Notes under the pieces: generated by a model
Databases searched by the model: none
What the model was told of the DNA's origin: nothing
What the model saw: only the letters and a program-made list of their open reading frames with translations
Position numbers and translations under genes: made by a program
Assembly: GCA_000002435.2 (NCBI GenBank)
Contig: CM018793.1
DNA length: 64,000 bases
Direction: 5' to 3' (one strand)
DNA from: Giardia intestinalis
Lineage: Eukaryota
In this document: piece after piece, positions 1-64,000 of the stretch
Position numbering within the stretch: position 1 is the stretch's first letter
Layout of the letters: the number at the start of each line of letters is the position of its first letter

Positions 1-1753
1 TCATGGAATTTATGGAGCGAAGGCGCTTGGAGAGACAGTCACTCATTTGGAACTTGCTGGGAGCTTCTCCAGAAGGACCACTACCTGCCGTTCCAGATAA
101 AGAGGCCGCTGAAACGGGGATAGGTCCACGGGACGTTTTGACATGCTTCATATACGGAGGCCGTATCGTACTAGGATCAGTGACGCCGGCTGCTTCCTGA
201 CGGCGAATGGGCTGTGCCCGCAACTGCCCTGGGTTAACTCCGTGCTGCACGATGTTGATATTCATCGGTGAGTCATCCACGTAGTAGTTGCAGGATATCC
301 CCTGCGCTGTAGGTTCATCGTCTAAGAAACCATTGAAGGTATCTGCAGAACCTGCTGGATTACCGCACCCAGGCACCTGGGCTATCCCTCCCTTTGTGTA
401 AAGAAATGCTTCATGATTGACTGGGCCACCAAGTGTCCCACCAGAGGTGGGCTCATGCTCAGCTCCAGCTAGGAAGTCCTGATAGTCACAATCTGTCTTT
501 GCTACAGCAATCTGTTCGGAGAGGATGGTCTGCTTCCTCGTGTCACCCGTCACATTACTACCAATCACATTGTCTACGGCCCCGACAATTCCCTGCAATG
601 CCCCCCGCAACGTGCCATCGTGATCAAGCGCCGTTGTTGCCTCATCTGTTAAAGCGTTGATCCCTCGCAAAAAGGCTTGCTTCATTTGGTCCTTTAAGCC
701 CTTCTCCTTGACAAGGTACTCATTACGCTCTGCCTGTAACAGCTCTATTTCCTGCTTGTACCGCTCACGCTCCTCCTTAAAGTAAAGCTCCCTTTCCTCC
801 CTGACTTTGGCTACAGCGTCGTGCGCATCCTCAAAGACACGCATATAACGCTTCTTATAGCATATAAGCCTCCAGTGTGTGAGTGCGTTACGAATCATCC
901 TTCCTCTACGGAGGTCATCCATCGTGCTGATTACGTGATTGTGACTGGCTTCAAGTCGTGCGTTACGTTTCCACCGGAGGAGTAGTCTGTGGAGCATGAG
1001 TGCATCCCTTTTCTCTTGCTTAAGATGGCTAATGAAGTCTGACATTCTCTCACAACACTCTGTTTTATGGACTTCGAGAGCCTTCAAGGCCTTGTGCTCC
1101 TGTTGAAGCTTTGCCAGTTCTTGTTCGGCATATGCCAATTTCTCTCGCAATATGGAGTTATCCTTAGAGAGAAGGGCTACCTCGTGCTCAACAGATTCGC
1201 TAACACCTTGAGCATAGGCATCTAAAACCATTCTTCTAAATGTGTGCATAGCGTCATCCAAGCCCATGATAAAGATGCCATTTTGGCTTGATGGTAGTGC
1301 ACCAGTTGATGCATGTTGTGTTCCATTAGAAAAAGAATGAGTCCCTGTGCCTGGCGGGGCTCCAGTAGAATGCCCGAGAGAAGTTGTTGTAATAAAAGAC
1401 TGTGACGGATGCTGCTGGCTTGCATAGCTAATGTTATGCTGGGTGGTAGATAGTGCGGCAGACAGTGGGACTGGTGGAAACGAAGCGCTATTTTGATTCC
1501 GTTTAGGCTCCACAACTTGAGCTAAATACGCGTCAGAATCAGGTAATCCACTACTATGCTCGTCATGTCTTTGCGATTTGCTCAGCTCCACGTCTGGCTC
1601 GGCCTGTGGGGCGGGATCTATCAAATCAAGTTGCTCGTGTTCCTGAAACGAAACGGTTGCATTTTTGGCACTTCTTGGCCGCCGACCACATTCGTGCTTG
1701 TAGGATGTCGATAAAGACTCTAGTATGGATGCATATGAAAGGTTAGTGCTCAT
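1..1753 (-). CDS. Hypothetical charged coiled-coil protein, partial (N-terminal >580 aa; the C-terminus lies beyond the window start)
   Basis: An ATG on the minus strand at 1751-1753 is preceded by AT-rich sequence. I hand-translated the downstream frame at 1475-1753 and 722-802 and found it open and protein-like (for example ...REERELYFKEEREHEAVQAEELLQAERN...). The ORF track does not list it because no stop falls inside the window. The listed 1222-1515 minus-strand ORF is in a different frame. Confidence 0.5.
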   Translation of the reverse strand, partial: MSTNLSYASILESLSTSYKHECGRRPRSAKNATVSFQEHEQLDLIDPAPQAEPDVELSKSQRHDEHSSGLPDSDAYLAQVVEPKRNQNSASFPPVPLSAALSTTQHNISYASQQHPSQSFITTTSLGHSTGAPPGTGTHSFSNGTQHASTGALPSSQNGIFIMGLDDAMHTFRRMVLDAYAQGVSESVEHEVALLSKDNSILREKLAYAEQELAKLQQEHKALKALEVHKTECCERMSDFISHLKQEKRDALMLHRLLLRWKRNARLEASHNHVISTMDDLRRGRMIRNALTHWRLICYKKRYMRVFEDAHDAVAKVREERELYFKEERERYKQEIELLQAERNEYLVKEKGLKDQMKQAFLRGINALTDEATTALDHDGTLRGALQGIVGAVDNVIGSNVTGDTRKQTILSEQIAVAKTDCDYQDFLAGAEHEPTSGGTLGGPVNHEAFLYTKGGIAQVPGCGNPAGSADTFNGFLDDEPTAQGISCNYYVDDSPMNINIVQHGVNPGQLRAQPIRRQEAAGVTDPSTIRPPYMKHVKTSRGPIPVSAASLSGTAGSGPSGEAPSKFQMSDCLSKRLRSINSM

Positions 1754-1807
1754 AAATCACCAATTGTAAAATTTCACACATAATATTTTTGGCGAAGCCC
1801 ACGATTA
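1754..1807. promoter_or_regulatory. Short AT-rich bidirectional initiator region shared by two divergent genes (ATGs at 1753 on the minus strand and 1808 on the plus strand)
   Basis: aaatcaccaattgtaaaatttcacacataatatttttggcgaagcccacgatta. Giardia promoters are typically under 70 bp and AT-rich, directly abutting the ATG. Confidence 0.5.
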
Positions 1808-2563
1808 ATGAGCTCCTCTAGGTCTACCTCATCGGCACGCCGCACCCCAGCACGAGCAGGGTCAACTGCCAGTCGCGCTACGTCACAGTCTACTCAGGGC
1901 ATATCCTCTTCAAATAGGGTAGCCAGCTCAGCAGCGCAAGATAGGCGCACAGTGTCTAATACTTCTCGAGCATCCTCCAGTACATCACGGTCAGCATCCA
2001 ACGCTGTCAGAAACAGGAGCCTGCCGAGCACAAATGTCGCGGACATGTTTCATGCGAAGTACGGTCGCCTGGACACAGAATCAGAGCTTGAAAAGCGCAT
2101 TATCAAACAGTTAGAGTCCGAGTTAATTAAGGTAAAGAAGCAGCATGAAAAATCAATTACTGAAGCAGCCAATTTACAGCGTTTATTGGACGAACGTGGA
2201 AGGGAACACGACAAGGCGGCAAAGAAGTTCCACAATCTTCGAAAGCAACTAGATGACCTTAATGATCAGCTTGCACAGACAAAAGACGAAAAAGTGCAAG
2301 TTGGAATGCTTGTAGAGCGACAGAAGGAGCAGACGCTGGCTGCCTCGGGAAACCTGAATCGGTACCACATAGCCGTTAAGGATCTTCAGAAAAAGGTCAA
2401 TGAGCTTCAGGAGCAGAGGAATCTTGCAGAGACTACAAATCTGGCCATGAAGCAGGAAATTAAGAAGCTCAATTCAGAGACAGCCTCTCTAGAACAGTCT
2501 AACGCAGCACTACAACGACAAATCGACAAACTGAGTGAGTTAATGTACCTAAAGTTTGAATAG
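1808..2563 (+). CDS. Hypothetical coiled-coil protein with a Ser/Arg-rich N-terminus (251 aa)
   Basis: There is a true ATG at 1808 with AT-rich sequence upstream, diverging from the minus-strand gene that starts at 1753. The C-terminal 170 aa show a heptad-like charged pattern (QLESELIKVKKQHEKS..., LQEQRNLAETTNLAMKQEIKKLNSE). Confidence 0.55.
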   Translation: MSSSRSTSSARRTPARAGSTASRATSQSTQGISSSNRVASSAAQDRRTVSNTSRASSSTSRSASNAVRNRSLPSTNVADMFHAKYGRLDTESELEKRIIKQLESELIKVKKQHEKSITEAANLQRLLDERGREHDKAAKKFHNLRKQLDDLNDQLAQTKDEKVQVGMLVERQKEQTLAASGNLNRYHIAVKDLQKKVNELQEQRNLAETTNLAMKQEIKKLNSETASLEQSNAALQRQIDKLSELMYLKFE

Positions 2564-2665
2564 TCTCCATCGTACAGTATCGTTCCTGTCTTTGGTGTCT
2601 TTAGTATCAGTAACTCACTATGATAGCTTCATAAATTTGTTTCTGGTTAATTAAATAAACCTCTG

Positions 2666-3493
2666 ATGGAGGACACTCACAACAGTGCTCCAGAGGTGGC
2701 TGCGGCGGATTTCAAGATTCTGTGGTTGCAGATCCTTGATTACAAGCCTGCTCCCCTCTACTTTTCCCTTCTTGACAACAGTGAGCGTGTGAATTTTTTC
2801 GTAACGGGGGTTCCTTACATCCTGACGCAGACGCATCTTAACCTTGTCTTTTCTTTCTTTGGGAGCGTGAAAGAGGTTATACTCCGAGACTTTGCTCTGA
2901 GAACGGCGCAGCCGCACTGGTCTGTCTGCGGTCCCCGCTTGCCACGGTATGCAGAAATCCGCTTTGACTCGTACCCAGACAAACTGACAGACTACACAGA
3001 AACAACTCTTTACTTTAATGGCAAGGACGTGAGTGATAAGAAGGACTCTGTCCCGCTGGAGTATAACTTTCTGTCACTTGTAGCCATGTATACACAAGCA
3101 TACGTTCGGGATACTTGTATGCCCGCAGATATCCTTGCAGAAGTGGCAGAGATATTTGTGAGAAAGTACGATGCATATTTGGGAGAAGCAGCGTCTGATC
3201 GCTCTCAGAAAGATGAGGATGGATGGAAGACGCTTAGACCTGACAGCAAATACTATAGGAACACCTATGTTTCGAAGAATAAGATATTAGGAATAGATGA
3301 GGAGTACACAGCTATGAAGCTTAAACAGATGAACCAAAAGATGGTGGAAAAGGGCTTCTATAAGTTTCAGCAAATAGAGAAAAAGCAGAGCGATTTGGAG
3401 AAGCTGAGACGCCGGCATGCGGCAGATAAGGAGGTTATAGAGAGGATGCGCTGCGCTGGCCGGCTCAATCCCTTCTTGCACAACATGAAATAG
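2666..3493 (+). CDS. Hypothetical protein (275 aa), with a possible RRM-like segment near the N-terminus
   Basis: The ATG at 2666 is preceded by ggttaattaaataaacctctg. The segment FFVTGVPYILTQTHLNLVFSFFGSVKEVIL loosely resembles RNP2/RNP1 spacing. The C-terminus is basic. Confidence 0.45.
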   Translation: MEDTHNSAPEVAAADFKILWLQILDYKPAPLYFSLLDNSERVNFFVTGVPYILTQTHLNLVFSFFGSVKEVILRDFALRTAQPHWSVCGPRLPRYAEIRFDSYPDKLTDYTETTLYFNGKDVSDKKDSVPLEYNFLSLVAMYTQAYVRDTCMPADILAEVAEIFVRKYDAYLGEAASDRSQKDEDGWKTLRPDSKYYRNTYVSKNKILGIDEEYTAMKLKQMNQKMVEKGFYKFQQIEKKQSDLEKLRRRHAADKEVIERMRCAGRLNPFLHNMK

Positions 3494-5437
3494 CTATTCC
3501 AGGACGTCTGTCGTTTTCCTGAGATAAGTGGCAACAACGCGGGCTGCCTTATTCAGCACGAAGCGCATTCTATCAATTGAAAAGTAGATCCGTCGTTGAT
3601 ATTTTGATATCGCCTCTATCCGTGTTGCACGGGGAAGCGCGGGCCTGTCATTAAAGTAGGGTACTGCCACATTAGCAATGGCATAGCTCTTAAGAGGTAA
3701 CGACGGAGCAATGATGGACACTTCCAAGAGCACATGTGTGGGTTTAAGAGCCACGTCAAAAGGCAGAATAAACTGAGCTGTTTGCAATAGGTTGCCACTA
3801 CGAGGAATAAAAATAGCATCTGGGTGTTTGTAAAGAACAAAGCATAAGGTCGCCCAGACGAAGTTCCGCTCCATGGGGGAAATCAGCAAGCCATCAGGTT
3901 CATAGAAAAAACACTTCGCTAGCCGCTCTCTTAGTGTGTGTATAGAAGATACATTTATAACAGTATTACCAATCAATAGCAAGGGCTCTACAATGTTACC
4001 GATATAGCGACAACTACTTTGACCGAGTGCAAGAGCATCGGGGCACACAAGCTTAATTACATTAGTCCCTGTTATAAAGGCCTTCATAGCGTGTGGGCTA
4101 AACATCAATGTGTGTAGTTGCATAGCGTTTGTATGTTTAATAGAAGGTGCTGTGCAATTCGAAAACATAGGAGCACAGACACTAGCACCATCCTCTACTT
4201 GGTTGTTGTAGGTATTTGTGGGGTCTTGACCTTTCTCTGGAACAACAGTGTCTTTGGATGGAAGATATGCGCAGCCCTCGCCAAACGGCTTCTGATCTTG
4301 ATGCATGCTCTGACGCAGACGAGATTGTGCTAGTATAGGGAACAGTGCTGAGGATGTTTGGTTGTAAAGGTCATTTGGAGCGCATGAAGAAGAGGTTGGC
4401 GCGGCAATAGGATCCCTGATTGCAGATACTACATATTCTGGCACAAGCCTTTCTCCACGGTGAGAGACCGATGCTGTGGAAGGTCGTATACCAGCTGTAA
4501 CTTTTGGTGCAGAACATTTTGTGGGCAAGGGAGTAAGTTTGTCATAGCTTCCAAGGAGGTAACTTTTGAGATACTGATCGGCAGAGAGGTGGCCGTCCTT
4601 CAATTCATGGCTCCTTTGCTGCAGAGCCATGAGGCATGCCTGAATGAGCTTTTCATTATCTTTAAGCTGTGTCTTCAGCAATTGATTCCGCGAGTCTACT
4701 TCATTGGAGGCTTTTGCAATAGTGCGTCTCAGAATGTCTCTATCTTTGTAAAGATTCTCCAACATTCCATGGAGATCTAAATCAGTTTTCGTATCTCGAA
4801 GCGTGGCGCACAGTGAAGCTGTTTCGGTCGTGCTACTAGTAGCAGCCAGGTCAGCAAGTGTGTTACATTTTGTAGCATTGGCTGATGAAGGCCGCACCAG
4901 GCGAGTACCTTGTGTCCTTTGGCGCTGAGATTGCTCCATCTGCAGTTGCTTGAGCCGGTTATCAAACTCTCCGGCAAAAATGGGATTAGTATTGCTATGA
5001 GACGAGGCAGATGCTTCAGGGCTTGCAGAAGACTTGCTACAGCTGCTTTTCTGAGACTCTCTCCGGTGCCTTGAAGATGTAAGGGGAGACACCTGTCCAC
5101 CGGTACAGCCACGATCAAGAGGGTCAGAGTGATCGCTATCGTCCAGAATGCGCTGTTGTATCCGATATACTTGCGAGGCCAAGGACTCAGCCCGCCGCTT
5201 ACTCCGCAGTTCTGAGATAGAGAAGCTTTTTAGGACATCGTCACTAAGCTGGGCAAGAAAGTCATCCTGCAGCAGCCTGGTCTGGAACTCTGCCACTGCA
5301 GATAGCTGGTCAGCTTGTGGGGGCGGACTTTCGTGGGTTGGAGCTGCAAGGTAGGGCTTTACGTCAAGGATGGTTGCGTCTCGCAGTCGACGGGTGCACG
5401 TCCGCAGGCGCTCGTCGCGAGGGCGGGGGTCCAGCAT
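3494..5437 (-). CDS. Hypothetical coiled-coil protein (about 647 aa)
   Basis: This is a long minus-strand ORF. The track start at 5446 is a TTG. The first in-frame ATG is at 5435-5437 (MLDPRPRDERL...). The middle region has a coiled-coil-like composition. Confidence 0.5.
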   Translation of the reverse strand: MLDPRPRDERLRTCTRRLRDATILDVKPYLAAPTHESPPPQADQLSAVAEFQTRLLQDDFLAQLSDDVLKSFSISELRSKRRAESLASQVYRIQQRILDDSDHSDPLDRGCTGGQVSPLTSSRHRRESQKSSCSKSSASPEASASSHSNTNPIFAGEFDNRLKQLQMEQSQRQRTQGTRLVRPSSANATKCNTLADLAATSSTTETASLCATLRDTKTDLDLHGMLENLYKDRDILRRTIAKASNEVDSRNQLLKTQLKDNEKLIQACLMALQQRSHELKDGHLSADQYLKSYLLGSYDKLTPLPTKCSAPKVTAGIRPSTASVSHRGERLVPEYVVSAIRDPIAAPTSSSCAPNDLYNQTSSALFPILAQSRLRQSMHQDQKPFGEGCAYLPSKDTVVPEKGQDPTNTYNNQVEDGASVCAPMFSNCTAPSIKHTNAMQLHTLMFSPHAMKAFITGTNVIKLVCPDALALGQSSCRYIGNIVEPLLLIGNTVINVSSIHTLRERLAKCFFYEPDGLLISPMERNFVWATLCFVLYKHPDAIFIPRSGNLLQTAQFILPFDVALKPTHVLLEVSIIAPSLPLKSYAIANVAVPYFNDRPALPRATRIEAISKYQRRIYFSIDRMRFVLNKAARVVATYLRKTTDVLE

Positions 5438-5501
5438 ACACAGCAACTTTGCTTTTCAAAGAGAGCTAGAGAGTCTATCCATTCTGCTTCCGGGCAAGCG
5501 T

Positions 5502-5583
5502 GACAGTTTGGCCGAGTGGTTAAGGCGATTGACTAGAAATCAATTGTGCTCCGCACGCATGGGTTCGAATCCCATAGCTGTCG
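5502..5583 (+). tRNA. tRNA-Ser (anticodon AGA), class II with a long variable arm
   Basis: I folded it by hand. Acceptor stem GACAGTT/AGCTGTC with one G-U pair. D-arm GCC-GAGTGGTTAA-GGC. Anticodon stem ATTGA/TCAAT with loop CTAGAAA, so U33-AGA-A37. Variable arm of 14 nt, GTGC-TCC-GCAC. T-arm ATGGG-TTCGAAT-CCCAT. Discriminator G. Confidence 0.85.
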
Positions 5584-5605
5584 CTTTCGCCCCCAAAGAA
5601 AAAAG

Positions 5606-7693
5606 ATGCCCGACTTCGTCACCGAGCGCCTCGCCAAGTTCAACGCCCTGCGTGAGAGGCACGCCGCCTCGCAGCCCACCGGGGGCCCTTTCACTGTCAC
5701 GCTGCCCGATGGAAAGACCACCGAGATCCCCGCAAGCTTTACAGCCCTCGACGTGGCCAAACAAGTCGTCAAAAACAAGAAGGTCTACTCCAAGTTTCTG
5801 GCCGCCGTTAGGGACGACGAGGTCATTGACATGTCTGCAAGATTAGGGAAGACCTGCAAGCTCGAGTTCCTCACCTTTGACGACCCTCGGGCAAGAGAAG
5901 TTTTCTGGCACTCCTCTGCGCATCTTCTGGGCTATGCACTTGAAAAGACATTCCAGGCCCACCTAGGTCATGGCCCGGCTATCGACTCCGGCTTCTTCTA
6001 TGACGCCTTTTTCGAGAACTCTCTGAAGATGGAGCCCGAGAGTCTCCTGCAGCTCGACAAGGCAGCTGCAGAAATCGTGAAGCAGGCCGCAGCAGCACCT
6101 GGCGATTCTCCTGTCCGCCGCTTCACACGTCTCGAGGTGACCAAGCAAGAGGCTCTCGATCTCTTTAGCTATTCGAAACTGAAGTCAGAGCTTATATCGG
6201 ATCACGTGCAAGATGGAGAGATGTGCAGTGTGTACCAGTGCGGGGATTTTGTCGACTTCTGCCGCGGCCCACATATTCCTGACTTGGGTCTTATCCAAGC
6301 CTTCAAGTGCATGTACTCCTCTGCTGCCTACTTCAAGGGCGATCAGAACCGCGAGTCTATGCAGCGCGTTTATGCGGTTGCCTTCCCCAGCAAAGACCAA
6401 CTAGATAAGCACATTGAACTTCTCGAGGAGGCAAAGAGACGAGATCATAGAAATCTAGCCAAGGAAATGGATCTTTTCATGACGCACAAGTATGCTCCGG
6501 GCGCGCCAATGTTCATGAACAATGGCACACGGATCTACCGCAAGCTCGAAGCTTTTATTCGCGAGCTCCTCCATGAGTTTGATTATGAAGAGGTCATGAC
6601 ACCGACGTTTCTCAACACTGATCTTTGGGGTATCTCTGGGCACCTGCAGCATTATAAGGAGAACATGTTCTTGTTAGAACGCAAGGAGAAAACCGATCCC
6701 CAATACGGTCTGAAACCCATGAACTGTCCGTGTCACTGTCTCCTCTATAAGAACCAGCACCACTCAGTACAAGAGCTTCCGATACGGATGGCAGAGTTTG
6801 GAGTTGTGCACCGCAATGAGCTTTCCGGTGCCCTCTCTGGCCTGACTCGTGTAGTGCGTTTTGAGCAAGATGATGCACACATTTTCTGCACCGTTGATCA
6901 AATAGAGCAGGAAATGACTGGCTTGATCGAATTTATCAAACGCGTTTATACACCCTTCGGGATTGACTTTGCTCTATCCTTATCTCTGAGACCAGAGAAA
7001 AAGATGGGCTCCGATGAGCTCTGGGATCGTGCAGAGGGCACCCTTCGCAAAGTCTTGACGAACACCGGCCTCGATTTTAAGGAAAATCCCGGGGATGGAG
7101 CGTTTTACGGCCCGAAGATTGATGTCCATCTAACAGATGCCTTAGGAAGACAGCATCAGTGCGGTACCATTCAGCTTGACTTCAACCTCCCCAGTAAGGA
7201 TAGGTTCGACCTGCTTTACAGTGTTTATGACGAAAAGACAGGCAGCGTGAAGCAGGAGCACCCAGTGATGATTCATAGGGCTATCCTTGGATCCGTTGAG
7301 CGCTTCATGGCCATCCTTATTGAAAACACGGGAGGCCGCTTTCCCTTTTGGATCAGCCCTCGTCAAATTGTGGTCATTCCTCTCCATGGCGAAGATATCG
7401 TTGCATACGCCAAGACCGTCCGCGAGCGATACCATTCAAAGGGCTATTTTGTAGATCTCGATATATCTTCCGAAAAGATGGAGAAGAAAATAGCTGTTGC
7501 ATGGAACAAGAAGTACAACTTCATTATGGTTGTGGGAGCTCAGGAGAAAGGAACCTGCAGTGTAGCTCTTAGTGGCCGCACGCTTAGCGCTTACATCGGT
7601 GAAAAGGACAACCAGCGAGCACGCAAAGTCCTTACCCTAGAGGAAACGGACGCCCTGCTGGCAGAGCTGTCGAGTGGCCGCGCGAACATGTGA
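5606..7693 (+). CDS. Threonyl-tRNA synthetase (threonine--tRNA ligase), class II
   Basis: TGS-like N-terminus (FTVTLPDGKTTEIPASFTALDVAK). Class II core motifs (HRNLAKEMDLF..., FGVVHRNELSGALSGLTRVVRFEQDDAHIF). C-terminal anticodon-binding domain. The track start at 5546 is a GTG lying inside the tRNA. The true ATG is at 5606, preceded by cccaaagaaaaaag. Confidence 0.88.
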   Translation: MPDFVTERLAKFNALRERHAASQPTGGPFTVTLPDGKTTEIPASFTALDVAKQVVKNKKVYSKFLAAVRDDEVIDMSARLGKTCKLEFLTFDDPRAREVFWHSSAHLLGYALEKTFQAHLGHGPAIDSGFFYDAFFENSLKMEPESLLQLDKAAAEIVKQAAAAPGDSPVRRFTRLEVTKQEALDLFSYSKLKSELISDHVQDGEMCSVYQCGDFVDFCRGPHIPDLGLIQAFKCMYSSAAYFKGDQNRESMQRVYAVAFPSKDQLDKHIELLEEAKRRDHRNLAKEMDLFMTHKYAPGAPMFMNNGTRIYRKLEAFIRELLHEFDYEEVMTPTFLNTDLWGISGHLQHYKENMFLLERKEKTDPQYGLKPMNCPCHCLLYKNQHHSVQELPIRMAEFGVVHRNELSGALSGLTRVVRFEQDDAHIFCTVDQIEQEMTGLIEFIKRVYTPFGIDFALSLSLRPEKKMGSDELWDRAEGTLRKVLTNTGLDFKENPGDGAFYGPKIDVHLTDALGRQHQCGTIQLDFNLPSKDRFDLLYSVYDEKTGSVKQEHPVMIHRAILGSVERFMAILIENTGGRFPFWISPRQIVVIPLHGEDIVAYAKTVRERYHSKGYFVDLDISSEKMEKKIAVAWNKKYNFIMVVGAQEKGTCSVALSGRTLSAYIGEKDNQRARKVLTLEETDALLAELSSGRANM

Positions 7694-7707
7694 CGGTGGC
7701 GAACATT

Positions 7708-7714
7708 AGTAAAT
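7708..7714 (+). promoter_or_regulatory. AGTAAAT polyadenylation-signal-like motif 15 nt after the ThrRS stop
   Basis: The sequence is tga cggtggcgaacatt AGTAAAT. It resembles the diplomonad AGTRAAY signal. Confidence 0.5.
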
Positions 7715-7748
7715 TGAAGAGTGACACGCGGCCATTCACTAAAGTAGA

Positions 7749-8672
7749 TCATTTAGCAAGCTTCCAGAACATGAGGCATGCATCGCGGAAGTTAACCTTG
7801 TTGGCCTCCTTGCTCTGGAATCTGCTGAGGATGTCGTCGCGCATAACGCCCCAGCACGCGTAGTGGACCCAGGCGAACTTGTGAAGATCATGGAAGAGCC
7901 CGGTGATGCGGGCAGCCTGCTCGTAGGCCATATCATCGTTCTGCGTCTCTACTGCGCTGTGGAACGCGTAGGCGACAGCACGAGCAGGGGCCAAATTGTA
8001 GTAGTGTGCAATGCACAAACCTCTAGCATTCTCCTTGTCGGCATACCTTGTCTCAATTGCCTCTTGGACGCTCTTGCCCGTAAGGACCTCAAACCTGTGG
8101 TTAATCTCCTTGTACTCGTCGGCGGTGCTCGTGATAATCAGACGCACGACGGCCTCGTGGTCGGGCTCGTCTGCATCTATGAGGTTGTGCTTTAGAACCT
8201 CGGCATCGCTGGCCACCGATCCGCGGGGGGTACGGTTCTCTCTGATGGCAAGGTGGCAGAGGTAGCTCGCAGCAGAGGTGAGGGGTATCTGGTCCACGAA
8301 GTCTTGAAGGAGGTCATTTCCGGTCTTCTCTTTGTAGGCCTGGGCCAGCTTGAGGCGCTCATCGGGCGTGGCAATAAGAACGACGTCGTGGATAGCACGG
8401 AAGTCGTTAACATTCTTCATGGCCTTCTTGATAACGTTCACACGAGCGCTGATGTTGCAGTCCCAACCGAGAGCCATAACATCCTCGTATGGGCCATTCT
8501 TGATGCACTTCTTGAGGAAAGCAATGAACTCCAGCCCGGTGGTATCCTGGAACTGCGTGCGAAGCTCCTTGCGCTCCTCTGCGCTCCACCTTGACGTGAA
8601 AGTCACGAGCTCCTCCTCGTTTTTGGCTTCCAAGATGGCCTTGACCTCAGGGATAGCGTCTCCGTAGGACAT
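7749..8672 (-). CDS. Alpha-giardin (annexin-like cytoskeletal protein), 307 aa
   Basis: Four annexin-like repeats. The C-terminus resembles the alpha-giardin family end. The first true ATG is at 8670-8672 (MSYGDAIPEVKAILEAK...), preceded by an A/T-rich initiator region. The track start at 8699 is not at an ATG. Confidence 0.75.
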   Translation of the reverse strand: MSYGDAIPEVKAILEAKNEEELVTFTSRWSAEERKELRTQFQDTTGLEFIAFLKKCIKNGPYEDVMALGWDCNISARVNVIKKAMKNVNDFRAIHDVVLIATPDERLKLAQAYKEKTGNDLLQDFVDQIPLTSAASYLCHLAIRENRTPRGSVASDAEVLKHNLIDADEPDHEAVVRLIITSTADEYKEINHRFEVLTGKSVQEAIETRYADKENARGLCIAHYYNLAPARAVAYAFHSAVETQNDDMAYEQAARITGLFHDLHKFAWVHYACWGVMRDDILSRFQSKEANKVNFRDACLMFWKLAK

Positions 8673-8716
8673 TATTTTAAAACAGTCACACCTTTTCAAA
8701 TGCTTTTGAATTCAAA

Positions 8717-9628
8717 TTATGGGCACAGGGAAGGGATGCCCCACAAAGTAGCGCATGCGCGCGCAACTGGCTCGCGGAATACACGTCTTATATCGCTTCC
8801 AATGTCTCCATACCTTTTGTAGTGTTCTCCTATATCCTTCACTCTATCATAGCAGAAGGCTGTAACACGTATGAGTCTATCGTGGTCTCCATAGTCTGCA
8901 ACAGCCCTGTATATCAAGAGAGCAGCCGCCTCGGCCTGGCCTAGCAATGCTTGAGATGCTAGCTGGCAAGCAACAAGATCGTGCCGCCTGAGGGTGTTGC
9001 TAAGAACCGACATGAGGGTGTCTCCAGCCTGGCGCTCGAACGCATTCAAAGTAAATTGCCAGGTGCTGGGGTCTGCGGTCCCTATTATGAAGGCTATTGC
9101 ATCTATATCCTTCGTCCGAAGAGCAACAAGGAGCTTGTTAGCGTCAGCTTCAGGGTCAGTGCTCCGCAGCTTCTGTGACTCTATCCACAGGAGGCAAAGT
9201 TTCGCCCAGAGGGACGGAAGCTTCGAAAGAACTATGTTGAGCGTGGCTGGGAGCTGAGTCTTGTAGGTGGTACTGTACTCCTTGCAGATTGTATGCCATT
9301 CATTATTCCCCGCAGAATCACTTACTGTAGGCGATAGAATAATGGTATCGATCAAGGAGGGCGGATTAATGTTATCTACGATACCCGCATGAATGGTGCG
9401 GACTCGTGCCGCGGTGTTCATGCTCCACACTAGGGTCATAAGGAGCTGGATATGTCCCCTGGGCAGATAGAAAACGATAGAATCAGCTAGAGAACGGTTG
9501 TGAATAGAAAGGTAAGTGGCGGATAAATCCTTTTTGTCTTGTGCAAGCTTGCTTAGTTGCACAAGCTCTTGCTCATCCTGCGTCGTGAGACATCTGTGCA
9601 ATTCGGTGCATAAAGAGATGTGGTCCAT
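8717..9628 (-). CDS. Alpha-giardin paralog (annexin-like), about 303 aa
   Basis: Annexin-like repeats (ADANKLLVALRTKDIDAIAFIIGTADPSTWQFTLNAFERQAGDTL). C-terminus YKRYGDIGSDIRRVFREPVARACATLWG matches the alpha-giardin C-terminal motif. ATG at 9626-9628 (MDHISLCTELH...). Confidence 0.7.
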   Translation of the reverse strand: MDHISLCTELHRCLTTQDEQELVQLSKLAQDKKDLSATYLSIHNRSLADSIVFYLPRGHIQLLMTLVWSMNTAARVRTIHAGIVDNINPPSLIDTIILSPTVSDSAGNNEWHTICKEYSTTYKTQLPATLNIVLSKLPSLWAKLCLLWIESQKLRSTDPEADANKLLVALRTKDIDAIAFIIGTADPSTWQFTLNAFERQAGDTLMSVLSNTLRRHDLVACQLASQALLGQAEAAALLIYRAVADYGDHDRLIRVTAFCYDRVKDIGEHYKRYGDIGSDIRRVFREPVARACATLWGIPSLCP

Positions 9629-9714
9629 AGAGTTTTTTGCTTGACTGGAGACTGTGACTTCCCACACATTTACTGACTGCTGACTACTTTTACTAGATTA
9701 CTAAGTTTACTAAG

Positions 9715-10605
9715 TTATAGAACCCCCCACATGGTACAACAGGCCTCGCCGAAATTGCTCTTGAACACTCTGCGAATATCGCGTGCTAGATTACCGAAAA
9801 TAGCGTAGTTAAGCTTCACGTGCGGGCATTTGTCGTAATACATTGCCGTTGCGCGTGCACATCTCTCAACGTCACCCTTCTCTTCGACCGCCCTGAAGAT
9901 CAGGTACGCAGCGCCCTCGTTGGCATTGTTCAGGAAATGATGTGCAGTATGCGCGGCCGTTAGATCGTTCCCCTTGAACACTGTGCGCATACAATCGTGG
10001 ACAGTGCGCGACGTGGAAATTTCAAAGGCCTTTGAAATGCGCGCCCACTCATCGGGAGTTGTGGTGCCCAAGAGCTGAACAACGGCGTCCTCGTCTGCTT
10101 TCTTGCCACTGAGCGCCACGCGAAGCGCCTCTGCGTCTCCGGCGGGGTCATTTCGGGGTGCTCGACGAAATGCTATCCAAGAGAGGCAGAGGCGCGCCCA
10201 AAATGTCTTCGACCCAAGCTCTTGGAGCAGGTCGTTTGATAGATCGCGTCCAGTGCTGTTCTGATAGTACCTAGTAATGTAGTCCCATTCGTCCGGATTC
10301 GTTGTCAAAATATAGTCACATATTGCCTTTGGATTTTTGCCACCCTTCATCAGGGTTGTAAGATTTTGCGCCTTCATCTCTGGATACGGCTCCCAGGCCA
10401 TTGACATAAGACTTTGGAAGGGTCCTTTTTTGCAGTACATCTTGATGGCCTCACTTATGACGCGACCATGGTGCGCTTGGAAGGCGTTGGAAATCTCCTG
10501 ACGTTCTGCAGTTTTGTACCTCGCTGTTATCTTAAGCAAACCATCGTCGTTGCCATCGATTAGATGACGATTCAGCTCGTCTGCAACCTTGATAAAATCG
10601 ACCAT
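9715..10605 (-). CDS. Alpha-giardin paralog (annexin-like), about 296 aa
   Basis: Annexin-like repeats. C-terminus NYAIFGNLARDIRRVFKSNFGEACCTMWGVL. I chose the ATG at 10603-10605 (MVDFIKVADEL...) because it gives the family-typical length. The longer ATG at 10701 would leave only 15 bp to the next gene. Confidence 0.65.
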   Translation of the reverse strand: MVDFIKVADELNRHLIDGNDDGLLKITARYKTAERQEISNAFQAHHGRVISEAIKMYCKKGPFQSLMSMAWEPYPEMKAQNLTTLMKGGKNPKAICDYILTTNPDEWDYITRYYQNSTGRDLSNDLLQELGSKTFWARLCLSWIAFRRAPRNDPAGDAEALRVALSGKKADEDAVVQLLGTTTPDEWARISKAFEISTSRTVHDCMRTVFKGNDLTAAHTAHHFLNNANEGAAYLIFRAVEEKGDVERCARATAMYYDKCPHVKLNYAIFGNLARDIRRVFKSNFGEACCTMWGVL

Positions 10606-10715
10606 TTGGTTTTTATCTGCTCGCGTGTTTGTAAATTGACAAGGACAGATATTTTTGTCAACTTTTTTGTTAATTTTACTCTTTTCATAGAATTTTTTCA
10701 TCTATTTGGCGGACG

Positions 10716-13382
10716 ATGTCTCTGGCCGATATTTCCAGTAAACGGGACAAGTTGATCTCCGTCCTGGAAGCAGCGCGAGAGGAAGTAAAGAAACACAAAA
10801 AGTCTATCGCTAGTTGCAACCACGAAAGCTTCGACTGTAATGCAACCATGAAGGGTCTTTACGATACCAAGACAGTGATCGTTATGGCTCTAGGCGAAAA
10901 CGACAGTCTCATAGAAGATATAAACACGGCTATATCACAGGAGGATAACATTCTTAGCGAACCTTCTACGAAAGGACGACTCTTGTTTGCGGATTTGCTA
11001 GCTTTGAAAGAGAGTTTTTTAGCGACTAACGATCTCACAGATACATCCATTATAGAGCTCAAGTCATTGCTGGCACGGATAAAACCTGACTTGCTCAACA
11101 CCGCACTGGAGATGGACAAGCAAGTTCCACATTACTTGCCCACCCGGTCCACCCCAGATATTAGCGCGTCTAACGATCGCCGGTCGTTCTTGAGTAATCT
11201 GGATTCGTCCCGTGATGAAGGGCCTCAACCAGCTTCGGCAAAGGACGAATCAATGACTCACAAAGCTGACACTCTTCCATCTTCTGATTTGTCCGCTAAA
11301 GATGCTTATAACAAATTGGTATATTCGCACATCCCTGTTATCGATCACTATATGACTGCGCCAAGAAGCACGGAGTGTGTTGAAACAAAAGATCAAGCGT
11401 CTGCACAGAGAAGCGACTCCATAGCAATGCAGCAGGAATCGCAAGCTGATGCAGCAGCAACAGCCAAAGATATGGCCACAAAGCTGGAACGTCGCAAGAA
11501 TCGAGTGACCGCTGCACTGTCTGCTGCAGATTCGATTCGCAAAAACAGGTCCAAGCCTGCCTCCGCATTGTGCACTGATTCGGAGAAGGCTGCTCCTAAA
11601 GTGAGAATTAATCTATCCTCTTCTTATAACCGAAGACCTAACGCATCAGTAACCACTGACGATGATGCCCGTGTAGACATTGCAGCACGACGTGTTATGT
11701 ATAGACAACTTATGTTTCCAAGGTCTCAATCTGAACGGCGCCCTAGACGACAACAGCACACGAGTTCGAGCCTGCCGCCGCGCTCTCTGGAATCAAGTCT
11801 CTCTCTTAGACAAATGTGTACCCCGAAGCTTGCTGTCTCAAAGCGCCCTCTGTCTTCCATCTGTTCCACTGCACCGCATCCGTCTCATAGAGATTACACT
11901 ACAGAGCGAGAAGCCAAGGGCTGGCCAAAAGCGTCAGACAAATATGATATAGCACAGATTATGCATCCACCAAGAAACATATATGGGTGCAAGAAGCAAA
12001 TGAAGACAAGCACATGGAAGCGCTATAAGTATCAGGAGGAAGCATGTGCTCCATTCCGCAAGCTCAATCCTACGTATGACAATTCTCTCCACGGTGGGTT
12101 ACGCTATGATAAGGACCCCACACTTACCTACTCCGTAAAAAACAGGCCTCATTACCACCCATCATGGAGAGGCCCAGAAGATGTGCAGCAGGAAGTAGCG
12201 TCCAAAATACATTACGAAGGATTGCACAGTAAAGAAGATTATGTCCACTCAAGCATAGAGCATAACCCATTCCATAATAATGCGACCACGTCAGCGACGC
12301 GCGCTGGGCGCAAAGAACTTACGGAGGATCACTATAGCAACGGTGCTAATCGACGTAAGCTCGCTTGGGACCACTCTGCAAAGAAATATGAGAGCAGGAT
12401 GGAGGTAGCAGAAAGAAAACACACAACAAGGCGGCACCACACCTACGTTACTCACACCCCTCAGCCGACCATCGAAGAGCCAGGCCTATATAGCATAAAA
12501 AAGACAGTGTACTCTCTCAAAAACCAACTCAACGACGCGAAGGCAGAAATCAGATGGCTTAAGAACCAGATGGCGTCTCAGAACAACACTGTAGCCTCCT
12601 TTGGAAACTCTATTACCGATGTTGCCAAGGGCATCATGAGGGATAATGTTCGTGTTGCATCGTTAGTCCGCGCCAACAATGACTTGGTGAAAAGGGAATC
12701 AAACCTGCTAAACGCCAAAATTACTGCAGTTAAGCTCAAAGCGGAAAGGCAGCACAACGCTACAAGAGCAGAATCCAGAAGCTATCGTGAGCAAGATACT
12801 GCACACTATAGTAACACTGACAGCGAAGTAGAATCTGACGATCACCACTTTGTTGATCTACTTGCGCCATACAAGACGGGCGACGGGATTATGAGTGCCC
12901 AGAAGCCAGTCGTTGTTCTCGGCCACATTTTAGACAGTCAAGAAAATGTCATGCTGCGTCGTAGTGCAGATGCAATTGACACGTTGTCAACCATGTCGAC
13001 AGCCCTCGACAGTCTGCACTTGTCTAACTCACGTTCACAACCAACATCTGCTCTTCAGGACTCTAACAAATCGTTGCAGCGACCTAAGATCAACCCTACT
13101 CACGACATACTATCCATACCAAGCACTCAGGATGCATGCAAAAAGGGCTTGAGAAGAACATGTGATTGCTCGCGGTGCTCACGTAACATGAATAGAGGAT
13201 TCCTGCAAACAATGGGGGACTTCGCAGATCCACCACTGACGGGATCAGCGCCCAAAGCCAACGCAGACTCCATAGCATTTGCACAGAAAATGATGTCAGC
13301 AGATATGGCCGATGGATACTATCAGCGTAGATTTGTTGCTGCTGCTGTTAAGAATATATCAAATAGACCCAGGTATGATTGA
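10716..13382 (+). CDS. Hypothetical protein (888 aa), low complexity with coiled-coil segments
   Basis: True ATG at 10716 and a long uninterrupted ORF. The Ser/Thr-rich middle and the coiled-coil segment (KAEIRWLKNQMASQNN...) are Giardia-specific in look. Confidence 0.5.
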   Translation: MSLADISSKRDKLISVLEAAREEVKKHKKSIASCNHESFDCNATMKGLYDTKTVIVMALGENDSLIEDINTAISQEDNILSEPSTKGRLLFADLLALKESFLATNDLTDTSIIELKSLLARIKPDLLNTALEMDKQVPHYLPTRSTPDISASNDRRSFLSNLDSSRDEGPQPASAKDESMTHKADTLPSSDLSAKDAYNKLVYSHIPVIDHYMTAPRSTECVETKDQASAQRSDSIAMQQESQADAAATAKDMATKLERRKNRVTAALSAADSIRKNRSKPASALCTDSEKAAPKVRINLSSSYNRRPNASVTTDDDARVDIAARRVMYRQLMFPRSQSERRPRRQQHTSSSLPPRSLESSLSLRQMCTPKLAVSKRPLSSICSTAPHPSHRDYTTEREAKGWPKASDKYDIAQIMHPPRNIYGCKKQMKTSTWKRYKYQEEACAPFRKLNPTYDNSLHGGLRYDKDPTLTYSVKNRPHYHPSWRGPEDVQQEVASKIHYEGLHSKEDYVHSSIEHNPFHNNATTSATRAGRKELTEDHYSNGANRRKLAWDHSAKKYESRMEVAERKHTTRRHHTYVTHTPQPTIEEPGLYSIKKTVYSLKNQLNDAKAEIRWLKNQMASQNNTVASFGNSITDVAKGIMRDNVRVASLVRANNDLVKRESNLLNAKITAVKLKAERQHNATRAESRSYREQDTAHYSNTDSEVESDDHHFVDLLAPYKTGDGIMSAQKPVVVLGHILDSQENVMLRRSADAIDTLSTMSTALDSLHLSNSRSQPTSALQDSNKSLQRPKINPTHDILSIPSTQDACKKGLRRTCDCSRCSRNMNRGFLQTMGDFADPPLTGSAPKANADSIAFAQKMMSADMADGYYQRRFVAAAVKNISNRPRYD

Positions 13383-13439
13383 AACTTCTACCTATTGTAA
13401 ATTTATGACTGTTAGATCTTGCTTGTTCACTTAAATTCA

Positions 13440-15656
13440 ATGACTACAAATCCCGTTGTAACTAGCCTCCTGTTAACTATCAACGAGATATCCCAACGCC
13501 AGGACACAACAATGCGTTTTGTTGAGCGGATAACGAAGCAGCTAGGTCATTTAAAAGGCGTAGTAGAATCCAGTCAGGGCCCGTTCCCAGGCTCCAAGAT
13601 GACAAAAGAGGAGTTAGCTACATCGTTGGGAGAGATACTAAAATACATAGAAGCTAATTTATTAGAGACTAACGATGTTCGTGAGCTGCTTTCAGGCTTG
13701 GAGGAGACACTTAATGGAATTGGTTCATCGTCAGACAAAGCCCTATTGAAAACCAAGCTGAGCCTAGGTCTTTCTGATTGCTACCTTATAATGGAGGGAC
13801 TTCTTGCAGCGAAAGACATAGGGCAATACATCCTATTAAATACTGACAAAGAAACTAAGCAAGACACGCCTTCAGAATTAGATACCGATAAGCAAGATGA
13901 TGAGCTTTCCATTCACGTTGATATATTATCAGAGAGCCTCGCCGATGAAGCGTCCTTATTGACAGTGGGAGAAAAGCTACCTGACCTTGAACGACGAGTC
14001 AAATTCGATCACGATAACGGGTCCTCTCTCAGTAGCCTTCCTGAATCAACTGTGCTGACTAGTTTGACTAGCGTCTGCCCTGCTGGATCACCTAATTCTG
14101 CGAAGAGTGCTTCAAAAACATCTATACAAGCAAAATTAGAAGAGTTTCTAGCAATTAGAGCTAGTGCAAAACAGAAGAAGCCCGAACTTGTCACCAAGCT
14201 TCCTCCAGCTGTGCCCCAACAACATGGAAAGAACCCCCCGATCTCATCTCTCAACCTAAGCGTGACCAGTGTGGATTCCAATGCAAATGATAGCCTGATA
14301 ACAGAGCCAGCTCCCTTGGCCGTTAGTGCCAGTGTGCTAGACCCCACGGAGCCACAGAATGGCCGCCAAAACATCGCACCAATACAATCTCTCAAAACCC
14401 TGGAATCTGTCTCAGAACTAGAACAGCGAAACCTGGAGAAGAAACATAACCCTATGACTAACCCACAGCAAGCATTGATAAAGTCTAATCGAAGTAATAA
14501 AAGTTGCACTGGGACTAGTACACGCTCTGGAAGTACTAACAGGACCCCCTTAAGAGCCATAAATACACCTCACCAGAGCAGCCAACCAGCCCAGACTGCA
14601 GTAAGACCTAGCTCTGTTAAGAAGTCTAGACCTATAGTGTTATTGGACAATGTTTCTTTGAGCATGGCGACTTCACCGCAACAGGTTCAAGCCACGGAGC
14701 TTACAGGCCATCCTGTGAAGAATTATTCGGGTAAAATATCCAAGCGGACTCCGTGCTCGATGCCTGCCACGCCGACAAAGTTTATATCTCCTAAGCAGCC
14801 TCAAGCGAAGTCATACTATAGTACCCCTACCTCCACAACACCAACCTCAGTACAGGTGGGGCGTTTACCCTCGCCACCCAAGCTATCATCTCGTTCTCCA
14901 TCCTCTGGTTCCCCAGCAACGGCCTCTTCGCAGGCTCGGCTAGTTATTAAAAACATGGAGGAGCAGGCTTTGAAACAGGACGCTATAATAAAGGGTTTGG
15001 CTACAGAGCTACAATCTATGAAACGGAAGGTCGAGGACATGCAGACTGATTATAGGCAGCAGGAAGAGGAAGTTAAGCAATTACTCTTAGAGTCTTCCAA
15101 GGTCCAGAATGAGTACGAAGAAAAAATCCGTAAACTCAAAGATGAGCTCGCTGAGCAAAGAGATCTAGCAATTTATTGGAGAGAAAAGGCACAGCAATGG
15201 GAGGAGATGAATCAGGCTTTAAGCCACCAGATTGCAATGTTTAAATACAACAAAGATGATTCCATTATACCCGTTTCACATGGGGACACCGATGGTGAGA
15301 ATTCAGAAGGTGCCAGCTCAATTGCAGGTACATATGCACACAAAAGCAGAGAGCCTACACACTCTACGTCCATAATTCAGCAACCCAGCAAAATACAGAG
15401 TAAGCCAGACTACACTACCTTATCTGATGAGAAGTACAACAGGCTAGAAACAGACTATCTTAATGGACGCCTAGGAAACTATTACAGCCTCAATAGAGAA
15501 AGATTTTCACAGAAGACCTTATCTGTGATAGATCTATACAAGATTCTTGGTAACTATGATCGTCAAATTGCAGAGCTGATGCATTCAAACAAAGATTTAG
15601 AGGAAAAGTTGGATGTATATCAGGGTCTGTTTAGGGCTATTTCAGGGGCCGATTGA
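13440..15656 (+). CDS. Hypothetical Ser/Thr/Pro-rich protein with a C-terminal coiled coil (about 738 aa)
   Basis: The track start at 13419 is a TTG. The first ATG is at 13440 (MTTNPVV...), preceded by cttaaattca. The C-terminal coiled coil includes LQSMKRKVEDMQTDYRQQEEEVKQLLLE. Confidence 0.5.
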   Translation: MTTNPVVTSLLLTINEISQRQDTTMRFVERITKQLGHLKGVVESSQGPFPGSKMTKEELATSLGEILKYIEANLLETNDVRELLSGLEETLNGIGSSSDKALLKTKLSLGLSDCYLIMEGLLAAKDIGQYILLNTDKETKQDTPSELDTDKQDDELSIHVDILSESLADEASLLTVGEKLPDLERRVKFDHDNGSSLSSLPESTVLTSLTSVCPAGSPNSAKSASKTSIQAKLEEFLAIRASAKQKKPELVTKLPPAVPQQHGKNPPISSLNLSVTSVDSNANDSLITEPAPLAVSASVLDPTEPQNGRQNIAPIQSLKTLESVSELEQRNLEKKHNPMTNPQQALIKSNRSNKSCTGTSTRSGSTNRTPLRAINTPHQSSQPAQTAVRPSSVKKSRPIVLLDNVSLSMATSPQQVQATELTGHPVKNYSGKISKRTPCSMPATPTKFISPKQPQAKSYYSTPTSTTPTSVQVGRLPSPPKLSSRSPSSGSPATASSQARLVIKNMEEQALKQDAIIKGLATELQSMKRKVEDMQTDYRQQEEEVKQLLLESSKVQNEYEEKIRKLKDELAEQRDLAIYWREKAQQWEEMNQALSHQIAMFKYNKDDSIIPVSHGDTDGENSEGASSIAGTYAHKSREPTHSTSIIQQPSKIQSKPDYTTLSDEKYNRLETDYLNGRLGNYYSLNRERFSQKTLSVIDLYKILGNYDRQIAELMHSNKDLEEKLDVYQGLFRAISGAD

Positions 15657-15744
15657 TATCTTTTGAGAGTCCTGATGTGATGCGGATAAGAAAGTTGTTT
15701 TATCTGCTTCGGAAGAGAAGAGATAAAAACTTCACATCACAAGC

Positions 15745-17754
15745 ATGCGCCGAACATTTGTGCTCGTTGCGTCATCCGATATCCTTTGCGTCAGTTTCTG
15801 TCTTTCTCGTATCACCGGTGCTCCTCTTACAGCAACAACATTTCGCGCTCCCTCTGACGAAACTGCTGATCTTCGTCGACAACTGTTTTCTGGCCTACTC
15901 TCCGTCAGAAACAGGGTGGTCTTGCCCTGGATAGATATTATTAGTGAAGATAATGCGTCTTTTTGCGTGCTGACTAAGATGTCGACTGGTATGCCTCTGC
16001 CGATTTTTTGGAAAGTATATAGGGCAGTTGAGGGCTCTGATGCTGCTTTCAGAGTGATTCGTTTATTAGTAACATTTATACTCACTGTAGAAAATCAAGT
16101 ACAATCTTCACTTATAAAAATATTGGTGTACAGCTTAGCCAATTGTCACGACTTAACTGTTAACGGAGATGGGTTCCTCGTGCTGTATATAGATGGGCCC
16201 AAGCTAATTAGTCGTTTGCCACTCGTTATGAGACCAGTACTTGGTCTTCAACAGCAGTTTCTCTGGCGTATAATGACTCACCTTCTCAAAGACCCAGATA
16301 GAGTTGGTGATACTACAGTAGAGCCTCCATCACTGTCTCAATTACACGGTTGGCCGGATAAGGTACTTTACTTTTTGAGGGATTTGTGTGCATATCCGGT
16401 TGTTTTGTCTGTAGGTGTTGCTGATACTTGCTCTTATCTAAGCAGCTATCCCAACCCTTGGCACATCCCCTTGCACACACTGCGGGCAAACCCGGTTTCA
16501 AGCTCCCTCAACTCGGTACAATCGTCCGAGCTCTTTGGGGAATCTATGGAGCTGCTCAACACATACATCGATATGAACTCTCGGTTGCGACAGCCTGAGT
16601 TCAAGGGCCTCCTACTTACAGCCGAGATATACCCGTGGAAGATTCCCGTTGGTGCTCTGGCCCGAGCATATATGTACGGCAGGTCAACTCTTGCTGTGGA
16701 GGAAGCATTCTCCTTAGCCATGCAGCGAGGCAACTACGGCATCCTGGCTGGCATGGCACACCTTTGTAAGTCAACCAACATAAAGCTGACATCTCTTATG
16801 CTGGAAGTTCTGCGTCAAGCAGATCCTGATGTCTCATGCTGCAGCTTCGTCTTATCTGAAAAAGATAAAGAAACCTTATGGCTGAACTCCACACATGGGT
16901 ATTCTGCACTTATGTTTGCTGTATTGACACGCAATAAGACAATAGTCGAATGCATTTTGCCCCATGAAGTGACTATGACGAATGCCTGCGGACACAGTGC
17001 CCTCGCCATTGCCCGGCAGCTTAGGCTAGAGCCTATATGTGCTGTGCTTACGCGCTACCTTCCTACTTATGATGCATTTGGAAACACCTATTTACACACG
17101 GTTGTTCAAGAGAACGGCGAGAATACAGATGCAATTAAGCAACATATATTTCTTTCTCAGATACAAAATAGCGCAGGAGAGTACGCCATCATGATAGCCT
17201 ACCGGCTAAAGAAATATAAGGTCCTTTCTGTCCTTTCGCAGTCTGAAGGCCGCCTCGTCCATCCAGTGACTATTTGTCATAACAATCTATCTATCTCTAA
17301 ACTCTCTGTACTTCAGCTTGCTGCTCTTGATGGGGATGGTGCCGCTGTGCGTGCTGTTAAGCAATACGGTCACTCTGTTGTCACCGATCATGGCTACACT
17401 GCATTGATGTTTGCCGCCGAAAGAGGACACAGTGACATAGTTCGTGAGCTGGCTCCATTTGAGGCACGACAGACAAATGACGCGGGAAAGACAGCCTTGT
17501 TGTTGGCTATATGTGCCGGACACTTGGATGTGGTTAAGGTCTTGGCGGACTATGAGACAAGGCTAACAGATAGCACAGGGTGGTGCCCTCTTGAACAGGC
17601 AGTGAGACGTAGCAGAATAGGCATGGTCGAAGTGCTTGCACCATATGAGGCCAAGATCTTTGGGGCAAGGGCCATCGATGCAGTTGACTCATCAGCATTT
17701 ATTGCACAGGCTAACCGCCGTTCTATTAAGGAGATCATCAGAAAATACATGTGA
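15745..17754 (+). CDS. Ankyrin-repeat protein (Giardia 'protein 21.1' type), 669 aa
   Basis: True ATG at 15745 with an AT-rich upstream region. The C-terminal half carries tandem ANK repeats (GYSALMFAVLTRNKTIVECIL, GHSALAIARQL, GYTALMFAAERGHSDIVREL, GKTALLLAICAGHLDVVKVL). Confidence 0.75.
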   Translation: MRRTFVLVASSDILCVSFCLSRITGAPLTATTFRAPSDETADLRRQLFSGLLSVRNRVVLPWIDIISEDNASFCVLTKMSTGMPLPIFWKVYRAVEGSDAAFRVIRLLVTFILTVENQVQSSLIKILVYSLANCHDLTVNGDGFLVLYIDGPKLISRLPLVMRPVLGLQQQFLWRIMTHLLKDPDRVGDTTVEPPSLSQLHGWPDKVLYFLRDLCAYPVVLSVGVADTCSYLSSYPNPWHIPLHTLRANPVSSSLNSVQSSELFGESMELLNTYIDMNSRLRQPEFKGLLLTAEIYPWKIPVGALARAYMYGRSTLAVEEAFSLAMQRGNYGILAGMAHLCKSTNIKLTSLMLEVLRQADPDVSCCSFVLSEKDKETLWLNSTHGYSALMFAVLTRNKTIVECILPHEVTMTNACGHSALAIARQLRLEPICAVLTRYLPTYDAFGNTYLHTVVQENGENTDAIKQHIFLSQIQNSAGEYAIMIAYRLKKYKVLSVLSQSEGRLVHPVTICHNNLSISKLSVLQLAALDGDGAAVRAVKQYGHSVVTDHGYTALMFAAERGHSDIVRELAPFEARQTNDAGKTALLLAICAGHLDVVKVLADYETRLTDSTGWCPLEQAVRRSRIGMVEVLAPYEAKIFGARAIDAVDSSAFIAQANRRSIKEIIRKYM

Positions 17755-17799
17755 TGCCTTTAGACGAGAAAAGCAATCCTACCTTAATTTACAAGCGTT

Positions 17800-18306
17800 C
17801 TACTTGGAGTCCTCATTGAACAGAGTAACGTACTGTGATAAAACTTCTTCTAAATTATCATCTCCAAAGATGGCAAATGGCTTCAAGACAATGCATTGAA
17901 AAAGCCGACCCATGGCACACACAGGTCTTGATATTTCATAAGGCGTTATGGTTTCCATGTAACTATCTAAGGTAGCTCCGCAGGTCATTATTACGCGCCA
18001 CTTCTTCTGTGCAAGTGGCTTCTGAGCACCCCCTGCCCATTCTATAGTGAACACACAGTCCAGAAATGCCTTCATAGATGCTGGACAATTATACCAATAC
18101 ACTGGGTACTGGAAGAAGATGGCGTCTGCCTTTTCGATGCGTCGCTGCTCCTCGGCTATCTGCTCTTTGGATAAAACGAGGGCGGGATATAGCCCATCGA
18201 GATGCCGTATCTTTATATTCTTCTGGTCGCGCACCTTGTCTAGGAGGGTCTTATTTACTTTGGAAGCCGGCTCCAACGGGTGTGAATAGTAAAGAAGAAT
18301 CCTCAT
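17800..18306 (-). CDS. Flavodoxin-like NAD(P)H:quinone oxidoreductase (KefG/KefF / general-stress-protein-14 type), copy 1
   Basis: MRILLYYSHP, then LYPAL...EQRRIEKADAIFFQYPVYWYNCPASMKAFLDCVF, then KKWRVIMTCGA. This aligns motif-for-motif with bacterial KefG ([44 protein letters not shown]). ATG at 18304-18306. Confidence 0.8.
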   Translation of the reverse strand: MRILLYYSHPLEPASKVNKTLLDKVRDQKNIKIRHLDGLYPALVLSKEQIAEEQRRIEKADAIFFQYPVYWYNCPASMKAFLDCVFTIEWAGGAQKPLAQKKWRVIMTCGATLDSYMETITPYEISRPVCAMGRLFQCIVLKPFAIFGDDNLEEVLSQYVTLFNEDSK

Positions 18307-18361
18307 TTTTATGTACCTTCTCCAATCCAAGGTTGTGCCTTTGAAACATGCAAACCGGAAT

Positions 18362-18856
18362 TTACTTAAAGAGCTTCAAATAGTTATCCACTAGTGTGTC
18401 CTTGTCAGTGTCAGCAAAAACGATGAAAGGCGGGAGCGGATCGCACTTGCAGAACTTGAAGCTTTGGTTAAAAGGCTTAGCTAAGTCGCTTGCAGAAAGT
18501 TCTCCGCCATAGCCTTCCATCTTCCCTCCGCACGTGCAGATGACACGGAACTTCTTGCCCGCGATCACGGCCTTGGAGCCGAAGGCCCACCCGTACGTCA
18601 GCACGCTATCCATAAAGACCTTAAGAGAAGGCGGTGATGAATACCAATGCACGGGGAACTGGAAGAAAACTGCGTCCGCCTTCTCTATGATCCTTTGCTC
18701 CTCGCTGACCTGCTCAGGGGTCATATGCAGGCTCGGGTAGAGCTCATCCAGCCAGCGGACTTTTACGTTTCCGAGCTTCTTGGCCTCCTCAACGAGGGGT
18801 GCGTTGACGACGCTCTTCAACTCCGCAGGGTGGGAGTAGTAGAGGACGATACGCAT
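18362..18856 (-). CDS. Flavodoxin-like NAD(P)H:quinone oxidoreductase (KefG/KefF type), copy 2, a tandem paralog
   Basis: MRIVLYYSHPAE...AVFFQFPVHWYSSPPSLKVFMDSVL...KKFRVICTCGG. About 55% identical to copy 1. ATG at 18854-18856. Confidence 0.8.
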   Translation of the reverse strand: MRIVLYYSHPAELKSVVNAPLVEEAKKLGNVKVRWLDELYPSLHMTPEQVSEEQRIIEKADAVFFQFPVHWYSSPPSLKVFMDSVLTYGWAFGSKAVIAGKKFRVICTCGGKMEGYGGELSASDLAKPFNQSFKFCKCDPLPPFIVFADTDKDTLVDNYLKLFK

Positions 18857-18904
18857 TTTTAAACGGCTGAATAATATCAACCACAATAATTTGAGGCAAA
18901 TTGT

Positions 18905-19678
18905 TTATAGCCATATGAGGCAAACGATAAGAATGACCCCAAAGACAATCGCTAATGTCAAATATTTGCAGTCATTGTGACGGCAGAGAAGGCGAGAGGC
19001 TGCCTTGGCACGGCCCGTCGCAACCCTTGCATCTGCAGTTCGAGCATCAATATCCGCACCCAGGTCATCAATCAGTCGAGCATCTTCGTCTAGCCCAGCA
19101 CGGAGTAAAATCTGGTGGTGTTTGAGCTTTGTAACAGGGTCTTGCAGATTCGCTGCCATGGAAACCAGCTCCTGCATCTTAGAAGCCTGGTCGTGCGCCC
19201 TTTCCCATGCATCTATGGCTGCCATTCCCCCTCCCATCTTCTTCGCACTCATGGAATTGATAGCTTTTACAACTGTCTGCTTGAGCGCCACATATTCTTC
19301 AATATACCCATTGAGGATCTTTGTCTGCTGCATGGTGTTCGCATTCTCTAACGACCCTCCCGCCTTCATGTCCTGGTGACGAGCCTTTTCGCTGGAGTGA
19401 ACCCCGGTGCCGCCACCTGTATCCGCGCCTTCGTCGGTGCCAAGGCCAGCATCAGCGTCATCCTCTAGGCTCGGACTCACGCCTTGCAGATGTGTCTTCG
19501 TCTCCAAAAGACGCATTAGGGTCGTCTCGATCTCCCGCCGGATAATGGTGCCCTGGCTCTCCAGCCCCGGGTCGAACCCTACAGACCGAGAAACGGCCTG
19601 TGTAAATCCTTGCACACGTGATTCCAGTGCAGGCAGCTCCCTGCTAATCTTATAGTCGATCTCAATGAAACTGTACAT
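18905..19678 (-). CDS. Tail-anchored coiled-coil membrane protein, possibly a syntaxin/SNARE-like protein (257 aa)
   Basis: True ATG at 19676-19678. A single C-terminal TM segment (YLTLAIVFGVILIVCLIWL*) follows a predicted coiled coil (ASKMQELVSMAANLQDPVTKLKHHQ...), which is the architecture of Q-SNAREs. No strict SNARE signature was verified. Confidence 0.45.
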   Translation of the reverse strand: MYSFIEIDYKISRELPALESRVQGFTQAVSRSVGFDPGLESQGTIIRREIETTLMRLLETKTHLQGVSPSLEDDADAGLGTDEGADTGGGTGVHSSEKARHQDMKAGGSLENANTMQQTKILNGYIEEYVALKQTVVKAINSMSAKKMGGGMAAIDAWERAHDQASKMQELVSMAANLQDPVTKLKHHQILLRAGLDEDARLIDDLGADIDARTADARVATGRAKAASRLLCRHNDCKYLTLAIVFGVILIVCLIWL

Positions 19679-19720
19679 TAAGTTTATATCTTGGCGTTTT
19701 CAGATTTCACACTACAGCCG

Positions 19721-22087
19721 TCACTCGCGCACGTCTAGAAGCACCAGGTAGGAGAAAAGAAAGACCAAGAGAGACATTATGATCTTAGACATGTGGAAGG
19801 GAGACCGAAAAAGGAACAACACCCATGCTGAATAGAACAGGCCCATGCTTATGGCATAGGCACACACGTTGCGTTGCGATATACAGAAGTTGAAAATGTG
19901 AGAGTGGAAAATACGACGGCATACACAGACAGAGCAAAAGTAGCAATACGTCCCCTGCTCAGGTTTCAAACAGGTTGAGCACAGATGGCTAGCCTCTGGT
20001 AATGCACTATCAGGTTTCACGGAAACCAAAACTCCGGCTAAATGCTGTCTATTTTCCTTGTCGCTGGAGAGGTCAAAAGGTGGCCGAGGTTCTACTGTAT
20101 AGAGGCAGTTGGCAGATCGGGTGAGCGACCTCGACACCAGAACATCACAGATCCTATAGACGGGTTCGGCGCTCATGATAGCCGAACAGGATGCAGAAGT
20201 GTCCGGAGTGTGTGTGCCTGTGCCTGTGCCTGTACCTGTACTTGTACCTGCATCAGTGTGCTCTTCTATCATCCTCCGGCTATTCCACATGTCATCGGAG
20301 AACCTTGAACTTTGCATGAAATCGTTCTTCGCTAGCGATATTGATGCCGTGCGGTCCAACCGCAAAGCATAGGTAGTAATAAAGAACAATGCTGAGAAGA
20401 CAACAGATACTAAAGAGCCTATTTGCAAGGTAAAATTATAGAGCCTGTGCTCAAGCAAGGTGCGTAGAGATGGTAGTAAGAAAAGCATGTAATTCTGCAC
20501 CCGTTTTGAAGTATGTGTCTGTATCGGCAGCTGAGTAGATTGATCTAAAAATAACTCGATCAGAATGCTGATTCCCAATCCAAGAAGCGATGCGGCATAC
20601 AGCAATATACCTGTATATCTAGATAGGCAGTCCAGGACTATGCCATACGTTGAACAGGTATTAGTGAGTATCTTGCAAGCAAGGGAATTTGGACACACGC
20701 AAGACAGATCAGAATTCATACAACACCCCTGCTGCATGAACCTCCGAGCTGACCTCTTATCAGATGCTGTGTAAACCATCTGCATAGAGCCGCAAATTTT
20801 CGCTTTGCAGAACTTCTCCGCTGCCCGAAAGAGCATTTTCTTTTCTGCGATTGACCTAGATATTATGAAATTGTAAATGTTGTGATACTGTTCTGTGTAA
20901 AATAAAAGCTCAATTACGCTACATCCCCTTGCAAAGGCATGTAGCAGAGGTAACTGCATATGTGGCTCATCATCTATTTTTAGGGGAAGCATTGTTACCA
21001 ACAGGTCGTCGGCTATAGAATGCTTTATCAAAAGGGACACTATGTCTCTGTTACTATAGAGTATGGCAAGGGCGAGGGCATTCGTCTGCAGGTTTCCAAA
21101 CCTGTGCTGCAGCTGCTTGCGGAGTGCAGTTTCTCCACCGATCTCCTTAATTAAATGGACTATGGCCGATACACAGTCAATAGAGTTAGACGAAATAGCA
21201 CAGCTTAAAAGATTGATGTTCGTGTCTTTTGTGAGTACGTCAATCATCCCCTTGTCATACTGCAGCAGCCAGAGGACACAGGAAAGGCGACCATTGAGGG
21301 CGGCAGCATGTATAGGAAGCATGCCGCAGGTGTCATAAGCATAGCAAAGAGGTGTCTCCGTGTCCTCGCCAGTCGTTAATTTGGAGGACATTAGGTATGA
21401 AAGACTATCAAAGTTGACCGCAGAGAGTGTGTGCATATCATTCGTTATGATAAGGTCGCGAAAGCTAACCCCTCCTCCAAACTGTGAATAGACTGAGAGA
21501 ATATACTTAATAATAAATGTGTTACCACGAATAATAGCTAACTGGAGGAGCCTTGTAACGTCCACAACATTCATTATGCTAAGTACGCAGTGGGCCTGCA
21601 ATGTTTGACTAAACAAGCTTGTAGCGAATTCATCTATGTAGAAGTTTGCTGAAATCACCATGGGCTCAGCAGAATGTCTATCAGTCAGTGCCGCCAACTC
21701 AATGGGCAGGAGCTGAAGAGAATTCGAGGACCTCGTCTCAAGCAGGAGTCGGAGTGAATCTGGACACGATTTTCTTAGGTCAAGTAAGCTGTATGTTGTG
21801 ATCTCTCCTAACACTATCAGATGCGCAATGTTGAATCCCCGCAGCGTAAAAGAACCGATATCATCTATTGATGCATTCTGAATACTAGCAAATCCGTTCT
21901 CGTTCAGACGCTGTACAGCTCCGGTGGGATTGTCCGGTTTAGTATCCTCGAACTTACGGCAATCTAAAACAGCTCTGGCCAGGGTAGAGTCGACATTATC
22001 CTCGAGCTCTTCGAGGGTCGAGGGAGCGACTACACAAAGATCATTTTGAGTCCTAATCCCCATGCGCCGGATTAGCTCAAAAGGCAT
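19721..22087 (-). CDS. Ankyrin-repeat multi-pass membrane protein with a degenerate DHHC-type cysteine-rich domain (possible inactive palmitoyltransferase-like), about 788 aa
   Basis: ANK repeats (GMLPIHAAALNGRLSCVLWLL, NALALAILYSNRDIVSLLIKH). These are followed by TM helices and CSTCLKPEQGTYCYFCSVCVCRRIFHSHIFNFCISQRNVC, which matches DHHC-CRD spacing (compare CSTCLIRKP...C..C....DHHC) but has HSHI in place of DHHC. I propose the start at ATG 22085-22087 (MPFELIRR...), preceded by AT-rich sequence. The longest ORF, to 22405, would overlap the divergent phosphatase gene by 230 bp. Confidence 0.5.
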   Translation of the reverse strand: MPFELIRRMGIRTQNDLCVVAPSTLEELEDNVDSTLARAVLDCRKFEDTKPDNPTGAVQRLNENGFASIQNASIDDIGSFTLRGFNIAHLIVLGEITTYSLLDLRKSCPDSLRLLLETRSSNSLQLLPIELAALTDRHSAEPMVISANFYIDEFATSLFSQTLQAHCVLSIMNVVDVTRLLQLAIIRGNTFIIKYILSVYSQFGGGVSFRDLIITNDMHTLSAVNFDSLSYLMSSKLTTGEDTETPLCYAYDTCGMLPIHAAALNGRLSCVLWLLQYDKGMIDVLTKDTNINLLSCAISSNSIDCVSAIVHLIKEIGGETALRKQLQHRFGNLQTNALALAILYSNRDIVSLLIKHSIADDLLVTMLPLKIDDEPHMQLPLLHAFARGCSVIELLFYTEQYHNIYNFIISRSIAEKKMLFRAAEKFCKAKICGSMQMVYTASDKRSARRFMQQGCCMNSDLSCVCPNSLACKILTNTCSTYGIVLDCLSRYTGILLYAASLLGLGISILIELFLDQSTQLPIQTHTSKRVQNYMLFLLPSLRTLLEHRLYNFTLQIGSLVSVVFSALFFITTYALRLDRTASISLAKNDFMQSSRFSDDMWNSRRMIEEHTDAGTSTGTGTGTGTHTPDTSASCSAIMSAEPVYRICDVLVSRSLTRSANCLYTVEPRPPFDLSSDKENRQHLAGVLVSVKPDSALPEASHLCSTCLKPEQGTYCYFCSVCVCRRIFHSHIFNFCISQRNVCAYAISMGLFYSAWVLFLFRSPFHMSKIIMSLLVFLFSYLVLLDVRE
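20207..20250. repeat. Imperfect (CCTGTR)n hexanucleotide microsatellite inside a coding sequence, encoding a (GT)n dipeptide run
   Basis: gtgtgtgtgcctgtgcctgtgcctgtacctgtacttgtacctg. On the minus strand it encodes ...AGTSTGTGTGTGTHTPD. Confidence 0.7.
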
Positions 22088-22175
22088 TAATATTTTAGGG
22101 TGCCATAAAACAGAAACGGCCGCTTCAAAAAATCGGCACTGTAAAAAAAGCCGTTGGGCCGAAATTTGAGGAGCC

Positions 22176-23432
22176 ATGGGTATGACACATTCCTTCATCA
22201 CAGAGTGGGATAATACCCCCAAGACCAAGATGCGTTTTAGTCGGGAGGTAAGCTTTGCAGAACTCCAAAGGGTGACCAACTGTATGGCTAAGCACGAAAT
22301 TCCCAGCATTGAGGACTTTATATGGGTGCTTAAGGAAGCTGCTAAGGTTCTTTCCACTTTACCAAATAATGTCCACGTGATTCCTGAGCCTAATGACCGC
22401 CTCATCTTTGTTGGGGATTTGCACGGGTGCTTTGAGACATTGATACGTTTATTCCTTGGGTATCCGCAACAAAATATCCCCAGAACGGGCTTCCCAGGTG
22501 AGATAGTTGATGGCAGACGCCTTGTTTACTTTTTCAACGGAGACTTTGTTGACCGAGGAGGGTCTGGATATCAGATTGTCTTCCTCCTGGCGTACATGGC
22601 AATTGCCTGCCCTGGTTCGTGCTATCTAAATCGCGGAAATCACGAGTCCGAAATGTTCGGTCTTTCGACGCAGGGCATGCTTGGGAACAAGTTCATGTCG
22701 GAGATGGCTGGTAAATTTTCTGGAATGGACCCGGAGACGTACAGGCCAGCTATTGGCGAATTCTTTTGCGCCCTTCCCATTGCCCACACCATAGATCGCA
22801 ATATATTTATGGTGCACGGTGGGGTACCCCTGGGAGACGACCTCAGTAATGTTCCGCGAGCTGCTCCGCAATCGTATTTCAGCACCGGGTCGCCTGCCCC
22901 CATACCCAAGGGGCTCAAGCCATACAAGATAAGCAACCTGGACAACCTAACTCCCTCACGCCAAAAAACAACGAACTTTGAAGACAATCCTCGCAAACAA
23001 AATGAGCTCTGGCACTCCTTTGTCTGGAACTATGACCGTCTACCGTACAGCGCCGACTTCATGGAAGAGAATAATTTCAAGACTATGGTTCACTCACATA
23101 CGGCCACCCCGTTCCACCAGATAACGTCCTTCCTTCCGCTTGAGAAAACCTCGGGAGAAAAGTACTCCATCCAATCGGTCATTAAGAACCAGGAGATGTT
23201 CGATAGAATGAAGGCTTTCTTCGCGAGCCACCAACTAGCAAACAGCAGTAAGCTCTCCATCTTGGAAATCTTCTCTTCTCCCACTAATAACGGGACTGTG
23301 TACGCAGCCTGTGTTGACGCCGTCCCCGGGGAGCCAGGCCAACGCATCAACTACGACCCCTTCCAGTGGACTTACATCTTCTTGGGTAACGCATCAGAGT
23401 ATAACTTTATACAGCAAGGAACCACGTACTAG
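22176..23432 (+). CDS. Serine/threonine protein phosphatase, PPP family (calcineurin-like metallophosphoesterase), 418 aa with a C-terminal extension
   Basis: Motifs GDLHGCF, GDFVDRGGSG, NRGNHES and a later HGG are present. True ATG at 22176, preceded by ctgtaaaaaaagccgttgggccgaaatttgaggagcc. An AGTAAAC motif lies downstream, near 23489. Confidence 0.8.
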   Translation: MGMTHSFITEWDNTPKTKMRFSREVSFAELQRVTNCMAKHEIPSIEDFIWVLKEAAKVLSTLPNNVHVIPEPNDRLIFVGDLHGCFETLIRLFLGYPQQNIPRTGFPGEIVDGRRLVYFFNGDFVDRGGSGYQIVFLLAYMAIACPGSCYLNRGNHESEMFGLSTQGMLGNKFMSEMAGKFSGMDPETYRPAIGEFFCALPIAHTIDRNIFMVHGGVPLGDDLSNVPRAAPQSYFSTGSPAPIPKGLKPYKISNLDNLTPSRQKTTNFEDNPRKQNELWHSFVWNYDRLPYSADFMEENNFKTMVHSHTATPFHQITSFLPLEKTSGEKYSIQSVIKNQEMFDRMKAFFASHQLANSSKLSILEIFSSPTNNGTVYAACVDAVPGEPGQRINYDPFQWTYIFLGNASEYNFIQQGTTY

Positions 23433-23598
23433 TATCAGCTCCCATGGTGTGTTGAAATTGTGATTTATCTTTGGTGATAGGTAAACAAGTAAACAGGCAA
23501 CGGCAATCTAAATATTCTAGTGCAGATTGATACAATTAATAATTTCGGTTAGGTGCTTCCTTGCGGGCGCCTGTGGGTTAGTATCTATCACTCTCCAG

Positions 23599-23970
23599 CT
23601 AAAGCTCTAGAAGGGATGCGGCGTCGGCCACCTCCGCTGCTAGGCGTACAGGTATCGGGGCAAAAACGGGGATGTCGGCGGTGGTCTTATTCTTGGCCAC
23701 TTGTGCCCCATACCGAAGCTTATAGTAAAGATAATGTATCACCACTCCCATCACATCAGAAGAAATGTCGAGCTTTATGGGGCCTTCCTGGTCAACCCTT
23801 TTAAAGTATGGGCTCTGGAGGTAGGCCCTCTTAGATATAAAGTGTCTTCCACCGTCTTTATCGTGAAGCTCCCTGTATTGTTCTTGTGTAGGATCAATGG
23901 GAAACGGATATTCCACGGCAAATCCCCCAGATCTTCCTGACGGCACAAGTTTTTGTCCTGCATGTTTCAT
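23599..23970 (-). CDS. Elongin C-like protein (SKP1/BTB fold), 123 aa
   Basis: VIHYLYYKLRY...TADIPVFAPIPVRLAAEVADAASLLEL aligns with elongin C VCMYFTYKVRY...[24 protein letters not shown]. True ATG at 23968-23970 with an AT-rich upstream region. Confidence 0.6.
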   Translation of the reverse strand: MKHAGQKLVPSGRSGGFAVEYPFPIDPTQEQYRELHDKDGGRHFISKRAYLQSPYFKRVDQEGPIKLDISSDVMGVVIHYLYYKLRYGAQVAKNKTTADIPVFAPIPVRLAAEVADAASLLEL

Positions 23971-23998
23971 TTTTGTTATAGAATTTATTATAGAATAC

Positions 23999-26900
23999 TC
24001 ACTCAGCTTTCAGCCGCGCAAGAAGCTGGCCCAGAGCCGCATTTTGTATGGGTCCCTTGTTTAACCGGTTGACAATCTGTTGCACCTTTTCATTCACGAG
24101 CACCCTAGGGTCCTTTTCACTTGCCTCTGCTATAGCGGTCAACAAAGCCACCAGTGTATTTGTTTCTATTCTAGAAGAAGTAACGATATAAGTATGCGTG
24201 CATGACACAGGATCTAGCTGCGTATATCTTTTCAGTAATAGGTCAGTGACAGGTCCACAATCAACTTCAAGACTCAGCCGAAGGGTATACTCCATCAGCT
24301 TGGTCAAAAGCTCCAGGTGTCCTGTACACTCTATAGTGGCCAGGATAGCTGAGGACATCCCGTTGCATTTATCTTTTCTTATCAGGGATATCTTAGTTGC
24401 TATTAGTATTAGTAGTACAGAGTACTGAAACATGATTTGTACCAATGGTATTTCTGACGCAAAAACCTGTAAAGGTGTGGAATTATTTTCTTGCTGCAAT
24501 CTACCAATCAGTTTAAATATATCTGATATGGAAATAAATGTGAAGGCTTGACCAGTACATCGAGCCGTTTTAACTGGGAGTTGCTCCTGGTTTGGAACCG
24601 CTCCCTCAGAGATGATACTGAGGTAGTTCCCCAAGGCCGAGAGCATGCTTACTACTATGTCCAGTTGCTTGTCTGTAGTTGCTGTCCACGATAGCACATG
24701 CTGGCAGATAAGCCCAACAAATGTATCCTGTCGTAATATGGAAGTAGCAGGGCGGTTAGAATCCACTGTGCATAGTATCAATCCAACATTCAAATTAATA
24801 TTTGTCTCTATAAAAGATGATGCTGTAGACAACGTGTTTTGTGAACCATGACGCTGTGAAGATACAGGTAAACAAATAGGGTCTACTAGACCTTGTGGGT
24901 CCTCTCTGTGGATGGTGAAAAACGATCTTTTGGTAGGGGGCTCTCGCTCTTCAATTGCGGTGGTCAGTTCTATTAGAATTCTATAGAGGACAATAACATC
25001 ATATATAGCAATGGGAGTATTCTCTTTACGGTCTTTATTGATAAGGGAAGACTGGCCTGCTATGAATAGCTTGTACAGTGCACACTGTGTGGTATATAAC
25101 TCGTGTGGCATGAGCCTGCCTATCCCAACCCTGTCGGTATATAACTCTATTATCTCTCTGGCTTGTGAAAACATCTTAGAGTTTGCTTCGGGTGTCTGTG
25201 CTTCTGTCTGTATTAAATCATGCACTAGCTCGATAGAATATTCTATTAGAAGCTTTAGGTATTTATTATGCAAGGCGCAAAGGGACAAGTATCTTCTTGT
25301 GAGAGCCAAGAGCATAGTTGTAAGAATACTCGTTATCGCTGCACTAGGATTTACCAGAGAACCTCCCACATTGTGCTGGCGAGTAATGTATAGGCCCATG
25401 ATGGCTGCCAAGACCTCAAAGTCGAACAGCTGAAGATCTTCGTCTACTTCTAGCAAAGTGATCACGTGCTTTGTGAGCTGGATGGCGCTATCTATGTCTT
25501 GGCCATATATTAGGACACTTATGAACAAGTAATAGAATTCATATCGTGTTACGCCGTGCTTCCTTGCTAAAACGTTACTGGGCATACTTTTGTCAGTAAA
25601 CCACTGCTGAATATCTCGGAGAAGGGATGTTGACTGACTAATTAAATTGGCAGAAAGCTCCTTTATTGCTTCTCCGTTATTCTGAGAGGGCGTAGAAAAA
25701 GACGATGAGGATCCCTGAGAAGATACTCTGGCCTTACCGCACAGAGCCTCTATCTCTATAAGTGCGCACTGCACTACTAAGATGATGGACCGAGGATTGC
25801 TTTTCATACCATGCACAAGCTCAAGCAGCTGTGGGCACGGTATATCGCCTCTGGAAATTAGTGCTGTCAAGAGGTAAAACGAACGGTCATGTAGCATGGC
25901 CGTCATTTCTTTGTATTCATTGGTATTACTATTGTCAATATATACTCTGAATATACTTTTCAGTGTTGGCAGAATAGATGTAAGTTCTTGTCGATCTACA
26001 GTGTCTCCAGTTAAGATTACAATGTCCAGAACTAAAAGCACAATCTTGGTAGCGTATAGCTGATTGTTCTCTGAAATCTCTGTGGCGTATTTACCATCTT
26101 TCGGTTGTGTGGAGCGAAACGGAGACAGGCTACCTTTGTTAATCTCCTCGCGAAATATAAGCAAACCTGTTAGTGTGCGATCTATAATGGCTTTTGCAGC
26201 ACGAATCGCAGAAGATAGAAAGCCATTTTCTGCCAGGAATGACAGTATATTGGACAGCCCTGCAAACATAACGCCAGCTGGATCCTGAATACAGGAGCAT
26301 GTATCTAGGGCGTCCTGGATGCTACTATTTATTTGCTGACATGACTCTGCGCGGGCGGGTGCTGGCTTGCTTGTGACTAAGTGCTGGACTGTGCGCTTCA
26401 CCTTCAAGATTGCATCTGCAAAGGGCCATGGACATAGTTCCTGAGGCTTTGTTATACAGTAGTCAATGCTATAGCCAACAGAGATAGGCGTCTTCATCAG
26501 CGTCAGTAGTATAGATGCGTCTGCAAATGTGCGCAATATATTGGCAAGTGACTGCTTTGATGCTGCCTTGAGCTCAAACATCTGCTTGAGGATTCGAAAG
26601 ACACGGTCAATGAAGGAGATATTTGTTTTATAAAGAGATTGTCTATATGAGCGGATTGCAATCCCATCTAAGATGAGGTTTATAATAGCATCTTGCTGGT
26701 CGCCCTTTCTATAGAATGAGGCAGCATATGCAAGGCGATCAAGGAGCACGCTGCTATCCCCTGATTCGTAGACTTGAATGAAAAGGAATTTGAGCTCAAC
26801 AATATGATACATGAATATCTGCTGCAGAAGCTCTGGTGACCCAGACTTGAACAGAAAGGACGGCTGAAGAACAAGCTTGAATACTGTTGAGAGACAAACC

Positions 26901-27307
26901 AGTAAATCGTCGTACGTCTTAGAGCTCCATATCTTGCTACTGAATGCCGTGGGTGGTCGACTCCAGTGGTGCCTTATTAGCTGACCGAGCGATCTGAGAG
27001 CAACTACGAAGAGCGTAAGACCACGCTGCATATCCATGGTCTCACTTTCAACCTGATACAAGCGAAAGGCCAGCAAATGGAGGGCACAGTATATTTGAGT
27101 AAAGTCCTCAGTGGTATCAGTCATCGCGTCAAGCTCTTTATCAAGTTTTATGCAGAGATGCCAAAGGTCAGGCCCCATTTTCGCTGTGTCTTCACTTCGA
27201 GTCTCTGCTACTTTATCCAAAAGATCCGTGAGAGTCTCTAGCTTTGGGAGCACTCCTCTTTCTAGTCCAACAATGAGCCCCACCATATTCTCAGAAAAAG
27301 AGGACAT
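23999..27307 (-). CDS. Large hypothetical protein (1102 aa), helical-repeat-like, function unknown
   Basis: True ATG at 27305-27307. An 1102-codon uninterrupted ORF. Leu-rich, helical composition. Its stop lies only 28 bp upstream of the elongin C start. Confidence 0.55.
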   Translation of the reverse strand: MSSFSENMVGLIVGLERGVLPKLETLTDLLDKVAETRSEDTAKMGPDLWHLCIKLDKELDAMTDTTEDFTQIYCALHLLAFRLYQVESETMDMQRGLTLFVVALRSLGQLIRHHWSRPPTAFSSKIWSSKTYDDLLVCLSTVFKLVLQPSFLFKSGSPELLQQIFMYHIVELKFLFIQVYESGDSSVLLDRLAYAASFYRKGDQQDAIINLILDGIAIRSYRQSLYKTNISFIDRVFRILKQMFELKAASKQSLANILRTFADASILLTLMKTPISVGYSIDYCITKPQELCPWPFADAILKVKRTVQHLVTSKPAPARAESCQQINSSIQDALDTCSCIQDPAGVMFAGLSNILSFLAENGFLSSAIRAAKAIIDRTLTGLLIFREEINKGSLSPFRSTQPKDGKYATEISENNQLYATKIVLLVLDIVILTGDTVDRQELTSILPTLKSIFRVYIDNSNTNEYKEMTAMLHDRSFYLLTALISRGDIPCPQLLELVHGMKSNPRSIILVVQCALIEIEALCGKARVSSQGSSSSFSTPSQNNGEAIKELSANLISQSTSLLRDIQQWFTDKSMPSNVLARKHGVTRYEFYYLFISVLIYGQDIDSAIQLTKHVITLLEVDEDLQLFDFEVLAAIMGLYITRQHNVGGSLVNPSAAITSILTTMLLALTRRYLSLCALHNKYLKLLIEYSIELVHDLIQTEAQTPEANSKMFSQAREIIELYTDRVGIGRLMPHELYTTQCALYKLFIAGQSSLINKDRKENTPIAIYDVIVLYRILIELTTAIEEREPPTKRSFFTIHREDPQGLVDPICLPVSSQRHGSQNTLSTASSFIETNINLNVGLILCTVDSNRPATSILRQDTFVGLICQHVLSWTATTDKQLDIVVSMLSALGNYLSIISEGAVPNQEQLPVKTARCTGQAFTFISISDIFKLIGRLQQENNSTPLQVFASEIPLVQIMFQYSVLLILIATKISLIRKDKCNGMSSAILATIECTGHLELLTKLMEYTLRLSLEVDCGPVTDLLLKRYTQLDPVSCTHTYIVTSSRIETNTLVALLTAIAEASEKDPRVLVNEKVQQIVNRLNKGPIQNAALGQLLARLKAE

Positions 27308-27381
27308 GCCGTTTTAAGGGTTAAACCCAAGGAGAGAGACACGACATAAATTCACTAAACGTTTACCGCGAGTGGCTAATG

Positions 27382-28362
27382 TCATACGGTTGGAGATAAT
27401 AAGGAGGATACGTTGCCAAAGTGATGACTGGAAAACTTGACGAAAACCGCCGGTGGATGGCTACCCTGAGCTAGCTTCGTGACATGTATCCAGGTAGACA
27501 AGAGGAAAGCACGCTCAGACGCCAGCATCTCTGGACTGTAAGTGGTAAAAAAAGACAGCCTTTCAGTCCAGCAAGGCAACCCAAACGCCTCATTGACAAG
27601 TAAAACGCCTGCTGCCGTCAAGGCCGAAGGCTTATACCTATAACTTTCTGGAGTCATGGCGCACATCTGAGTGAGGTAATGCAAGAGAGACTTCTGTTGC
27701 ATCGTGAATCCTGCGGCATTGCTGAAGAACTTCACGTAGTGATAAGGAGTAATTGTCTCGACATGGAAATTAAGATAGTGTAGTAGGACAATCTCATTTC
27801 CGTATAGATCGGTGCTGGTGAAATGGGTATTGTTCTCCCCAAATAGTTTCGATAAAAGTCTAGATCCCGGTAAGATCCCCCACTGGCTTGGCTCTACTTT
27901 TTGGGCCACGAACAGAGCCGTCGCAAGAAGGTAGGGGCTCGTTGTTCCTATGTTAATTTGGGTCAAGATGCGGTGCACAATGTCGATTGCCAGATAAATC
28001 GCGGTCTCACACATCTTGAGTGCATTAGCACAACGGAGGAGATTGTTGAAAATAAGTCTAATGTCTTCATCTGATAAGCCCTGGACACGCTGGGGATAGT
28101 CTGGAGACACTCTATTTATATAGTCCTCTTCGTGATCCAGGTAGAACCTCGAAAGATTGACACACTCACGGTTCACATTCATATTCATAGATACCAATTC
28201 ATCCCAGGTTATCGACACGTGGCGAATTGTTGGATATAAAGAAGCTTTTGTAATGAAGAAGCAGGATGGGTCCGGGGCAAGAATCTGCTGCGCCTCAAAC
28301 TTAGTGCCAATATCATCATGAACCAGCTGGTGACTTGGCAATGCAGATGGCTCCAATGCCAT
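27382..28362 (-). CDS. Cyclin (cyclin-box protein, A/B-like), about 326 aa
   Basis: Cyclin box: KMCETAIYLAIDIVHRILT...YLLATALFVAQKVE...LLHYLNFHVETITPYHYVKFF. The track start at 28569 is a GTG. I chose the ATG at 28360-28362 (MALEPSAL...), which is preceded by about 70 bp of AT-rich sequence. An alternative ATG lies at 28446. Confidence 0.65.
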   Translation of the reverse strand: MALEPSALPSHQLVHDDIGTKFEAQQILAPDPSCFFITKASLYPTIRHVSITWDELVSMNMNVNRECVNLSRFYLDHEEDYINRVSPDYPQRVQGLSDEDIRLIFNNLLRCANALKMCETAIYLAIDIVHRILTQINIGTTSPYLLATALFVAQKVEPSQWGILPGSRLLSKLFGENNTHFTSTDLYGNEIVLLHYLNFHVETITPYHYVKFFSNAAGFTMQQKSLLHYLTQMCAMTPESYRYKPSALTAAGVLLVNEAFGLPCWTERLSFFTTYSPEMLASERAFLLSTWIHVTKLAQGSHPPAVFVKFSSHHFGNVSSLLSPTV

Positions 28363-29249
28363 TTTGTGTCCTGACTGTGCAAGCGCCCTTTTTAACTTCA
28401 ATTTTTGTATGTAATTCTCACATTTGCTAATGAAGGAGCCCTGCATTCCACAAAGCCATGTCTTATCAATCACACTATCCACCTGTATCTTTATATGCCA
28501 TAGATGTAGGTGTCGTGCGCTTTCTAGTGGAAGCCCTATGTACCCGTCTTGCCCCAACAGCTTATGCACCTCGATACATTCCTTTCAGTAATGTATTACG
28601 GGGTATTGCGGCCTTCACTCTAACCAAGTAGGTTAAGCTACAGCCTCTATTGATGAAAACTAATGAGTAGCTAGAGATAAAGGCAATTAGATAAGGAGAC
28701 CTAAACATATAGAGGTGACGCTTGCGTATACTGCACATCCTTGAGTAGTCTGGTACCAAAATGCATCACTAAACTTTGGTTGAGATTGGCGATGAAGAAG
28801 CAATTCTCTTTTCAGTTTGCAAAGAAGCGTAGCACACACCTAAAAGTAATGTTGAGAATGCACGCATGTGAATACAAATACCATATTACGGGTCAGAGCT
28901 CGGGCACATCAGTGAGAGAACTGTCTCTAGTTCCATTGAAGACGCTCTATTTTTTATCGTAAGAAACTGTAGTCGTGATAACCTTCATAAACTGTTAATA
29001 TCACACGTTGGACAGAGATTACTCCATGTTCCTGTCAACAATCTGTACAAATTTAAAGCACTATCTCATAGATTCCAAAGGTAATATCTGCAGGTAGTGT
29101 GCTCTTCCACAATATAGGGTTTGGTACAATTACTGACAAATCGCTGGGCTATGATACTGGTTACACCTAAGCAAGTGATTTTGGGTTACCTTGACCGCTA
29201 ATACAGACCTTAAAATTGAGGTTTTTCACTCTTCTCCAAATTGGACGAA

Positions 29250-32051
29250 ATGGCAGGCAGAATCAGATCATATCTTCATATTTTCTCTCCCCAACAACAC
29301 CATTTCCCTTTGATAGACCCTGGCGCAAGACAGCTTCCTATGGCCTTGGAAATCCCAGAATATATTTGTCCATTGCATATTTGTGATAATAATCCCACTC
29401 TTCAATCGCTACACCAATCCGAGCCATGTATTTCACTGGCGTCTGAAGCGGGTGGGACTTATTTATTCGACGGAATCATTACAGACCAGACCGTTTACAG
29501 AGCAATGAATAGCGTCTACCTTTATGAACAAGTCGTTCCACCCAATCCCCTGGAGAAACTAGACACTATTGCGTGTGATATTGCAGCCGGCGCTAATGCA
29601 GGAGTGTCTCAATTGGTCGTATCGGCCGGACCGGTTGGTTCTGGCCATGGAACAATAGCATTCAGCTGTCTTCAATCTTCAGTCGCTGCAGATAGAGGTT
29701 CTGCTTCCAGGATATCCGCAGATCAGAGGTGTGGGACCTGCTCGACTTGCGAGTATCAGGGGTCCTACCAGTCTGCAGATCTCAACCAGTTAATAACCAG
29801 TTGTGTAGATGATGCCTTGAAGCAGGTGGGTTCGTCACAACATCATCGCCTACAGACTATGACCCCTGCAAAAGAGCCAATCAGGCGTGAATCCTCACCT
29901 ACTCCTCAGGGGCTCCTTTGGCGAATACTTAAGCACCTCACCTTTGCTAGCAACAAGAATGACACAGAGTGGCCTAAACTGGCTTGTTTCACTCTCGATA
30001 GCGGGCAACAGGTTATGGATCTTCTCGACTATCCCGGAATTACCGAGGCTTATGGGATGGGAGACCATCTCGATATGCAGTCTATAGACTATGTGGATTG
30101 TCCAGACAAATCAGTAGAATATCAGATGTATACTGAAAAGTTTGGTGATAGAGCTCAGACCTTCGAAGGAACAGCATATGGAAATGTCCATGACGCAGCT
30201 TCAGCCTTCTTAGCGAGTGGAATTGTACAGCCAGGCGCTAAGGACCTTACTCTACCATTCCGCAAAGCCATGTCCATGTCGCAGCACTTCAATCCCTTAA
30301 AATCAAGCGTAATAAGCAATTCTAATACATTTACGACAAGTGGCACTGTGCTAGAAAAACGCACTAATGCATCTGGTACACTTCACATCCAATCGCTATA
30401 CCCAGACGATCCTCAAGACCAATCTGGAAGTAAAACAACCAGATCTCATGTGAGCGAGCTATCGGTTGAGGCTAGAACTTATTTAGGAGCCACTAGCCAA
30501 TCAGCAATAAGAAAAATGAGGCTTATCTCTACCATATCTACTAAGACACTTATCAAGGCTCTGTCAAAGCCATCACTTGTTACACTCAAAACACATAATG
30601 GGCTAATAACACCAGAGTGTATGGGTAAGTCTGGCTTAAGGATACTCAATCTTAACCCGTCATCTCTCTCATTGCTAAAGCGATCTCTCTCTGATCGTAG
30701 ACGACCAATTTGCACATGGGACGAGCTCATGAGTGTTTCAGATGGCACTGCACAGCGTAGAGGAAGCGAGTTGGAACTTCCGTGTTTACTGAATATCCGG
30801 AAGCAAACGGGGTTGCCAAATTATGTTCTTGCTATGGATTCTTGTGGGCCCACAGTAGTGGTCATATACCTTGGTCCTTCACAGGCTTATTCATGCATTA
30901 TCTTCGTTGACATCTGCACATGCACAACTCAGACACCACTCCAGCAGTTCTCTCTTAAGCCACAATTTAAAACTAGCCTTGAGTCTTTAGCAGCTCTAAA
31001 GTCGCTTGTTGATAACCTATCTACTGAAAAACGTGCATCGCAACCGGCAAAAGCATACATGCTTACGCGTTTGATACTAGGTCATGTTCCCAACCTATCA
31101 CTGTCTTCCAAAGAAGCGAAGCGATCAGTTCAGCATGTACCTACCACGCATCGATTTACATACTTGCAGGATATTTGCAAGTCTACGCAGAAGGCATCTG
31201 GTCAGTGTATGTATAGAGAGGCTGATACTGCCTTGGAATCAATAAGTATTTCAGATTCAAATCTGAATGTTGCTGAAGAGCACGATACACTCTCAGATGT
31301 CTTAGATAATGATCATATCCACGAAAGCGCTCTTCAACAGATTTCTGACTCTGTAAGTACAGATCTTCCCGGAATTAACTATGCCCCGCGTGATATAACA
31401 TTTATACACAGCGTGCAGATATGCGAGACGGATGCCAAGAACACACTACAGCAGCTGCGCTTAGCCTCTTCTCTGGACAAAAAAGTGGAGATGGGATTCT
31501 ATTGGTCTACTCAGCTTTACAATGACGCTATGTGCTTAGCTCGCATAGATCTTCTGCAAAAGGAAGGAGATGATAACCTGTCCAGCATGCCTGTAAGTCA
31601 TATAAGTGACCAATATGATTCACAATCTGTTGCAGACTGCAAAGAGAACCCTTATGCATCCCATGGCTCCCAAGTGAGTCGCAGCTGCACTGTTGTCAAT
31701 CTGGTACGACCGGATCAAGGCGATACGCTCGATAGCAATCTAGTTTCAGCTTATGATAAACTGCAAACTAACAAGGAGGATAATTGTGGCGAGTCAACGG
31801 TCATGAATTCTGGTCTTCCAACAAGGAAAGAGGAATCTCAATATAAGAGCTTTTCTTCACCAAGCAAAACTGAAGAAACAAAGGATTTCTTACCTAATAG
31901 ACATCTACCAATCCTGCAATCTCCTAGCGCTCCAGACTCTTCCCAATCTCAAGTCGTCACCACACTATTGCTGCGACTGCACAAATATATAGACAGAGCA
32001 CAGGCAATGAGGGACGAGATTGATGCCAAAATAACTGCGGGGCTGATATAA
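29250..32051 (+). CDS. Hypothetical protein (about 933 aa), function unknown
   Basis: The track start at 29241 is a TTG. The first ATG is at 29250 (MAGRIRSYLH...). A long continuous ORF with a Ser/Thr-rich composition. Confidence 0.5.
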   Translation: MAGRIRSYLHIFSPQQHHFPLIDPGARQLPMALEIPEYICPLHICDNNPTLQSLHQSEPCISLASEAGGTYLFDGIITDQTVYRAMNSVYLYEQVVPPNPLEKLDTIACDIAAGANAGVSQLVVSAGPVGSGHGTIAFSCLQSSVAADRGSASRISADQRCGTCSTCEYQGSYQSADLNQLITSCVDDALKQVGSSQHHRLQTMTPAKEPIRRESSPTPQGLLWRILKHLTFASNKNDTEWPKLACFTLDSGQQVMDLLDYPGITEAYGMGDHLDMQSIDYVDCPDKSVEYQMYTEKFGDRAQTFEGTAYGNVHDAASAFLASGIVQPGAKDLTLPFRKAMSMSQHFNPLKSSVISNSNTFTTSGTVLEKRTNASGTLHIQSLYPDDPQDQSGSKTTRSHVSELSVEARTYLGATSQSAIRKMRLISTISTKTLIKALSKPSLVTLKTHNGLITPECMGKSGLRILNLNPSSLSLLKRSLSDRRRPICTWDELMSVSDGTAQRRGSELELPCLLNIRKQTGLPNYVLAMDSCGPTVVVIYLGPSQAYSCIIFVDICTCTTQTPLQQFSLKPQFKTSLESLAALKSLVDNLSTEKRASQPAKAYMLTRLILGHVPNLSLSSKEAKRSVQHVPTTHRFTYLQDICKSTQKASGQCMYREADTALESISISDSNLNVAEEHDTLSDVLDNDHIHESALQQISDSVSTDLPGINYAPRDITFIHSVQICETDAKNTLQQLRLASSLDKKVEMGFYWSTQLYNDAMCLARIDLLQKEGDDNLSSMPVSHISDQYDSQSVADCKENPYASHGSQVSRSCTVVNLVRPDQGDTLDSNLVSAYDKLQTNKEDNCGESTVMNSGLPTRKEESQYKSFSSPSKTEETKDFLPNRHLPILQSPSAPDSSQSQVVTTLLLRLHKYIDRAQAMRDEIDAKITAGLI

Positions 32052-32068
32052 AAAATAGAGACCACGGC

Positions 32069-32971
32069 ATGGCACGGAATTTTTCGTGTATTTATACTAT
32101 CCAGCATACTTTGGCAGACGTTCCGTTTGGGGTGCTCCATCGGATACGCCGTAATTTCGATGATAAACTGTTTTGTGCCCGAGAATTGGAGTACGCTGAC
32201 ACCTGCACCAGTCACCATAAGCTACTAAAACTAGATATAGACCTGCTCCAGAAGTTCAAGCACAACCGGATAGTGCGCGTTCTGGAGGTAATTCACGAAG
32301 AAGACGCGGGGGTATACTATGTCATCCAGGAGGATGCTACTGATAAGTATCTGTTGGAGATGCTGCAAGCGGCAAGGGCTGGCCATCCACCCGCCGAGGA
32401 GATGATCTGGGGGTATATAGCTCAACTGGCTGAGGTTCTGTCAGTCATGCACAATACATCATACCAGGTCGATGAGGAGGGCAGTGTTCCTGTGGTACTA
32501 GTACATGGAAACCTAGCTACAGACATTGTGCATACAGATCCGGGAGACCTGCACATTATCAAGCTCCAGACGCTTGGTGTAGGGCGAGAGGTTGCATTGG
32601 GATGGAATCTTGTAGATACGCGGGGATCGAAGAGCTACATTGCCCCAGAGATTCATAAGCAGGTTATGGATTGTTTTGCTTCGTCTAAACCAGTATATCC
32701 TCTTCTGACACCGGAGTGTGATATGTGGTCTCTCGGAGCCTTGGTTTACGAGCTATGCACAGGGACTCCATTGATAAAGCAGAAGACAAAGGATTACCCA
32801 GCAGTTCTGGAGGCAATTCAGCGCCCCATTACGCTTCCGAAATATGGGGAAGAGCTGGCACATTTAGTCAACAGCCTCCTGGACCCCAACCCCACTAGAC
32901 GGCCATCGGCATCTCAAGTCCTGGCACTCCCGTTGGTCCAGGAGATGCTACGTAAGCTTTCCACCAAGTGA
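32069..32971 (+). CDS. NEK-like protein kinase homolog, predicted catalytically dead (pseudokinase), 300 aa
   Basis: Kinase-fold landmarks are present: YIAPEI (APE motif), DMWSLGALVYELCTG, and ...HGNLATDIV at the catalytic-loop position. HRD is replaced by HGN and DFG by TLG. There is no GxGxxG loop and no VAIK lysine. True ATG at 32069, only 17 bp after the upstream gene's stop. Confidence 0.65.
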   Translation: MARNFSCIYTIQHTLADVPFGVLHRIRRNFDDKLFCARELEYADTCTSHHKLLKLDIDLLQKFKHNRIVRVLEVIHEEDAGVYYVIQEDATDKYLLEMLQAARAGHPPAEEMIWGYIAQLAEVLSVMHNTSYQVDEEGSVPVVLVHGNLATDIVHTDPGDLHIIKLQTLGVGREVALGWNLVDTRGSKSYIAPEIHKQVMDCFASSKPVYPLLTPECDMWSLGALVYELCTGTPLIKQKTKDYPAVLEAIQRPITLPKYGEELAHLVNSLLDPNPTRRPSASQVLALPLVQEMLRKLSTK

Positions 32972-33009
32972 ATTGCCAAGTTCCACTTGTTCTCATTTAC
33001 ACGCGTTCT

Positions 33010-33522
33010 CTAGCACATTGGCAGTACCAACTCGGGCCTTGTTTCTGCAAGCAAAACCTTGAATTCGTCGTAGTCCAGTTCCTCCGGAATGACTATCTTC
33101 TTGGTTTGAACGGTTAAAGAGGCAGAGAGCCTTCTTTCTATCTGCGCCCTAATAATAGAGTCAAGGTTGATCTGCATATCAAATTTGGCAACCACTTCCT
33201 TGAGCGAGGCTAGAGGAATCTTACCCGATTTATCATATGCACCGCCTAATGCCTGCCAAGCGCTGAGAACATCTTGGTCGTCATCTGACCCAGAGCCCCG
33301 CGTTTTCTGATGCTGTATGATTCGCAAGAGCTCCTGAAAAGAAAGAAGACCGTCAGAGTTAACATCTGCGTCGGCTATCATGGTAAAAAGCTCCTCGTCA
33401 GTAGGTTCGAGTCCAATGGCTTGAAGAATTTCTCTTATGCGCCACATATCAACCGTCCCTGTGTTGGAGGTGTCAAATGTTTCAAAAACTTCTCGACATC
33501 TGTTGATCTCGTTAGGATTCAT
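33010..33522 (-). CDS. EF-hand calcium-binding protein (calmodulin/centrin-like), 170 aa
   Basis: EF-hand loops FDTSNTGTVDMWRI and ADVNSDGLLSFQEL. True ATG at 33520-33522. Confidence 0.6.
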   Translation of the reverse strand: MNPNEINRCREVFETFDTSNTGTVDMWRIREILQAIGLEPTDEELFTMIADADVNSDGLLSFQELLRIIQHQKTRGSGSDDDQDVLSAWQALGGAYDKSGKIPLASLKEVVAKFDMQINLDSIIRAQIERRLSASLTVQTKKIVIPEELDYDEFKVLLAETRPELVLPMC

Positions 33523-33595
33523 TGAGCAGAAACAGTCTAGGGCTCAGAATCTGAGAACTCAATTAAAATGTGACGCCAAGAGAAATTAAAAATGG

Positions 33596-35020
33596 ATGCA
33601 GGCCAGTGCCGCCGTTCTCTTTACCCGCGACGGCTACATTCTTCAGGTTGCAGTCAGCCCACAGCTAGAGCCTACTTTGCCCGCGGATGAGTTTATTTCC
33701 ATAGCACGCTTTGCTTCATTTCTTCTTATTTCAGGAGAGTCTCGCGTGACAAATGCAAGGATTCGCAAGTACTATGCCATTGTATCATCTATAGGCCACG
33801 TAGGATGTGTGCTATTATACATATCTCCACTAGCAACAGATGCCGTCCAGTATGCCTTGGTCCAATCGGTATTCCTTTTGTCAATGGTTCATCACTACTC
33901 TGGCCCTACCATCATCAGTATATCTGAGTACATTGAGTACTTCAATTCTCAGTATGAGCAGAAGATGACTGCGTCTCAACCTTCTGAGGCACTCGGCTCT
34001 GAGAGCGTTTTGAGTCTGAGTACCGCATCAACTATTCAACCATTGTCTTCTCCTGTGAGAAGATTTTACACTTGTCAGCCCATCTATCCCAAGATACGGA
34101 AACATTTCAGGCACGAAACTTTGGATTACTTTACTCGTTTAGCCTTCCTTACCTGCCTAACCCCGCCTCGCTCGGCCAGGAATTTGTTGTGTCAAAGAAA
34201 TGTCCATGACAAAGAACTTTTTATTCTTAACTTATCGTCTTGTCTTGGTCTTGTTTACGTGGTGTTGCCATATTCGGCGTCCCGGAGTGGGTGTATTCTG
34301 AGGCTTGTAGGTGAGAGACTGAAGTGGACTCTCCAACAGAATCCAGGACTCAGCGCGGAGATAGGTTATTTGTGCTGTCTTTCTAGTCAGGTCAGCTGGT
34401 GTTATCAGGACAACCCTACTGATGAAGCTGGTCTTGTGCCTTCCACAGCCTACTTGTGCAACTCTTATCAGCTGGTCACCCAGCCCTGTCGGTTTGTAGG
34501 GCCATCATTATTGGATAATGACGAGTCGACCGATAACCAGCCGCCATGCTCATTTTATCTTTGCTTGGCTGCACTTTTGACGCGAGAGTCACTAAAGGAT
34601 GTGGAGATTTTAGAATACGTTACAGCAACATCGGCCAGACTTCAACTCACACCTTTTGAAACGCATAAGCAGTTATTTCAACTTGCTATTATGTTGTGCC
34701 ATCCGTTCCACGACGAGGCCCGAGCGATCAAAGAGAGGCCAGAACGAGTGCCTACAGCTTCCGCAGTCACAGTCATTCCTACGCAGCCCCCACTCTTTGC
34801 GAAGAAGGCCGTCTCTGGGACCATTGCGCTAGGATCGACAATACCTCATGGAGCGAATAAGAAATCAAGCTCGGAGTTGACTGTGAATAGCAAAGGAAGC
34901 AGGGTCAGCATCGTAGGCATCAGTGACTCATCCAACAGCACCGGTTCAAACATACGATTTACTACAGATGACGAGAAGGTCACGGCGGCCAAGCCTCTTA
35001 AAGTTCCTCGACACCGCTAG
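33596..35020 (+). CDS. Hypothetical protein (474 aa)
   Basis: True ATG at 33596 after agaaattaaaaatgg. A continuous ORF. Its 3' end overlaps the convergent GTPase gene by 23 bp. Confidence 0.45.
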   Translation: MQASAAVLFTRDGYILQVAVSPQLEPTLPADEFISIARFASFLLISGESRVTNARIRKYYAIVSSIGHVGCVLLYISPLATDAVQYALVQSVFLLSMVHHYSGPTIISISEYIEYFNSQYEQKMTASQPSEALGSESVLSLSTASTIQPLSSPVRRFYTCQPIYPKIRKHFRHETLDYFTRLAFLTCLTPPRSARNLLCQRNVHDKELFILNLSSCLGLVYVVLPYSASRSGCILRLVGERLKWTLQQNPGLSAEIGYLCCLSSQVSWCYQDNPTDEAGLVPSTAYLCNSYQLVTQPCRFVGPSLLDNDESTDNQPPCSFYLCLAALLTRESLKDVEILEYVTATSARLQLTPFETHKQLFQLAIMLCHPFHDEARAIKERPERVPTASAVTVIPTQPPLFAKKAVSGTIALGSTIPHGANKKSSSELTVNSKGSRVSIVGISDSSNSTGSNIRFTTDDEKVTAAKPLKVPRHR

Positions 35021-36521
35021 TATCTTCCTCATATTCAGTATCGCTCTCGCTCTCGTCGCGCGCTTCTTCAGCATTTACATATATTGCTGGACAGATGCTT
35101 GGTAAGTTTTCCAAAACACTATTGAGATTTTTGTCGAGGTCCTGTGATGGATAAACCGTGTATGCAATGGATCCATTAACAATTAATTTAAATAGCTCCA
35201 TTCCTGCTCTGTTTATGTTGGGGGTTAAGCCTTTAGAAAAGTAGCTCCACATATATGCATAGAGCTCTAGAATCTCTCCAGGAGAGTCAGGCTTCTTCTG
35301 ATTCAGTTCAGGGTACCGTGTATACAGTGAATCTAAGTTTAGTCGCTCAACAATGTCCTCCTTGAATCCCGGGACACACTCAACAAGCAGTCGCAGAGGG
35401 GTGAGAAACTCCCTCGTTCGCGCTAGCGGGAAGACACCAGTTATGACCTGCAGAGGCCTAGGAGACCCCTTAACTGCAAACACAAGTCCAGGGCAATCAC
35501 AGAGCACAAATGAACGATCTGTCTCTCCCTCCACCACACCGCTGAGGGGCAAATAATGCGTCTGGAGATGCTTTGTATGACCAGGGGTAAGCTTTACGCT
35601 CACAACTTTCTTCCCATAAATCCCGTTGATGAGGCTGCTCTTTCCAACGGATGGCTGGCCAAAGAAGCCAATGGTGATCCTCTTTGGAGTGGAGATACCC
35701 GAAAGAGCTCTAGATGCGGAAACAAAGGCCTCCATGAAGTGCTTATGCTCTTCCTTGTTTTCTTTCAGAAGCATAGAGTTGCAAGTCATGATAGCAAATT
35801 GCTTTTGTCCGTTAACCTCTTCCAGAACAGCCCCTACATATTTGTTCAGAAATGCAACCCAAGCATCAACGCTGTCTTTTTCCGCTAGGTCTATTTTGTT
35901 TAGGACAATGATGACTGGACGAACACAGATTTTAGCATAGCGAAGTATGCTGACAGGAAGATGGGCAAGCGGGAACCGAGCATCGACGACGATGCACATC
36001 AAATTTGAGCGTTCAGTAACACGCCAGACCTGTCTATAGACGTTTTCGTTACACTCAAATACGCAATACTCCGTGGCTATAACATCCAAATCAGGGGAAA
36101 TACCCTTGAAAAAGGCCTCAAACACTGCGGTTTCTGCTTGCAGTAACTCATCCTTTGACATTTTTAACACGCCTTCGGGTCTTCTTGGTATGTCTGCACA
36201 GCAGGAAGGAAGAAGATAAACGTGCTGATCCAGAGAAAAGGAGTCGCCTGTGGTATTGAAGGGAACATAAGCAGCTTCCTTGTTCTTCTGAACAACTGCA
36301 TCAGAGTCGTTAATGAACCGGAGAAAGAAGTGTGAGGGGTCCTGCTTTGCCTTTGTTGAGGGGAGCTTCTTTTGTTCCCTAGAAGTAGCGTCATGCTCTT
36401 TTGCTATATTCGCTTGTCGTTTCTCCTTAAGTTGCTCCTTTTTCTGTTTGTGAGAAAAGGGCTTACGTCTAGCAGGCATAAATCTATTTTTAATCTTGAT
36501 TTTTTGTGCACGCTTACTCAT
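34998..36521 (-). CDS. Large-subunit GTPase 1 (LSG1)-like circularly permuted GTPase (YlqF/YawG family), ribosome-biogenesis type, 507 aa
   Basis: The G4 motif (VLNKIDL) precedes the G1 motif (GFFGQPSVGKSSLIN). VYRQVWRVTERSNLMCIVVDARFPLAHLP... matches yeast Lsg1 VWKQLWRVVERSDLVVQIVDARNPLLF. The N-terminus is Lys-rich. True ATG at 36519-36521. Confidence 0.75.
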   Translation of the reverse strand: MSKRAQKIKIKNRFMPARRKPFSHKQKKEQLKEKRQANIAKEHDATSREQKKLPSTKAKQDPSHFFLRFINDSDAVVQKNKEAAYVPFNTTGDSFSLDQHVYLLPSCCADIPRRPEGVLKMSKDELLQAETAVFEAFFKGISPDLDVIATEYCVFECNENVYRQVWRVTERSNLMCIVVDARFPLAHLPVSILRYAKICVRPVIIVLNKIDLAEKDSVDAWVAFLNKYVGAVLEEVNGQKQFAIMTCNSMLLKENKEEHKHFMEAFVSASRALSGISTPKRITIGFFGQPSVGKSSLINGIYGKKVVSVKLTPGHTKHLQTHYLPLSGVVEGETDRSFVLCDCPGLVFAVKGSPRPLQVITGVFPLARTREFLTPLRLLVECVPGFKEDIVERLNLDSLYTRYPELNQKKPDSPGEILELYAYMWSYFSKGLTPNINRAGMELFKLIVNGSIAYTVYPSQDLDKNLNSVLENLPSICPAIYVNAEEARDESESDTEYEEDTSGVEEL

Positions 36522-36561
36522 CCTTTAATAAAGCTTCAGACAGCAGCCAAAAGCTCCAATG

Positions 36562-39500
36562 CTAACTTCTAAAGATCTCACCCGGAGAATCTAAGTCAAG
36601 GAAGGTCTCCAGACAAGTTCGTGCATGTCGCTCGTGACTGATAAGGGGATTATCAAGGTCGTCAATAATGGTACGACAGAATACGTCTATAAGCAATGCA
36701 AAGTAGCCCTGCTTGCGAATAAACTCACTGTCCAGTGATCGCTTGACCACAGCAGGAAGCCAGGTGACAAATCGGTACATGACTTTTGGAGTTAGATGGG
36801 CTTTAGATGCGTATAGCTCGCTAAGGTTTTTAATAAAGCTGCTTCCAATCTCTATAGCATGATCATACGCGCTGCGACCTTTGTTATCTGTGAGAGTGAG
36901 TTCCTCTGCGAGGTAGGGAAATGCAAATGCATTCTCGTGTCTGACTGCGTAGATGAGGGCTGTGAGGCCCTGGTTGTCTTTCGCTGTAACCTCCGCGCCT
37001 GACAAAAAGTTTATGCACGGTCTCATGGTGTTAGCTGGAAGGGTCCCAACGGATGCTGCATGCATAAGCGCAGTCTGGCCCTTGAGGTCTACCATGTGCG
37101 CTTCATGCGGAAGAAGACAGCTAAGTCCCACGATATTACCGTTCATAGCCGCGTACATTAACGCGGTATAGCCTTCTCGTGTGGCTTGCCTTGCCTGCAG
37201 AGGTAAAAGAATTCTTACTATGTCATTGTGCCAATTCTTTGCGGCGATCATCATGCAGCTCATATTGTCTTCAGTTTTACGGAGCTTTGCTTCCTGTCCC
37301 ATGAGTATCTTCACTATCTCTGTGTGACCTAACATGCTAGCGGTCCAGAGAGCAGTGGTTCCGTCTCGCCTCGTCATCTGCGCCTCTGCAGCCAATAATA
37401 AACGCGTCGCCTCGCGATTGTCGTACTGTGCGGCAAACATTAGAGCTGTTTCACCAGTTGTAGTGGTCATTTTTCCTTCACGACTGATCAGTAGGGGTAT
37501 TGCAAAATTAAGTCCGCGCTCTACGGCCATCATAAGTGCCGTCTTACGGTGACTATCTGCGCGACCAGCTTGCACAGGTGCGAGTATTTTTACTGCGGCT
37601 TCACAGCCTGCACAGATAGCAGCCATTAGTGGTGTCGTTCCATCATCTAAGCAGCAGTCGCCTTCATACTTTAGTAGCTCCTTAAGTACTTCGTTTCCTT
37701 CTCTGCGTGCGCATATGATTATGGCGGTTTCTCCAGTTTTTGTCCTAGCCCGAAGTTCTTTGAATCCAACCCTGGCATACTCTTCTGGTCTTTGATAGAC
37801 AACGCCCCTGGCGTGCTTTTCATAGTCCATGTGTATGATCTGCTTAGCAATGCTCATGTGTCCACACTCAATGGCATACATTAAAGCTGTCTTTCCAGAA
37901 TTTTCTGCTATGCCTACCTCTCGAGATAGCAACAGATCCACAACCTTCAAGCTGTTCGCTTGTAGTGCCAAGATGAGGGCAGTGCAGCCAGAGTAGTCTT
38001 GCTGACCTATTTCATTCGTAATCAATATCACTACCGACTCGACTGCGTTTGACTCTGCAGCCATCATCAGAGCCGTCCGGCCCATGTCATCCATTCGTCT
38101 AGACTGACCTTTAAACAACATCTGTACGATCTCCTTGTGATTAAGTTTAGAGGCAATCATAAGAGCAGATGTACCCGCTAATGTATTCATATTTATTTCT
38201 AATTCCATCAATCGTTGGACAATATCTGTGTATCCTTTTTCTGCTGCAATATGCATTGCAGTCAATCCGTCTTTGCGTTGCGTACCACCCTCTCTCTCTA
38301 AAAGCAAGTCGGCTGCATCTGGGTGACCATACATTAGTGCATACATCAGTGCCGTAGTACCATCAACATCCACCATTCGCGATTCATAATCCAGGAGTTC
38401 TTTAATCAGCTTAAGATTTCCCAGTCGTGCCGCCTCCATGAGAGCAGTTAGCCCGGTAAGATCTGTTTTCTTCCGCTCGCTAGGTAGCAAGGTAAAAGCA
38501 CAGCTTATGGCATTCTTAGCAATGGCCTTCATTAGAGCTGTCTTTCCTTCCTTGTCCTGTCTGCCTAACTCAGACTTTAGGGCCCCGCATAGTGTGTCGA
38601 AACCAGCTTCTGCCGCATACATAAGGGCTGTGCATCCATTTATATCTGCACGTCCAGCCTCCTTGTCAACAAGTAGCAGTGCTGCGCTTTGGTGACCCGC
38701 AAGAATCGCCTTAATAAGAGCTGTTCTCCCGTCCTTATCTACACATGAAGATTCTACAGACAAAAGAGAAGGAATTATCTTCTCGTGATTTCGTTCTGCA
38801 GCCCTCATAAGTGCTGTGCAGCCATCACGATCCTGAATGCGCAGTTCGCTTTTTAAAGCGTCAACACTTCCCTTGTCATTAGTTTCTGCAGCTCGCATTA
38901 GTGCTGTTCGACCTTTCTTGTCTCGAATCATTGCCTCCTCCATCAATGCAAACGCAGCACGTGTATGCCCATTTTGTGTAGCATACATCAGTGCTGTCTG
39001 AGATTCAGCATCCTTCATCAGCTTCTCCCTTGGAAAGAGAAGCTTCACTGCCTCCGTATTTCCAGAGCGAGCTGCATACATTAACGCAGTCATGCCGTTC
39101 TTATCCTGGATACCTGCCTCCTTGTCTATGAGCGCGCGAACTGCAGAAATATCTCCATTGTCACTGGATATCATCAAAGCTGTGACACCATCTATATTTT
39201 GCAACCCTGCCTGCATAAGGACCAATTTTAGAACTATTTCCGTATGTTTGTGCATGGCCGCTATATGCATTGCGCTATTTTGCTTAATGTCTGTATATTC
39301 AATCTGGTAAGGATAAAGAAGATCTACTATATTAGAGTATCCCTTTTCTGCAGCAATTAGTATGGAAACAAAATTGTTCTTGTCCTGATTTGCAACTTCG
39401 CCCTCATGGTCGCCGTGTGCGATAAGATATTCAACTAGCTTATAATTTCCTTTCTCTGCTGCAAAGTATGTGGCTGTGGCACCCTTTTTATTACACATTT

Positions 39501-40242
39501 TGGCTTCACCATCAATAGCTAGCTTCACACCCTCTAGGGATCCCCTGCTGGCAGCTATCATGAGTGATGTAGTCCCGTCTGTTTTCTGCATCCCTATTTC
39601 GCGCTCCCGCAGCATCTCTGCTATCTTTCGATTCTCGTTTTCAACAGCTAGCATGAATGCTGTGGTGCCGTCGTGTGCTCGTCGACCAGCTTGTGTTATG
39701 AAGAGAGCTTCAGCTGCGTTAAAACGATTATCCTTTGTCGCATACATTAGCGCAGTCATCCCTATGTCATCCTTCAGATCCTCTTCATCATCAAGAAGCT
39801 TAAGCACAAGATGGTATTGATTCTGTTTTGCAGCTAACATCAATGCGCTGGCACCATCGTTCCGTTGCCGTCCTTTTTCGTAAGGGAGTAGCAATTCAGC
39901 GATTCCTGTACGAGAAGCTTCGATAGCTAGCATCAAGGCGGTTGATCCATTGCTGTCGACCCGATTGGCTTCAAAATCCTTAAGTATATTAACTGTCTTT
40001 TCATCTGCGTACTTTACCGCTAACATAAGTGCAGTGTAACCCTGGGAACTCACGGCACCGGCTTCATGTTCAAGTAAAATAGAGACCATCTGCGTATCTG
40101 AATGACAGGCAGCGACCATAAGCCCTGTCTCTCCTTTCTCGTTTTTAGTGGTCCTCATACTTTTGACACTTAACTTCACCACCTCATATCGTCCGGTGCT
40201 TATAGCATGAAACCACTCGGCTGCAGTAAAAACAGCTGTCAT
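36562..40242 (-). CDS. Very large ankyrin-repeat protein (about 33 tandem ANK repeats; Giardia 'protein 21.1' type), 1226 aa
   Basis: Continuous G-TALM.AA..GH...V..LL repeats run throughout. True ATG at 40240-40242, preceded by ggtcaaatttcaaaaatatatc. Confidence 0.85.
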   Translation of the reverse strand: MTAVFTAAEWFHAISTGRYEVVKLSVKSMRTTKNEKGETGLMVAACHSDTQMVSILLEHEAGAVSSQGYTALMLAVKYADEKTVNILKDFEANRVDSNGSTALMLAIEASRTGIAELLLPYEKGRQRNDGASALMLAAKQNQYHLVLKLLDDEEDLKDDIGMTALMYATKDNRFNAAEALFITQAGRRAHDGTTAFMLAVENENRKIAEMLREREIGMQKTDGTTSLMIAASRGSLEGVKLAIDGEAKMCNKKGATATYFAAEKGNYKLVEYLIAHGDHEGEVANQDKNNFVSILIAAEKGYSNIVDLLYPYQIEYTDIKQNSAMHIAAMHKHTEIVLKLVLMQAGLQNIDGVTALMISSDNGDISAVRALIDKEAGIQDKNGMTALMYAARSGNTEAVKLLFPREKLMKDAESQTALMYATQNGHTRAAFALMEEAMIRDKKGRTALMRAAETNDKGSVDALKSELRIQDRDGCTALMRAAERNHEKIIPSLLSVESSCVDKDGRTALIKAILAGHQSAALLLVDKEAGRADINGCTALMYAAEAGFDTLCGALKSELGRQDKEGKTALMKAIAKNAISCAFTLLPSERKKTDLTGLTALMEAARLGNLKLIKELLDYESRMVDVDGTTALMYALMYGHPDAADLLLEREGGTQRKDGLTAMHIAAEKGYTDIVQRLMELEINMNTLAGTSALMIASKLNHKEIVQMLFKGQSRRMDDMGRTALMMAAESNAVESVVILITNEIGQQDYSGCTALILALQANSLKVVDLLLSREVGIAENSGKTALMYAIECGHMSIAKQIIHMDYEKHARGVVYQRPEEYARVGFKELRARTKTGETAIIICARREGNEVLKELLKYEGDCCLDDGTTPLMAAICAGCEAAVKILAPVQAGRADSHRKTALMMAVERGLNFAIPLLISREGKMTTTTGETALMFAAQYDNREATRLLLAAEAQMTRRDGTTALWTASMLGHTEIVKILMGQEAKLRKTEDNMSCMMIAAKNWHNDIVRILLPLQARQATREGYTALMYAAMNGNIVGLSCLLPHEAHMVDLKGQTALMHAASVGTLPANTMRPCINFLSGAEVTAKDNQGLTALIYAVRHENAFAFPYLAEELTLTDNKGRSAYDHAIEIGSSFIKNLSELYASKAHLTPKVMYRFVTWLPAVVKRSLDSEFIRKQGYFALLIDVFCRTIIDDLDNPLISHERHARTCLETFLDLDSPGEIFRS

Positions 40243-41182
40243 GATATATTTTTGAAATTTGACCCAATAGTTCTGCCTTAGGGCAACTACGAGCCTTTAA
40301 AGCACTATTGTAATTCATCACCATACATGCTTCAGAAAAGCACATGTATCGTCATCTGTATTTCCATTAATTTCTACTCTGGACTGCAGCCAACCTAACT
40401 AGCCTGAAGAAAAGTTGCTTGCATAAATCGCCTTTAAGGTAATTATATGTTAATGTTTCGAAGAGTATTTACTTGTCCACACACTAATACAATGATAGAG
40501 ACACAAGCTATCGAAAAGATTACAGATTGCAAGTTTGCATAATAGTTAGCGCATTTCAAGAAGTCAAAACAGATACCGAAGAGCATAGATACACATCAGG
40601 GAATATAATTTGACTGAGGTTACCAACAGCAAGATTAAGTTTAGGATTTTCGTGGAACTAGATGTATTGTTCTGCAGTTTGAGCTTAACTGTGCATTCTC
40701 TCTTAGTTAACTAAAGTAGAGCAAACCAACATCTATACAAAATCCAAACTCAAAGCACATTGGCAGATATCCGTATTTACAACAAACCTTCTGGATTCAA
40801 AGGCTAACGTTAGCACTTTCTTCACACTATAATAGAGTAAGACCCAGCTGTCATCTGTTATCAATTGCATCATATTCCACCGCCCTCGATGTCTGCATGC
40901 TATTAGGATTGTTGTCCGCTACCTACTATGCTCCCCATAGTACTTTCGACATTTCTCTCTCAGTGGCGCAAAGGCCACCACCCAGTGATCGCGGATACTA
41001 CACATTCAAATGGGACGATAGATCGCGTTATTGTCATGCAACAATACTATCTTTAAGGTTGCTACATCTTCACATAAAGGCTTAGTTGTGGGGTGCGCTC
41101 CTCCAAGGCTACAAATTCAGACAGAGGCTTCTTCCTGTGGTGGCGTTGAGAAGAGAATTCACCGCCGCCCTGCACGCATGCC

Positions 41183-41623
41183 TCAGTGCATGCGGACGGG
41201 GAGGCCCCGGAGGCGGGCGACGCGGCGCGAGAGCAGGGCGACCTCGGCGTCGAGCTCGCAGACCTGGGCCCGGCGGCGGCGGATGAGCGCGTCGGCCTCG
41301 AAGGGCGAGAGGCCCAGGGCGGTCCCGGCCGGGAAGAGCGCCTGCCAGCGGGCCCCGGGGGAGGGCGGCATCGGGCGCTGCTGCGGGGCGTCCGGGGACG
41401 GGGGCGGGGCCGGCGCCTCCCGGAGCCCGGCGAGCACGGACAGGGCGTCGCGCGCGAACTCGTGCCCGAGGCGCTCCGGGGGCGGGACGTTCGGGTAGCC
41501 GGCGTCCGTGCAGCGGCGGAGCAGGTGCAGCAGCCCGCGCACCTCCCCGAGGCCCCCCGGGCCGGCCGCGCACCGGGCGAGGGCGTCGGCGAGCTCCAGG
41601 TACGCCTGCTCGGCGCTGGCCAT
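41183..41623 (-). CDS. Small hypothetical protein (146 aa) in the GC-rich island
   Basis: True ATG at 41621-41623, immediately preceded on the coding strand by tcatttattaaacagcg, an AT-rich patch. Within 70%-GC DNA that reads as an initiator. The overlapping ORFs in other frames look like GC-driven artefacts. Confidence 0.4.
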   Translation of the reverse strand: MASAEQAYLELADALARCAAGPGGLGEVRGLLHLLRRCTDAGYPNVPPPERLGHEFARDALSVLAGLREAPAPPPSPDAPQQRPMPPSPGARWQALFPAGTALGLSPFEADALIRRRRAQVCELDAEVALLSRRVARLRGLPVRMH

Positions 41624-41776
41624 CGCTGTTTAATAAATGAGTGTGGCCGGGCCCCTGCGCCGGGCTGGCGCTCGGGGGCGTCGGCGGGCTCTGGGAGGGC
41701 CGACTCTGCCCCGGGCCCCGGAGCCTTAAGTGCCCTCCGCGGGCAAGGACTGCCCGAAATTATTCGGGGAAGGCGT

Positions 41777-42172
41777 TTACAGGCGGTCCCCCTGGTCCTC
41801 CTCCAGGACGACGGCGGAGACGCCCCCGAACTGCTGGCAGAACGCGAGCATGTGGTAGAGGAGGGGGATCTCGTTGTTGATCGCGTCGGGCGACAGGCCG
41901 AGGGTCCGGATCAGGTACTCCCGGCTGACGGGGAGCGTCGGGATCCCCGCCTCGACCTCGAGGGTGCCGGCGGTGGAGTGGAGGCCCATGAAGCGGAAGA
42001 ACTCCGTGATGAGCTCCAGGATCACGTACGTCTCGCCCTCGGGCTGCGGGGGCGGGCTGGCCTTGTGGCCCTCGAGCGCGCGGAGGACGGACTCGCGGAC
42101 CTTCGCCTGCAGGACCGCGAGCTCGCCCCGCTGCTTCATGTTCTGGAGGATGATGCTCTTGATCTCGTCCAT
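41777..42172 (-). CDS. FOP/TONNEAU1 N-terminal dimerisation-domain protein (LisH-like; centrosomal FGFR1OP/CEP43-type N-terminus), about 131 aa
   Basis: From MDEIKSIILQNMKQRGELAVLQAKVRESVLRALEG...YVILELITEFFRFMGL...REYLIRTLGL...IPLLYHMLAFCQQ. Compare FOP: LRDLLVQTLENSGVLNRIKAELRAAVFLALEE...LVASLVAEFLQFF...RENLARDLGI...PLLLEVIRRCQQ. ATG at 42170-42172, preceded by gggataaaaataaagaccc. Confidence 0.55.
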   Translation of the reverse strand: MDEIKSIILQNMKQRGELAVLQAKVRESVLRALEGHKASPPPQPEGETYVILELITEFFRFMGLHSTAGTLEVEAGIPTLPVSREYLIRTLGLSPDAINNEIPLLYHMLAFCQQFGGVSAVVLEEDQGDRL

Positions 42173-44124
42173 GGCCCGGGTCTTTATTTTTATCCCGGCC
42201 CGGGGCTGCCCGCGGGCTGCACTTTCGGGGCTTGAATAGACACTCAATAGGCCACCGAGTAGCGCAAGATAGGTCTCATAATTGTACTAGCATCAAAGTA
42301 GACTATTGGTCTTCAGGCTAATTCATATGCAAACTTTCACGCCTATATCTCCTTCTACTCCTAATAGGATCCTCGAACCCATTAGATTATGCATATAAAA
42401 GGATGTGCTTCTCCAATAGGGATGAGACAACTAGAAGTATCAACGTCCATTGTGGCTACAACACACGTAGAAGAACCAAGGGATTAGTAAGCTTGGCAGC
42501 CTACGCATATAACAACCGTTAGTCATGATAATTTCAGAGAATTCTTACTGGATGTGAAGGAGGTGACCAGAATAAGGGTGACGTGATTAATCTTCTGGTG
42601 GCAGCAATTATAATGATCGATAGTGCGCTAGGCTGCGGCAGAGCAGAAGGCCACGCCGGGCGCCGTGATGTCGTTGGCAGCATTCTGCTTTGCAGCGAGT
42701 GCCATTGTGGCGACTGAGCCTCTGTTTGCAACCAGAGCAGCCGGGCTATCTGGAGCGATACATGCAGAAAAAAGCCTCACCAATGTCGTTGCGCCACGTA
42801 GTTCCGCCGCAGCCACACCGTTAATCCTGTCGGTTACGGCCTGCACAGCAGAGAGTCGGCGCCGGTCAACTTGCGCGCCCGCTTGCATGTGAGAAGCACC
42901 TGGAAAGTGTCGCTCGCTGTAAGAAGCCTGGGGAAGGCCGCCGGGCCAGCGGGGGCAGCCACGGATTGACCGACGAAGCGGCTCGATGGGCTGGGAATGC
43001 GCATGCGTCAGCCCTCAGATTCTCCAGCAGCGGAAGGCAAGCGCTGAAAGGCTCTCCGCAGCCCTTGCCAAAGCCCAGCAGCATGCACAGCAGCGCTGTA
43101 CCACACGCATAAACGCTCAGAAACGGAGCTGCGCCGGTGCCCAGGGGAGCGGTCAAGACGTCCCGCACAGTGTCTACGCCCCCGGTGACACAGAGCTCCG
43201 CAAGGGCTGCTCCGAATGTGGTGGCGTCGAGTAAATGCGCGCACACAAGACACAGCAGCAGCCTCGTTGTAGGCCAGTTGAGGACGCACTCGCTGCTCCA
43301 CCCCGAGCTGTAGGTCTGACAGCAGGACGATCCGCTCCAGCCTCTCGGGCCCCTCCCCTGCTGTGCGCGTTGCAAGGCTCGCTGCGAAGGCACACGAGGC
43401 AGGGCCGCGCCGTGCATCCTCGAGCAGGCCGTCACTCAGCGCCAGCAGCTCCGCGTCCTGCACGACGCCGCCGGTGGCGTGGTAGTTCGCCATCAGGGAG
43501 CGCAACGAAGACGCAAGCATGAGCCCTCCTCGGCAGCCTCTCCGGTTGTCCGCCTGTCCGGGAATTATTCTTGCCAAATTGCATACGATTGCATTTTGAG
43601 ATTTCGTCTCCTTCCGTGGTGGACTGGAGCTTCAGCGTAGCGTCGTGTCTCCCGGGCCCGTCCACGCAGTGGCAGGCTACAGAGCCCGTTTGGCTGTCGC
43701 ACAATGTACTGGCCTACCGGGCACGCTGGGCAGCATCTTAGCGCCTCCGACGACGAGGAGCCACTGGCCCTGGACTGCACCACTAGGTCGCCTATCGGGC
43801 ACGCGCATGCTTCTTTCCGGATCCCGTCCATCCAGCTGCCAGCCCCGGAGGCGGAGCAGGTCGGGAGGCACCCTTCTGGCGAGAGCACGACAGGCAGCAA
43901 GGGCCAGCAGCCTTGCCATGGTCGCCCTCCTCGGCAGAGAGCCCGGCCCATCGCCCACTCCCCGCGGCCTCCGAAGAGTCCTCGCCTCCTGGTCCACCGG
44001 TCCGCATGCGTATCTACTTGCCACGTTATAGTAGCGAAGCCCCTCACCTGTCTGGCTATTCTTCACTCGACGTGGAAGGTGTTTACATGCGTAATGCACC
44101 GGCCGTGGACCAAATCTTAAGTTT

Positions 44125-45453
44125 ATGGCGCCCAGGGCGTCGTCGCCGGCGGAGGCTCCCTCCTTTCCGCCTGTGTCCTCTGCGCTGCAGATGCTTGTGC
44201 GGCCGCCTGTTCCAGCGTCAACCGGCGGGCATGACCCCGGTGGGGCGAGTCGTCTCCGAGAGGGACGCAGAGCCTGCGACCTGCGTTCTAGGCTGGGCCT
44301 TCTTCTGGGCCAGGCTGACGCGATGTCGGGGAGAAGCCGAGTGGGCCCGGAGACGCACTGCGCAAGGCTCCACCAGCTTCTAGCGCGGCTCGCAAGGCTG
44401 CAGGAAACAGACCGCTTGCTGGACGCCATTGAGTGTTCGAGTGCCTGCATGGCACAGATCAGCGACCTGGCCTGCCTCCGGTGCCTTCTTCGCGCACACT
44501 CCGCCCTAAGCATATCCCCGCCTCCGGCTGGCCGTGGCGTCTCTCTAGAGAGGCAGCGGCAGTGCATAGCGTCGTCCATCTGTGAGCACTTTTCAGCAGG
44601 AATCCGAGGGGCGCTGGACAGGATCCTTGCTTCGCGCCTCCGCGCCTGCCACGAGACGCGCGCTCAAGCGCATCTTACAAAGCCAGAGGCCTCCGACCAG
44701 CTGGCTAGCCTCCTGTCCGGCCTCCGTGTGGAGGATGCTGCCCCCATTTCGGCGCACTGGAGCGACCAGCTCTTCTACACGGCTCTCTGCCGCGAAGCAG
44801 CCGTTGTCTGCGAGTCCCTGTCTTCACTCGCCCTTTCGGTGTCGGAACAGGTTAGGCGCCGTATGCACCTGGGCGACAGCGGACCCTTGACTGCGCTGCT
44901 CCACGCCGCGAGGTCTTTCGTTTCTGCGTGCGAGCACGCCTTTTCTGTGTCCTTCCCGACTGGGCTGATGAGTGAGAGCGGAGAGGCAGGCCTTTTGCTG
45001 AGCGGGATCGAAGAGACGGGGCCCTACTTTTCTGCGCGATTGAAGCTGGCCCGAGCAAGGGAGCGGCCTCGTTTAATCGGGCGGCTGTTCGGTCGGTCCG
45101 CTGCGTCCCCCATCGAGGCATATGTAGAGCGTATTCGTCAAAACTTCAGCGGCCCTGCAGCATGGGCTCCCCCCTACCCAGAGCCGGGCCAGAGCCTTAT
45201 GTCTGACAGCTCTGCTGCGAGGCGGTGGCACACTACCGGCGCAGGCCAGCTCTTCGTCGACTTCCTTGTTTTGTTTCTGGGGTCAATCTTTGATGCATTT
45301 ACTCTCGGGGATCAGATTGCAACCTTCCCCTCTATAGGCCTGTATCTCAGCAACAATCCAGTGGCGGAGGAAGGCGGGCTATTCGCACGGGTCTTCGCTA
45401 CATACTCAGGAATGGTTGCCAGTGAAGCAGGGAGTCTAAGGGCTATCGAGTAG
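44125..45453 (+). CDS. Hypothetical protein (442 aa) in the GC-rich island
   Basis: True ATG at 44125 after gaccaaatcttaagttt. The C-terminal two-thirds has protein-like composition. The N-terminus is very GC/Pro/Ala-rich, so the start is uncertain (alternative ATG at 44323). Confidence 0.4.
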   Translation: MAPRASSPAEAPSFPPVSSALQMLVRPPVPASTGGHDPGGASRLREGRRACDLRSRLGLLLGQADAMSGRSRVGPETHCARLHQLLARLARLQETDRLLDAIECSSACMAQISDLACLRCLLRAHSALSISPPPAGRGVSLERQRQCIASSICEHFSAGIRGALDRILASRLRACHETRAQAHLTKPEASDQLASLLSGLRVEDAAPISAHWSDQLFYTALCREAAVVCESLSSLALSVSEQVRRRMHLGDSGPLTALLHAARSFVSACEHAFSVSFPTGLMSESGEAGLLLSGIEETGPYFSARLKLARARERPRLIGRLFGRSAASPIEAYVERIRQNFSGPAAWAPPYPEPGQSLMSDSSAARRWHTTGAGQLFVDFLVLFLGSIFDAFTLGDQIATFPSIGLYLSNNPVAEEGGLFARVFATYSGMVASEAGSLRAIE

Positions 45454-45543
45454 AGCCATTACTCTGTCCCGACGAGCCGATCCCGCCTGCCACTCGTCGC
45501 CCGTGCAGCACTGTCCCTCCGGGCACACGACAAGGCGCCTCGT

Positions 45544-47691
45544 GTGCGACCAGGCCAGCGGGCTCCCCCCTGGGGCAGCCCTCGGAGTGGGAGTCTCAGA
45601 GAGGAGGCCGCCGGGGCACCCCCACCCGCTGCGCGCAATCCGGTCCACACCACAGCCTCTCTACTGATACCCCTGTTCGTGGTGAGCGCGCTTGCAGTAA
45701 CCTGCCAGACCGGCAAGTGCGAGACGGTCGGATCAGCCGAGATTTGCACCCAGTGCAGGGCCGGGGGCGTCCCGGTCGACGGCTTCTGCTGGCCCCCCGG
45801 CTCCCCCCAGGCCGCGGCAGCCGGGTGCACCGAGGAAGACGGGGCTACCCTCGACAAGACGGCAACCACCTGCGGGAAGTGCGGCGACGGGTACTTCCTC
45901 TTCATGGGAGGGTGCTACAAGGTAGGACAAGATCCTGGCAGTGAGATATGCACAACAGCCAGTGATGGAGTGTGTACTACTTGTAAGACAGATAACGGCC
46001 TGTTCAAGAACCCGGCTACAGCACCGAAGCCTGGTAGTGAGTGCATCCTGTGCTCTGATATCAAGGGAGCAGATGGATATACGGGAGTAGAGAACTGCGC
46101 ACAGTGTACCAAGTCAGACAGTAACAAGGGGGCTGCCACGTGTACAGAATGCCAAGATGGATATTATAAAGATGCTAAAGGCGCATGTGTACAATGCCAG
46201 GGGAACTGCGCCACTTGTGAGACATCGGCGACCCAGTGTACCTCTTGTAAAGCGGGCTTCTATCTGAAGGACGGCAATAGCTGTGTGGCAGAAGGAGAAT
46301 GCACAAACACCGTTTATCCTGACCCAGAGTCGGGGAAGTGCAAGGCATGTAGTACAATAACTGATTGCACAGAATGCTCCTTCGACAAGGCCACGGGGAA
46401 GCCTCAGTGCACAGCCTGCGGTAGTCAGAAGACCCCCAGGACGACCCTTGATGGGACCTCGACCTGCGTCGATAAAACGCTTGACGGGTGCAAGGGCGCT
46501 GACGGGGCCTTATTTATGAAGGACGATACCACATGCGCCCTTTGCGGCGATGCGTCCCCTGGCGCTGGCGCAAACGATAAGGGGATTGCCGGGTGTAAGA
46601 CATGTACTAAGCAGCAAAGTCAGAAACCAGAATGCACAAGTTGTTTGGATGGATACTTCTTTGAACAGTCATCAAAGACTTGTTCGGCTTGTGCCTCCAA
46701 CTGTGCCACCTGCACGTCAGCTGATGTGTCAACTTGTACTGAGTGCCTTCCTGGGTACTTCCTAAAAACCGAGGGTGAAACGAAGTGTGCTGCATGCGAC
46801 AGTACACCAGATGGTGGCCGCGAAGGGTGCAGTCTATGTTCTAGCAACGGTGGATTTAAGTGCACTGAATGTAAGCCTAACTATAAGAAGCAGTCCAATG
46901 GAGGAGCAGGGGATGACTATACGTGTACAAAGGTGTGTGAAGACCCCACTGCTTGTGGGGGGACAGCTGGCTCTTGTGATGCCATAGTGATCGGTGCTGA
47001 TGGAAAGGAGCTTCACTATTGCTCATACTGTGGGGAGAGTACTAAGGTACCAATTGATGGCATCTGTGCTACTGATAAGAAAGGTAATACTTGTAACAGT
47101 CATACATGTACACAGTGTGCTCAAGGGTACTTCTTATACATGAATGGCTGTTACAAGGTTGGTCAAGAACCAGGTAGTCATATGTGCAAGACAGCAGGTA
47201 ATACTGGGATATGCACAGAAGCGGCCAACAATAGATACTTCGTAGTCCCAGAGGCAACCAATGCTCAGCAGTCTGTACTAGCATGTGGTAACCCATTAGG
47301 CACACTAATAGGTACTCAAGACAATGCTAAGGCATACGTGGGGGTCGAGGGCTGCTCCCAGTGTACAGCCCCAGTAGCTCTGACTGAGGCTGGTATGGCT
47401 GCCGCTACATGCACCTCCTGTGACAGTGATAAGAAGCCCAACAAGGATGGCACCGGGTGTGTGCTGTGCTCTGTGGGTGATTGCAAGAGCTGTGTGGTGG
47501 ATGATGTGTGTGGGGAGTGTGTTGATGGGTACAGTCTAGACAGCAGTGGGACCTCCTGTGTGTCTATGAGTACCAACAGGAGCGGGCTCTCCACGGGGGC
47601 CATCGCGGGGATCTCCGTCGCTGTGGTCGTCGTCGTGGGGGGCCTCGTGGGCTTCCTCTGCTGGTGGTTCATATGTAGAGGGAAGGCATGA
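45544..47691 (+). CDS. Variant-specific surface protein (VSP), copy A, the most complete copy. It has no in-frame ATG before the signal-peptide-like segment, so it may be a pseudogene or a junction copy
   Basis: CxxC-rich ectodomain with GGCY motifs. It ends ...NRSGLSTGAIAGISVAVVVVVGGLVGFLCWWFICRGKA*. The signal-like segment TASLLIPLFVVSALAVTC (about 45649-45702) sits in an ORF that opens with GTG at 45544 inside the GC-rich block. The first in-frame ATG comes only at FLFMGGCYK. AGTGAAT lies 8 nt after the stop. Confidence 0.6.
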   Translation: MRPGQRAPPWGSPRSGSLREEAAGAPPPAARNPVHTTASLLIPLFVVSALAVTCQTGKCETVGSAEICTQCRAGGVPVDGFCWPPGSPQAAAAGCTEEDGATLDKTATTCGKCGDGYFLFMGGCYKVGQDPGSEICTTASDGVCTTCKTDNGLFKNPATAPKPGSECILCSDIKGADGYTGVENCAQCTKSDSNKGAATCTECQDGYYKDAKGACVQCQGNCATCETSATQCTSCKAGFYLKDGNSCVAEGECTNTVYPDPESGKCKACSTITDCTECSFDKATGKPQCTACGSQKTPRTTLDGTSTCVDKTLDGCKGADGALFMKDDTTCALCGDASPGAGANDKGIAGCKTCTKQQSQKPECTSCLDGYFFEQSSKTCSACASNCATCTSADVSTCTECLPGYFLKTEGETKCAACDSTPDGGREGCSLCSSNGGFKCTECKPNYKKQSNGGAGDDYTCTKVCEDPTACGGTAGSCDAIVIGADGKELHYCSYCGESTKVPIDGICATDKKGNTCNSHTCTQCAQGYFLYMNGCYKVGQEPGSHMCKTAGNTGICTEAANNRYFVVPEATNAQQSVLACGNPLGTLIGTQDNAKAYVGVEGCSQCTAPVALTEAGMAAATCTSCDSDKKPNKDGTGCVLCSVGDCKSCVVDDVCGECVDGYSLDSSGTSCVSMSTNRSGLSTGAIAGISVAVVVVVGGLVGFLCWWFICRGKA

Positions 47692-47698
47692 CTCAGGT

Positions 47699-47705
47699 AG
47701 TGAAT
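47699..47705 (+). promoter_or_regulatory. AGTGAAT polyadenylation-signal-like motif 8 nt after the VSP stop. It is repeated after every array unit that ends in CRGKA
   Basis: tga ctcaggt AGTGAAT gc. In D/G-type units the motif is preceded by a cttaggt variant. Confidence 0.5.
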
Positions 47706-47844
47706 GCTATACAATGTGTGATAGTGTGTGATAATGGGTGATAGAGGGTGATAGTGGAGTGAGATATGTACAAAGGCCAGTAATGGACTGTGCACTGCTT
47801 GTAAGACAGATAACAAGTACATATTCCAGAACAGGGCAGACAAG

Positions 47845-49488
47845 GTGACCCCTGGTAGTGAGTGCATCCTCTGTCATGATGCCACGGGAGCGAATGAGAA
47901 CAAAGGAGTGGCCAACTGCCTCAAGTGCACGGCACCTGGTGGCAATACAGGACCTGCCACGTGTACAGAGTGTCAAGCAGGGTTCGTTACGAAGGACAGT
48001 GCATGTGAGAAGTGCGGAGAGGGCTGCTCTGCCTGCTCAGAGAGTGATCCAAATCAATGCTCGGCATGCCTTGAGGGGAAGTATCTGAAGGGTAATGCAT
48101 GTGTAGGACCCACTGAATGTGGTGATGGTAAGTATGCAGATCCAACAACAGGCCAATGCAAGGCATGTGGAATACCTGACTGCGCCACCTGTGAGTACAA
48201 TGCAACTATTAGTCAACCACAGTGTAAGACCTGCAATAGCAATAAGATGGTGAAGACAGCGGCAGACGGGACGACCACTTGTGTCGATGATGGTGGATGT
48301 ACAAATGGCAATACGCACTTTGTTGAAGGTACTAGCCCAAAGCTTTGTGTCCCGTGCGGTGATACTACAAATGGTGGGATTCTAGGTTGTAGTACTTGCT
48401 CCTCTAAAACTACATGTACAAAGTGCCTCGACGGATATTACGATAATGATGATAGTCAAGATACAGCTACGTGTGTCGCTTGTGGTGGACAAAATTGTGA
48501 GACATGTGCTAAGGCTACGAGTGATAAATGCACGACCTGTAAGCCTGGATTCTTCTTGAAGGATAGCTCCTCTGGTGAGTGCATCTCATGTAGTGACACA
48601 GCAAATGGTGGTCGCGAAGGCTGCAGTGTCTGCTCGAATGATAGTGGATTCAAGTGCACTGACTGTAAGCCTAACTATAAGAAGCAGCTTAATGGAGGAG
48701 CAGATGATGACTATACATGTGTGAAGACCTGTGAGGATGACACTGCTTGTGGTGGTACCTCTGGTGCTTGCGATGCCATAGTGATCAATGAGAATGGAAA
48801 GGAGCTTCACTACTGTTCATACTGTGGGGATAACAGTAAGTATCCTATAGATGGAAAATGTACAAATGTCAATGCTGGAAATACAGGATGCACCAATAAT
48901 GTCTGCAAGTCTTGTACTGCAGGGTACTTCCTCTATATGGGAGGGTGTTATAAGATTGGTGCAGAACCAGGCAACCTCATGTGCAAGACCGCTGAAGGTG
49001 GTAAGTGCACTGCTGTTAATGCCAATAATAGGTACTTCGTAGTCCCAGAGGCACAGGCTACTGATCAGTCTGTGTTGGCATGTGGCAACCCCCTTGGCAC
49101 ACTAGTAGGCACTGATAGTACCTCTAAGGCATATGTGGGGGTAGATGGCTGCTCCCAGTGTACAGCCCCAGTAGCTCTGACTGAGGCTGGTATGGCTGCC
49201 GCTACATGCACCTCCTGTGACAGTGATAAGGTGCCCAACAAGGATGGCACCGGGTGTGTGCTGTGCTCTGTGGGTGATTGCAAGAGCTGTGTGGTGGATG
49301 ATGTGTGTGGGGAGTGTGTTGATGGGTACAGTCTAGACAGCAGTGGGACCTCCTGTGTGTCTATGAGTACCAACAGGAGCGGGCTCTCCACGGGGGCCAT
49401 CGCGGGGATCTCCGTCGCTGTGGTCGTCGTCGTGGGGGGCCTCGTGGGCTTCCTCTGCTGGTGGTTCATATGTAGAGGGAAGGCATGA
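47845..49488 (+). CDS. VSP copy B, 5'-truncated (homology begins about 47767 at ...EICTKASNG...); intact TM+CRGKA tail; likely a pseudogene or silent donor
   Basis: There is no ATG or signal peptide. In-frame stops (tga, tag) lie immediately upstream of the homology start. The C-terminus ...CWWFICRGKA* is followed by an AGTGAAT motif. Confidence 0.55.
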   Translation: MTPGSECILCHDATGANENKGVANCLKCTAPGGNTGPATCTECQAGFVTKDSACEKCGEGCSACSESDPNQCSACLEGKYLKGNACVGPTECGDGKYADPTTGQCKACGIPDCATCEYNATISQPQCKTCNSNKMVKTAADGTTTCVDDGGCTNGNTHFVEGTSPKLCVPCGDTTNGGILGCSTCSSKTTCTKCLDGYYDNDDSQDTATCVACGGQNCETCAKATSDKCTTCKPGFFLKDSSSGECISCSDTANGGREGCSVCSNDSGFKCTDCKPNYKKQLNGGADDDYTCVKTCEDDTACGGTSGACDAIVINENGKELHYCSYCGDNSKYPIDGKCTNVNAGNTGCTNNVCKSCTAGYFLYMGGCYKIGAEPGNLMCKTAEGGKCTAVNANNRYFVVPEAQATDQSVLACGNPLGTLVGTDSTSKAYVGVDGCSQCTAPVALTEAGMAAATCTSCDSDKVPNKDGTGCVLCSVGDCKSCVVDDVCGECVDGYSLDSSGTSCVSMSTNRSGLSTGAIAGISVAVVVVVGGLVGFLCWWFICRGKA

Positions 49489-49510
49489 CTCAGGTAGTGA
49501 ATGCTATACA

Positions 49511-49560
49511 ATGTGTGATAATGGGTAATAGAGGGTGATAGTGTGATAGTGGAGTGTGAT
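49511..49560 (+). repeat. Degenerate (G)TGATAG(TG) short-repeat spacer between a VSP stop/poly(A) motif and the next truncated VSP body. It recurs in every inter-unit spacer
   Basis: atgtgtgataatgggtaatagagggtgatagtgtgatagtggagtgtgat. Variants of it occur at about 47710-47765, 51395-51460, 53265-53320, 55155-55210, 57050-57115 and 58920-58965. Confidence 0.7.
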
Positions 49561-51379
49561 ATGTACAAAGGCCAGTAATGGACTGTGCACTGCTTGTAAG
49601 ACAGATAACAAGTACATATTCCAGAACAGGGCAGACAAGGTGACTCCTGGTGGGGAGTGCATCTTGTGCTCTGATATCAAGGGAGCGAATGGATATACGG
49701 GAGTGGCCAACTGTCTCAAGTGTACGGCACCAGGGAATGCAGGACCTGCCACGTGTAATACCTGTCAAGAGGGGTACTTCCTAAACAACAAGCTTTGTAA
49801 GCCATGCGAGGGGAACTGTGCCACCTGTGAGACATCGGCGACCCAGTGCACATCGTGTCCAGAGGGGAAGTACCTCAATGGGAATCAATGTACTGATAGC
49901 TGTGGTAATGATAAGTATGCTGATCCAGAGTCTGGAACGTGCATGGCATGTAGTACAATAACTGATTGCACGGCATGCAAGTACAATGCGACTGTCAGTA
50001 AGCCCCAGTGCACTAACTGTGGCAGTAAGAAGGTGAAGACGGCCATCGATGGCACCACAACGTGCGTTGATGTGAGCTCTGGATGCCAGGATGCTGATCA
50101 CTTCAAGGCAGATGGTGATGCTGCGTGTGTCTTGTGCAGCGATACCAGCGGAGATAATGAGAACACAAATAAGGGACTGGAGGGCTGTAGTGCGTGCACA
50201 AAACCTAATAACAACCAACCACCCGCTTGTACCGGATGCTTACCCGGATATTACGATTCTGCGCCCGGCACCTTCAAGTGTAAGGCCTGTGCTCCCAACT
50301 GTGCCACCTGCACTCAAATTGGAGACGATAAGTGCTTGACCTGTAAGGAGGGGTTCTTCATGAAAGTCAGTGGCCCCGGTGAGTGCGTCCCTTGTAGTGA
50401 TACAGCTAAGGATGGCATCGATGGATGTGCAACGTGCACCTTCTCTAGCTCGTTGACCTGCAACTCCTGTAAGGTGAACTACAAGCAGAGCGGTACCCCT
50501 TCAACTGGGGTCACATGCACCAGGACTTGTGAAGATGATACGGCCTGCGGGGGTACCTCTGGTGCCTGCGATGCCATGATAATTGATGATAAGGGCACCA
50601 CAAAGCACTACTGTTCATACTGTGGGGATAGTTCACAAGCTCCTATAGATGGACTATGCACTAATAACAAAGAAAGTAATACTTGTACTAGTCATACATG
50701 TACATCATGTGCTGCTAACTACTTCCTCTATATGGGTGGCTGTTATAGCACTCAGAAGGCTCCTGGCAACTACATGTGCAAGACCGCAGGTAACAATGGG
50801 ATATGCACAGAAGCGGCCAACAATAGGTACTTCGTAGTCCCAGAAGCAACCAATGCTCAACAGTCTGTCCTGGCATGTGGTAACCCCCTTGGCACACTGA
50901 CAGGCACTGGTGATACTGCTAAGGCATACGTTGGGGTGGATGGCTGCTCCCAGTGCACAGCCCCAGCAGCTCCATCTGATGGTGGTATGACCCCCGCTGT
51001 GTGCACCTCTTGTGACAATAGTAAGAAGCCCAACCTGGCTGGGAGCGGGTGCTTCCCATGTGCCGTTGTTGGATGCTCGCACTGTGATATGGACAACAAG
51101 TGCTCCGCCTGCACAGAGGGGGGCAAGAGACCCAACAAGGAAGGGACAGCATGCTTTGAATGTAACGTGGAGGGGTGCGCTTATTGTAGTGGTGCTAATA
51201 AGTGTGAAGAGTGCAGCGATGGGTTCAAATTAGAGGGTGACAAGTGCGTGTCTTCTGGCACCAACAGGAGCGGGCTGTCTACTGGCGCCATCGCGGGCAT
51301 CTCCGTCGCTGTGGTCGTCGTCGTGGGGGGCCTCGTGGGCTTCCTCTGCTGGTGGTTCCTCTGCAGGGGGAAGGCGTGA
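49556..51379 (+). CDS. VSP copy C (607-aa type), 5'-truncated, starting at ICTKASNGLCTACKTDN...; tail ...CWWFLCRGKA*
   Basis: GTG-initiated ORF only. The nearest ATG (atgtac) is out of frame. Identical in protein to copy F. Confidence 0.55.
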   Translation: MICTKASNGLCTACKTDNKYIFQNRADKVTPGGECILCSDIKGANGYTGVANCLKCTAPGNAGPATCNTCQEGYFLNNKLCKPCEGNCATCETSATQCTSCPEGKYLNGNQCTDSCGNDKYADPESGTCMACSTITDCTACKYNATVSKPQCTNCGSKKVKTAIDGTTTCVDVSSGCQDADHFKADGDAACVLCSDTSGDNENTNKGLEGCSACTKPNNNQPPACTGCLPGYYDSAPGTFKCKACAPNCATCTQIGDDKCLTCKEGFFMKVSGPGECVPCSDTAKDGIDGCATCTFSSSLTCNSCKVNYKQSGTPSTGVTCTRTCEDDTACGGTSGACDAMIIDDKGTTKHYCSYCGDSSQAPIDGLCTNNKESNTCTSHTCTSCAANYFLYMGGCYSTQKAPGNYMCKTAGNNGICTEAANNRYFVVPEATNAQQSVLACGNPLGTLTGTGDTAKAYVGVDGCSQCTAPAAPSDGGMTPAVCTSCDNSKKPNLAGSGCFPCAVVGCSHCDMDNKCSACTEGGKRPNKEGTACFECNVEGCAYCSGANKCEECSDGFKLEGDKCVSSGTNRSGLSTGAIAGISVAVVVVVGGLVGFLCWWFLCRGKA

Positions 51380-51387
51380 CTTAGGTA

Positions 51388-53253
51388 GTGAATGCTGTAC
51401 AATGTGTGATAATGGGTGATAGTATGATAGTGGTGTGTGGGGGTGATAGTGATAGTACGGGACTTCTCTTCATGGGCGGGTGCTACAAGACAGAGAGTCA
51501 GCCCGGCAGTGACATATGCACACAGGCTGAGGGAGGAGTGTGCACTGCTTGTAAGGCAGATAGTCAGTACATATTCCAGAATGGGGCAGAGAAGGTGACC
51601 CCTGGTGGGGAGTGCATACTGTGCTGGGATACTATAGATAGAAACGGGGTCATGGGAGTCAAGGACTGTCTCAAGTGTACGGCACCAGCTAATAACAAGG
51701 GGGCTGCCACGTGTACAGAATGCCAAGCAGGGTACGTTAAGGATAACGCTTCTAATACGTGTAAGAAGTGCGGAGAGGGCTGCTCCGAGTGCTCAGAGAG
51801 TGATCAGCAATCGTGTACTGCCTGCTTTGAAGGGAAGTTCCTGAAGGCTGACAGTAAGACTTGTGTAGAGGCTAATCAATGTGGTAATGATAAGTATGCA
51901 GACCCGACAACAGGCCAATGTAAGGCATGCACAGACACAAGTGTCAATGAATGTGCTACGTGTACATACAGCGACACTCTTCAGAAGCCGGTGTGCACTG
52001 GATGCGGGGGCCAAAAGCCGCTTCTCAAGCAAAAAGCTGATGGCACAGTAGAATGTGTTGATGATGGCGGCTGCCCTACTGGTGATACCCACTTCCTTGA
52101 ACAATATCCAAAGGCTTGTGTCCCATGTGGTGATAATACACGAGGCGGCGTTGTCGGATGTAGCACCTGCACTGCAAAGGGAGGGTGCTCTGCCTGTTTA
52201 GCTGGGTATATAAAAGAGGGAAGTAGCGACCCAGTTACATGCACCCCCTGTCACGCCAACTGTGCTACATGCTCTGCTGCTGGCAAGGATAAGTGTGATA
52301 CATGCAAGCCAGGGTACTTCATGAAAGGCAGTGGTCCTACTGGTGAGTGCGTTGCTTGTGACAGTGAAGCCGACAATGGCATCGAGGGCTGTGGTGCATG
52401 CACAAACGATGGCGGTGCTTTCAAGTGCACCGATTGCAAGCCCAACTATCGCAAGCAGAGCGATAGCAGTTCTGGCTCTGTTACATGTACAAAGGTGTGT
52501 GAAGATGATACTGCCTGCGGGGGCACTTCTGGTGCCTGCGATGCAATAGTGATTGATGCTAATGGAAAGGAGCTTCATTATTGTTCTTATTGTGGGGATA
52601 ACAGTAAGGTACCAATTGATGGCATCTGTGCTACTGATAAGAAAGGTAATACTTGTAACAGTCATACATGTACACAGTGTGCTCAAGGGTACTTCTTATA
52701 CATGAATGGCTGTTACAAGGTTGGTCAAGAACCAGGTAGTCATATGTGCAAGACAGCAGGTAATACTGGGATATGCACAGAAGCGGCCAACAATAGATAC
52801 TTCGTAGTCCCAGAGGCAACCAATGCTCAGCAGTCTGTACTAGCATGTGGTAACCCATTAGGCACACTAATAGGTACTCAAGACAATGCTAAGGCATACG
52901 TGGGAGTGGATGGCTGCTCCCAGTGTACAGCCCCAGTAGCTCTGACTGATGGTGGTATGACCCCTGCTATATGTACCTCCTGTGACAGTGATAAGAAGCC
53001 CAACAAGGATGGCACCGGGTGTGTGCTGTGCTCTGTGGGTGATTGCAAGAGCTGTGTGGTGGATGATGTGTGTGGGGAGTGTGTTGATGGGTACAGTCTA
53101 GACAGCAGTGGGACCTCCTGTGTGTCTATGAGTACCAACAGGAGCGGGCTCTCCACGGGGGCCATCGCGGGGATCTCCGTCGCTGTGGTCGTCGTCGTGG
53201 GGGGCCTCGTGGGCTTCCTCTGCTGGTGGTTCATATGTAGAGGGAAGGCATGA
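51388..53253 (+). CDS. VSP copy D (621-aa type), 5'-truncated; VSP homology begins at LLFMGGCYK (about 51462); tail ...CWWFICRGKA*
   Basis: The ORF runs in frame through the GTGATAG spacer, which supplies ATG codons (MGDSMIVVCGG...) but no signal peptide. Near-identical to copy G. The C-terminal part is near-identical to that of copy A. Confidence 0.55.
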   Translation: MNAVQCVIMGDSMIVVCGGDSDSTGLLFMGGCYKTESQPGSDICTQAEGGVCTACKADSQYIFQNGAEKVTPGGECILCWDTIDRNGVMGVKDCLKCTAPANNKGAATCTECQAGYVKDNASNTCKKCGEGCSECSESDQQSCTACFEGKFLKADSKTCVEANQCGNDKYADPTTGQCKACTDTSVNECATCTYSDTLQKPVCTGCGGQKPLLKQKADGTVECVDDGGCPTGDTHFLEQYPKACVPCGDNTRGGVVGCSTCTAKGGCSACLAGYIKEGSSDPVTCTPCHANCATCSAAGKDKCDTCKPGYFMKGSGPTGECVACDSEADNGIEGCGACTNDGGAFKCTDCKPNYRKQSDSSSGSVTCTKVCEDDTACGGTSGACDAIVIDANGKELHYCSYCGDNSKVPIDGICATDKKGNTCNSHTCTQCAQGYFLYMNGCYKVGQEPGSHMCKTAGNTGICTEAANNRYFVVPEATNAQQSVLACGNPLGTLIGTQDNAKAYVGVDGCSQCTAPVALTDGGMTPAICTSCDSDKKPNKDGTGCVLCSVGDCKSCVVDDVCGECVDGYSLDSSGTSCVSMSTNRSGLSTGAIAGISVAVVVVVGGLVGFLCWWFICRGKA

Positions 53254-53320
53254 CTCAGGTAGTGAATGCTATACAATGTGTGATAATGGGTAATAGAGGG
53301 TGATAGTGTGATAGTGGAGT

Positions 53321-55144
53321 GTGATATGTACAAAGGCCAGTAATGGACTGTGCACTGCTTGTAAGACAGATAACAAGTACATATTCCAGAACAGGGCAGA
53401 CAAGGTGACTCCTGGTGGGGAGTGCATCTTGTGCTCTGATATCAAGGGAGCGAATGGATATACGGGAGTGGCCAACTGTCTCAAGTGTACGGCACCAGGG
53501 AATGCAGGACCTGCCACGTGTAATACCTGTCAAGAGGGGTACTTCCTAAACAACAAGCTTTGTAAGCCATGCGAGGGGAACTGTGCCACCTGTGAGACAT
53601 CGGCGACCCAGTGCACATCGTGTCCAGAGGGGAAGTACCTCAATGGGAATCAATGTACTGATAGCTGTGGTAATGGTAAGTATGCTGATCCAGAGTCTGG
53701 AACGTGCATGGCATGTAGTACAATAACTGATTGCACGGCATGCAAGTACAATGCGACTGTCAGTAAGCCCCAGTGCACTAACTGTGGCAGTAAGAAGGTG
53801 AAGACGGCCATCGATGGCACCACAACGTGCGTTGATGTGAGCTCTGGATGCCAGGATGCTGATCACTTCAAGGCAGATGGTGATGCTGCGTGTGTCTTGT
53901 GCAGCGATACCAGCGGAGATAATGAGAACACAAATAAGGGACTGGAGGGCTGTAGTGCGTGCACAAAACCTAATAACAACCAACCACCCGCTTGTACCGG
54001 ATGCTTACCCGGATATTACGATTCTGCGCCCGGCACCTTCAAGTGTAAGGCCTGTGCTCCCAACTGTGCCACCTGCACTCAAATTGGAGACGATAAGTGC
54101 TTGACCTGTAAGGAGGGGTTCTTCATGAAAGTCAGTGGCCCCGGTGAGTGCGTCCCTTGTAGTGATACAGCTAAGGATGGCATCGATGGATGTGCAACGT
54201 GCACCTTCTCTAGCTCGTTGACCTGCAACTCCTGTAAGGTGAACTACAAGCAGAGCGGTACCCCTTCAACTGGGGTCACATGCACCAGGACTTGTGAAGA
54301 TGATACGGCCTGCGGGGGTACCTCTGGTGCCTGCGATGCCATGATAATTGATGATAAGGGCACCACAAAGCACTACTGTTCATACTGTGGGGATAGTTCA
54401 CAAGCTCCTATAGATGGACTATGCACTAATAACAAAGAAAGTAATACTTGTACTAGTCATACATGTACATCATGTGCTGCTAACTACTTCCTCTATATGG
54501 GTGGCTGTTATAGCACTCAGAAGGCTCCTGGCAACTACATGTGCAAGACCGCAGGTAACAATGGGATATGCACAGAAGCGGCCAACAATAGGTACTTCGT
54601 AGTCCCAGAAGCAACCAATGCTCAACAGTCTGTCCTGGCATGTGGTAACCCCCTTGGCACACTGACAGGCACTGGTGATACTGCTAAGGCATACGTTGGG
54701 GTGGATGGCTGCTCCCAGTGCACAGCCCCAGCAGCTCCATCTGATGGTGGTATGACCCCCGCTGTGTGCACCTCTTGTGACAATAGTAAGAAGCCCAACC
54801 TGGCTGGGAGCGGGTGCTTCCCATGTGCCGTTGTTGGATGCTCGCACTGTGATATGGACAACAAGTGCTCCGCCTGCACAGAGGGGGGCAAGAGACCCAA
54901 CAAGGAAGGGACAGCATGCTTTGAATGTAACGTGGAGGGGTGCGCTTATTGTAGTGGTGCTAATAAGTGTGAAGAGTGCAGCGATGGGTTCAAATTAGAG
55001 GGTGACAAGTGCGTGTCTTCTGGCACCAACAGGAGCGGGCTCTCCACGGGGGCCATCGCGGGGATCTCCGTCGCTGTGGTCGTCGTCGTGGGGGGCCTCG
55101 TGGGCTTCCTCTGCTGGTGGTTCATATGTAGAGGGAAGGCATGA
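53321..55144 (+). CDS. VSP copy E (607-aa type), 5'-truncated; tail ...CWWFICRGKA*
   Basis: Differs from copies C and F only at a few positions (GNGKY versus GNDKY, FICRGKA versus FLCRGKA). Confidence 0.55.
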   Translation: MICTKASNGLCTACKTDNKYIFQNRADKVTPGGECILCSDIKGANGYTGVANCLKCTAPGNAGPATCNTCQEGYFLNNKLCKPCEGNCATCETSATQCTSCPEGKYLNGNQCTDSCGNGKYADPESGTCMACSTITDCTACKYNATVSKPQCTNCGSKKVKTAIDGTTTCVDVSSGCQDADHFKADGDAACVLCSDTSGDNENTNKGLEGCSACTKPNNNQPPACTGCLPGYYDSAPGTFKCKACAPNCATCTQIGDDKCLTCKEGFFMKVSGPGECVPCSDTAKDGIDGCATCTFSSSLTCNSCKVNYKQSGTPSTGVTCTRTCEDDTACGGTSGACDAMIIDDKGTTKHYCSYCGDSSQAPIDGLCTNNKESNTCTSHTCTSCAANYFLYMGGCYSTQKAPGNYMCKTAGNNGICTEAANNRYFVVPEATNAQQSVLACGNPLGTLTGTGDTAKAYVGVDGCSQCTAPAAPSDGGMTPAVCTSCDNSKKPNLAGSGCFPCAVVGCSHCDMDNKCSACTEGGKRPNKEGTACFECNVEGCAYCSGANKCEECSDGFKLEGDKCVSSGTNRSGLSTGAIAGISVAVVVVVGGLVGFLCWWFICRGKA

Positions 55145-55211
55145 CTCAGGTAGTGAATGCTATACAATGTGTGATAATGGGTAATAGAGGGTGATAGTGT
55201 GATAGTGGAGT

Positions 55212-57035
55212 GTGATATGTACAAAGGCCAGTAATGGACTGTGCACTGCTTGTAAGACAGATAACAAGTACATATTCCAGAACAGGGCAGACAAGGTGAC
55301 TCCTGGTGGGGAGTGCATCTTGTGCTCTGATATCAAGGGAGCGAATGGATATACGGGAGTGGCCAACTGTCTCAAGTGTACGGCACCAGGGAATGCAGGA
55401 CCTGCCACGTGTAATACCTGTCAAGAGGGGTACTTCCTAAACAACAAGCTTTGTAAGCCATGCGAGGGGAACTGTGCCACCTGTGAGACATCGGCGACCC
55501 AGTGCACATCGTGTCCAGAGGGGAAGTACCTCAATGGGAATCAATGTACTGATAGCTGTGGTAATGATAAGTATGCTGATCCAGAGTCTGGAACGTGCAT
55601 GGCATGTAGTACAATAACTGATTGCACGGCATGCAAGTACAATGCGACTGTCAGTAAGCCCCAGTGCACTAACTGTGGCAGTAAGAAGGTGAAGACGGCC
55701 ATCGATGGCACCACAACGTGCGTTGATGTGAGCTCTGGATGCCAGGATGCTGATCACTTCAAGGCAGATGGTGATGCTGCGTGTGTCTTGTGCAGCGATA
55801 CCAGCGGAGATAATGAGAACACAAATAAGGGACTGGAGGGCTGTAGTGCGTGCACAAAACCTAATAACAACCAACCACCCGCTTGTACCGGATGCTTACC
55901 CGGATATTACGATTCTGCGCCCGGCACCTTCAAGTGTAAGGCCTGTGCTCCCAACTGTGCCACCTGCACTCAAATTGGAGACGATAAGTGCTTGACCTGT
56001 AAGGAGGGGTTCTTCATGAAAGTCAGTGGCCCCGGTGAGTGCGTCCCTTGTAGTGATACAGCTAAGGATGGCATCGATGGATGTGCAACGTGCACCTTCT
56101 CTAGCTCGTTGACCTGCAACTCCTGTAAGGTGAACTACAAGCAGAGCGGTACCCCTTCAACTGGGGTCACATGCACCAGGACTTGTGAAGATGATACGGC
56201 CTGCGGGGGTACCTCTGGTGCCTGCGATGCCATGATAATTGATGATAAGGGCACCACAAAGCACTACTGTTCATACTGTGGGGATAGTTCACAAGCTCCT
56301 ATAGATGGACTATGCACTAATAACAAAGAAAGTAATACTTGTACTAGTCATACATGTACATCATGTGCTGCTAACTACTTCCTCTATATGGGTGGCTGTT
56401 ATAGCACTCAGAAGGCTCCTGGCAACTACATGTGCAAGACCGCAGGTAACAATGGGATATGCACAGAAGCGGCCAACAATAGGTACTTCGTAGTCCCAGA
56501 AGCAACCAATGCTCAACAGTCTGTCCTGGCATGTGGTAACCCCCTTGGCACACTGACAGGCACTGGTGATACTGCTAAGGCATACGTTGGGGTGGATGGC
56601 TGCTCCCAGTGCACAGCCCCAGCAGCTCCATCTGATGGTGGTATGACCCCCGCTGTGTGCACCTCTTGTGACAATAGTAAGAAGCCCAACCTGGCTGGGA
56701 GCGGGTGCTTCCCATGTGCCGTTGTTGGATGCTCGCACTGTGATATGGACAACAAGTGCTCCGCCTGCACAGAGGGGGGCAAGAGACCCAACAAGGAAGG
56801 GACAGCATGCTTTGAATGTAACGTGGAGGGGTGCGCTTATTGTAGTGGTGCTAATAAGTGTGAAGAGTGCAGCGATGGGTTCAAATTAGAGGGTGACAAG
56901 TGCGTGTCTTCTGGCACCAACAGGAGCGGGCTGTCTACTGGCGCCATCGCGGGCATCTCCGTCGCTGTGGTCGTCGTCGTGGGGGGCCTCGTGGGCTTCC
57001 TCTGCTGGTGGTTCCTCTGCAGGGGGAAGGCGTGA
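55212..57035 (+). CDS. VSP copy F (607-aa type), 5'-truncated; tail ...CWWFLCRGKA*
   Basis: Protein identical to copy C. It starts 5656 bp downstream of copy C. Confidence 0.55.
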   Translation: MICTKASNGLCTACKTDNKYIFQNRADKVTPGGECILCSDIKGANGYTGVANCLKCTAPGNAGPATCNTCQEGYFLNNKLCKPCEGNCATCETSATQCTSCPEGKYLNGNQCTDSCGNDKYADPESGTCMACSTITDCTACKYNATVSKPQCTNCGSKKVKTAIDGTTTCVDVSSGCQDADHFKADGDAACVLCSDTSGDNENTNKGLEGCSACTKPNNNQPPACTGCLPGYYDSAPGTFKCKACAPNCATCTQIGDDKCLTCKEGFFMKVSGPGECVPCSDTAKDGIDGCATCTFSSSLTCNSCKVNYKQSGTPSTGVTCTRTCEDDTACGGTSGACDAMIIDDKGTTKHYCSYCGDSSQAPIDGLCTNNKESNTCTSHTCTSCAANYFLYMGGCYSTQKAPGNYMCKTAGNNGICTEAANNRYFVVPEATNAQQSVLACGNPLGTLTGTGDTAKAYVGVDGCSQCTAPAAPSDGGMTPAVCTSCDNSKKPNLAGSGCFPCAVVGCSHCDMDNKCSACTEGGKRPNKEGTACFECNVEGCAYCSGANKCEECSDGFKLEGDKCVSSGTNRSGLSTGAIAGISVAVVVVVGGLVGFLCWWFLCRGKA

Positions 57036-57043
57036 CTTAGGTA

Positions 57044-58909
57044 GTGAATGCTGTACAATGTGTGATAATGGGTGATAGTATGATAGTGGTGTGTGGGGGT
57101 GATAGTGATAGTACGGGACTTCTCTTCATGGGCGGGTGCTACAAGACAGAGAGTCAGCCCGGCAGTGACATATGCACACAGGCTGAGGGAGGAGTGTGCA
57201 CTGCTTGTAAGGCAGATAGTCAGTACATATTCCAGAATGGGGCAGAGAAGGTGACCCCTGGTGGGGAGTGCATACTGTGCTGGGATACTATAGATAGAAA
57301 CGGGGTCATGGGAGTCAAGGACTGTCTCAAGTGTACGGCACCAGCTAATAACAAGGGGGCTGCCACGTGTACAGAATGCCAAGCAGGGTACGTTAAGGAT
57401 AACGCTTCTAATACGTGTAAGAAGTGCGGAGAGGGCTGCTCCGAGTGCTCAGAGAGTGATCAGCAATCGTGTACTGCCTGCTTTGAAGGGAAGTTCCTGA
57501 AGGCTGACAGTAAGACTTGTGTAGAGGCTAATCAATGTGGTAATGATAAGTATGCAGACCCGACAACAGGCCAATGTAAGGCATGCACAGACACAAGTGT
57601 CAATGAATGTGCTACGTGTACATACAGCGACACTCTTCAGAAGCCGGTGTGCACTGGATGCGGGGGCCAAAAGCCGCTTCTCAAGCAAAAAGCTGATGGC
57701 ACAGTAGAATGTGTTGATGATGGCGGCTGCCCTACTGGTGATACCCACTTCCTTGAACAATATCCAAAGGCTTGTGTCCCATGTGGTGATAATACACGAG
57801 GCGGCGTTGTCGGATGTAGCACCTGCACTGCAAAGGGAGGGTGCTCTGCCTGTTTAGCTGGGTATATAAAAGAGGGAAGTAGCGACCCAGTTACATGCAC
57901 CCCCTGTCACGCCAACTGTGCTACATGCTCTGCTGCTGGCAAGGATAAGTGTGATACATGCAAGCCAGGGTACTTCATGAAAGGCAGTGGTCCTACTGGT
58001 GAGTGCGTTGCTTGTGACAGTGAAGCCGACAATGGCATCGAGGGCTGTGGTGCATGCACAAACGATGGCGGTGCTTTCAAGTGCACCGATTGCAAGCCCA
58101 ACTATCGCAAGCAGAGCGATAGCAGTTCTGGCTCTGTTACATGTACAAAGGTGTGTGAAGATGATACTGCCTGCGGGGGCACTTCTGGTGCCTGCGATGC
58201 AATAGTGATTGATGCTAATGGAAAGGAGCTTCATTATTGTTCTTATTGTGGGGATAACAGTAAGGTACCAATTGATGGCATCTGTGCTACTGATAAGAAA
58301 GGTAATACTTGTAACAGTCATACATGTACACAGTGTGCTCAAGGGTACTTCTTATACATGAATGGCTGTTACAAGGTTGGTCAAGAACCAGGTAGTCATA
58401 TGTGCAAGACAGCAGGTAATACTGGGATATGCACAGAAGCGGCCAACAATAGATACTTCGTAGTCCCAGAGGCAACCAATGCTCAGCAGTCTGTACTAGC
58501 ATGTGGTAACCCATTAGGCACACTAATAGGTACTCAAGACAATGCTAAGGCATACGTGGGGGTCGAGGGCTGCTCCCAGTGTACAGCCCCAGTAGCTCTG
58601 ACTGAGGCTGGTATGGCTGCCGCTACATGCACCTCCTGTGACAGTGATAAGAAGCCCAACAAGGATGGCACCGGGTGTGTGCTGTGCTCTGTGGGTGATT
58701 GCAAGAGCTGTGTGGTGGATGATGTGTGTGGGGAGTGTGTTGATGGGTACAGTCTAGACAGCAGTGGGACCTCCTGTGTGTCTATGAGTACCAACAGGAG
58801 CGGGCTCTCCACGGGGGCCATCGCGGGGATCTCCGTCGCTGTGGTCGTCGTCGTGGGGGGCCTCGTGGGCTTCCTCTGCTGGTGGTTCATATGTAGAGGG
58901 AAGGCATGA
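57044..58909 (+). CDS. VSP copy G (621-aa type), 5'-truncated; tail ...CWWFICRGKA*
   Basis: Near-identical to copy D and 5656 bp downstream of it. The C-terminal 300 aa are identical to copy A, not to copy D. Confidence 0.55.
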   Translation: MNAVQCVIMGDSMIVVCGGDSDSTGLLFMGGCYKTESQPGSDICTQAEGGVCTACKADSQYIFQNGAEKVTPGGECILCWDTIDRNGVMGVKDCLKCTAPANNKGAATCTECQAGYVKDNASNTCKKCGEGCSECSESDQQSCTACFEGKFLKADSKTCVEANQCGNDKYADPTTGQCKACTDTSVNECATCTYSDTLQKPVCTGCGGQKPLLKQKADGTVECVDDGGCPTGDTHFLEQYPKACVPCGDNTRGGVVGCSTCTAKGGCSACLAGYIKEGSSDPVTCTPCHANCATCSAAGKDKCDTCKPGYFMKGSGPTGECVACDSEADNGIEGCGACTNDGGAFKCTDCKPNYRKQSDSSSGSVTCTKVCEDDTACGGTSGACDAIVIDANGKELHYCSYCGDNSKVPIDGICATDKKGNTCNSHTCTQCAQGYFLYMNGCYKVGQEPGSHMCKTAGNTGICTEAANNRYFVVPEATNAQQSVLACGNPLGTLIGTQDNAKAYVGVEGCSQCTAPVALTEAGMAAATCTSCDSDKKPNKDGTGCVLCSVGDCKSCVVDDVCGECVDGYSLDSSGTSCVSMSTNRSGLSTGAIAGISVAVVVVVGGLVGFLCWWFICRGKA

Positions 58910-58966
58910 CTCAGGTAGTGAATGCTATACAATGTGTGATAATGGGTGATAGTATGATAGTGGAGT

Positions 58967-64000: not shown

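Follow-up and report, generated by a model that had tools for sequence, protein, structure and literature searches.

The two adjacent genes analysed here are GL50803_17150 and GL50803_17151 of Giardia duodenalis WB (hereafter 17150 and 17151), and the best explanation of the pair, to which we give a probability of about 0.93, is that it encodes flavodoxin-fold flavoproteins derived from bacteria, tandemly duplicated in the Giardia lineage and acting by a quinone/nitro reductase mechanism. The genes lie in a stretch of 64,000 nt, the whole of which was analysed and is referred to as the window. The arrangement, the fold, the bacterial origin, the enzymology of 17150 and the association with drug resistance are already known for these exact genes; what is added here beyond the literature is the dN/dS and GC3 values, the structural model of 17151 and the indel comparison.

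The assignment of the locus was based on primers, transcripts and paralog identity. The primers 17150_F and 17150_R, with which ORF 17150 was cloned (Müller 2021, PMC7912051), match exactly at 18836-18856 on the minus strand and at 18362-18388 on the plus strand, respectively; the pair spans 495 bp here, and adding the CACC tag brings this to the 499 bp published for the product. Positions 13411-19302 of the window are 100% identical over 5,892 nt to WB1B RNA-Seq contigs, and the exact 17150 protein is present on the Logan assemblies of runs SRR2642204 and SRR2642205, which are RNA-Seq runs of G. duodenalis WB1B trophozoites (PMC5224939, table). The closest named relatives of this protein are ‘NAD(P)H:menadione oxidoreductase [Giardia duodenalis]’ and ‘NADPH oxidoreductase [Giardia muris]’. 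BLASTP gave 44% identity and 67% positives between the two proteins (E = 4e-55, ungapped over 163 residues), and the codon-aligned nucleotides are 52% identical; the ‘about 55%’ stated in a first-pass annotation of this DNA was its sole factual error. The published values for 17150 and 17151 are 43% (Ansell 2017, PMC5355454) and 44.2% (Müller 2021, PMC7912051). The primer matches, the WB transcript identity and the fit of the paralog identity together establish which genes these are.

Table 1. The gene pair and its local signals, in window coordinates
Feature	Position	Strand	Description
17150 (GL50803_17150)	18362-18856	minus	164 aa + TAA stop; ORF with Flavodoxin_2 match
17151 (GL50803_17151)	17800-18306	minus	168 aa + TAG stop; diverged paralog, putative quinone reductase
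Spacer, 17150 stop to 17151 start	18307-18361	minus	55 bp
AGTAAA overlapping the 17150 stop codon	18361-18366	minus	Putative Giardia-type polyadenylation signal; kept in assemblage B
CATAAAAATG	18304-18313	minus	A-rich initiator context and start codon of 17151; kept in assemblages A and B
TTTAAAAATG	18854-18863	minus	A-rich initiator context and start codon of 17150; the AAAATGCGTAT part kept in assemblage B

Both open reading frames fall inside 17800-18886 and are arranged head to tail with 17150 upstream, as the first-pass annotation had described, including the distance between them. The first ATG was chosen as the start of each gene, while the program-made list of open reading frames begins at upstream TTG codons. 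In both genes AAAA stands directly before this ATG. The A-rich start contexts of 17150 and 17151 are of the kind known from Giardia promoters and may have promoter function. The polyadenylation consensus of Giardia is AGTRAA, and the AGTAAA at the 17150 stop is, judged by its sequence, a candidate poly(A) signal. Assemblage B (GS) has the corresponding gene pair, in the same orientation and with the same flanking genes, separated by 54 bp. In an alignment of the WB and GS spacers, only AAGTAAA around the 17150 stop and CATAAAAATG at the 17151 start were conserved, the middle having diverged; that only the ends are kept would be compatible with 3′ and 5′ signals of the Giardia type belonging to each gene separately, as these motifs would suggest. 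A tblastn search of the 64,000-nt window found no third copy of this type.

Both proteins match the Pfam family Flavodoxin_2 (PF02525; gathering threshold 27 bits), 17150 with 109.2 bits over profile positions 1-180 of 198 and 17151 with 92.1 bits over positions 1-194. When a profile of the Giardia family was compared with PDB sequences, the closest structures were 5lva (a bacterial NAD(P)H-FMN oxidoreductase, 106 bits), 3f2v (general stress protein 14, GSP14, 99 bits) and 3eyw (E. coli KefF, 97 bits), which bears out the earlier placement of the pair among flavodoxin-fold NAD(P)H oxidoreductases. The AlphaFold2 model of 17151 has a pLDDT of 93.8 and a pTM of 0.90, and Foldseek superposed it on 5lva, 3f2v and KefF with TM scores of 0.82-0.89. 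Residues H9, S15, N18, Q66, P68, W71, P75, T108 and G110, which we take to be flavin-binding positions of this fold, are invariant or nearly so in both paralogs. The closest relatives outside the metamonads, at 35-40% identity, are YwrO/GSP14 and related bacterial oxidoreductases (3f2v, 5lva); these two structures match the Giardia proteins in length class and fold (TM 0.88-0.89), and 3f2v was crystallised with FMN. Relative to YwrO/GSP14, the Giardia proteins have a 3-residue insertion, two shortened loops and eukaryote-type gene contexts. The statement that they lack eukaryote-specific extensions was correct, both being slightly shorter than their bacterial relatives of 170-200 aa.

Several observations suggest that the two genes arose from each other. 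They are reciprocally nearest, with 43-49% identity against no more than 38% to anything else, and they share three indels, namely the 3-residue insertion, which precedes the EEQ motif, and the two loop shortenings, all of which are absent from the Trepomonas and bacterial sequences. The local duplication proposed in the first-pass annotation thus agrees with these data and had been put forward before: Ansell 2017 (PMC5355454) reported that 17150 and 17151 are adjacent on chromosome 5 and took their 43% identity to suggest gene duplication. In Kimura-distance neighbour-joining (NJ) trees, the 17150 clade including G. muris had 82-85% bootstrap support and the 17151 clade 100%, and the clade uniting the two had only 32-44%. 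This low value arises because a long-branched Trepomonas-like pair (P0108/P0168) joins 17151 in 62 of 150 replicates (about 41%). Given that 17151 is also the nearest non-self relative of the Trepomonas proteins (34-38%), it could be argued that there were two independent acquisitions, or a duplication before the diplomonads, such that 17151 would be the Trepomonas ortholog and 17150 of separate origin. We consider this improbable, since the Giardia paralogs are closer to each other than to any other sequence, stand about 55 bp apart in one orientation in assemblages A and B, and have in common indels that Trepomonas lacks, and since the Trepomonas-17151 identity exceeds the Trepomonas-bacteria identity by 1-5 points, a margin of the size usual for long-branch noise.

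The sequence comparisons rather point to a single acquisition, after which the gene was duplicated within the Giardia lineage, probably before G. muris branched off. The G. muris ortholog of 17150 has a different neighbourhood, where it adjoins a peroxiredoxin and a VSP gene, and it occurs twice, the identical copies lying in an inverted segmental duplication. No gene of the 17151 type was found beside this ortholog, and no G. muris protein of this type appeared in the protein searches. It appears that the duplication predates the G. muris split and that 17151 was then lost in G. muris, other metamonads also holding relatives. If this is so, uptake of the gene from bacteria would be older than the genus Giardia.

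To place the family more widely, we searched 1.84 billion cluster representatives with a profile, and this returned two Giardia clusters (288 and 178 bits) and then a continuum from 136 bits down. The top matches after Giardia that were looked up comprised one protein of the fornicate Dysnectes brevis, one of Campylobacter and two (P0016 and P0021) from run SRR31929897, where they lie on 30-kb contigs with eukaryote-type flanking genes (SepSecS, OST3/6, CBF and UDPGP). Among the 120 proteins listed, the named matches were Giardia, one protein of Trepomonas sp. PC1 and otherwise bacteria with 31-39% identity, most of them Bacillaceae and Paenibacillaceae and some of them Bacteroidota; no close animal, fungal or plant protein was among the matches listed. 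The Dysnectes protein is nearest to bacterial sequences (43-46%) and not to Giardia, which leaves the metamonad copies without a single clear clade, and no bacterial donor group was recovered with support in the Kimura-distance NJ trees. These sequence data, in which all named matches listed outside the metamonads are bacterial, support acquisition of the gene family from bacteria.

The lateral transfer suggested by the first-pass annotation is thereby upheld, the closest named relatives outside Giardia being bacterial, mostly Bacillales, together with Trepomonas and Dysnectes, and published work has reached the same view. A bacterial origin was also concluded by Müller 2021 (PMC7912051). In a tree-based survey, an ‘NADPH oxidoreductase’ of Giardia is scored as ‘acquired, Bacteria, bacterial matrix’, without an identifiable donor (Jiménez-González 2019, PMC6934886); we equate this entry with the 17150/17151 family because work on DT-diaphorase is cited there.

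Mammalian NQO1 and NQO2 share with the Giardia pair a flavodoxin-like core and two-electron quinone reduction, which raises the alternative that the genes were inherited vertically as reduced relatives of an ancestral eukaryotic NQO1/NQO2 (DT-diaphorase) family and are not bacterial imports. The human proteins are indeed detectable homologs (NQO2 59 bits, NQO1 48 bits; TM about 0.7-0.78 to the 17151 model), and family members do occur in Trepomonas, in Dysnectes and on the eukaryote-type contigs of SRR31929897. The human homologs are distant ones, however: both NQO1 (273 aa) and NQO2 (about 230 aa) exceed the Giardia proteins in length, with TM scores to the target of 0.45-0.6, and the bacterial structures reach roughly double their bit scores (97-106 bits) and can be superposed more closely (TM 0.82-0.89). 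Moreover, all named close matches outside the metamonads were bacterial among the matches listed, the Dysnectes protein groups nearest to bacteria with the metamonad copies lacking one clear clade, and the published trees (PMC6934886) record a ‘bacterial matrix’. Vertical inheritance is therefore very unlikely. For the transferred and duplicated pair that we favour, the history may be drawn as follows: a bacterial gene would have reached a diplomonad or Giardia ancestor; tandem duplication would have come before the split of the G. duodenalis assemblages and probably before that of G. muris; and each copy now carries a Giardia-style A-rich start context of its own, with codon bias and expression differing between the two. 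A third, recent copy is the DT-diaphorase gene GL50803_15004, elsewhere in the genome.

The first-pass annotation had called the pair ‘KefG/KefF-like’, and this stands as resemblance and falls as membership. The best NCBIfam models for both proteins are indeed KefF (NF002044; 114.2 bits for 17150 and 93.6 bits for 17151) and KefG (NF003430; 88.6 and 85.8 bits), and E. coli KefF, with which they share a quinone reductase fold, is among the best structural matches (TM 0.82-0.86 to the 17151 model). KefF-like structures were likewise predicted for 17150 and 17151 by Ansell 2017 (PMC5355454). However, the equivalog cutoffs are 210 bits for KefF and 240 bits for KefG, so that scores of 86-114 bits miss them by about half. 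That the proteins might nonetheless be true KefF/KefG, i.e. ancillary subunits gating a potassium efflux system of the KefC/KefB type, could draw on Ansell 2017 (PMC5355454), where a KefC-like fold is predicted for two Giardia proteins and one of these is co-regulated with 17150. In the same study, however, the KefF residues that contact KefC were found not to be conserved in the Giardia proteins, and purified 17150 works as a stand-alone reductase (PMC7912051). The six neighbouring ORFs (10.7-23.4 kb) include ankyrin proteins, a phosphoesterase (Metallophos), a weak match to DHHC, a borderline one to Rrf2 and two proteins without a Pfam hit; none has a KTN or cation-antiporter domain, operon linkage of the bacterial kind not necessarily being expected in a eukaryote. 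With scores at about half of the equivalog cutoffs or less and a KefC/KefB-type partner gene absent nearby, membership was rejected, and a true KefF/KefG function is very unlikely. The two proteins are KefF/KefG-like in fold and are not true KefF/KefG.

Recombinant 17150 is a flavoprotein with a flavin spectrum and about 0.7 flavin per protein; it strongly prefers NADPH and reduces menadione, with coenzyme Q and tetracycline reduced less well, as well as dinitrotoluene, 7-nitrocoumarin and metronidazole (Müller 2021, PMC7912051). The quinone/nitro reductase activity that the first-pass annotation had considered likely has thus been shown biochemically for 17150 (PMC7912051). According to Müller 2021 (PMC7912051), Bacillus subtilis YwrO reduces quinones with NADPH and also has nitroreductase activity. 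On the explanation favoured here, 17150 and 17151 are both small, single-domain, cytosolic flavodoxin-fold flavoproteins of the YwrO/general stress protein 14/KefF branch of Flavodoxin_2. In the proposed mechanism, NADPH would reduce the bound flavin, and the reduced flavin would hand its electrons on to a quinone such as menadione, a nitro compound or perhaps O2. For the paralog DT-diaphorase, O2 has been reported as an acceptor. Published enzymology has shown which acceptors 17150 uses, that it carries a flavin and that it prefers NADPH, while a ping-pong order of its steps would be expected from the enzyme family. For 17151, the mechanism is inferred wholly from the conserved motifs, the confident model and the strong purifying selection described below, and it may therefore be taken as predicted.

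DT-diaphorase/NAD(P)H:menadione oxidoreductase, GL50803_15004 (Sánchez et al. 2001 and Li and Wang 2006, as cited in PMC5355454 and PMC6934886), is the third paralog and is 86-87% identical to 17150 (PMC5355454, PMC7912051). Its fold and chemistry are as in 17150. It differs from the adjacent 17150/17151 pair in being at a distant locus outside the window, and from 17151 in being up-regulated in some resistant lines (PMC5355454, PMC8866875). The protein P0008 has the 15004-specific peptide SVVNAPLVEAAKK.

Comparison of assemblages A and B indicated that both members of the pair are under purifying selection of different strength. The dN/dS ratio was 0.10 for 17150 and about 0.014 for 17151, with dS saturated for 17151, and the proteins are 84% and 90% identical, respectively. 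These values suggest that 17151 is the more constrained copy and is not decaying. GC3 is 0.71 in 17150 and 0.51 in 17151, compared with 0.40-0.59 in eleven other genes of the window. GC-ending codons accompany high expression in Giardia. The higher GC3 of 17150 fits its reported expression, which is much above that of 17151 (Ansell 2017, PMC5355454). That the pair is bacterial contamination or an assembly artefact, or that 17151 is a decaying duplicate, is hardly credible at all: the protein type is bacterial and the 17151 protein has not been detected in proteomes (PMC7912051, PMC8866875), but the genes are flanked by ankyrin genes of Giardia in an order identical to that of assemblage B, the locus recurs with 100% identity in the WB RNA-Seq assemblies, both starts have a Giardia-type context, and the 17151 ORF is intact in assemblages A and B with the low dN/dS and the high pLDDT given above. 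Contamination and assembly artefact were ruled out by the synteny in assemblage B and the WB transcript identity, and a pseudogene by the dN/dS of 17151 and its confident structural model.

The first-pass annotation had also mentioned redox-activated drugs, a link that holds for both genes, since metronidazole is reduced by 17150 (PMC7912051) and the 17151 transcript is down in resistant lines (PMC5355454, PMC8866875). It was down in all three metronidazole-resistant lines of Ansell 2017 (PMC5355454), and Krakovka 2022 (PMC8866875) confirmed the decrease in all resistant lines. The abundance of this transcript is disputed, being low according to Ansell 2017 (PMC5355454) and ‘highly transcribed but poorly translated’ according to Krakovka 2022 (PMC8866875), and the protein was not detected by mass spectrometry in either of two studies (Müller 2021, PMC7912051; Krakovka 2022, PMC8866875). 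Taking together that 17151 is the more constrained copy, that its protein is unseen by mass spectrometry and that it is the only quinone reductase with a transcript that is down in every resistant line studied, 17151 may not be just a redundant spare. It is conceivable, though on balance doubtful, that 17151 is an enzyme of particular conditions or of low abundance, or that it forms a heterodimer with 17150 or 15004, and that it has a disproportionate role in nitro-drug activation. The two genes belong to the flavin reductases that are able to activate metronidazole and other nitro drugs and to handle quinones and oxygen; this set of enzymes matters for understanding treatment failure, an importance already recognised in the literature. 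As a separate observation, 17151 is both conserved and consistently down-regulated in resistant lines (PMC5355454, PMC8866875).

In Giardia muris, the P1-type gene (resembling GL50803_17150, the first member of the Flavodoxin_2 tandem pair) occurs twice, with identical sequence, within an inverted segmental duplication (L008 and L009; CM016925.1, ~825-855 kb). Each copy adjoins a peroxiredoxin gene and a VSP gene, no P2-type gene (resembling GL50803_17151, the second member) lies beside the copy at either locus, and the synteny is unlike that of G. duodenalis. Assemblage B carries a second P1-type gene, encoding P0005, which adjoins a VSP gene at a locus distant from the pair. In Kimura-distance NJ trees, P0005 clusters with the assemblage B ortholog of 17150 and not with the assemblage A sequences, a hint that, within each assemblage, 17150 and the copy corresponding to the third paralog, DT-diaphorase (GL50803_15004), arose by independent duplication or have undergone gene conversion with each other.

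Beyond Giardia, a eukaryote represented in the Logan data set SRR31929897 has two members of the family on separate 30-kb contigs, which are compact and apparently intron-poor. Both members share the 3-residue insertion of Giardia P1 and P2. One protein from this eukaryote, P0021, begins with MGCNAS, a possible N-myristoylation/palmitoylation signal, which would suggest that P0021 is a membrane-anchored version of the family. On a metagenomic contig, two Flavodoxin_2 genes are oriented divergently; the NJ trees place the product of one, P0029, close to the Giardia sequences.

Locations of family relatives and of other features in the window
Feature	Location	Strand	Remarks
P1-type gene (P0005), assemblage B	L012 6001-6495		AHHH01000187.1
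Family member, SRR31929897	L010 10001-10531		
Family member, SRR31929897	L011 10001-10525		
Flavodoxin_2 gene	L013 1343-1975	-	JGI 3300010163
Flavodoxin_2 gene	L013 2261-2806	+	JGI 3300010163
tRNA gene	window 5502-5583	+	Rfam RF00005, 61.4 bits
745-aa ORF	window 13419-15656	+	N-terminal borderline Rrf2 match
Ankyrin/DHHC-like ORF	window 19721-22405	-	894 aa from first ATG
Metallophos gene	window 22176-23432	+	divergent from ankyrin/DHHC-like ORF
GlsR24, Giardia H/ACA snoRNA	window 41640-41786	-	Rfam RF02487, 166.6 bits (cutoff 100)
VSP array, ~8 genes, head-to-tail	window 45500-60700	+	PF03302
VSP gene, 3' of array	window 61277-63778	+	PF03302

Within the window, the 745-aa ORF matches Rrf2, a bacterial winged-helix regulator domain, at the borderline (30.3 bits; cutoff 30), and assemblage B keeps the gene at the same position. 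It may represent another bacterial-type domain in a Giardia protein. Read from its first ATG, the ankyrin/DHHC-like ORF overlaps the start of the Metallophos gene by ~230 bp, and its homolog in assemblage B is called at 771-783 aa compared with 894 aa here; the real start is probably further downstream.

The snoRNA GlsR24 is located where GC content is high (55-63% across 40-46 kb), and the long ORFs of this region gave no Pfam match. The stretch bearing the VSP gene downstream of the array is 60-68% GC. In the array itself, the repeat unit is ~1.8-1.97 kb and the copies are 62-100% identical; there is a strong positive GC skew there because all VSP copies lie on the same strand.

What the first reader, a model, noticed from the sequence alone, without database searches (positions are those of the whole stretch)
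41160..45540. An extreme GC island (by eye about 70-75% GC) placed between the core region and the VSP array, containing genes with AT-rich initiators
Composition switches abruptly at about 41160, from under 40% to above 70% GC. All six frames become open, for example the 349-aa antisense ORF at 41186-42235. At least two reading frames have the Giardia hallmark of a short AT-rich patch immediately 5' of the ATG (41623, 42172), and one encodes a recognisable FOP/TONNEAU1-N domain. Genes at 70-75% GC in a genome that is about 49% GC on average are unusual. Possible explanations: GC-biased gene conversion in a recombination-active region flanking the VSP array; horizontally acquired DNA; or a subtelomere-like compartment.
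Basis: partly seen in the sequence, partly recalled or inferred. Interest (0 to 1): 0.6.

Follow-up and report, generated by a model that had tools for sequence, protein, structure and literature searches.

The report
GC-converted repeat modules beside Giardia VSPs
The GC-rich island is real: it is two separate repeated pieces of Giardia DNA, carrying conserved native genes, whose A/T bases were replaced wholesale by G/C in this lineage only, most likely by GC-biased gene conversion between the repeat copies.

Summary
The island is real but is not one block. Module R (41160-42233, 73.6% GC, 8 SD above the local background) holds a FOP-domain gene, the GlsR24 snoRNA and a 146-aa gene. In both genes every sense codon ends in G or C, which matches the published genome maximum. 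A unique 41%-GC spacer (42234-42612) separates R from module E2 (42613-~45950, 63.8% GC). E2 holds a frameshifted kinase-gene fragment, a promoter region, a conserved 442-aa gene and a VSP head.

Both modules are repeats: R has two identical inverted copies and E2 at least four. Three of the four GC edges fall exactly on repeat edges. Orthologous loci have ordinary GC: G. muris-like for R, assemblages E and B for E2. Differences run almost entirely A/T to G/C (R third positions 55:0 and 80:0; E2 683:86, mostly transitions, equal on both strands).

Horizontal transfer is refuted. A regional or subtelomere-like effect is not supported. GC-biased gene conversion among repeat copies is the best explanation, but it is inferred rather than shown. 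The VSP tandem array is not GC-rich, and recent changes in E2 are balanced.

This is a striking new example of a known kind of process.

The parts
41160..42233 (-). Module R: a 1074-bp gene cassette, 73.6% GC, present as two identical copies in WB
   Evidence: Contigs carrying the other copy match at 100% identity. They diverge from the window exactly at 42233 (L001, L002, L018) and at 41157-41160 (L017, L026). Several contigs stop at 41160. GC figure. Both genes have two accessions each.
41183..41623 (-). 146-aa gene GL50803_116712/116713: a conserved small helical protein of unknown function
   Evidence: Exact match. GC 80.7%, GC1 0.84, GC2 0.59; 146 of 146 sense codons end in G or C. Orthologues exist in other assemblages and in a G. 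muris-like contig, always next to the FOP gene. Only 8 relatives in 1.84 billion representatives. No Pfam match.
41629..41638 (-). AT-rich initiator patch (ATTTATTAAA) 6-15 nt upstream of the 146-aa gene's ATG, abutting the 3' end of GlsR24
   Evidence: Read from the sequence. It is an AT island inside 80% GC DNA. A promoter role is inferred from general knowledge of Giardia promoters.
41640..41786 (-). GlsR24 H/ACA-type small RNA. It fills the gap between the two genes and overlaps the FOP stop codon.
   Evidence: Rfam RF02487, 166.6 bits against a gathering score of 100. Found in the same spacer in other G. duodenalis lineages at 94-170 bits, and not found in the G. muris-like spacer. Only 3 compensatory pairs.
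41777..42172 (-). 131-aa FOP/LisH-type centrosomal protein gene GL50803_134441/134442 (UniProt name 'Centrosomal protein 43')
   Evidence: PF09398, E=3.6e-8. Exact match. 131 of 131 sense codons end in G or C while GC2 stays at 0.36. 97-98% aa identity across the other G. duodenalis lineages sampled (identical in A2), 86% to the G. muris-like protein, 53% to Hexamita.
42181..42193 (-). AT-rich initiator patch (ATAAAAATAAAGA) 9-21 nt upstream of the FOP ATG
   Evidence: Read from the sequence.
41186..42235 (+). Spurious 349-aa antisense ORF, open only because the DNA lacks AT-rich stop codons
   Evidence: Its GC1 of 0.93 mirrors the GC3 of the real genes. No Pfam match. Not in the protein collection.
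42234..42612 (.). Unique spacer of 40.9% GC between the two modules
   Evidence: Present in the orthologous A2 contig L016 at 98.4% identity. Absent from the other copies of R and of E2.
42613..45950 (+). Module E2: a repeated segment of 63.8% GC that leads into a VSP gene
   Evidence: A paralogous copy in isolate DHA2 (L029) aligns to 42613-46059 at 93.8-95.5% identity. Its left flank consists of unrelated core genes at 41-49% GC. WB has four 442-aa copies on two chromosomes.
42715..43520 (-). Pseudogene fragment: the first ~290 codons of a 2630-aa PI3/PI4-kinase-family gene, frameshifted across three frames
   Evidence: tblastn with the assemblage E and B kinase proteins. In those assemblages the intact gene lies head-to-head with the 442-aa homologue.
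43521..44124 (.). Copied divergent intergenic/promoter region, with an AT patch (AAATCTTAAGTTT, 44112-44124) directly before the ATG
   Evidence: Aligns to the assemblage E core locus, with 42-53% of A/T sites changed to G/C. Sequence.
44125..45453 (+). 442-aa gene GL50803_00d114445: a conserved Giardia-specific protein of unknown function
   Evidence: Exact match and paralogues. Homologues of 446-451 aa at 51-68% identity, including GLP15_4055 and GL50581_750. A/T-to-G/C change is 0.33, 0.29 and 0.52 at codon positions 1, 2 and 3, showing that coding constraint was retained.
45544..47691 (+). VSP-family ORF. Its first ~400 nt are 65-71% GC, and it has no ATG before its signal-peptide-like segment.
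   Evidence: PF03302, E=2.2e-46. No start codon here or in the DHA2 copy, which is also frameshifted. Similarity to the other VSP genes begins at 45887-45940, where GC falls to about 50%.

Best explanation
**What it is.** The island is two unrelated repeated DNA modules lying side by side at a junction between core genes and VSP genes.

- **Module R** is an old, native gene cassette: FOP-like gene, GlsR24 small RNA and a 146-aa gene. It is present as two identical inverted copies. These bracket a segment rich in VSP and other cysteine-rich protein genes.
- **Module E2** is a copy of part of a core locus: the 5' end of a large kinase gene, the shared promoter region and a 442-aa gene. It became attached to a VSP gene and was amplified to at least four copies in assemblage A.

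**What happened to it.** In both modules A:T pairs were replaced by G:C pairs on a massive scale, in the G. duodenalis lineage (R) or the assemblage A lineage (E2).

**Proposed mechanism.** Recombination repair between copies creates heteroduplex DNA. This includes ectopic gene conversion between repeat copies, and possibly conversion between the four chromosome sets. Mismatches in the heteroduplex are resolved preferentially towards G:C. A/T-to-G/C changes are therefore fixed far more often than the reverse, but only inside the stretch of shared homology.

**How selection limits the outcome.**
- The tightly constrained FOP protein changed only at silent sites, which went to saturation.
- The looser 146-aa and 442-aa proteins were dragged towards Gly, Ala, Arg and Pro.
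- The short AT-rich initiator patches survived as AT islands.

**Shown versus inferred.**
- Shown: the composition, the repeat structure, the match of GC edges to repeat edges, the direction and spectrum of the substitutions, native ancestry, and identity of the copies.
- Inferred: that biased gene conversion, rather than a local mutation bias, is the cause.
For: **1. GC edges match repeat edges.** This holds at 41160, 42233 and 42613. The flanks are normal or AT-rich at both copies of R and at two copies of E2.

**2. Substitution direction in R, against the G. muris-like orthologue.**
- Third-position A/T-to-G/C against the reverse is 55:0 in the FOP gene and 80:0 in the 146-aa gene.
- Against the unnamed Giardia lineage L008 the FOP gene gives 57:0.

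**3. Substitution direction in E2, against the assemblage E core locus.**
- 683 A/T-to-G/C changes against 86 of the reverse.
- Polarised with assemblage B, the window lineage shows 331:29.
- About 41% of all A/T sites changed.

**4. All site classes are affected.**
- Intergenic DNA and the pseudogene show 0.35-0.53 of A/T sites changed.
- The GlsR24 small RNA is 73% GC, and the 5' and 3' leaders of R are 67-78% GC.
- Non-synonymous sites are affected too. In the 146-aa protein Gly+Ala+Arg+Pro rises from 0.28 to 0.50, and Phe+Tyr+Met+Ile+Asn+Lys falls from 0.16 to 0.07. In the 442-aa protein Gly+Ala+Arg+Pro is 0.38 against 0.17-0.23 in its homologues.

**5. The pattern is not that of codon selection.**
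- At four-fold sites both C (0.62) and G (0.38) are used.
- Every Leu codon is CTC or CTG and every Arg codon is CGC or CGG, so GC is maximised at every synonymous choice.

**6. There is no editing signature.** T>C (309) is about equal to A>G (300). There is no strand-coordinated clustering (runs test z=-0.93, permutation fraction 0.46) and only weak dependence on neighbouring bases.

**7. The copies evolve in concert.**
- The two WB copies of R are identical over 1074 bp. Isolate P15 also has two accessions with the same FOP protein sequence. Yet the 146-aa protein differs by 8% between A and the E-like lineage.
- The four WB copies of the 442-aa protein are 98-99% identical across two chromosomes.

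**8. GC3 rises stepwise across lineages.** The G. muris-like contig has 58% and 44%. Other G. duodenalis lineages have 93-99%. WB has 100%.

**9. Literature.** Giardia genes inside inferred gene-conversion tracts are GC-enriched and are enriched for VSPs (PMC12669663). [quoted passage not shown] Biased gene conversion has been suggested for Giardia's GC-rich rDNA (PMC10123126).
Against: - No polymorphism or direct conversion data were available, so a fixation bias cannot be separated from a local mutation bias.
- Being repeated is not sufficient. The tandem VSP array next door, with recurring ORFs of identical length, is only 50-52% GC with GC3 of 0.47-0.56.
- The fourth GC edge, near 45950, is not a repeat edge. 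It lies inside the VSP ORF, where similarity to other VSP genes begins.
- Recent differences in E2 between A1 and A2, or between paralogous copies, are balanced: 20:16 and 18:23. The shift in E2 is therefore either finished or at equilibrium, and an ongoing drive is not shown there.
- The GC-rich state could have arisen before the duplications. In that case the match between GC edges and repeat edges would be trivial.
- I could not retrieve the WB chromosome. The inverted arrangement of the R copies rests on accession order and on short contigs.
Confidence: 0.55

Rival explanations
1. A local mutation bias rather than a fixation bias. These modules would be replicated or repaired by an error-prone route that makes A:T-to-G:C transitions at high rate, for example break-induced replication at fragile junctions between core and VSP regions. 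The new composition would then simply be the mutational equilibrium.
For: - The E2 spectrum is 89% transitions: 609 of 683 A/T-to-G/C changes.
- E2 diverges 3.2-4.5% between A1 and A2, against 0.8% for R and 1.6% for the spacer. That indicates a raised overall rate.
- Recent changes are balanced, as expected at a mutational equilibrium.
- The repeated VSP array is not GC-rich.
Against: - A mutational process tied to chromosomal position should not stop within a few bases of repeat edges, nor skip the 379-bp spacer between the modules.
- Transitions also dominate the reverse changes, 72 against 14, so the transition excess is not specific to the A/T-to-G/C direction.
- In R not a single third-position G/C-to-A/T change is seen among 135 directional changes. 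That fits a fixation bias more easily.
Confidence: 0.22
2. Selection for GC-rich sequence. One version is codon optimisation for high expression of the small genes. The other is selection for a GC-rich structural or chromatin boundary element between core and variable chromatin.
For: - In Giardia the codon adaptation index correlates strongly with GC3s (r=0.90; PMC8393687).
- The modules sit exactly at junctions between core and VSP-family genes in all three loci seen (window, L026, L029).
Against: - Codon selection cannot explain GC enrichment of a frameshifted pseudogene, of intergenic DNA and of non-synonymous sites.
- It also does not explain the mixed use of C and G at four-fold sites.
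- The orthologues of the same genes have ordinary GC3 in a G. muris-like genome and in assemblages E and B.
- No expression data were available.
Confidence: 0.08
3. A dedicated repeat-directed or editing-type hypermutation. This would be adenine deamination of DNA or of an RNA intermediate followed by reverse transcription, a mirror image of fungal repeat-induced point mutation that marks duplicated DNA with A-to-G changes.
For: - The changes are confined to duplicated segments and are overwhelmingly A:T-to-G:C transitions.
- A 5' G is mildly disfavoured: 0.28 of sites changed against 0.37-0.41.
Against: - A>G and T>C are equal in number and are interleaved at random, with no strand-coordinated clusters (z=-0.93).
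- Context dependence is weak, at most 1.5-fold.
- Codon position 3 is hit more than positions 1 and 2. That indicates gradual change filtered by selection rather than a burst.
- GC3 rises stepwise across lineages.
- E2 includes promoter DNA and a head-to-head gene fragment, which does not suit a retro-copied transcript.
Confidence: 0.07
4. Foreign DNA: the GC-rich block was acquired by horizontal transfer from a GC-rich donor.
For: Only the abrupt compositional edges and the lack of Pfam domains in two of the three proteins.
Against: - All three genes have vertical orthologues with ordinary GC in relatives. Synteny of the FOP and 146-aa pair is conserved in a G. muris-like contig, and the 442-aa gene has a core-locus orthologue in assemblages E and B.
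- The protein distances follow the species tree: A-E 68%, E-B 61%, A-B 59%.
- Hexamita has a FOP orthologue.
- Giardia-type initiator patches are present.
Confidence: 0.01

Closest known systems
Mouse Fxy (Mid1) gene spanning the pseudoautosomal boundary (own knowledge: Perry & Ashworth 1999; Montoya-Burgos et al. 2003; used by Galtier & Duret as the textbook case of biased gene conversion)
   Same: - A conserved gene, or part of one, that entered a recombination-active context shot up in GC3.
- It also acquired GC-driven amino-acid changes in one lineage, while orthologues stayed ordinary.
- The compositional boundary is sharp.
   Different: - Here the context is not a meiotic pseudoautosomal region. 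It is small dispersed or inverted repeats in an organism with no observed meiosis.
- The saturation is more extreme: 100% of sense codons end in G or C.
GC enrichment of paralogues under concerted evolution: histone and Hsp70 families, rDNA arrays, Y-chromosome palindrome arms (own knowledge; Escobar et al. 2011 is cited for Giardia rDNA in PMC10123126)
   Same: - Copies are kept identical by gene conversion.
- GC is elevated relative to single-copy relatives.
- Both coding and non-coding parts are affected.
   Different: - Only 2-4 copies are involved, not large arrays.
- The effect size is very large (42% to 64% GC and ~50% to 74% GC) in a 49% GC genome.
- The neighbouring, much more repeated VSP genes do not show it.
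Elevated GC of VSP-containing regions in Giardia (reported in the literature; 10.1101/2022.03.07.483299 citing an earlier sliding-window analysis) and GC-enriched gene-conversion tracts (PMC12669663)
   Same: Same organism, same genomic neighbourhood, and the same suggested link between conversion and GC.
   Different: - Those reports describe modest regional averages: 53.9% in the 2 kb upstream of VSP genes, and a median of 54% for genes in conversion tracts.
- In the passages I read, they do not resolve discrete modules, their non-VSP gene content, their ordinary-GC orthologues or the substitution spectrum.
High subtelomeric GC in Cryptosporidium canis (PMC10438818; title and abstract only, seen)
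   Same: A parasite genome with localised GC-rich genes near variable gene families.
   Different: That case is positional (subtelomeric). Here the effect tracks repeat units and skips the unique DNA between them.
Fungal repeat-induced point mutation (own knowledge)
   Same: Base-composition change is confined to duplicated DNA and is dominated by transitions.
   Different: - The direction is opposite (C:G to T:A in fungi).
- The fungal process is strongly context-dependent and inactivates genes.
- Here the genes stay intact and no clustering or strong context is seen.

Membership tests
FOP/FOR20/TONNEAU1-type centrosomal proteins (Pfam FOP_dimer, PF09398) | Match to the FOP N-terminal dimerisation domain above Pfam's gathering score | tested here: met
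   34.0 bits against a cut-off of 29.4, E=3.6e-8, residues 49-109. Orthologues also carry the domain.
FOP/FOR20/TONNEAU1-type centrosomal proteins (Pfam FOP_dimer, PF09398) | Localisation to the centrosome or basal body, and dimerisation | not testable with these tools
   UniProt's name 'Centrosomal protein 43' is an automatic annotation, not an experiment.
GlsR24 H/ACA small nucleolar RNA (Rfam RF02487) | Covariance-model score above the gathering threshold | tested here: met
   166.6 bits against 100. The family was probably built from this very Giardia locus, so for WB this is identification rather than independent evidence. Other lineages score 94-170 bits.
GlsR24 H/ACA small nucleolar RNA (Rfam RF02487) | Hairpin-hinge-hairpin-ACA architecture supported by covariation | tested here: inconclusive
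   ACA lies 2-3 nt from the 3' end, and the hairpins are conserved. Only 3 of 45 pairs show compensatory change, and the hinge AGAGCC is an imperfect H box.
GC-biased gene conversion tract | Strong excess of A/T-to-G/C over G/C-to-A/T substitutions on the affected lineage | tested here: met
   R third positions 55:0 and 80:0. E2 683:86, and 331:29 when polarised.
GC-biased gene conversion tract | Affects silent, non-coding and replacement sites alike; no strand asymmetry | tested here: met
GC-biased gene conversion tract | Coincides with a tract of demonstrated recombination or gene conversion | tested here: inconclusive
   Three of four GC edges equal repeat edges, and the copies are identical or 98-99% identical. 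No conversion event was observed directly, and the repeated VSP array is not GC-rich.
GC-biased gene conversion tract | A/T-to-G/C polymorphisms segregate at higher frequency than the reverse | not tested
   This needs population read data mapped to the modules, which these tools do not provide.
Horizontally acquired island | Genes absent from close relatives, or closest to a foreign donor | tested here: not met
   Orthologues with ordinary GC exist in a G. muris-like genome, in Hexamita and in assemblages B and E.
Editing or hypermutation tract (deaminase-type) | Strand-coordinated clusters and a strong sequence context | tested here: not met
   Runs test z=-0.93. Context effects are at most 1.5-fold.
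Giardia variant-specific surface protein (PF03302), ORF 45544-47691 | VSP domain, CRGKA tail, and an ATG within the initiator motif | tested here: inconclusive
   The domain (E=2.2e-46) and the CRGKA tail are present. There is no ATG before the signal-peptide-like segment, either here or in the DHA2 copy, so it is probably a pseudogene.

The most novel reading that the evidence does not exclude
Giardia has a strong homology-dependent process that drives small dispersed repeats to extreme GC. It may be unusually strong biased gene conversion or a dedicated mechanism. It acts within the time separating sister assemblages and is powerful enough to reshape protein composition. The 1074-bp GC-saturated inverted repeats would also act as recombination substrates that invert the VSP-rich segment between them. 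Contigs from different samples do join the flanks of the two copies in both possible combinations (L001, L017). If true, this gives a sequence read-out of frequent recombination in a parasite whose sexuality is disputed. It also suggests a structural switch next to antigenic-variation genes.
Probability: 0.15. Interest if true: 0.85.

Novelty: new member of a known kind. Interest (0 to 1): 0.6.

Why it matters
- **Recombination in Giardia.** Giardia's recombination biology is contested, with no observed meiosis, four genome copies in two nuclei and very low heterozygosity. These modules are a natural experiment. The same genes exist in an ordinary-GC single-copy state in sister lineages and in a GC-saturated repeated state here. 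The strength and reach of GC-biased repair can therefore be measured directly.
- **A practical annotation problem.** In such DNA all six frames are open. Databases have carried a spurious antisense ORF, such as the 300-aa ORF at 43677-44579. Real proteins from these modules have distorted composition that hides homology.
- **Origin of VSP-adjacent genes.** It shows that at least one family of 'hypothetical proteins next to duplicated VSPs' (the 442-aa genes) is a copy of a core gene carried along with VSP amplification.
- **Functional motifs stand out.** The surviving AT patches in a GC sea mark the minimal promoter and initiator elements with unusual clarity.

Tried and rejected
- **Chance ORFs.** The two small minus-strand ORFs and the 442-aa ORF are real genes. 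Evidence: extreme codon periodicity, orthologues of conserved length, and position-dependent substitution. The 349-aa (+) ORF, and I infer the other overlapping ORFs of 80-300 aa in the island, are by-products of GC richness. The checks: none gave a credible Pfam match, and of those looked up only the 300-aa ORF is in the protein collection, as a MetaClust-only entry.
- **Horizontal transfer.** Rejected on the orthologues.
- **Subtelomere or regional effect.** Rejected because the spacer and flanks are 39-41% GC.
- **Codon selection.** Rejected as the main cause.
- **Editing-type hypermutation.** No strand clusters.
- **Function of the 146-aa protein.** No Pfam match, only 8 relatives in 1.84 billion representatives, and an AlphaFold model too poor (pLDDT 67.6, pTM 0.33) to justify a fold search.
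- **Function of the 442-aa protein.** No Pfam match for it or for its ordinary-GC homologues.
- **Retrieving the WB chromosome to see the second R copy and all E2 copies.** The index returned only short Logan contigs and DHA2 contigs.
- **Literature on the locus tags.** Nothing relevant was found.
- **Bacterial promoter/terminator scan.** Irrelevant for a eukaryote, so I ignored it.

Full report
**1. Observation**

- The window is from Giardia duodenalis WB. The encoded proteins are exact matches to GL50803 entries on a 4.02-Mb chromosome.
- Overall GC is 50.1%, and 47.9% outside the GC-rich blocks.
- At 41160 the 200-bp GC jumps from 0.35-0.50 to 0.70-0.82.
- The island is not uniform:

| Segment | GC |
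|---|---|
| 41160-42233 | 73.6% |
| 42234-42612 | 40.9% |
| 42613-~45950 | 63.8% |

- Background 1074-bp windows have mean 0.479, SD 0.032 and maximum 0.558. The two blocks are therefore about 8 and 5 SD above the mean.
The right edge is near 45950, not 45540.

**2. What is in the first block (module R)**

- Two minus-strand genes show extreme codon periodicity.
  - The 146-aa gene (41183-41623) has GC1/GC2/GC3 of 0.84/0.59/0.99.
  - The 131-aa gene (41777-42172) has 0.67/0.36/0.99.
  - In both, every sense codon ends in G or C. Only the stop codon ends in A.
- The 146-aa gene's values, 146/147 = 99.32% GC3 and about 81% GC, equal the maxima reported for all G. duodenalis genes (PMC8393687). 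This cassette therefore appears to be the compositional extreme of the genome.
- The 131-aa protein has a FOP dimerisation domain. It is GL50803_134441/134442.
- The 146-aa protein is GL50803_116712/116713.
- The gap between the two genes is filled by the GlsR24 H/ACA-type RNA. It overlaps the FOP stop codon and ends where the next gene's AT-rich initiator patch starts.
- The 349-aa plus-strand ORF is the antisense shadow of these genes.

**3. Module R is a repeat, and its edges are the GC edges**

- Each of the two proteins has two WB accessions. These are numbered 722/723 and 746/747, in mirrored order. I infer from this an inverted pair about 22 genes apart.
- Contigs carrying the other copy are 100% identical to the window. 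They diverge exactly at 42233 and at 41157-41160.
- GC collapses at those points in both copies.
- The inner (FOP-promoter) side of each copy faces a VSP-family gene. The outer side faces core genes.

**4. Ancestry of R**

- In a G. muris-like contig the two genes are adjacent in the same order. Its FOP protein is in the 90% cluster of GMRT_16148. GC3 there is 58% and 44%, and no GlsR24 match is found.
- An unnamed Giardia lineage (L008) has FOP GC3 of 59%. Hexamita has 21%.
- Other G. duodenalis lineages show 93-99%. WB shows 100%.
- Against the G. muris-like genes, third positions show 55 and 80 A/T-to-G/C changes and no reverse changes.
- The FOP protein is 86% identical to the G. muris-like protein, with unchanged amino-acid composition.
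- The 146-aa protein is 46% identical. Its Gly+Ala+Arg+Pro content rose from 0.28 to 0.50.
- At four-fold sites C and G are both used (0.62 and 0.38). All Leu and Arg codons are of the CTS and CGS type.
- Horizontal transfer is excluded.

**5. The second block (module E2)**

- The 442-aa ORF is a real gene. Homologues of 446-451 aa exist at 51-68% identity. They include GLP15_4055 (assemblage E) and GL50581_750 (assemblage B).
- In those assemblages the gene lies at a core locus. It is head-to-head with a 2630-aa PI3/PI4-kinase-family gene and is followed by DNA polymerase epsilon. GC there is 42-46%.
- Window 42715-45477 aligns to that locus at about 70% identity.
- It includes the first ~290 codons of the kinase gene, now frameshifted over three frames.
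- A paralogous copy in isolate DHA2 aligns from 42613 to beyond 46059. Unrelated core genes of 41-49% GC lie on its left. The left repeat edge therefore again equals the GC edge.
- WB has four copies, 98-99% identical in protein sequence, on two chromosomes.
- The right GC edge, near 45950, is not a repeat edge. It lies inside a start-less VSP ORF, where similarity to the other VSP genes begins.

**6. Substitution pattern in E2**

- Of 830 differences from the assemblage E locus, 683 are A/T-to-G/C and 86 are the reverse.
- The spectrum is T>C 309, A>G 300, T>G 39 and A>C 35.
- Polarised with assemblage B, the window lineage has 331 against 29.
- The fraction of A/T sites changed is 0.42-0.53 in intergenic DNA and 0.35-0.50 in the pseudogene. 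In the 442-aa gene it is 0.33, 0.29 and 0.52 at codon positions 1, 2 and 3. The gene therefore stayed under constraint while being converted.
- There are no strand-coordinated clusters (z=-0.93), and context effects are weak.
- Protein distances follow the species tree, with a long branch leading to assemblage A.
- Between A1 and A2, or between paralogous copies, recent changes are balanced: 20:16 and 18:23. E2 diverges 3.2-4.5%, against 0.8% in R and 1.6% in the spacer.

**7. Interpretation**

- Two independent modules went the same way. Each is repeated, and each has ordinary-GC orthologues elsewhere.
- The unique DNA between and around them did not change.
- This argues against a positional compartment. 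It argues for a homology-dependent process with a bias towards G:C.
- GC-biased gene conversion among repeat copies is the best-supported candidate. It is consistent with published links between conversion tracts, VSPs and GC in Giardia.
- It is not proven, for four reasons:
  - there are no polymorphism data;
  - the highly repeated VSP array is not GC-rich;
  - the drive is not visibly ongoing in E2;
  - GC enrichment could have preceded the duplications.
- Local mutation bias is the main rival.
- Codon selection, editing-type hypermutation and horizontal transfer are disfavoured or refuted.

**8. Comparison with known cases and novelty**

- The closest analogues are the mouse Fxy gene at the pseudoautosomal boundary and GC-rich paralogue families under concerted evolution (own knowledge).
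- Regional GC elevation near VSPs is already published. So is the numerical GC3 maximum.
- I found no description of these modules, their origin or their substitution pattern.
- I rate it a new member of a known kind, with interest 0.6.

Noticed in passing
L008:2700-3160 (Logan SRR31929897, unnamed Giardia lineage): The FOP orthologue there has a 38-nt Giardia-type intron (GTACGT...CCTAACATACAG) after codon 6. It is followed directly by a DEAD_2 helicase gene rather than by the 146-aa gene. The intron is absent in G. duodenalis and in the G. muris-like contig, which suggests intron loss and rearrangement.
   Followed up: partly
L001 (SRR14213833) and L017 (SRR13856662) versus window 40951-42687: Contigs cross the whole 1074-bp repeat with 'recombinant' flank pairs. 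L001 joins the other copy's FOP-side flank to the window's 146-side flank. L017 joins the window's FOP-side flank to the other copy's 146-side flank. These are the two products expected from inversion between inverted repeats, but they could also be assembler chimeras.
   Followed up: partly
window 45544-45950 and L029:11420-11905: The VSP attached to module E2 has a signal-peptide-like segment (LLIPLFVVSALAVTC) but no ATG. The DHA2 copy is also frameshifted. This is probably a VSP pseudogene head whose start was lost in the GC-rich part.
   Followed up: partly
window 47845-60658: A head-to-tail VSP array with recurring ORFs of identical length: 607 aa at 49556, 53321 and 55212, and 621 aa at 51388 and 57044. 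This suggests tandem repeat units of about 1.9 kb. The ORFs as listed begin with GTG, and I did not check whether they contain an in-frame ATG start. GC is only 50-52%.
   Followed up: no
window 60500-64000: A second GC-rich block (66% GC). It contains a High Cysteine Membrane Protein Group 3 gene (61277-63778, GC3 0.87) that is also multi-copy in WB. The 90% cluster has members on a 1.49-Mb chromosome and twice on the 4.02-Mb chromosome.
   Followed up: partly
window 43677-44579 (-): A 300-aa ORF antisense to the 5' end of the 442-aa gene and its promoter exists in one protein database (UPI0001CA72D1, MetaClust). It shows no codon periodicity and is probably a spurious call caused by GC richness.
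   Followed up: partly
window 41640-41786 and L010, L014, L015, L017: GlsR24 starts inside the last codons of the FOP gene. Its unstructured 5' part contains the stop codon and a poly(A)-signal-like TGTAAAC. It may therefore be processed from the FOP transcript's 3' end. No match was found in the 116-nt AT-rich spacer of the G. muris-like contig.
   Followed up: partly
L008:9000-13157: In the unnamed Giardia lineage a run of core genes is 60-69% GC, including a DAAF5-like gene with GC3 0.86 and an HSP70 gene. Regional GC heterogeneity is therefore not confined to G. duodenalis.
   Followed up: no
window 5502-5583 (+): A tRNA gene (Rfam RF00005, 61.4 bits) in the core part of the window.
   Followed up: no
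L026:1018-1350 (DHA2 contig AHGT01000077): A 110-aa VSP C-terminal fragment lies between the second R copy and the adjacent core genes. It is 76-78% identical to the 3' ends of the window's array VSPs.
   Followed up: no

Follow-up and report, generated by a model that had tools for sequence, protein, structure and literature searches.

A GTGATAG Micro-Repeat Spacer Joins the Units of a Tandem Pseudo-VSP Array in Giardia intestinalis

The interval 47692-47770 of a 64,000-nt stretch of Giardia intestinalis DNA (contig CM018793.1, assembly GCA_000002435.2; the whole stretch is referred to here as the window) lies between two units of a tandem VSP array. The preferred reading, to which a probability of roughly 75% is given, is that a pseudo-VSP cassette was amplified here together with the junction that it had inherited, the spacer being a microsatellite, and that deletions anchored in repeats came later. 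The spacer is a genuine and conserved unit junction, with the same order of elements at all seven junctions of the window, and its repeat was confirmed by Tandem Repeats Finder and by 8-mer enrichment. The earlier note that drew attention to this interval had taken a GTGATAG-like repeat as the bridge between units and the GGCY motif as the place where they are joined; its observation is partly confirmed and its interpretation partly supported by the present analysis.

Eight VSP Units Form a Tandem Array

Anchoring on stop codons delimited eight head-to-tail Giardia VSP units, A to H, on the + strand at 45.6-60.7 kb, separated by spacers of 59-79 nt, which is the layout of a tandem ("linear") array (Table 1). 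A profile search of the flanking ORFs gave matches to Pfam PF03302 for A (E=2e-46), D (4e-43) and B (3e-39), and the nearest database proteins to these ORFs were Giardia intestinalis/duodenalis VSPs, so that the window is Giardia nuclear DNA. The ORF list had been prepared with the bacterial translation table and is to be read accordingly. The unit translations contained the Cys-rich, CXXC-rich ectodomain of VSPs, and a TM segment followed by CRGKA and a stop (...WWF(I/L)CRGKA*) closed seven of the eight units, A-G. Unit H, also truncated at its 5' end, finished in ...GLVGLLC* and lacked CRGKA.

Translation and DNA of unit A revealed a full-length VSP body with the signal-peptide-like SLLIPLFVVSALA, both GGCY blocks, TM and CRGKA. 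Neither an in-frame ATG nor an Inr was found in its 5'-end DNA, despite a long upstream region, and the same ATG-less 5' region recurred in the contigs L009 (isolate DH) and L010. The translations and the junction alignment placed the start of units B-H inside the ectodomain, with the 5' end missing. A proper N-terminal VSP signal peptide was not found in the units: B-H start in the ectodomain, and A has the hydrophobic segment without an ATG. The PyAATGTT initiator did not occur once on the + strand in 45000-61000. Downstream members with no proper start, Inr or signal peptide are what characterizes a pseudo-VSP array, and judging from their sequence the cassettes are most likely silent.

Table 1. 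Coordinates of the units, spacers and spacer elements in the window.
Feature	Positions	Wider span	Strand	Junction type	Spacer length (nt)	Basis or remarks
Unit A, head copy	45658-47691	45454-47691 (stop-anchored)	+			Translation, 5'-end DNA, Pfam
VSP extended poly(A) signal ACTCAGGTAGTGAATGC	47691-47707		+			Hexamer AGTGAA 47699-47704; overlaps last stop-codon base
A>B spacer	47692-47762		+	2	71	Junction alignment; part of flagged 47692-47770
Degenerate GTGATAG(TGG) micro-repeat, C-free	47718-47762		+			Tandem Repeats Finder, 8-mer enrichment, composition
Unit B, 5'-truncated cassette	47763-49488	47692-49488 (with spacer)	+	2		Ends CRGKA-TGA
B>C spacer	49489-49557		+	2	69	Junction alignment
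Unit C, truncated cassette	49558-51379	49489-51379 (with spacer, 1891 nt)	+	2
C>D spacer	51380-51458		+	1	79	Frame open into unit D
Unit D, truncated cassette	51459-53253	51380-53253 (with spacer)	+	1		FMGGCYK ATG at 51472
D>E spacer	53254-53322		+	2	69
Unit E, copy of C	53323-55144	53254-55144 (with spacer)	+
E>F spacer	55145-55213		+	2	69
Unit F, identical to C	55214-57035	55145-57035 (with spacer)	+
F>G spacer	57036-57114		+	1	79	Identical to C>D spacer
Unit G, copy of D	57115-58909	57036-58909 (with spacer)	+
G>H spacer	58910-58968		+	2	59	5' half identical to D/G spacer
Unit H, last cassette	58969-60658	58910-60658 (with spacer)	+			Both ends damaged

The Spacer Combines an Extended Poly(A) Signal With a Micro-Repeat

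The ORF that precedes the flagged interval ends in ...GLVGFLCWWFICRGKA-TGA at 47691, and the interval itself reads ctcaggtAGTGAATgctatacaatgtgtgatagtgtgtgataatgggtgatagagggtgatagtggagtgagatatgta. Position 47692 is the base directly after the TGA of this ...WWFICRGKA ORF, and ctcaggt-AGTGAAT-gctatacaatg is followed from there by GTGATAG-like repeats. The order of elements was constant: the CRGKA stop, the extended poly(A) signal (PAS) ACTYAGGTAGTGAATGC, then GCTATACAATGTG, a GTGATAG/GATAGT micro-repeat and finally the VSP body. Written out for the seven junctions of the window (7/7), TGA is followed by CT(C/T)AGGTAGTGAATGC, T(A/G)TACAATGTGTGATA, a variable GTGATAG/GATAGT-like run and the VSP body.

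The string ACT(C/T)AGGTAGTGAATGC after the stop of units A-G corresponds to the extended PAS, ACUUAGRU-AGURAAYRY, described in all 136 VSPs and in most pseudo-VSPs (Rodriguez-Walker et al. preprint 10.1101/2022.03.07.483299). At A>B the first 17 nt, counted from the stop-codon A, fit this consensus except for a C in place of U at the fourth position; at C>D and F>G the spacer has CTT instead and agrees with the published signal at every position. The constant part of the spacer after the PAS is about 13 nt long, and the point 13-15 nt 3' of AGTGAA falls inside GCTATACAATG. An origin of the spacer from the ordinary VSP 3' flank past the PAS was considered and rejected, since the flanks in L007-L010 diverge right after AGTRAAYGC.

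Tandem Repeats Finder assigned to the micro-repeat of the A>B spacer (47718-47762) a period of 10, with 4.4 copies and 82% matches. The 8-mer GGTGATAG was present 12 times in the window against 1.97 expected, a count that none of 100 shuffles reached, and ten of the 12 lay inside the seven spacers, where copies are not independent of each other because whole units have been duplicated. Past its first 22 nt, each spacer of the window had 0-1 C in 37-57 nt; this strand bias is notable, if not unusual for such repeats. Over the 12 classifiable junctions of the window and four further contigs, spacer length ranged from 58 to 101 nt and the homologous spacers carried 1-4 exact, or 1-7 near, copies of GTGATAG. 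The spacer repeat thus behaves like a slippage-prone microsatellite, with length and copy number varying between homologous spacers and flanks that are conserved, and the earlier suggestion that the GTGATAG units look like slippage products was supported. Neither a structured RNA nor a known RNA family was found in the spacer: the spacers matched no Rfam family and folded no better than shuffled sequence (fold z-scores of +0.6 to +2.0).

Units Enter the VSP Body at Few, Shared Points

The junction alignment resolved two classes, each in register, among the seven junctions of the window. In type 1 (C>D at 51380 and F>G at 57036) homology to the VSP body begins at ..ACGGGACTTCTCTTCATGGGCGGGTGCTAC; the first FMGGCYK follows some 5 codons later, and the junction lies 14-17 nt upstream of its ATG. 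In type 2 (A>B, B>C, D>E, E>F and G>H) the entry lies 55 nt further downstream, at AGTG(A/T)GATATG (..SEICT, AGTGAGATATG), and alignment and translations agree that the first GGCY motif is gone altogether from these units. A third type, with entry at GGGTGATTGCAAG, was found in L005, where the spacer leads at GGGTGGTTGCAAGAGCTG into a very short unit of about 70 codons; this point is near the C-terminus, about 1.5 kb further in and far from either GGCY motif.

The earlier note stated that the 3' flank runs straight into the VSP body, with the entry at or just before the first FMGGCYK. The former was seen at all seven junctions and the latter at only two of them; the flagged A>B interval is itself of type 2, 55 nt past the type-1 entry, so the junctions do not generally fall at GGCY. 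The strings quoted for D/G (...gtgatagtacgggacttctcttcatgggcgggtgctacaag) and copy A (gcgacgggtacttcctcttcatgggagggtgctacaag) are present in the DNA, and the VSP bodies do hold the motif, F/Y-M-G/N-G-C-Y, twice, as had been claimed: the first block lies at 45904 in A, 51472 in D and 57128 in G, and every unit has the second some 550 nt upstream of its stop. An intragenic exchange between the two copies, which the earlier note had put forward for testing against the second motif, was not supported. The 96 nt at the D entry were 71% identical to the first block of A versus 42-60% to the second-block regions of A, B, C, D and H, the best match of the type-2 junctions in copy A also adjoins the first block, and the second motif is in place everywhere.

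All type-1 junctions have in common the derived string GGGACTTCTCTTCAT(G/A)GG, where full-length genes have TACTTCCTCTTCATGG. As the units with type-1 junctions are only about 52-63% identical as proteins, the same derived breakpoint in such diverged units argues for one founding event that was inherited by descent. The sequence comparison therefore points to a single founding event, presumably amplified by unequal crossover, behind the type-1 junctions.

Possible Microhomology at the Derived Junctions

A variant of the second type, 2b, with the junction GGGTGATATGCACAGCAGCC, was found in L006 and L013. A deletion between the GATA strings of the L005 type-1 sequence (GGGTGATA / GTATGGG...GCGAGATA / TGCACAGCAGCC) would give exactly GGGTGATATGCACAGCAGCC. 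In copy A, GGGTGATTG at 47475, the counterpart of the type-3 entry, was the best match to GGGTGATAG in the 2-kb body, with 1 mismatch, and the type-2 site GTGAGATAT was among the top matches to GTGTGATAG in the same body. The H spacer is the same as that of D up to and including GATAGTGG and continues directly with AGTGTGATATGCACA; the loss of about 71 nt in a D-like ancestor would fit this pattern, though with a microhomology of only 1-2 nt. For the type-2a junction of the window, with its 1-2 nt of microhomology, the deletion model is weaker.

Microhomology between the micro-repeat and GTGA/GATA-like sites of the body is thus a plausible account of the derived, shorter junction types, and not of joins at GGCY. 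The argument is partly circular, since a junction within repeat-like sequence cannot be placed exactly. The earlier proposal of microhomology-mediated joining at the repeated GGCY motif was not supported: the type-1 junctions point to one inherited breakpoint, and the microhomology lies at repeat-like body sites instead.

The Spacer Occurs Beyond This Locus

The spread of the spacer was judged on four extra contigs and on protein N-termini. Two Giardia contigs from ENA metagenome assemblies, L005 and L006, carried the same spacer before diverged VSP units, and L013, from a third sample, repeated the L006 form. The contig L009 is the syntenic locus of isolate DH, with 94% identity over 3.5 kb upstream, and contains a two-unit array with a type-1 junction; past unit H the window showed no alignment to the DNA that follows the array in DH, and synteny is limited to the upstream side. 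The units that follow the spacer in L005, L006, L013 and L009 were 75-90% identical to the units of the window at the DNA level, with one 303-nt patch at 99% in L005. In addition, four WB proteins of an older annotation (P0001, P0002, P0004 and P0006) have an N-terminus that corresponds to the translated spacer followed by LLFMGGCYK, e.g., MLYSDSDSAMWCGGDSGGVGLLFMGGCYK, and two ENA proteins start with MICTAAS, the type-2 form. None of these spacer-led WB or MICTAAS proteins was more than 67% identical to any unit of the window. The spacer is hence not unique to this locus; uniqueness would have counted against the earlier note.

No match to the spacer AGGTAGTGAATGCTNTAYARTGTGTGATA, or to the general VSP 3' end, was found in the JGI metagenome collection. 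In a small sample of four stand-alone or array-terminal VSP 3' flanks (L007-L010), the PAS was present and the micro-repeat absent; nor was the repeat found upstream of the two intact VSP 5' ends sampled (L008 and L012). Two candidate junctions were discarded. The assemblage-B proteins starting VNDPAGVSIDSLCRP, with a PAS-like GTGAAC, had looked like another array junction; the DNA upstream is not a VSP 3' end, and the corresponding DNA (L007, L011 and L012) shares an upstream region and represents a separate 5'-defective VSP family. The P15 protein P0053, whose start MGGCYR resembled that of a truncated unit, is actually a full-length gene with a premature TAG.

Units Show Duplication and Mosaicism

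Unit C with its spacer (1891 nt) was 100% identical to F and differed from E at 11 of 1891 positions. D and G differed at 11 of 1874 positions, all within 70 nt, and G has A-type sequence in that stretch. Taken together, C-D and F-G differ at 11 of 3765 positions, i.e., they form a higher-order duplication of 5656 bp. In its last 120 nt unit E has the same 3'-end sequence as A, B, D and G; this end and the 70-nt stretch of G are conversion patches.

Identity in sliding windows was equally uneven. Over the last ~700 alignment columns A and G were 100% identical (92-100% for D), with ~50-60% in mid-unit; A and B were 98-100% identical over the last ~300 columns; and B and C reached 97% right after the junction, followed by 54-77%. 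The few positions that separate C from E and D from G are grouped in patches of 70-100 nt with the sequence of other units. Such patchy identity is a signature of gene conversion or unequal crossover, and the same processes acting among the units also explain why the spacers have stayed similar.

Spacer ATGs in Units D and G Are Probably Incidental

In units D and G one reading frame runs without a stop from the spacer to the end of CRGKA, and the in-frame ATGs that the earlier note had mentioned are present, at 51412 and 51424 in D. The reading 'MNAVQ...' given for these units was, however, an artefact of the bacterial table, as it begins at a GTG; the first true in-frame ATG gives MGDSMIVVCGG..., and the spacers of B, C, E, F and H contain in-frame stops. 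That units of the D/G type might be expressible, with the spacer contributing both a start codon and a hydrophobic, G/T-encoded leader that stands in for a signal peptide, is highly improbable. The open frame and its two ATGs speak for it, and the WB protein P0002 has a spacer-coded leader, MIVLCGVLCSV, as hydrophobic as real VSP signal peptides in a Kyte-Doolittle scan, from which it follows that the repeat can encode V/I/L/C/G in one frame. The D/G leader itself, counted from the ATG, peaked at a 10-residue mean of 1.41 versus about 2.4 for real VSP signal peptides. Moreover, the in-frame ATGs stand in the context TAATGGG and the other spacer ATG in CAATGTG, neither of which is PyAATGTT, the initiator carried by 135 of 136 real VSPs. 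Given this context and an at most weakly hydrophobic stretch, the spacer ATGs in D/G are probably incidental and not functional VSP starts.

A further point against expression is that the spacer-led WB proteins come from the 'eukprot' source only, whereas WB VSPs of chromosome-length contigs have ncbi/uniref entries as well. This status fits a reclassification as pseudo-VSPs and does not prove it. VSPs without a predicted signal peptide have been annotated as pseudo-VSPs (Xu et al., 2020, PMC7000408).

Origin of the Junction

In the preferred reading, the type-1 junction would go back to one ancestral rearrangement that placed this 3' flank next to a VSP body, with the break some 5 codons ahead of the first FMGGCYK. 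The resulting unit (body, stop, poly(A) signal and spacer) would then have been multiplied and diversified by unequal crossover and gene conversion, and the length of the microsatellite would drift through replication slippage. Type 2 (..GTGAGATATG) and type 3 would have arisen later, through deletions that began in the microsatellite and ended at repeat-like sites of the body, and gene conversion would pass sequence among the cassettes and between them and head copy A. If there was a single founding event, the nearness of the junction to GGCY would be a historical accident of the founding breakpoint and not the mark of a recurrent motif-driven join. Among the points against this reading is that head copy A lacks an ATG and an Inr, and the array is therefore without the 'typical first gene' of Adam et al.

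Repeated illegitimate or microhomology-mediated joining at the twice-present GGCY, possibly by intragenic unequal exchange between the motif copies, is largely refuted and has very little probability left. It could draw on the position of both type-1 junctions close upstream of the FMGGCYK ATG, on the presence of two motifs in each full-length body and on the G-C-Y codons GGGTGCTAC, which are at most 2 mismatches from the spacer repeat GGGTGATAG. Five of the seven junctions are nevertheless away from the motif, the type-3 unit enters ~1.5 kb beyond, and the sequence after the junction resembles the first motif region and not the second, which all units have kept; a single event is also favored by the derived breakpoint, which is the same in units that have diverged. 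Less remote, though still unlikely, is the view that the constant spacer segment is what remains of the 5' end of a VSP, namely of an Inr, an ATG and Leu-Leu-Ile-Ala codons (CAATGTTGTTGATAG turned into CAATGTGTGATAG). Each unit would once have been a complete gene lying directly behind the previous poly(A) signal, the region from the signal peptide to about residue 85 would have been lost by internal deletion, and GTGATAG would have grown by slippage from TTGATAG codons. In its favor, CAATGTGTGATAG aligned 13/13, with two 1-nt gaps, to the P15 VSP start in L008 (CAATGTTGTTGATAG), an alignment of 8/8 (TACAATGT) was obtained with a GS VSP start, and among 37-mers taken from the window at random or centred on an ATG, just 0.7% and 2-3% reached such a score; the position ~12 nt after the PAS hexamer is also where a tightly packed downstream gene would begin. 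These p-values are modest, though, for a low-complexity sequence compared with two real 5' ends, and YAATGT[TG] is common by chance. Some spacers, besides, lack CAATG: L005 has GCTCTATAGTGTGTGATAG, and P0001, P0004 and P0006 imply GCTATACAGTGATAGT.

It is doubtful that the spacer is a functional recombination boundary which, together with the TM/CRGKA 3' end, defines a movable gene-conversion cassette in the manner of the T. brucei 70-bp repeats. Every cassette is indeed bracketed by a conserved spacer and a conserved 3' end, there is mosaicism with conversion patches among the units and with head copy A, a cassette hypothesis has already been proposed (PMC2996952) and genetic exchange has been inferred in G. 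muris (PMC7641422). The conversion tracts, however, end inside coding sequence and not at the spacer, and common descent together with concerted evolution accounts for the conservation of the latter. The micro-repeat, being absent from the 3' flanks of L007-L010 and not found before the 5' ends of L008 and L012, could not, as far as this small sample goes, be a 5' homology shared with an expression site. Equally improbable is the related idea that PAS, C-free micro-repeat and TM/CRGKA make up a mobile cassette in which a fragile, slippage-prone micro-repeat starts gene conversion or unequal exchange. If that were true, it would provide a DNA-level route to new Giardia VSPs beside epigenetic switching. 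Under the preferred reading of an inherited junction, the analysis serves chiefly to correct the earlier note, and the addition is a small one, namely the anatomy of the junction: a shared spacer in which the PAS is followed by a micro-repeat prone to slippage, one inherited founding breakpoint close to the first GGCY block, and shorter cassettes that resemble deletions anchored in the repeat. The spacer may also serve as a simple marker for tracing the expansion of pseudo-VSP arrays.

Comparison With Known Arrays

The array as an object is already known from the descriptions of Adam et al., Xu et al. and Rodriguez-Walker et al. The 'linear arrays' of Adam et al. (2010; PMC2996952) hold over half of the WB vsp repertoire, with spacers that average 60 bp; the first member is often a typical gene (12/25) that has an Inr and non-coding DNA ahead of it, and their downstream members have no Inr and were proposed to be silent cassettes or discarded genes. 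According to the preprint of Rodriguez-Walker et al. (10.1101/2022.03.07.483299), GGCY occurs in one or two copies, pseudo-VSPs also have the extended PAS, and pseudo-VSPs that lack the 5' part form arrays. In G. muris, pseudo-VSP arrays lie next to telomeres, are untranscribed and appear to have exchanged sequence with intact VSPs (Xu et al., 2020, PMC7641422). A pseudo-VSP array with truncated, start-less members has thus been published for Giardia. No description of the spacer sequence, the GTGATAG micro-repeat or the exact breakpoints was found in Adam 2010, Xu 2020 or the Rodriguez-Walker preprint, and the anatomy of spacer and breakpoints appears to be undescribed.

The present array agrees with the linear or pseudo-VSP arrays of G. 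intestinalis (PMC2996952; PMC7000408; 10.1101/2022.03.07.483299) in the spacing of ~60 bp, in CRGKA and the extended PAS, in downstream members without Inr, start or signal peptide and in its closely related duplicated pairs. It departs from the arrays of Adam et al. (2010) in that the first member also lacks the ATG and the Inr, a difference that is not strict because first members were only 'often' typical there. The G. muris arrays are alike in being tandem, signal-peptide-less VSP copies made by duplication, and differ in species, in their GCRGK tail and in being adjacent to telomeres. Compared with ordinary microsatellite or minisatellite slippage, the spacer repeat is alike in its 6-10-nt unit, imperfect copies and copy-number variation, and no substantive difference was seen.

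Silent and often truncated tandem antigen cassettes are also a feature of the VSG arrays of T. brucei, with their upstream 70-bp repeats, and of Borrelia vls. In these two systems the transfer of cassettes into an expression site, with which they have repeats in common, has been demonstrated. The array described here differs in that mosaicism is visible only among silent units and in that the spacer repeat is not at the few stand-alone VSPs examined; it is like them in being built of tandem cassettes that are bracketed by a short, imperfect upstream repeat and a conserved 3' block.

The Head Copy and Partial VSPs of Other Isolates

The 5′ region of unit A, the head copy of the array, contains a signal-peptide-like segment, SLLIPLFVVSALA, and neither an ATG nor an initiator (Inr) was found in this region. 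P0055, a WB gene related to unit A (81% identical), starts with MFQLIPLFVASALMA. The same ATG-less region was found again in isolate DH and in an ENA contig, and this recurrence identifies it as a conserved, repeated VSP 5′ module lacking a start.

The P15 protein P0053 was considered as a truncated cassette and rejected, since the DNA of its contig contains a full-length VSP, with Inr, ATG and signal peptide intact, interrupted by an in-frame TAG. P0053 is the tail of this VSP, which is a point-mutation pseudogene.

In assemblage B, about 25 "partial VSP" proteins share the N-terminus VNDPAGVSIDSLCRP. At least 150 nt of conserved upstream DNA, ending in ...gtgtgAGTGAACGATCC, is common to the genes of this type in the three GS contigs, and this DNA does not represent a VSP 3′ end. 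Many of these proteins also have an aberrant C-terminus, of the KSSSALCC type, in place of TM-CRGKA. They look like a separate amplified family whose copies are defective both 5′ and 3′.

Coordinates of the features analyzed
Feature	Sequence	Position	Remarks
5′ region of unit A	Window	45454-45700	Conserved upstream stretch, ~200 nt
ATG-less 5′ region as in unit A	L009	9700-10000	DH, syntenic locus
ATG-less 5′ region as in unit A	L010	9750-10000	ENA contig, different locus
P0053 locus	L008	9722-10000	Giardia P15; annotated VSP, start MGGCYR
Upstream DNA of partial VSPs	L007	9840-10060	Giardia GS, GCA_000498735.1
Upstream DNA of partial VSPs	L011	2830-3050	Giardia GS, GCA_000498735.1
Upstream DNA of partial VSPs	L012	9840-10060	Giardia GS, GCA_000498735.1
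Near-identical pair E vs C	Window	53254-55144 vs 49489-51379	
Near-identical pair G vs D	Window	57036-58909 vs 51380-53253	
End of unit H and DNA beyond	Window	60640-61276	
ORF after unit H	Window	61277-63778	833 aa, N-terminus MRVLILLLLHG; VSP Pfam profile match
Miniature array unit	L005	1880-2150	~70 codons, spacer on both sides

Exchange and Edges of the Array

Differences within the near-identical pairs are clustered: of the 11 between C and E, 10 lie in a 3′-terminal stretch of 100 nt, and the 11 between D and G are all confined to 70 nt. In every such patch, one of the paired units has the sequence of another unit, and the patches are read as short gene-conversion tracts within the array. 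Unit H ends prematurely (...GLVGLLC*), and no CRGKA, poly(A) signal (PAS) or spacer was found at its end. The ORF that follows probably encodes a high-cysteine membrane protein. Downstream of the array in the DH locus, no synteny with the window was found.

The miniature unit of the metagenomic Giardia contig consists only of the last Cys-rich segment, TM and CRGKA, and is similar to "vsp14" (224 bp), which appears in Adam et al. (2010; PMC2996952).
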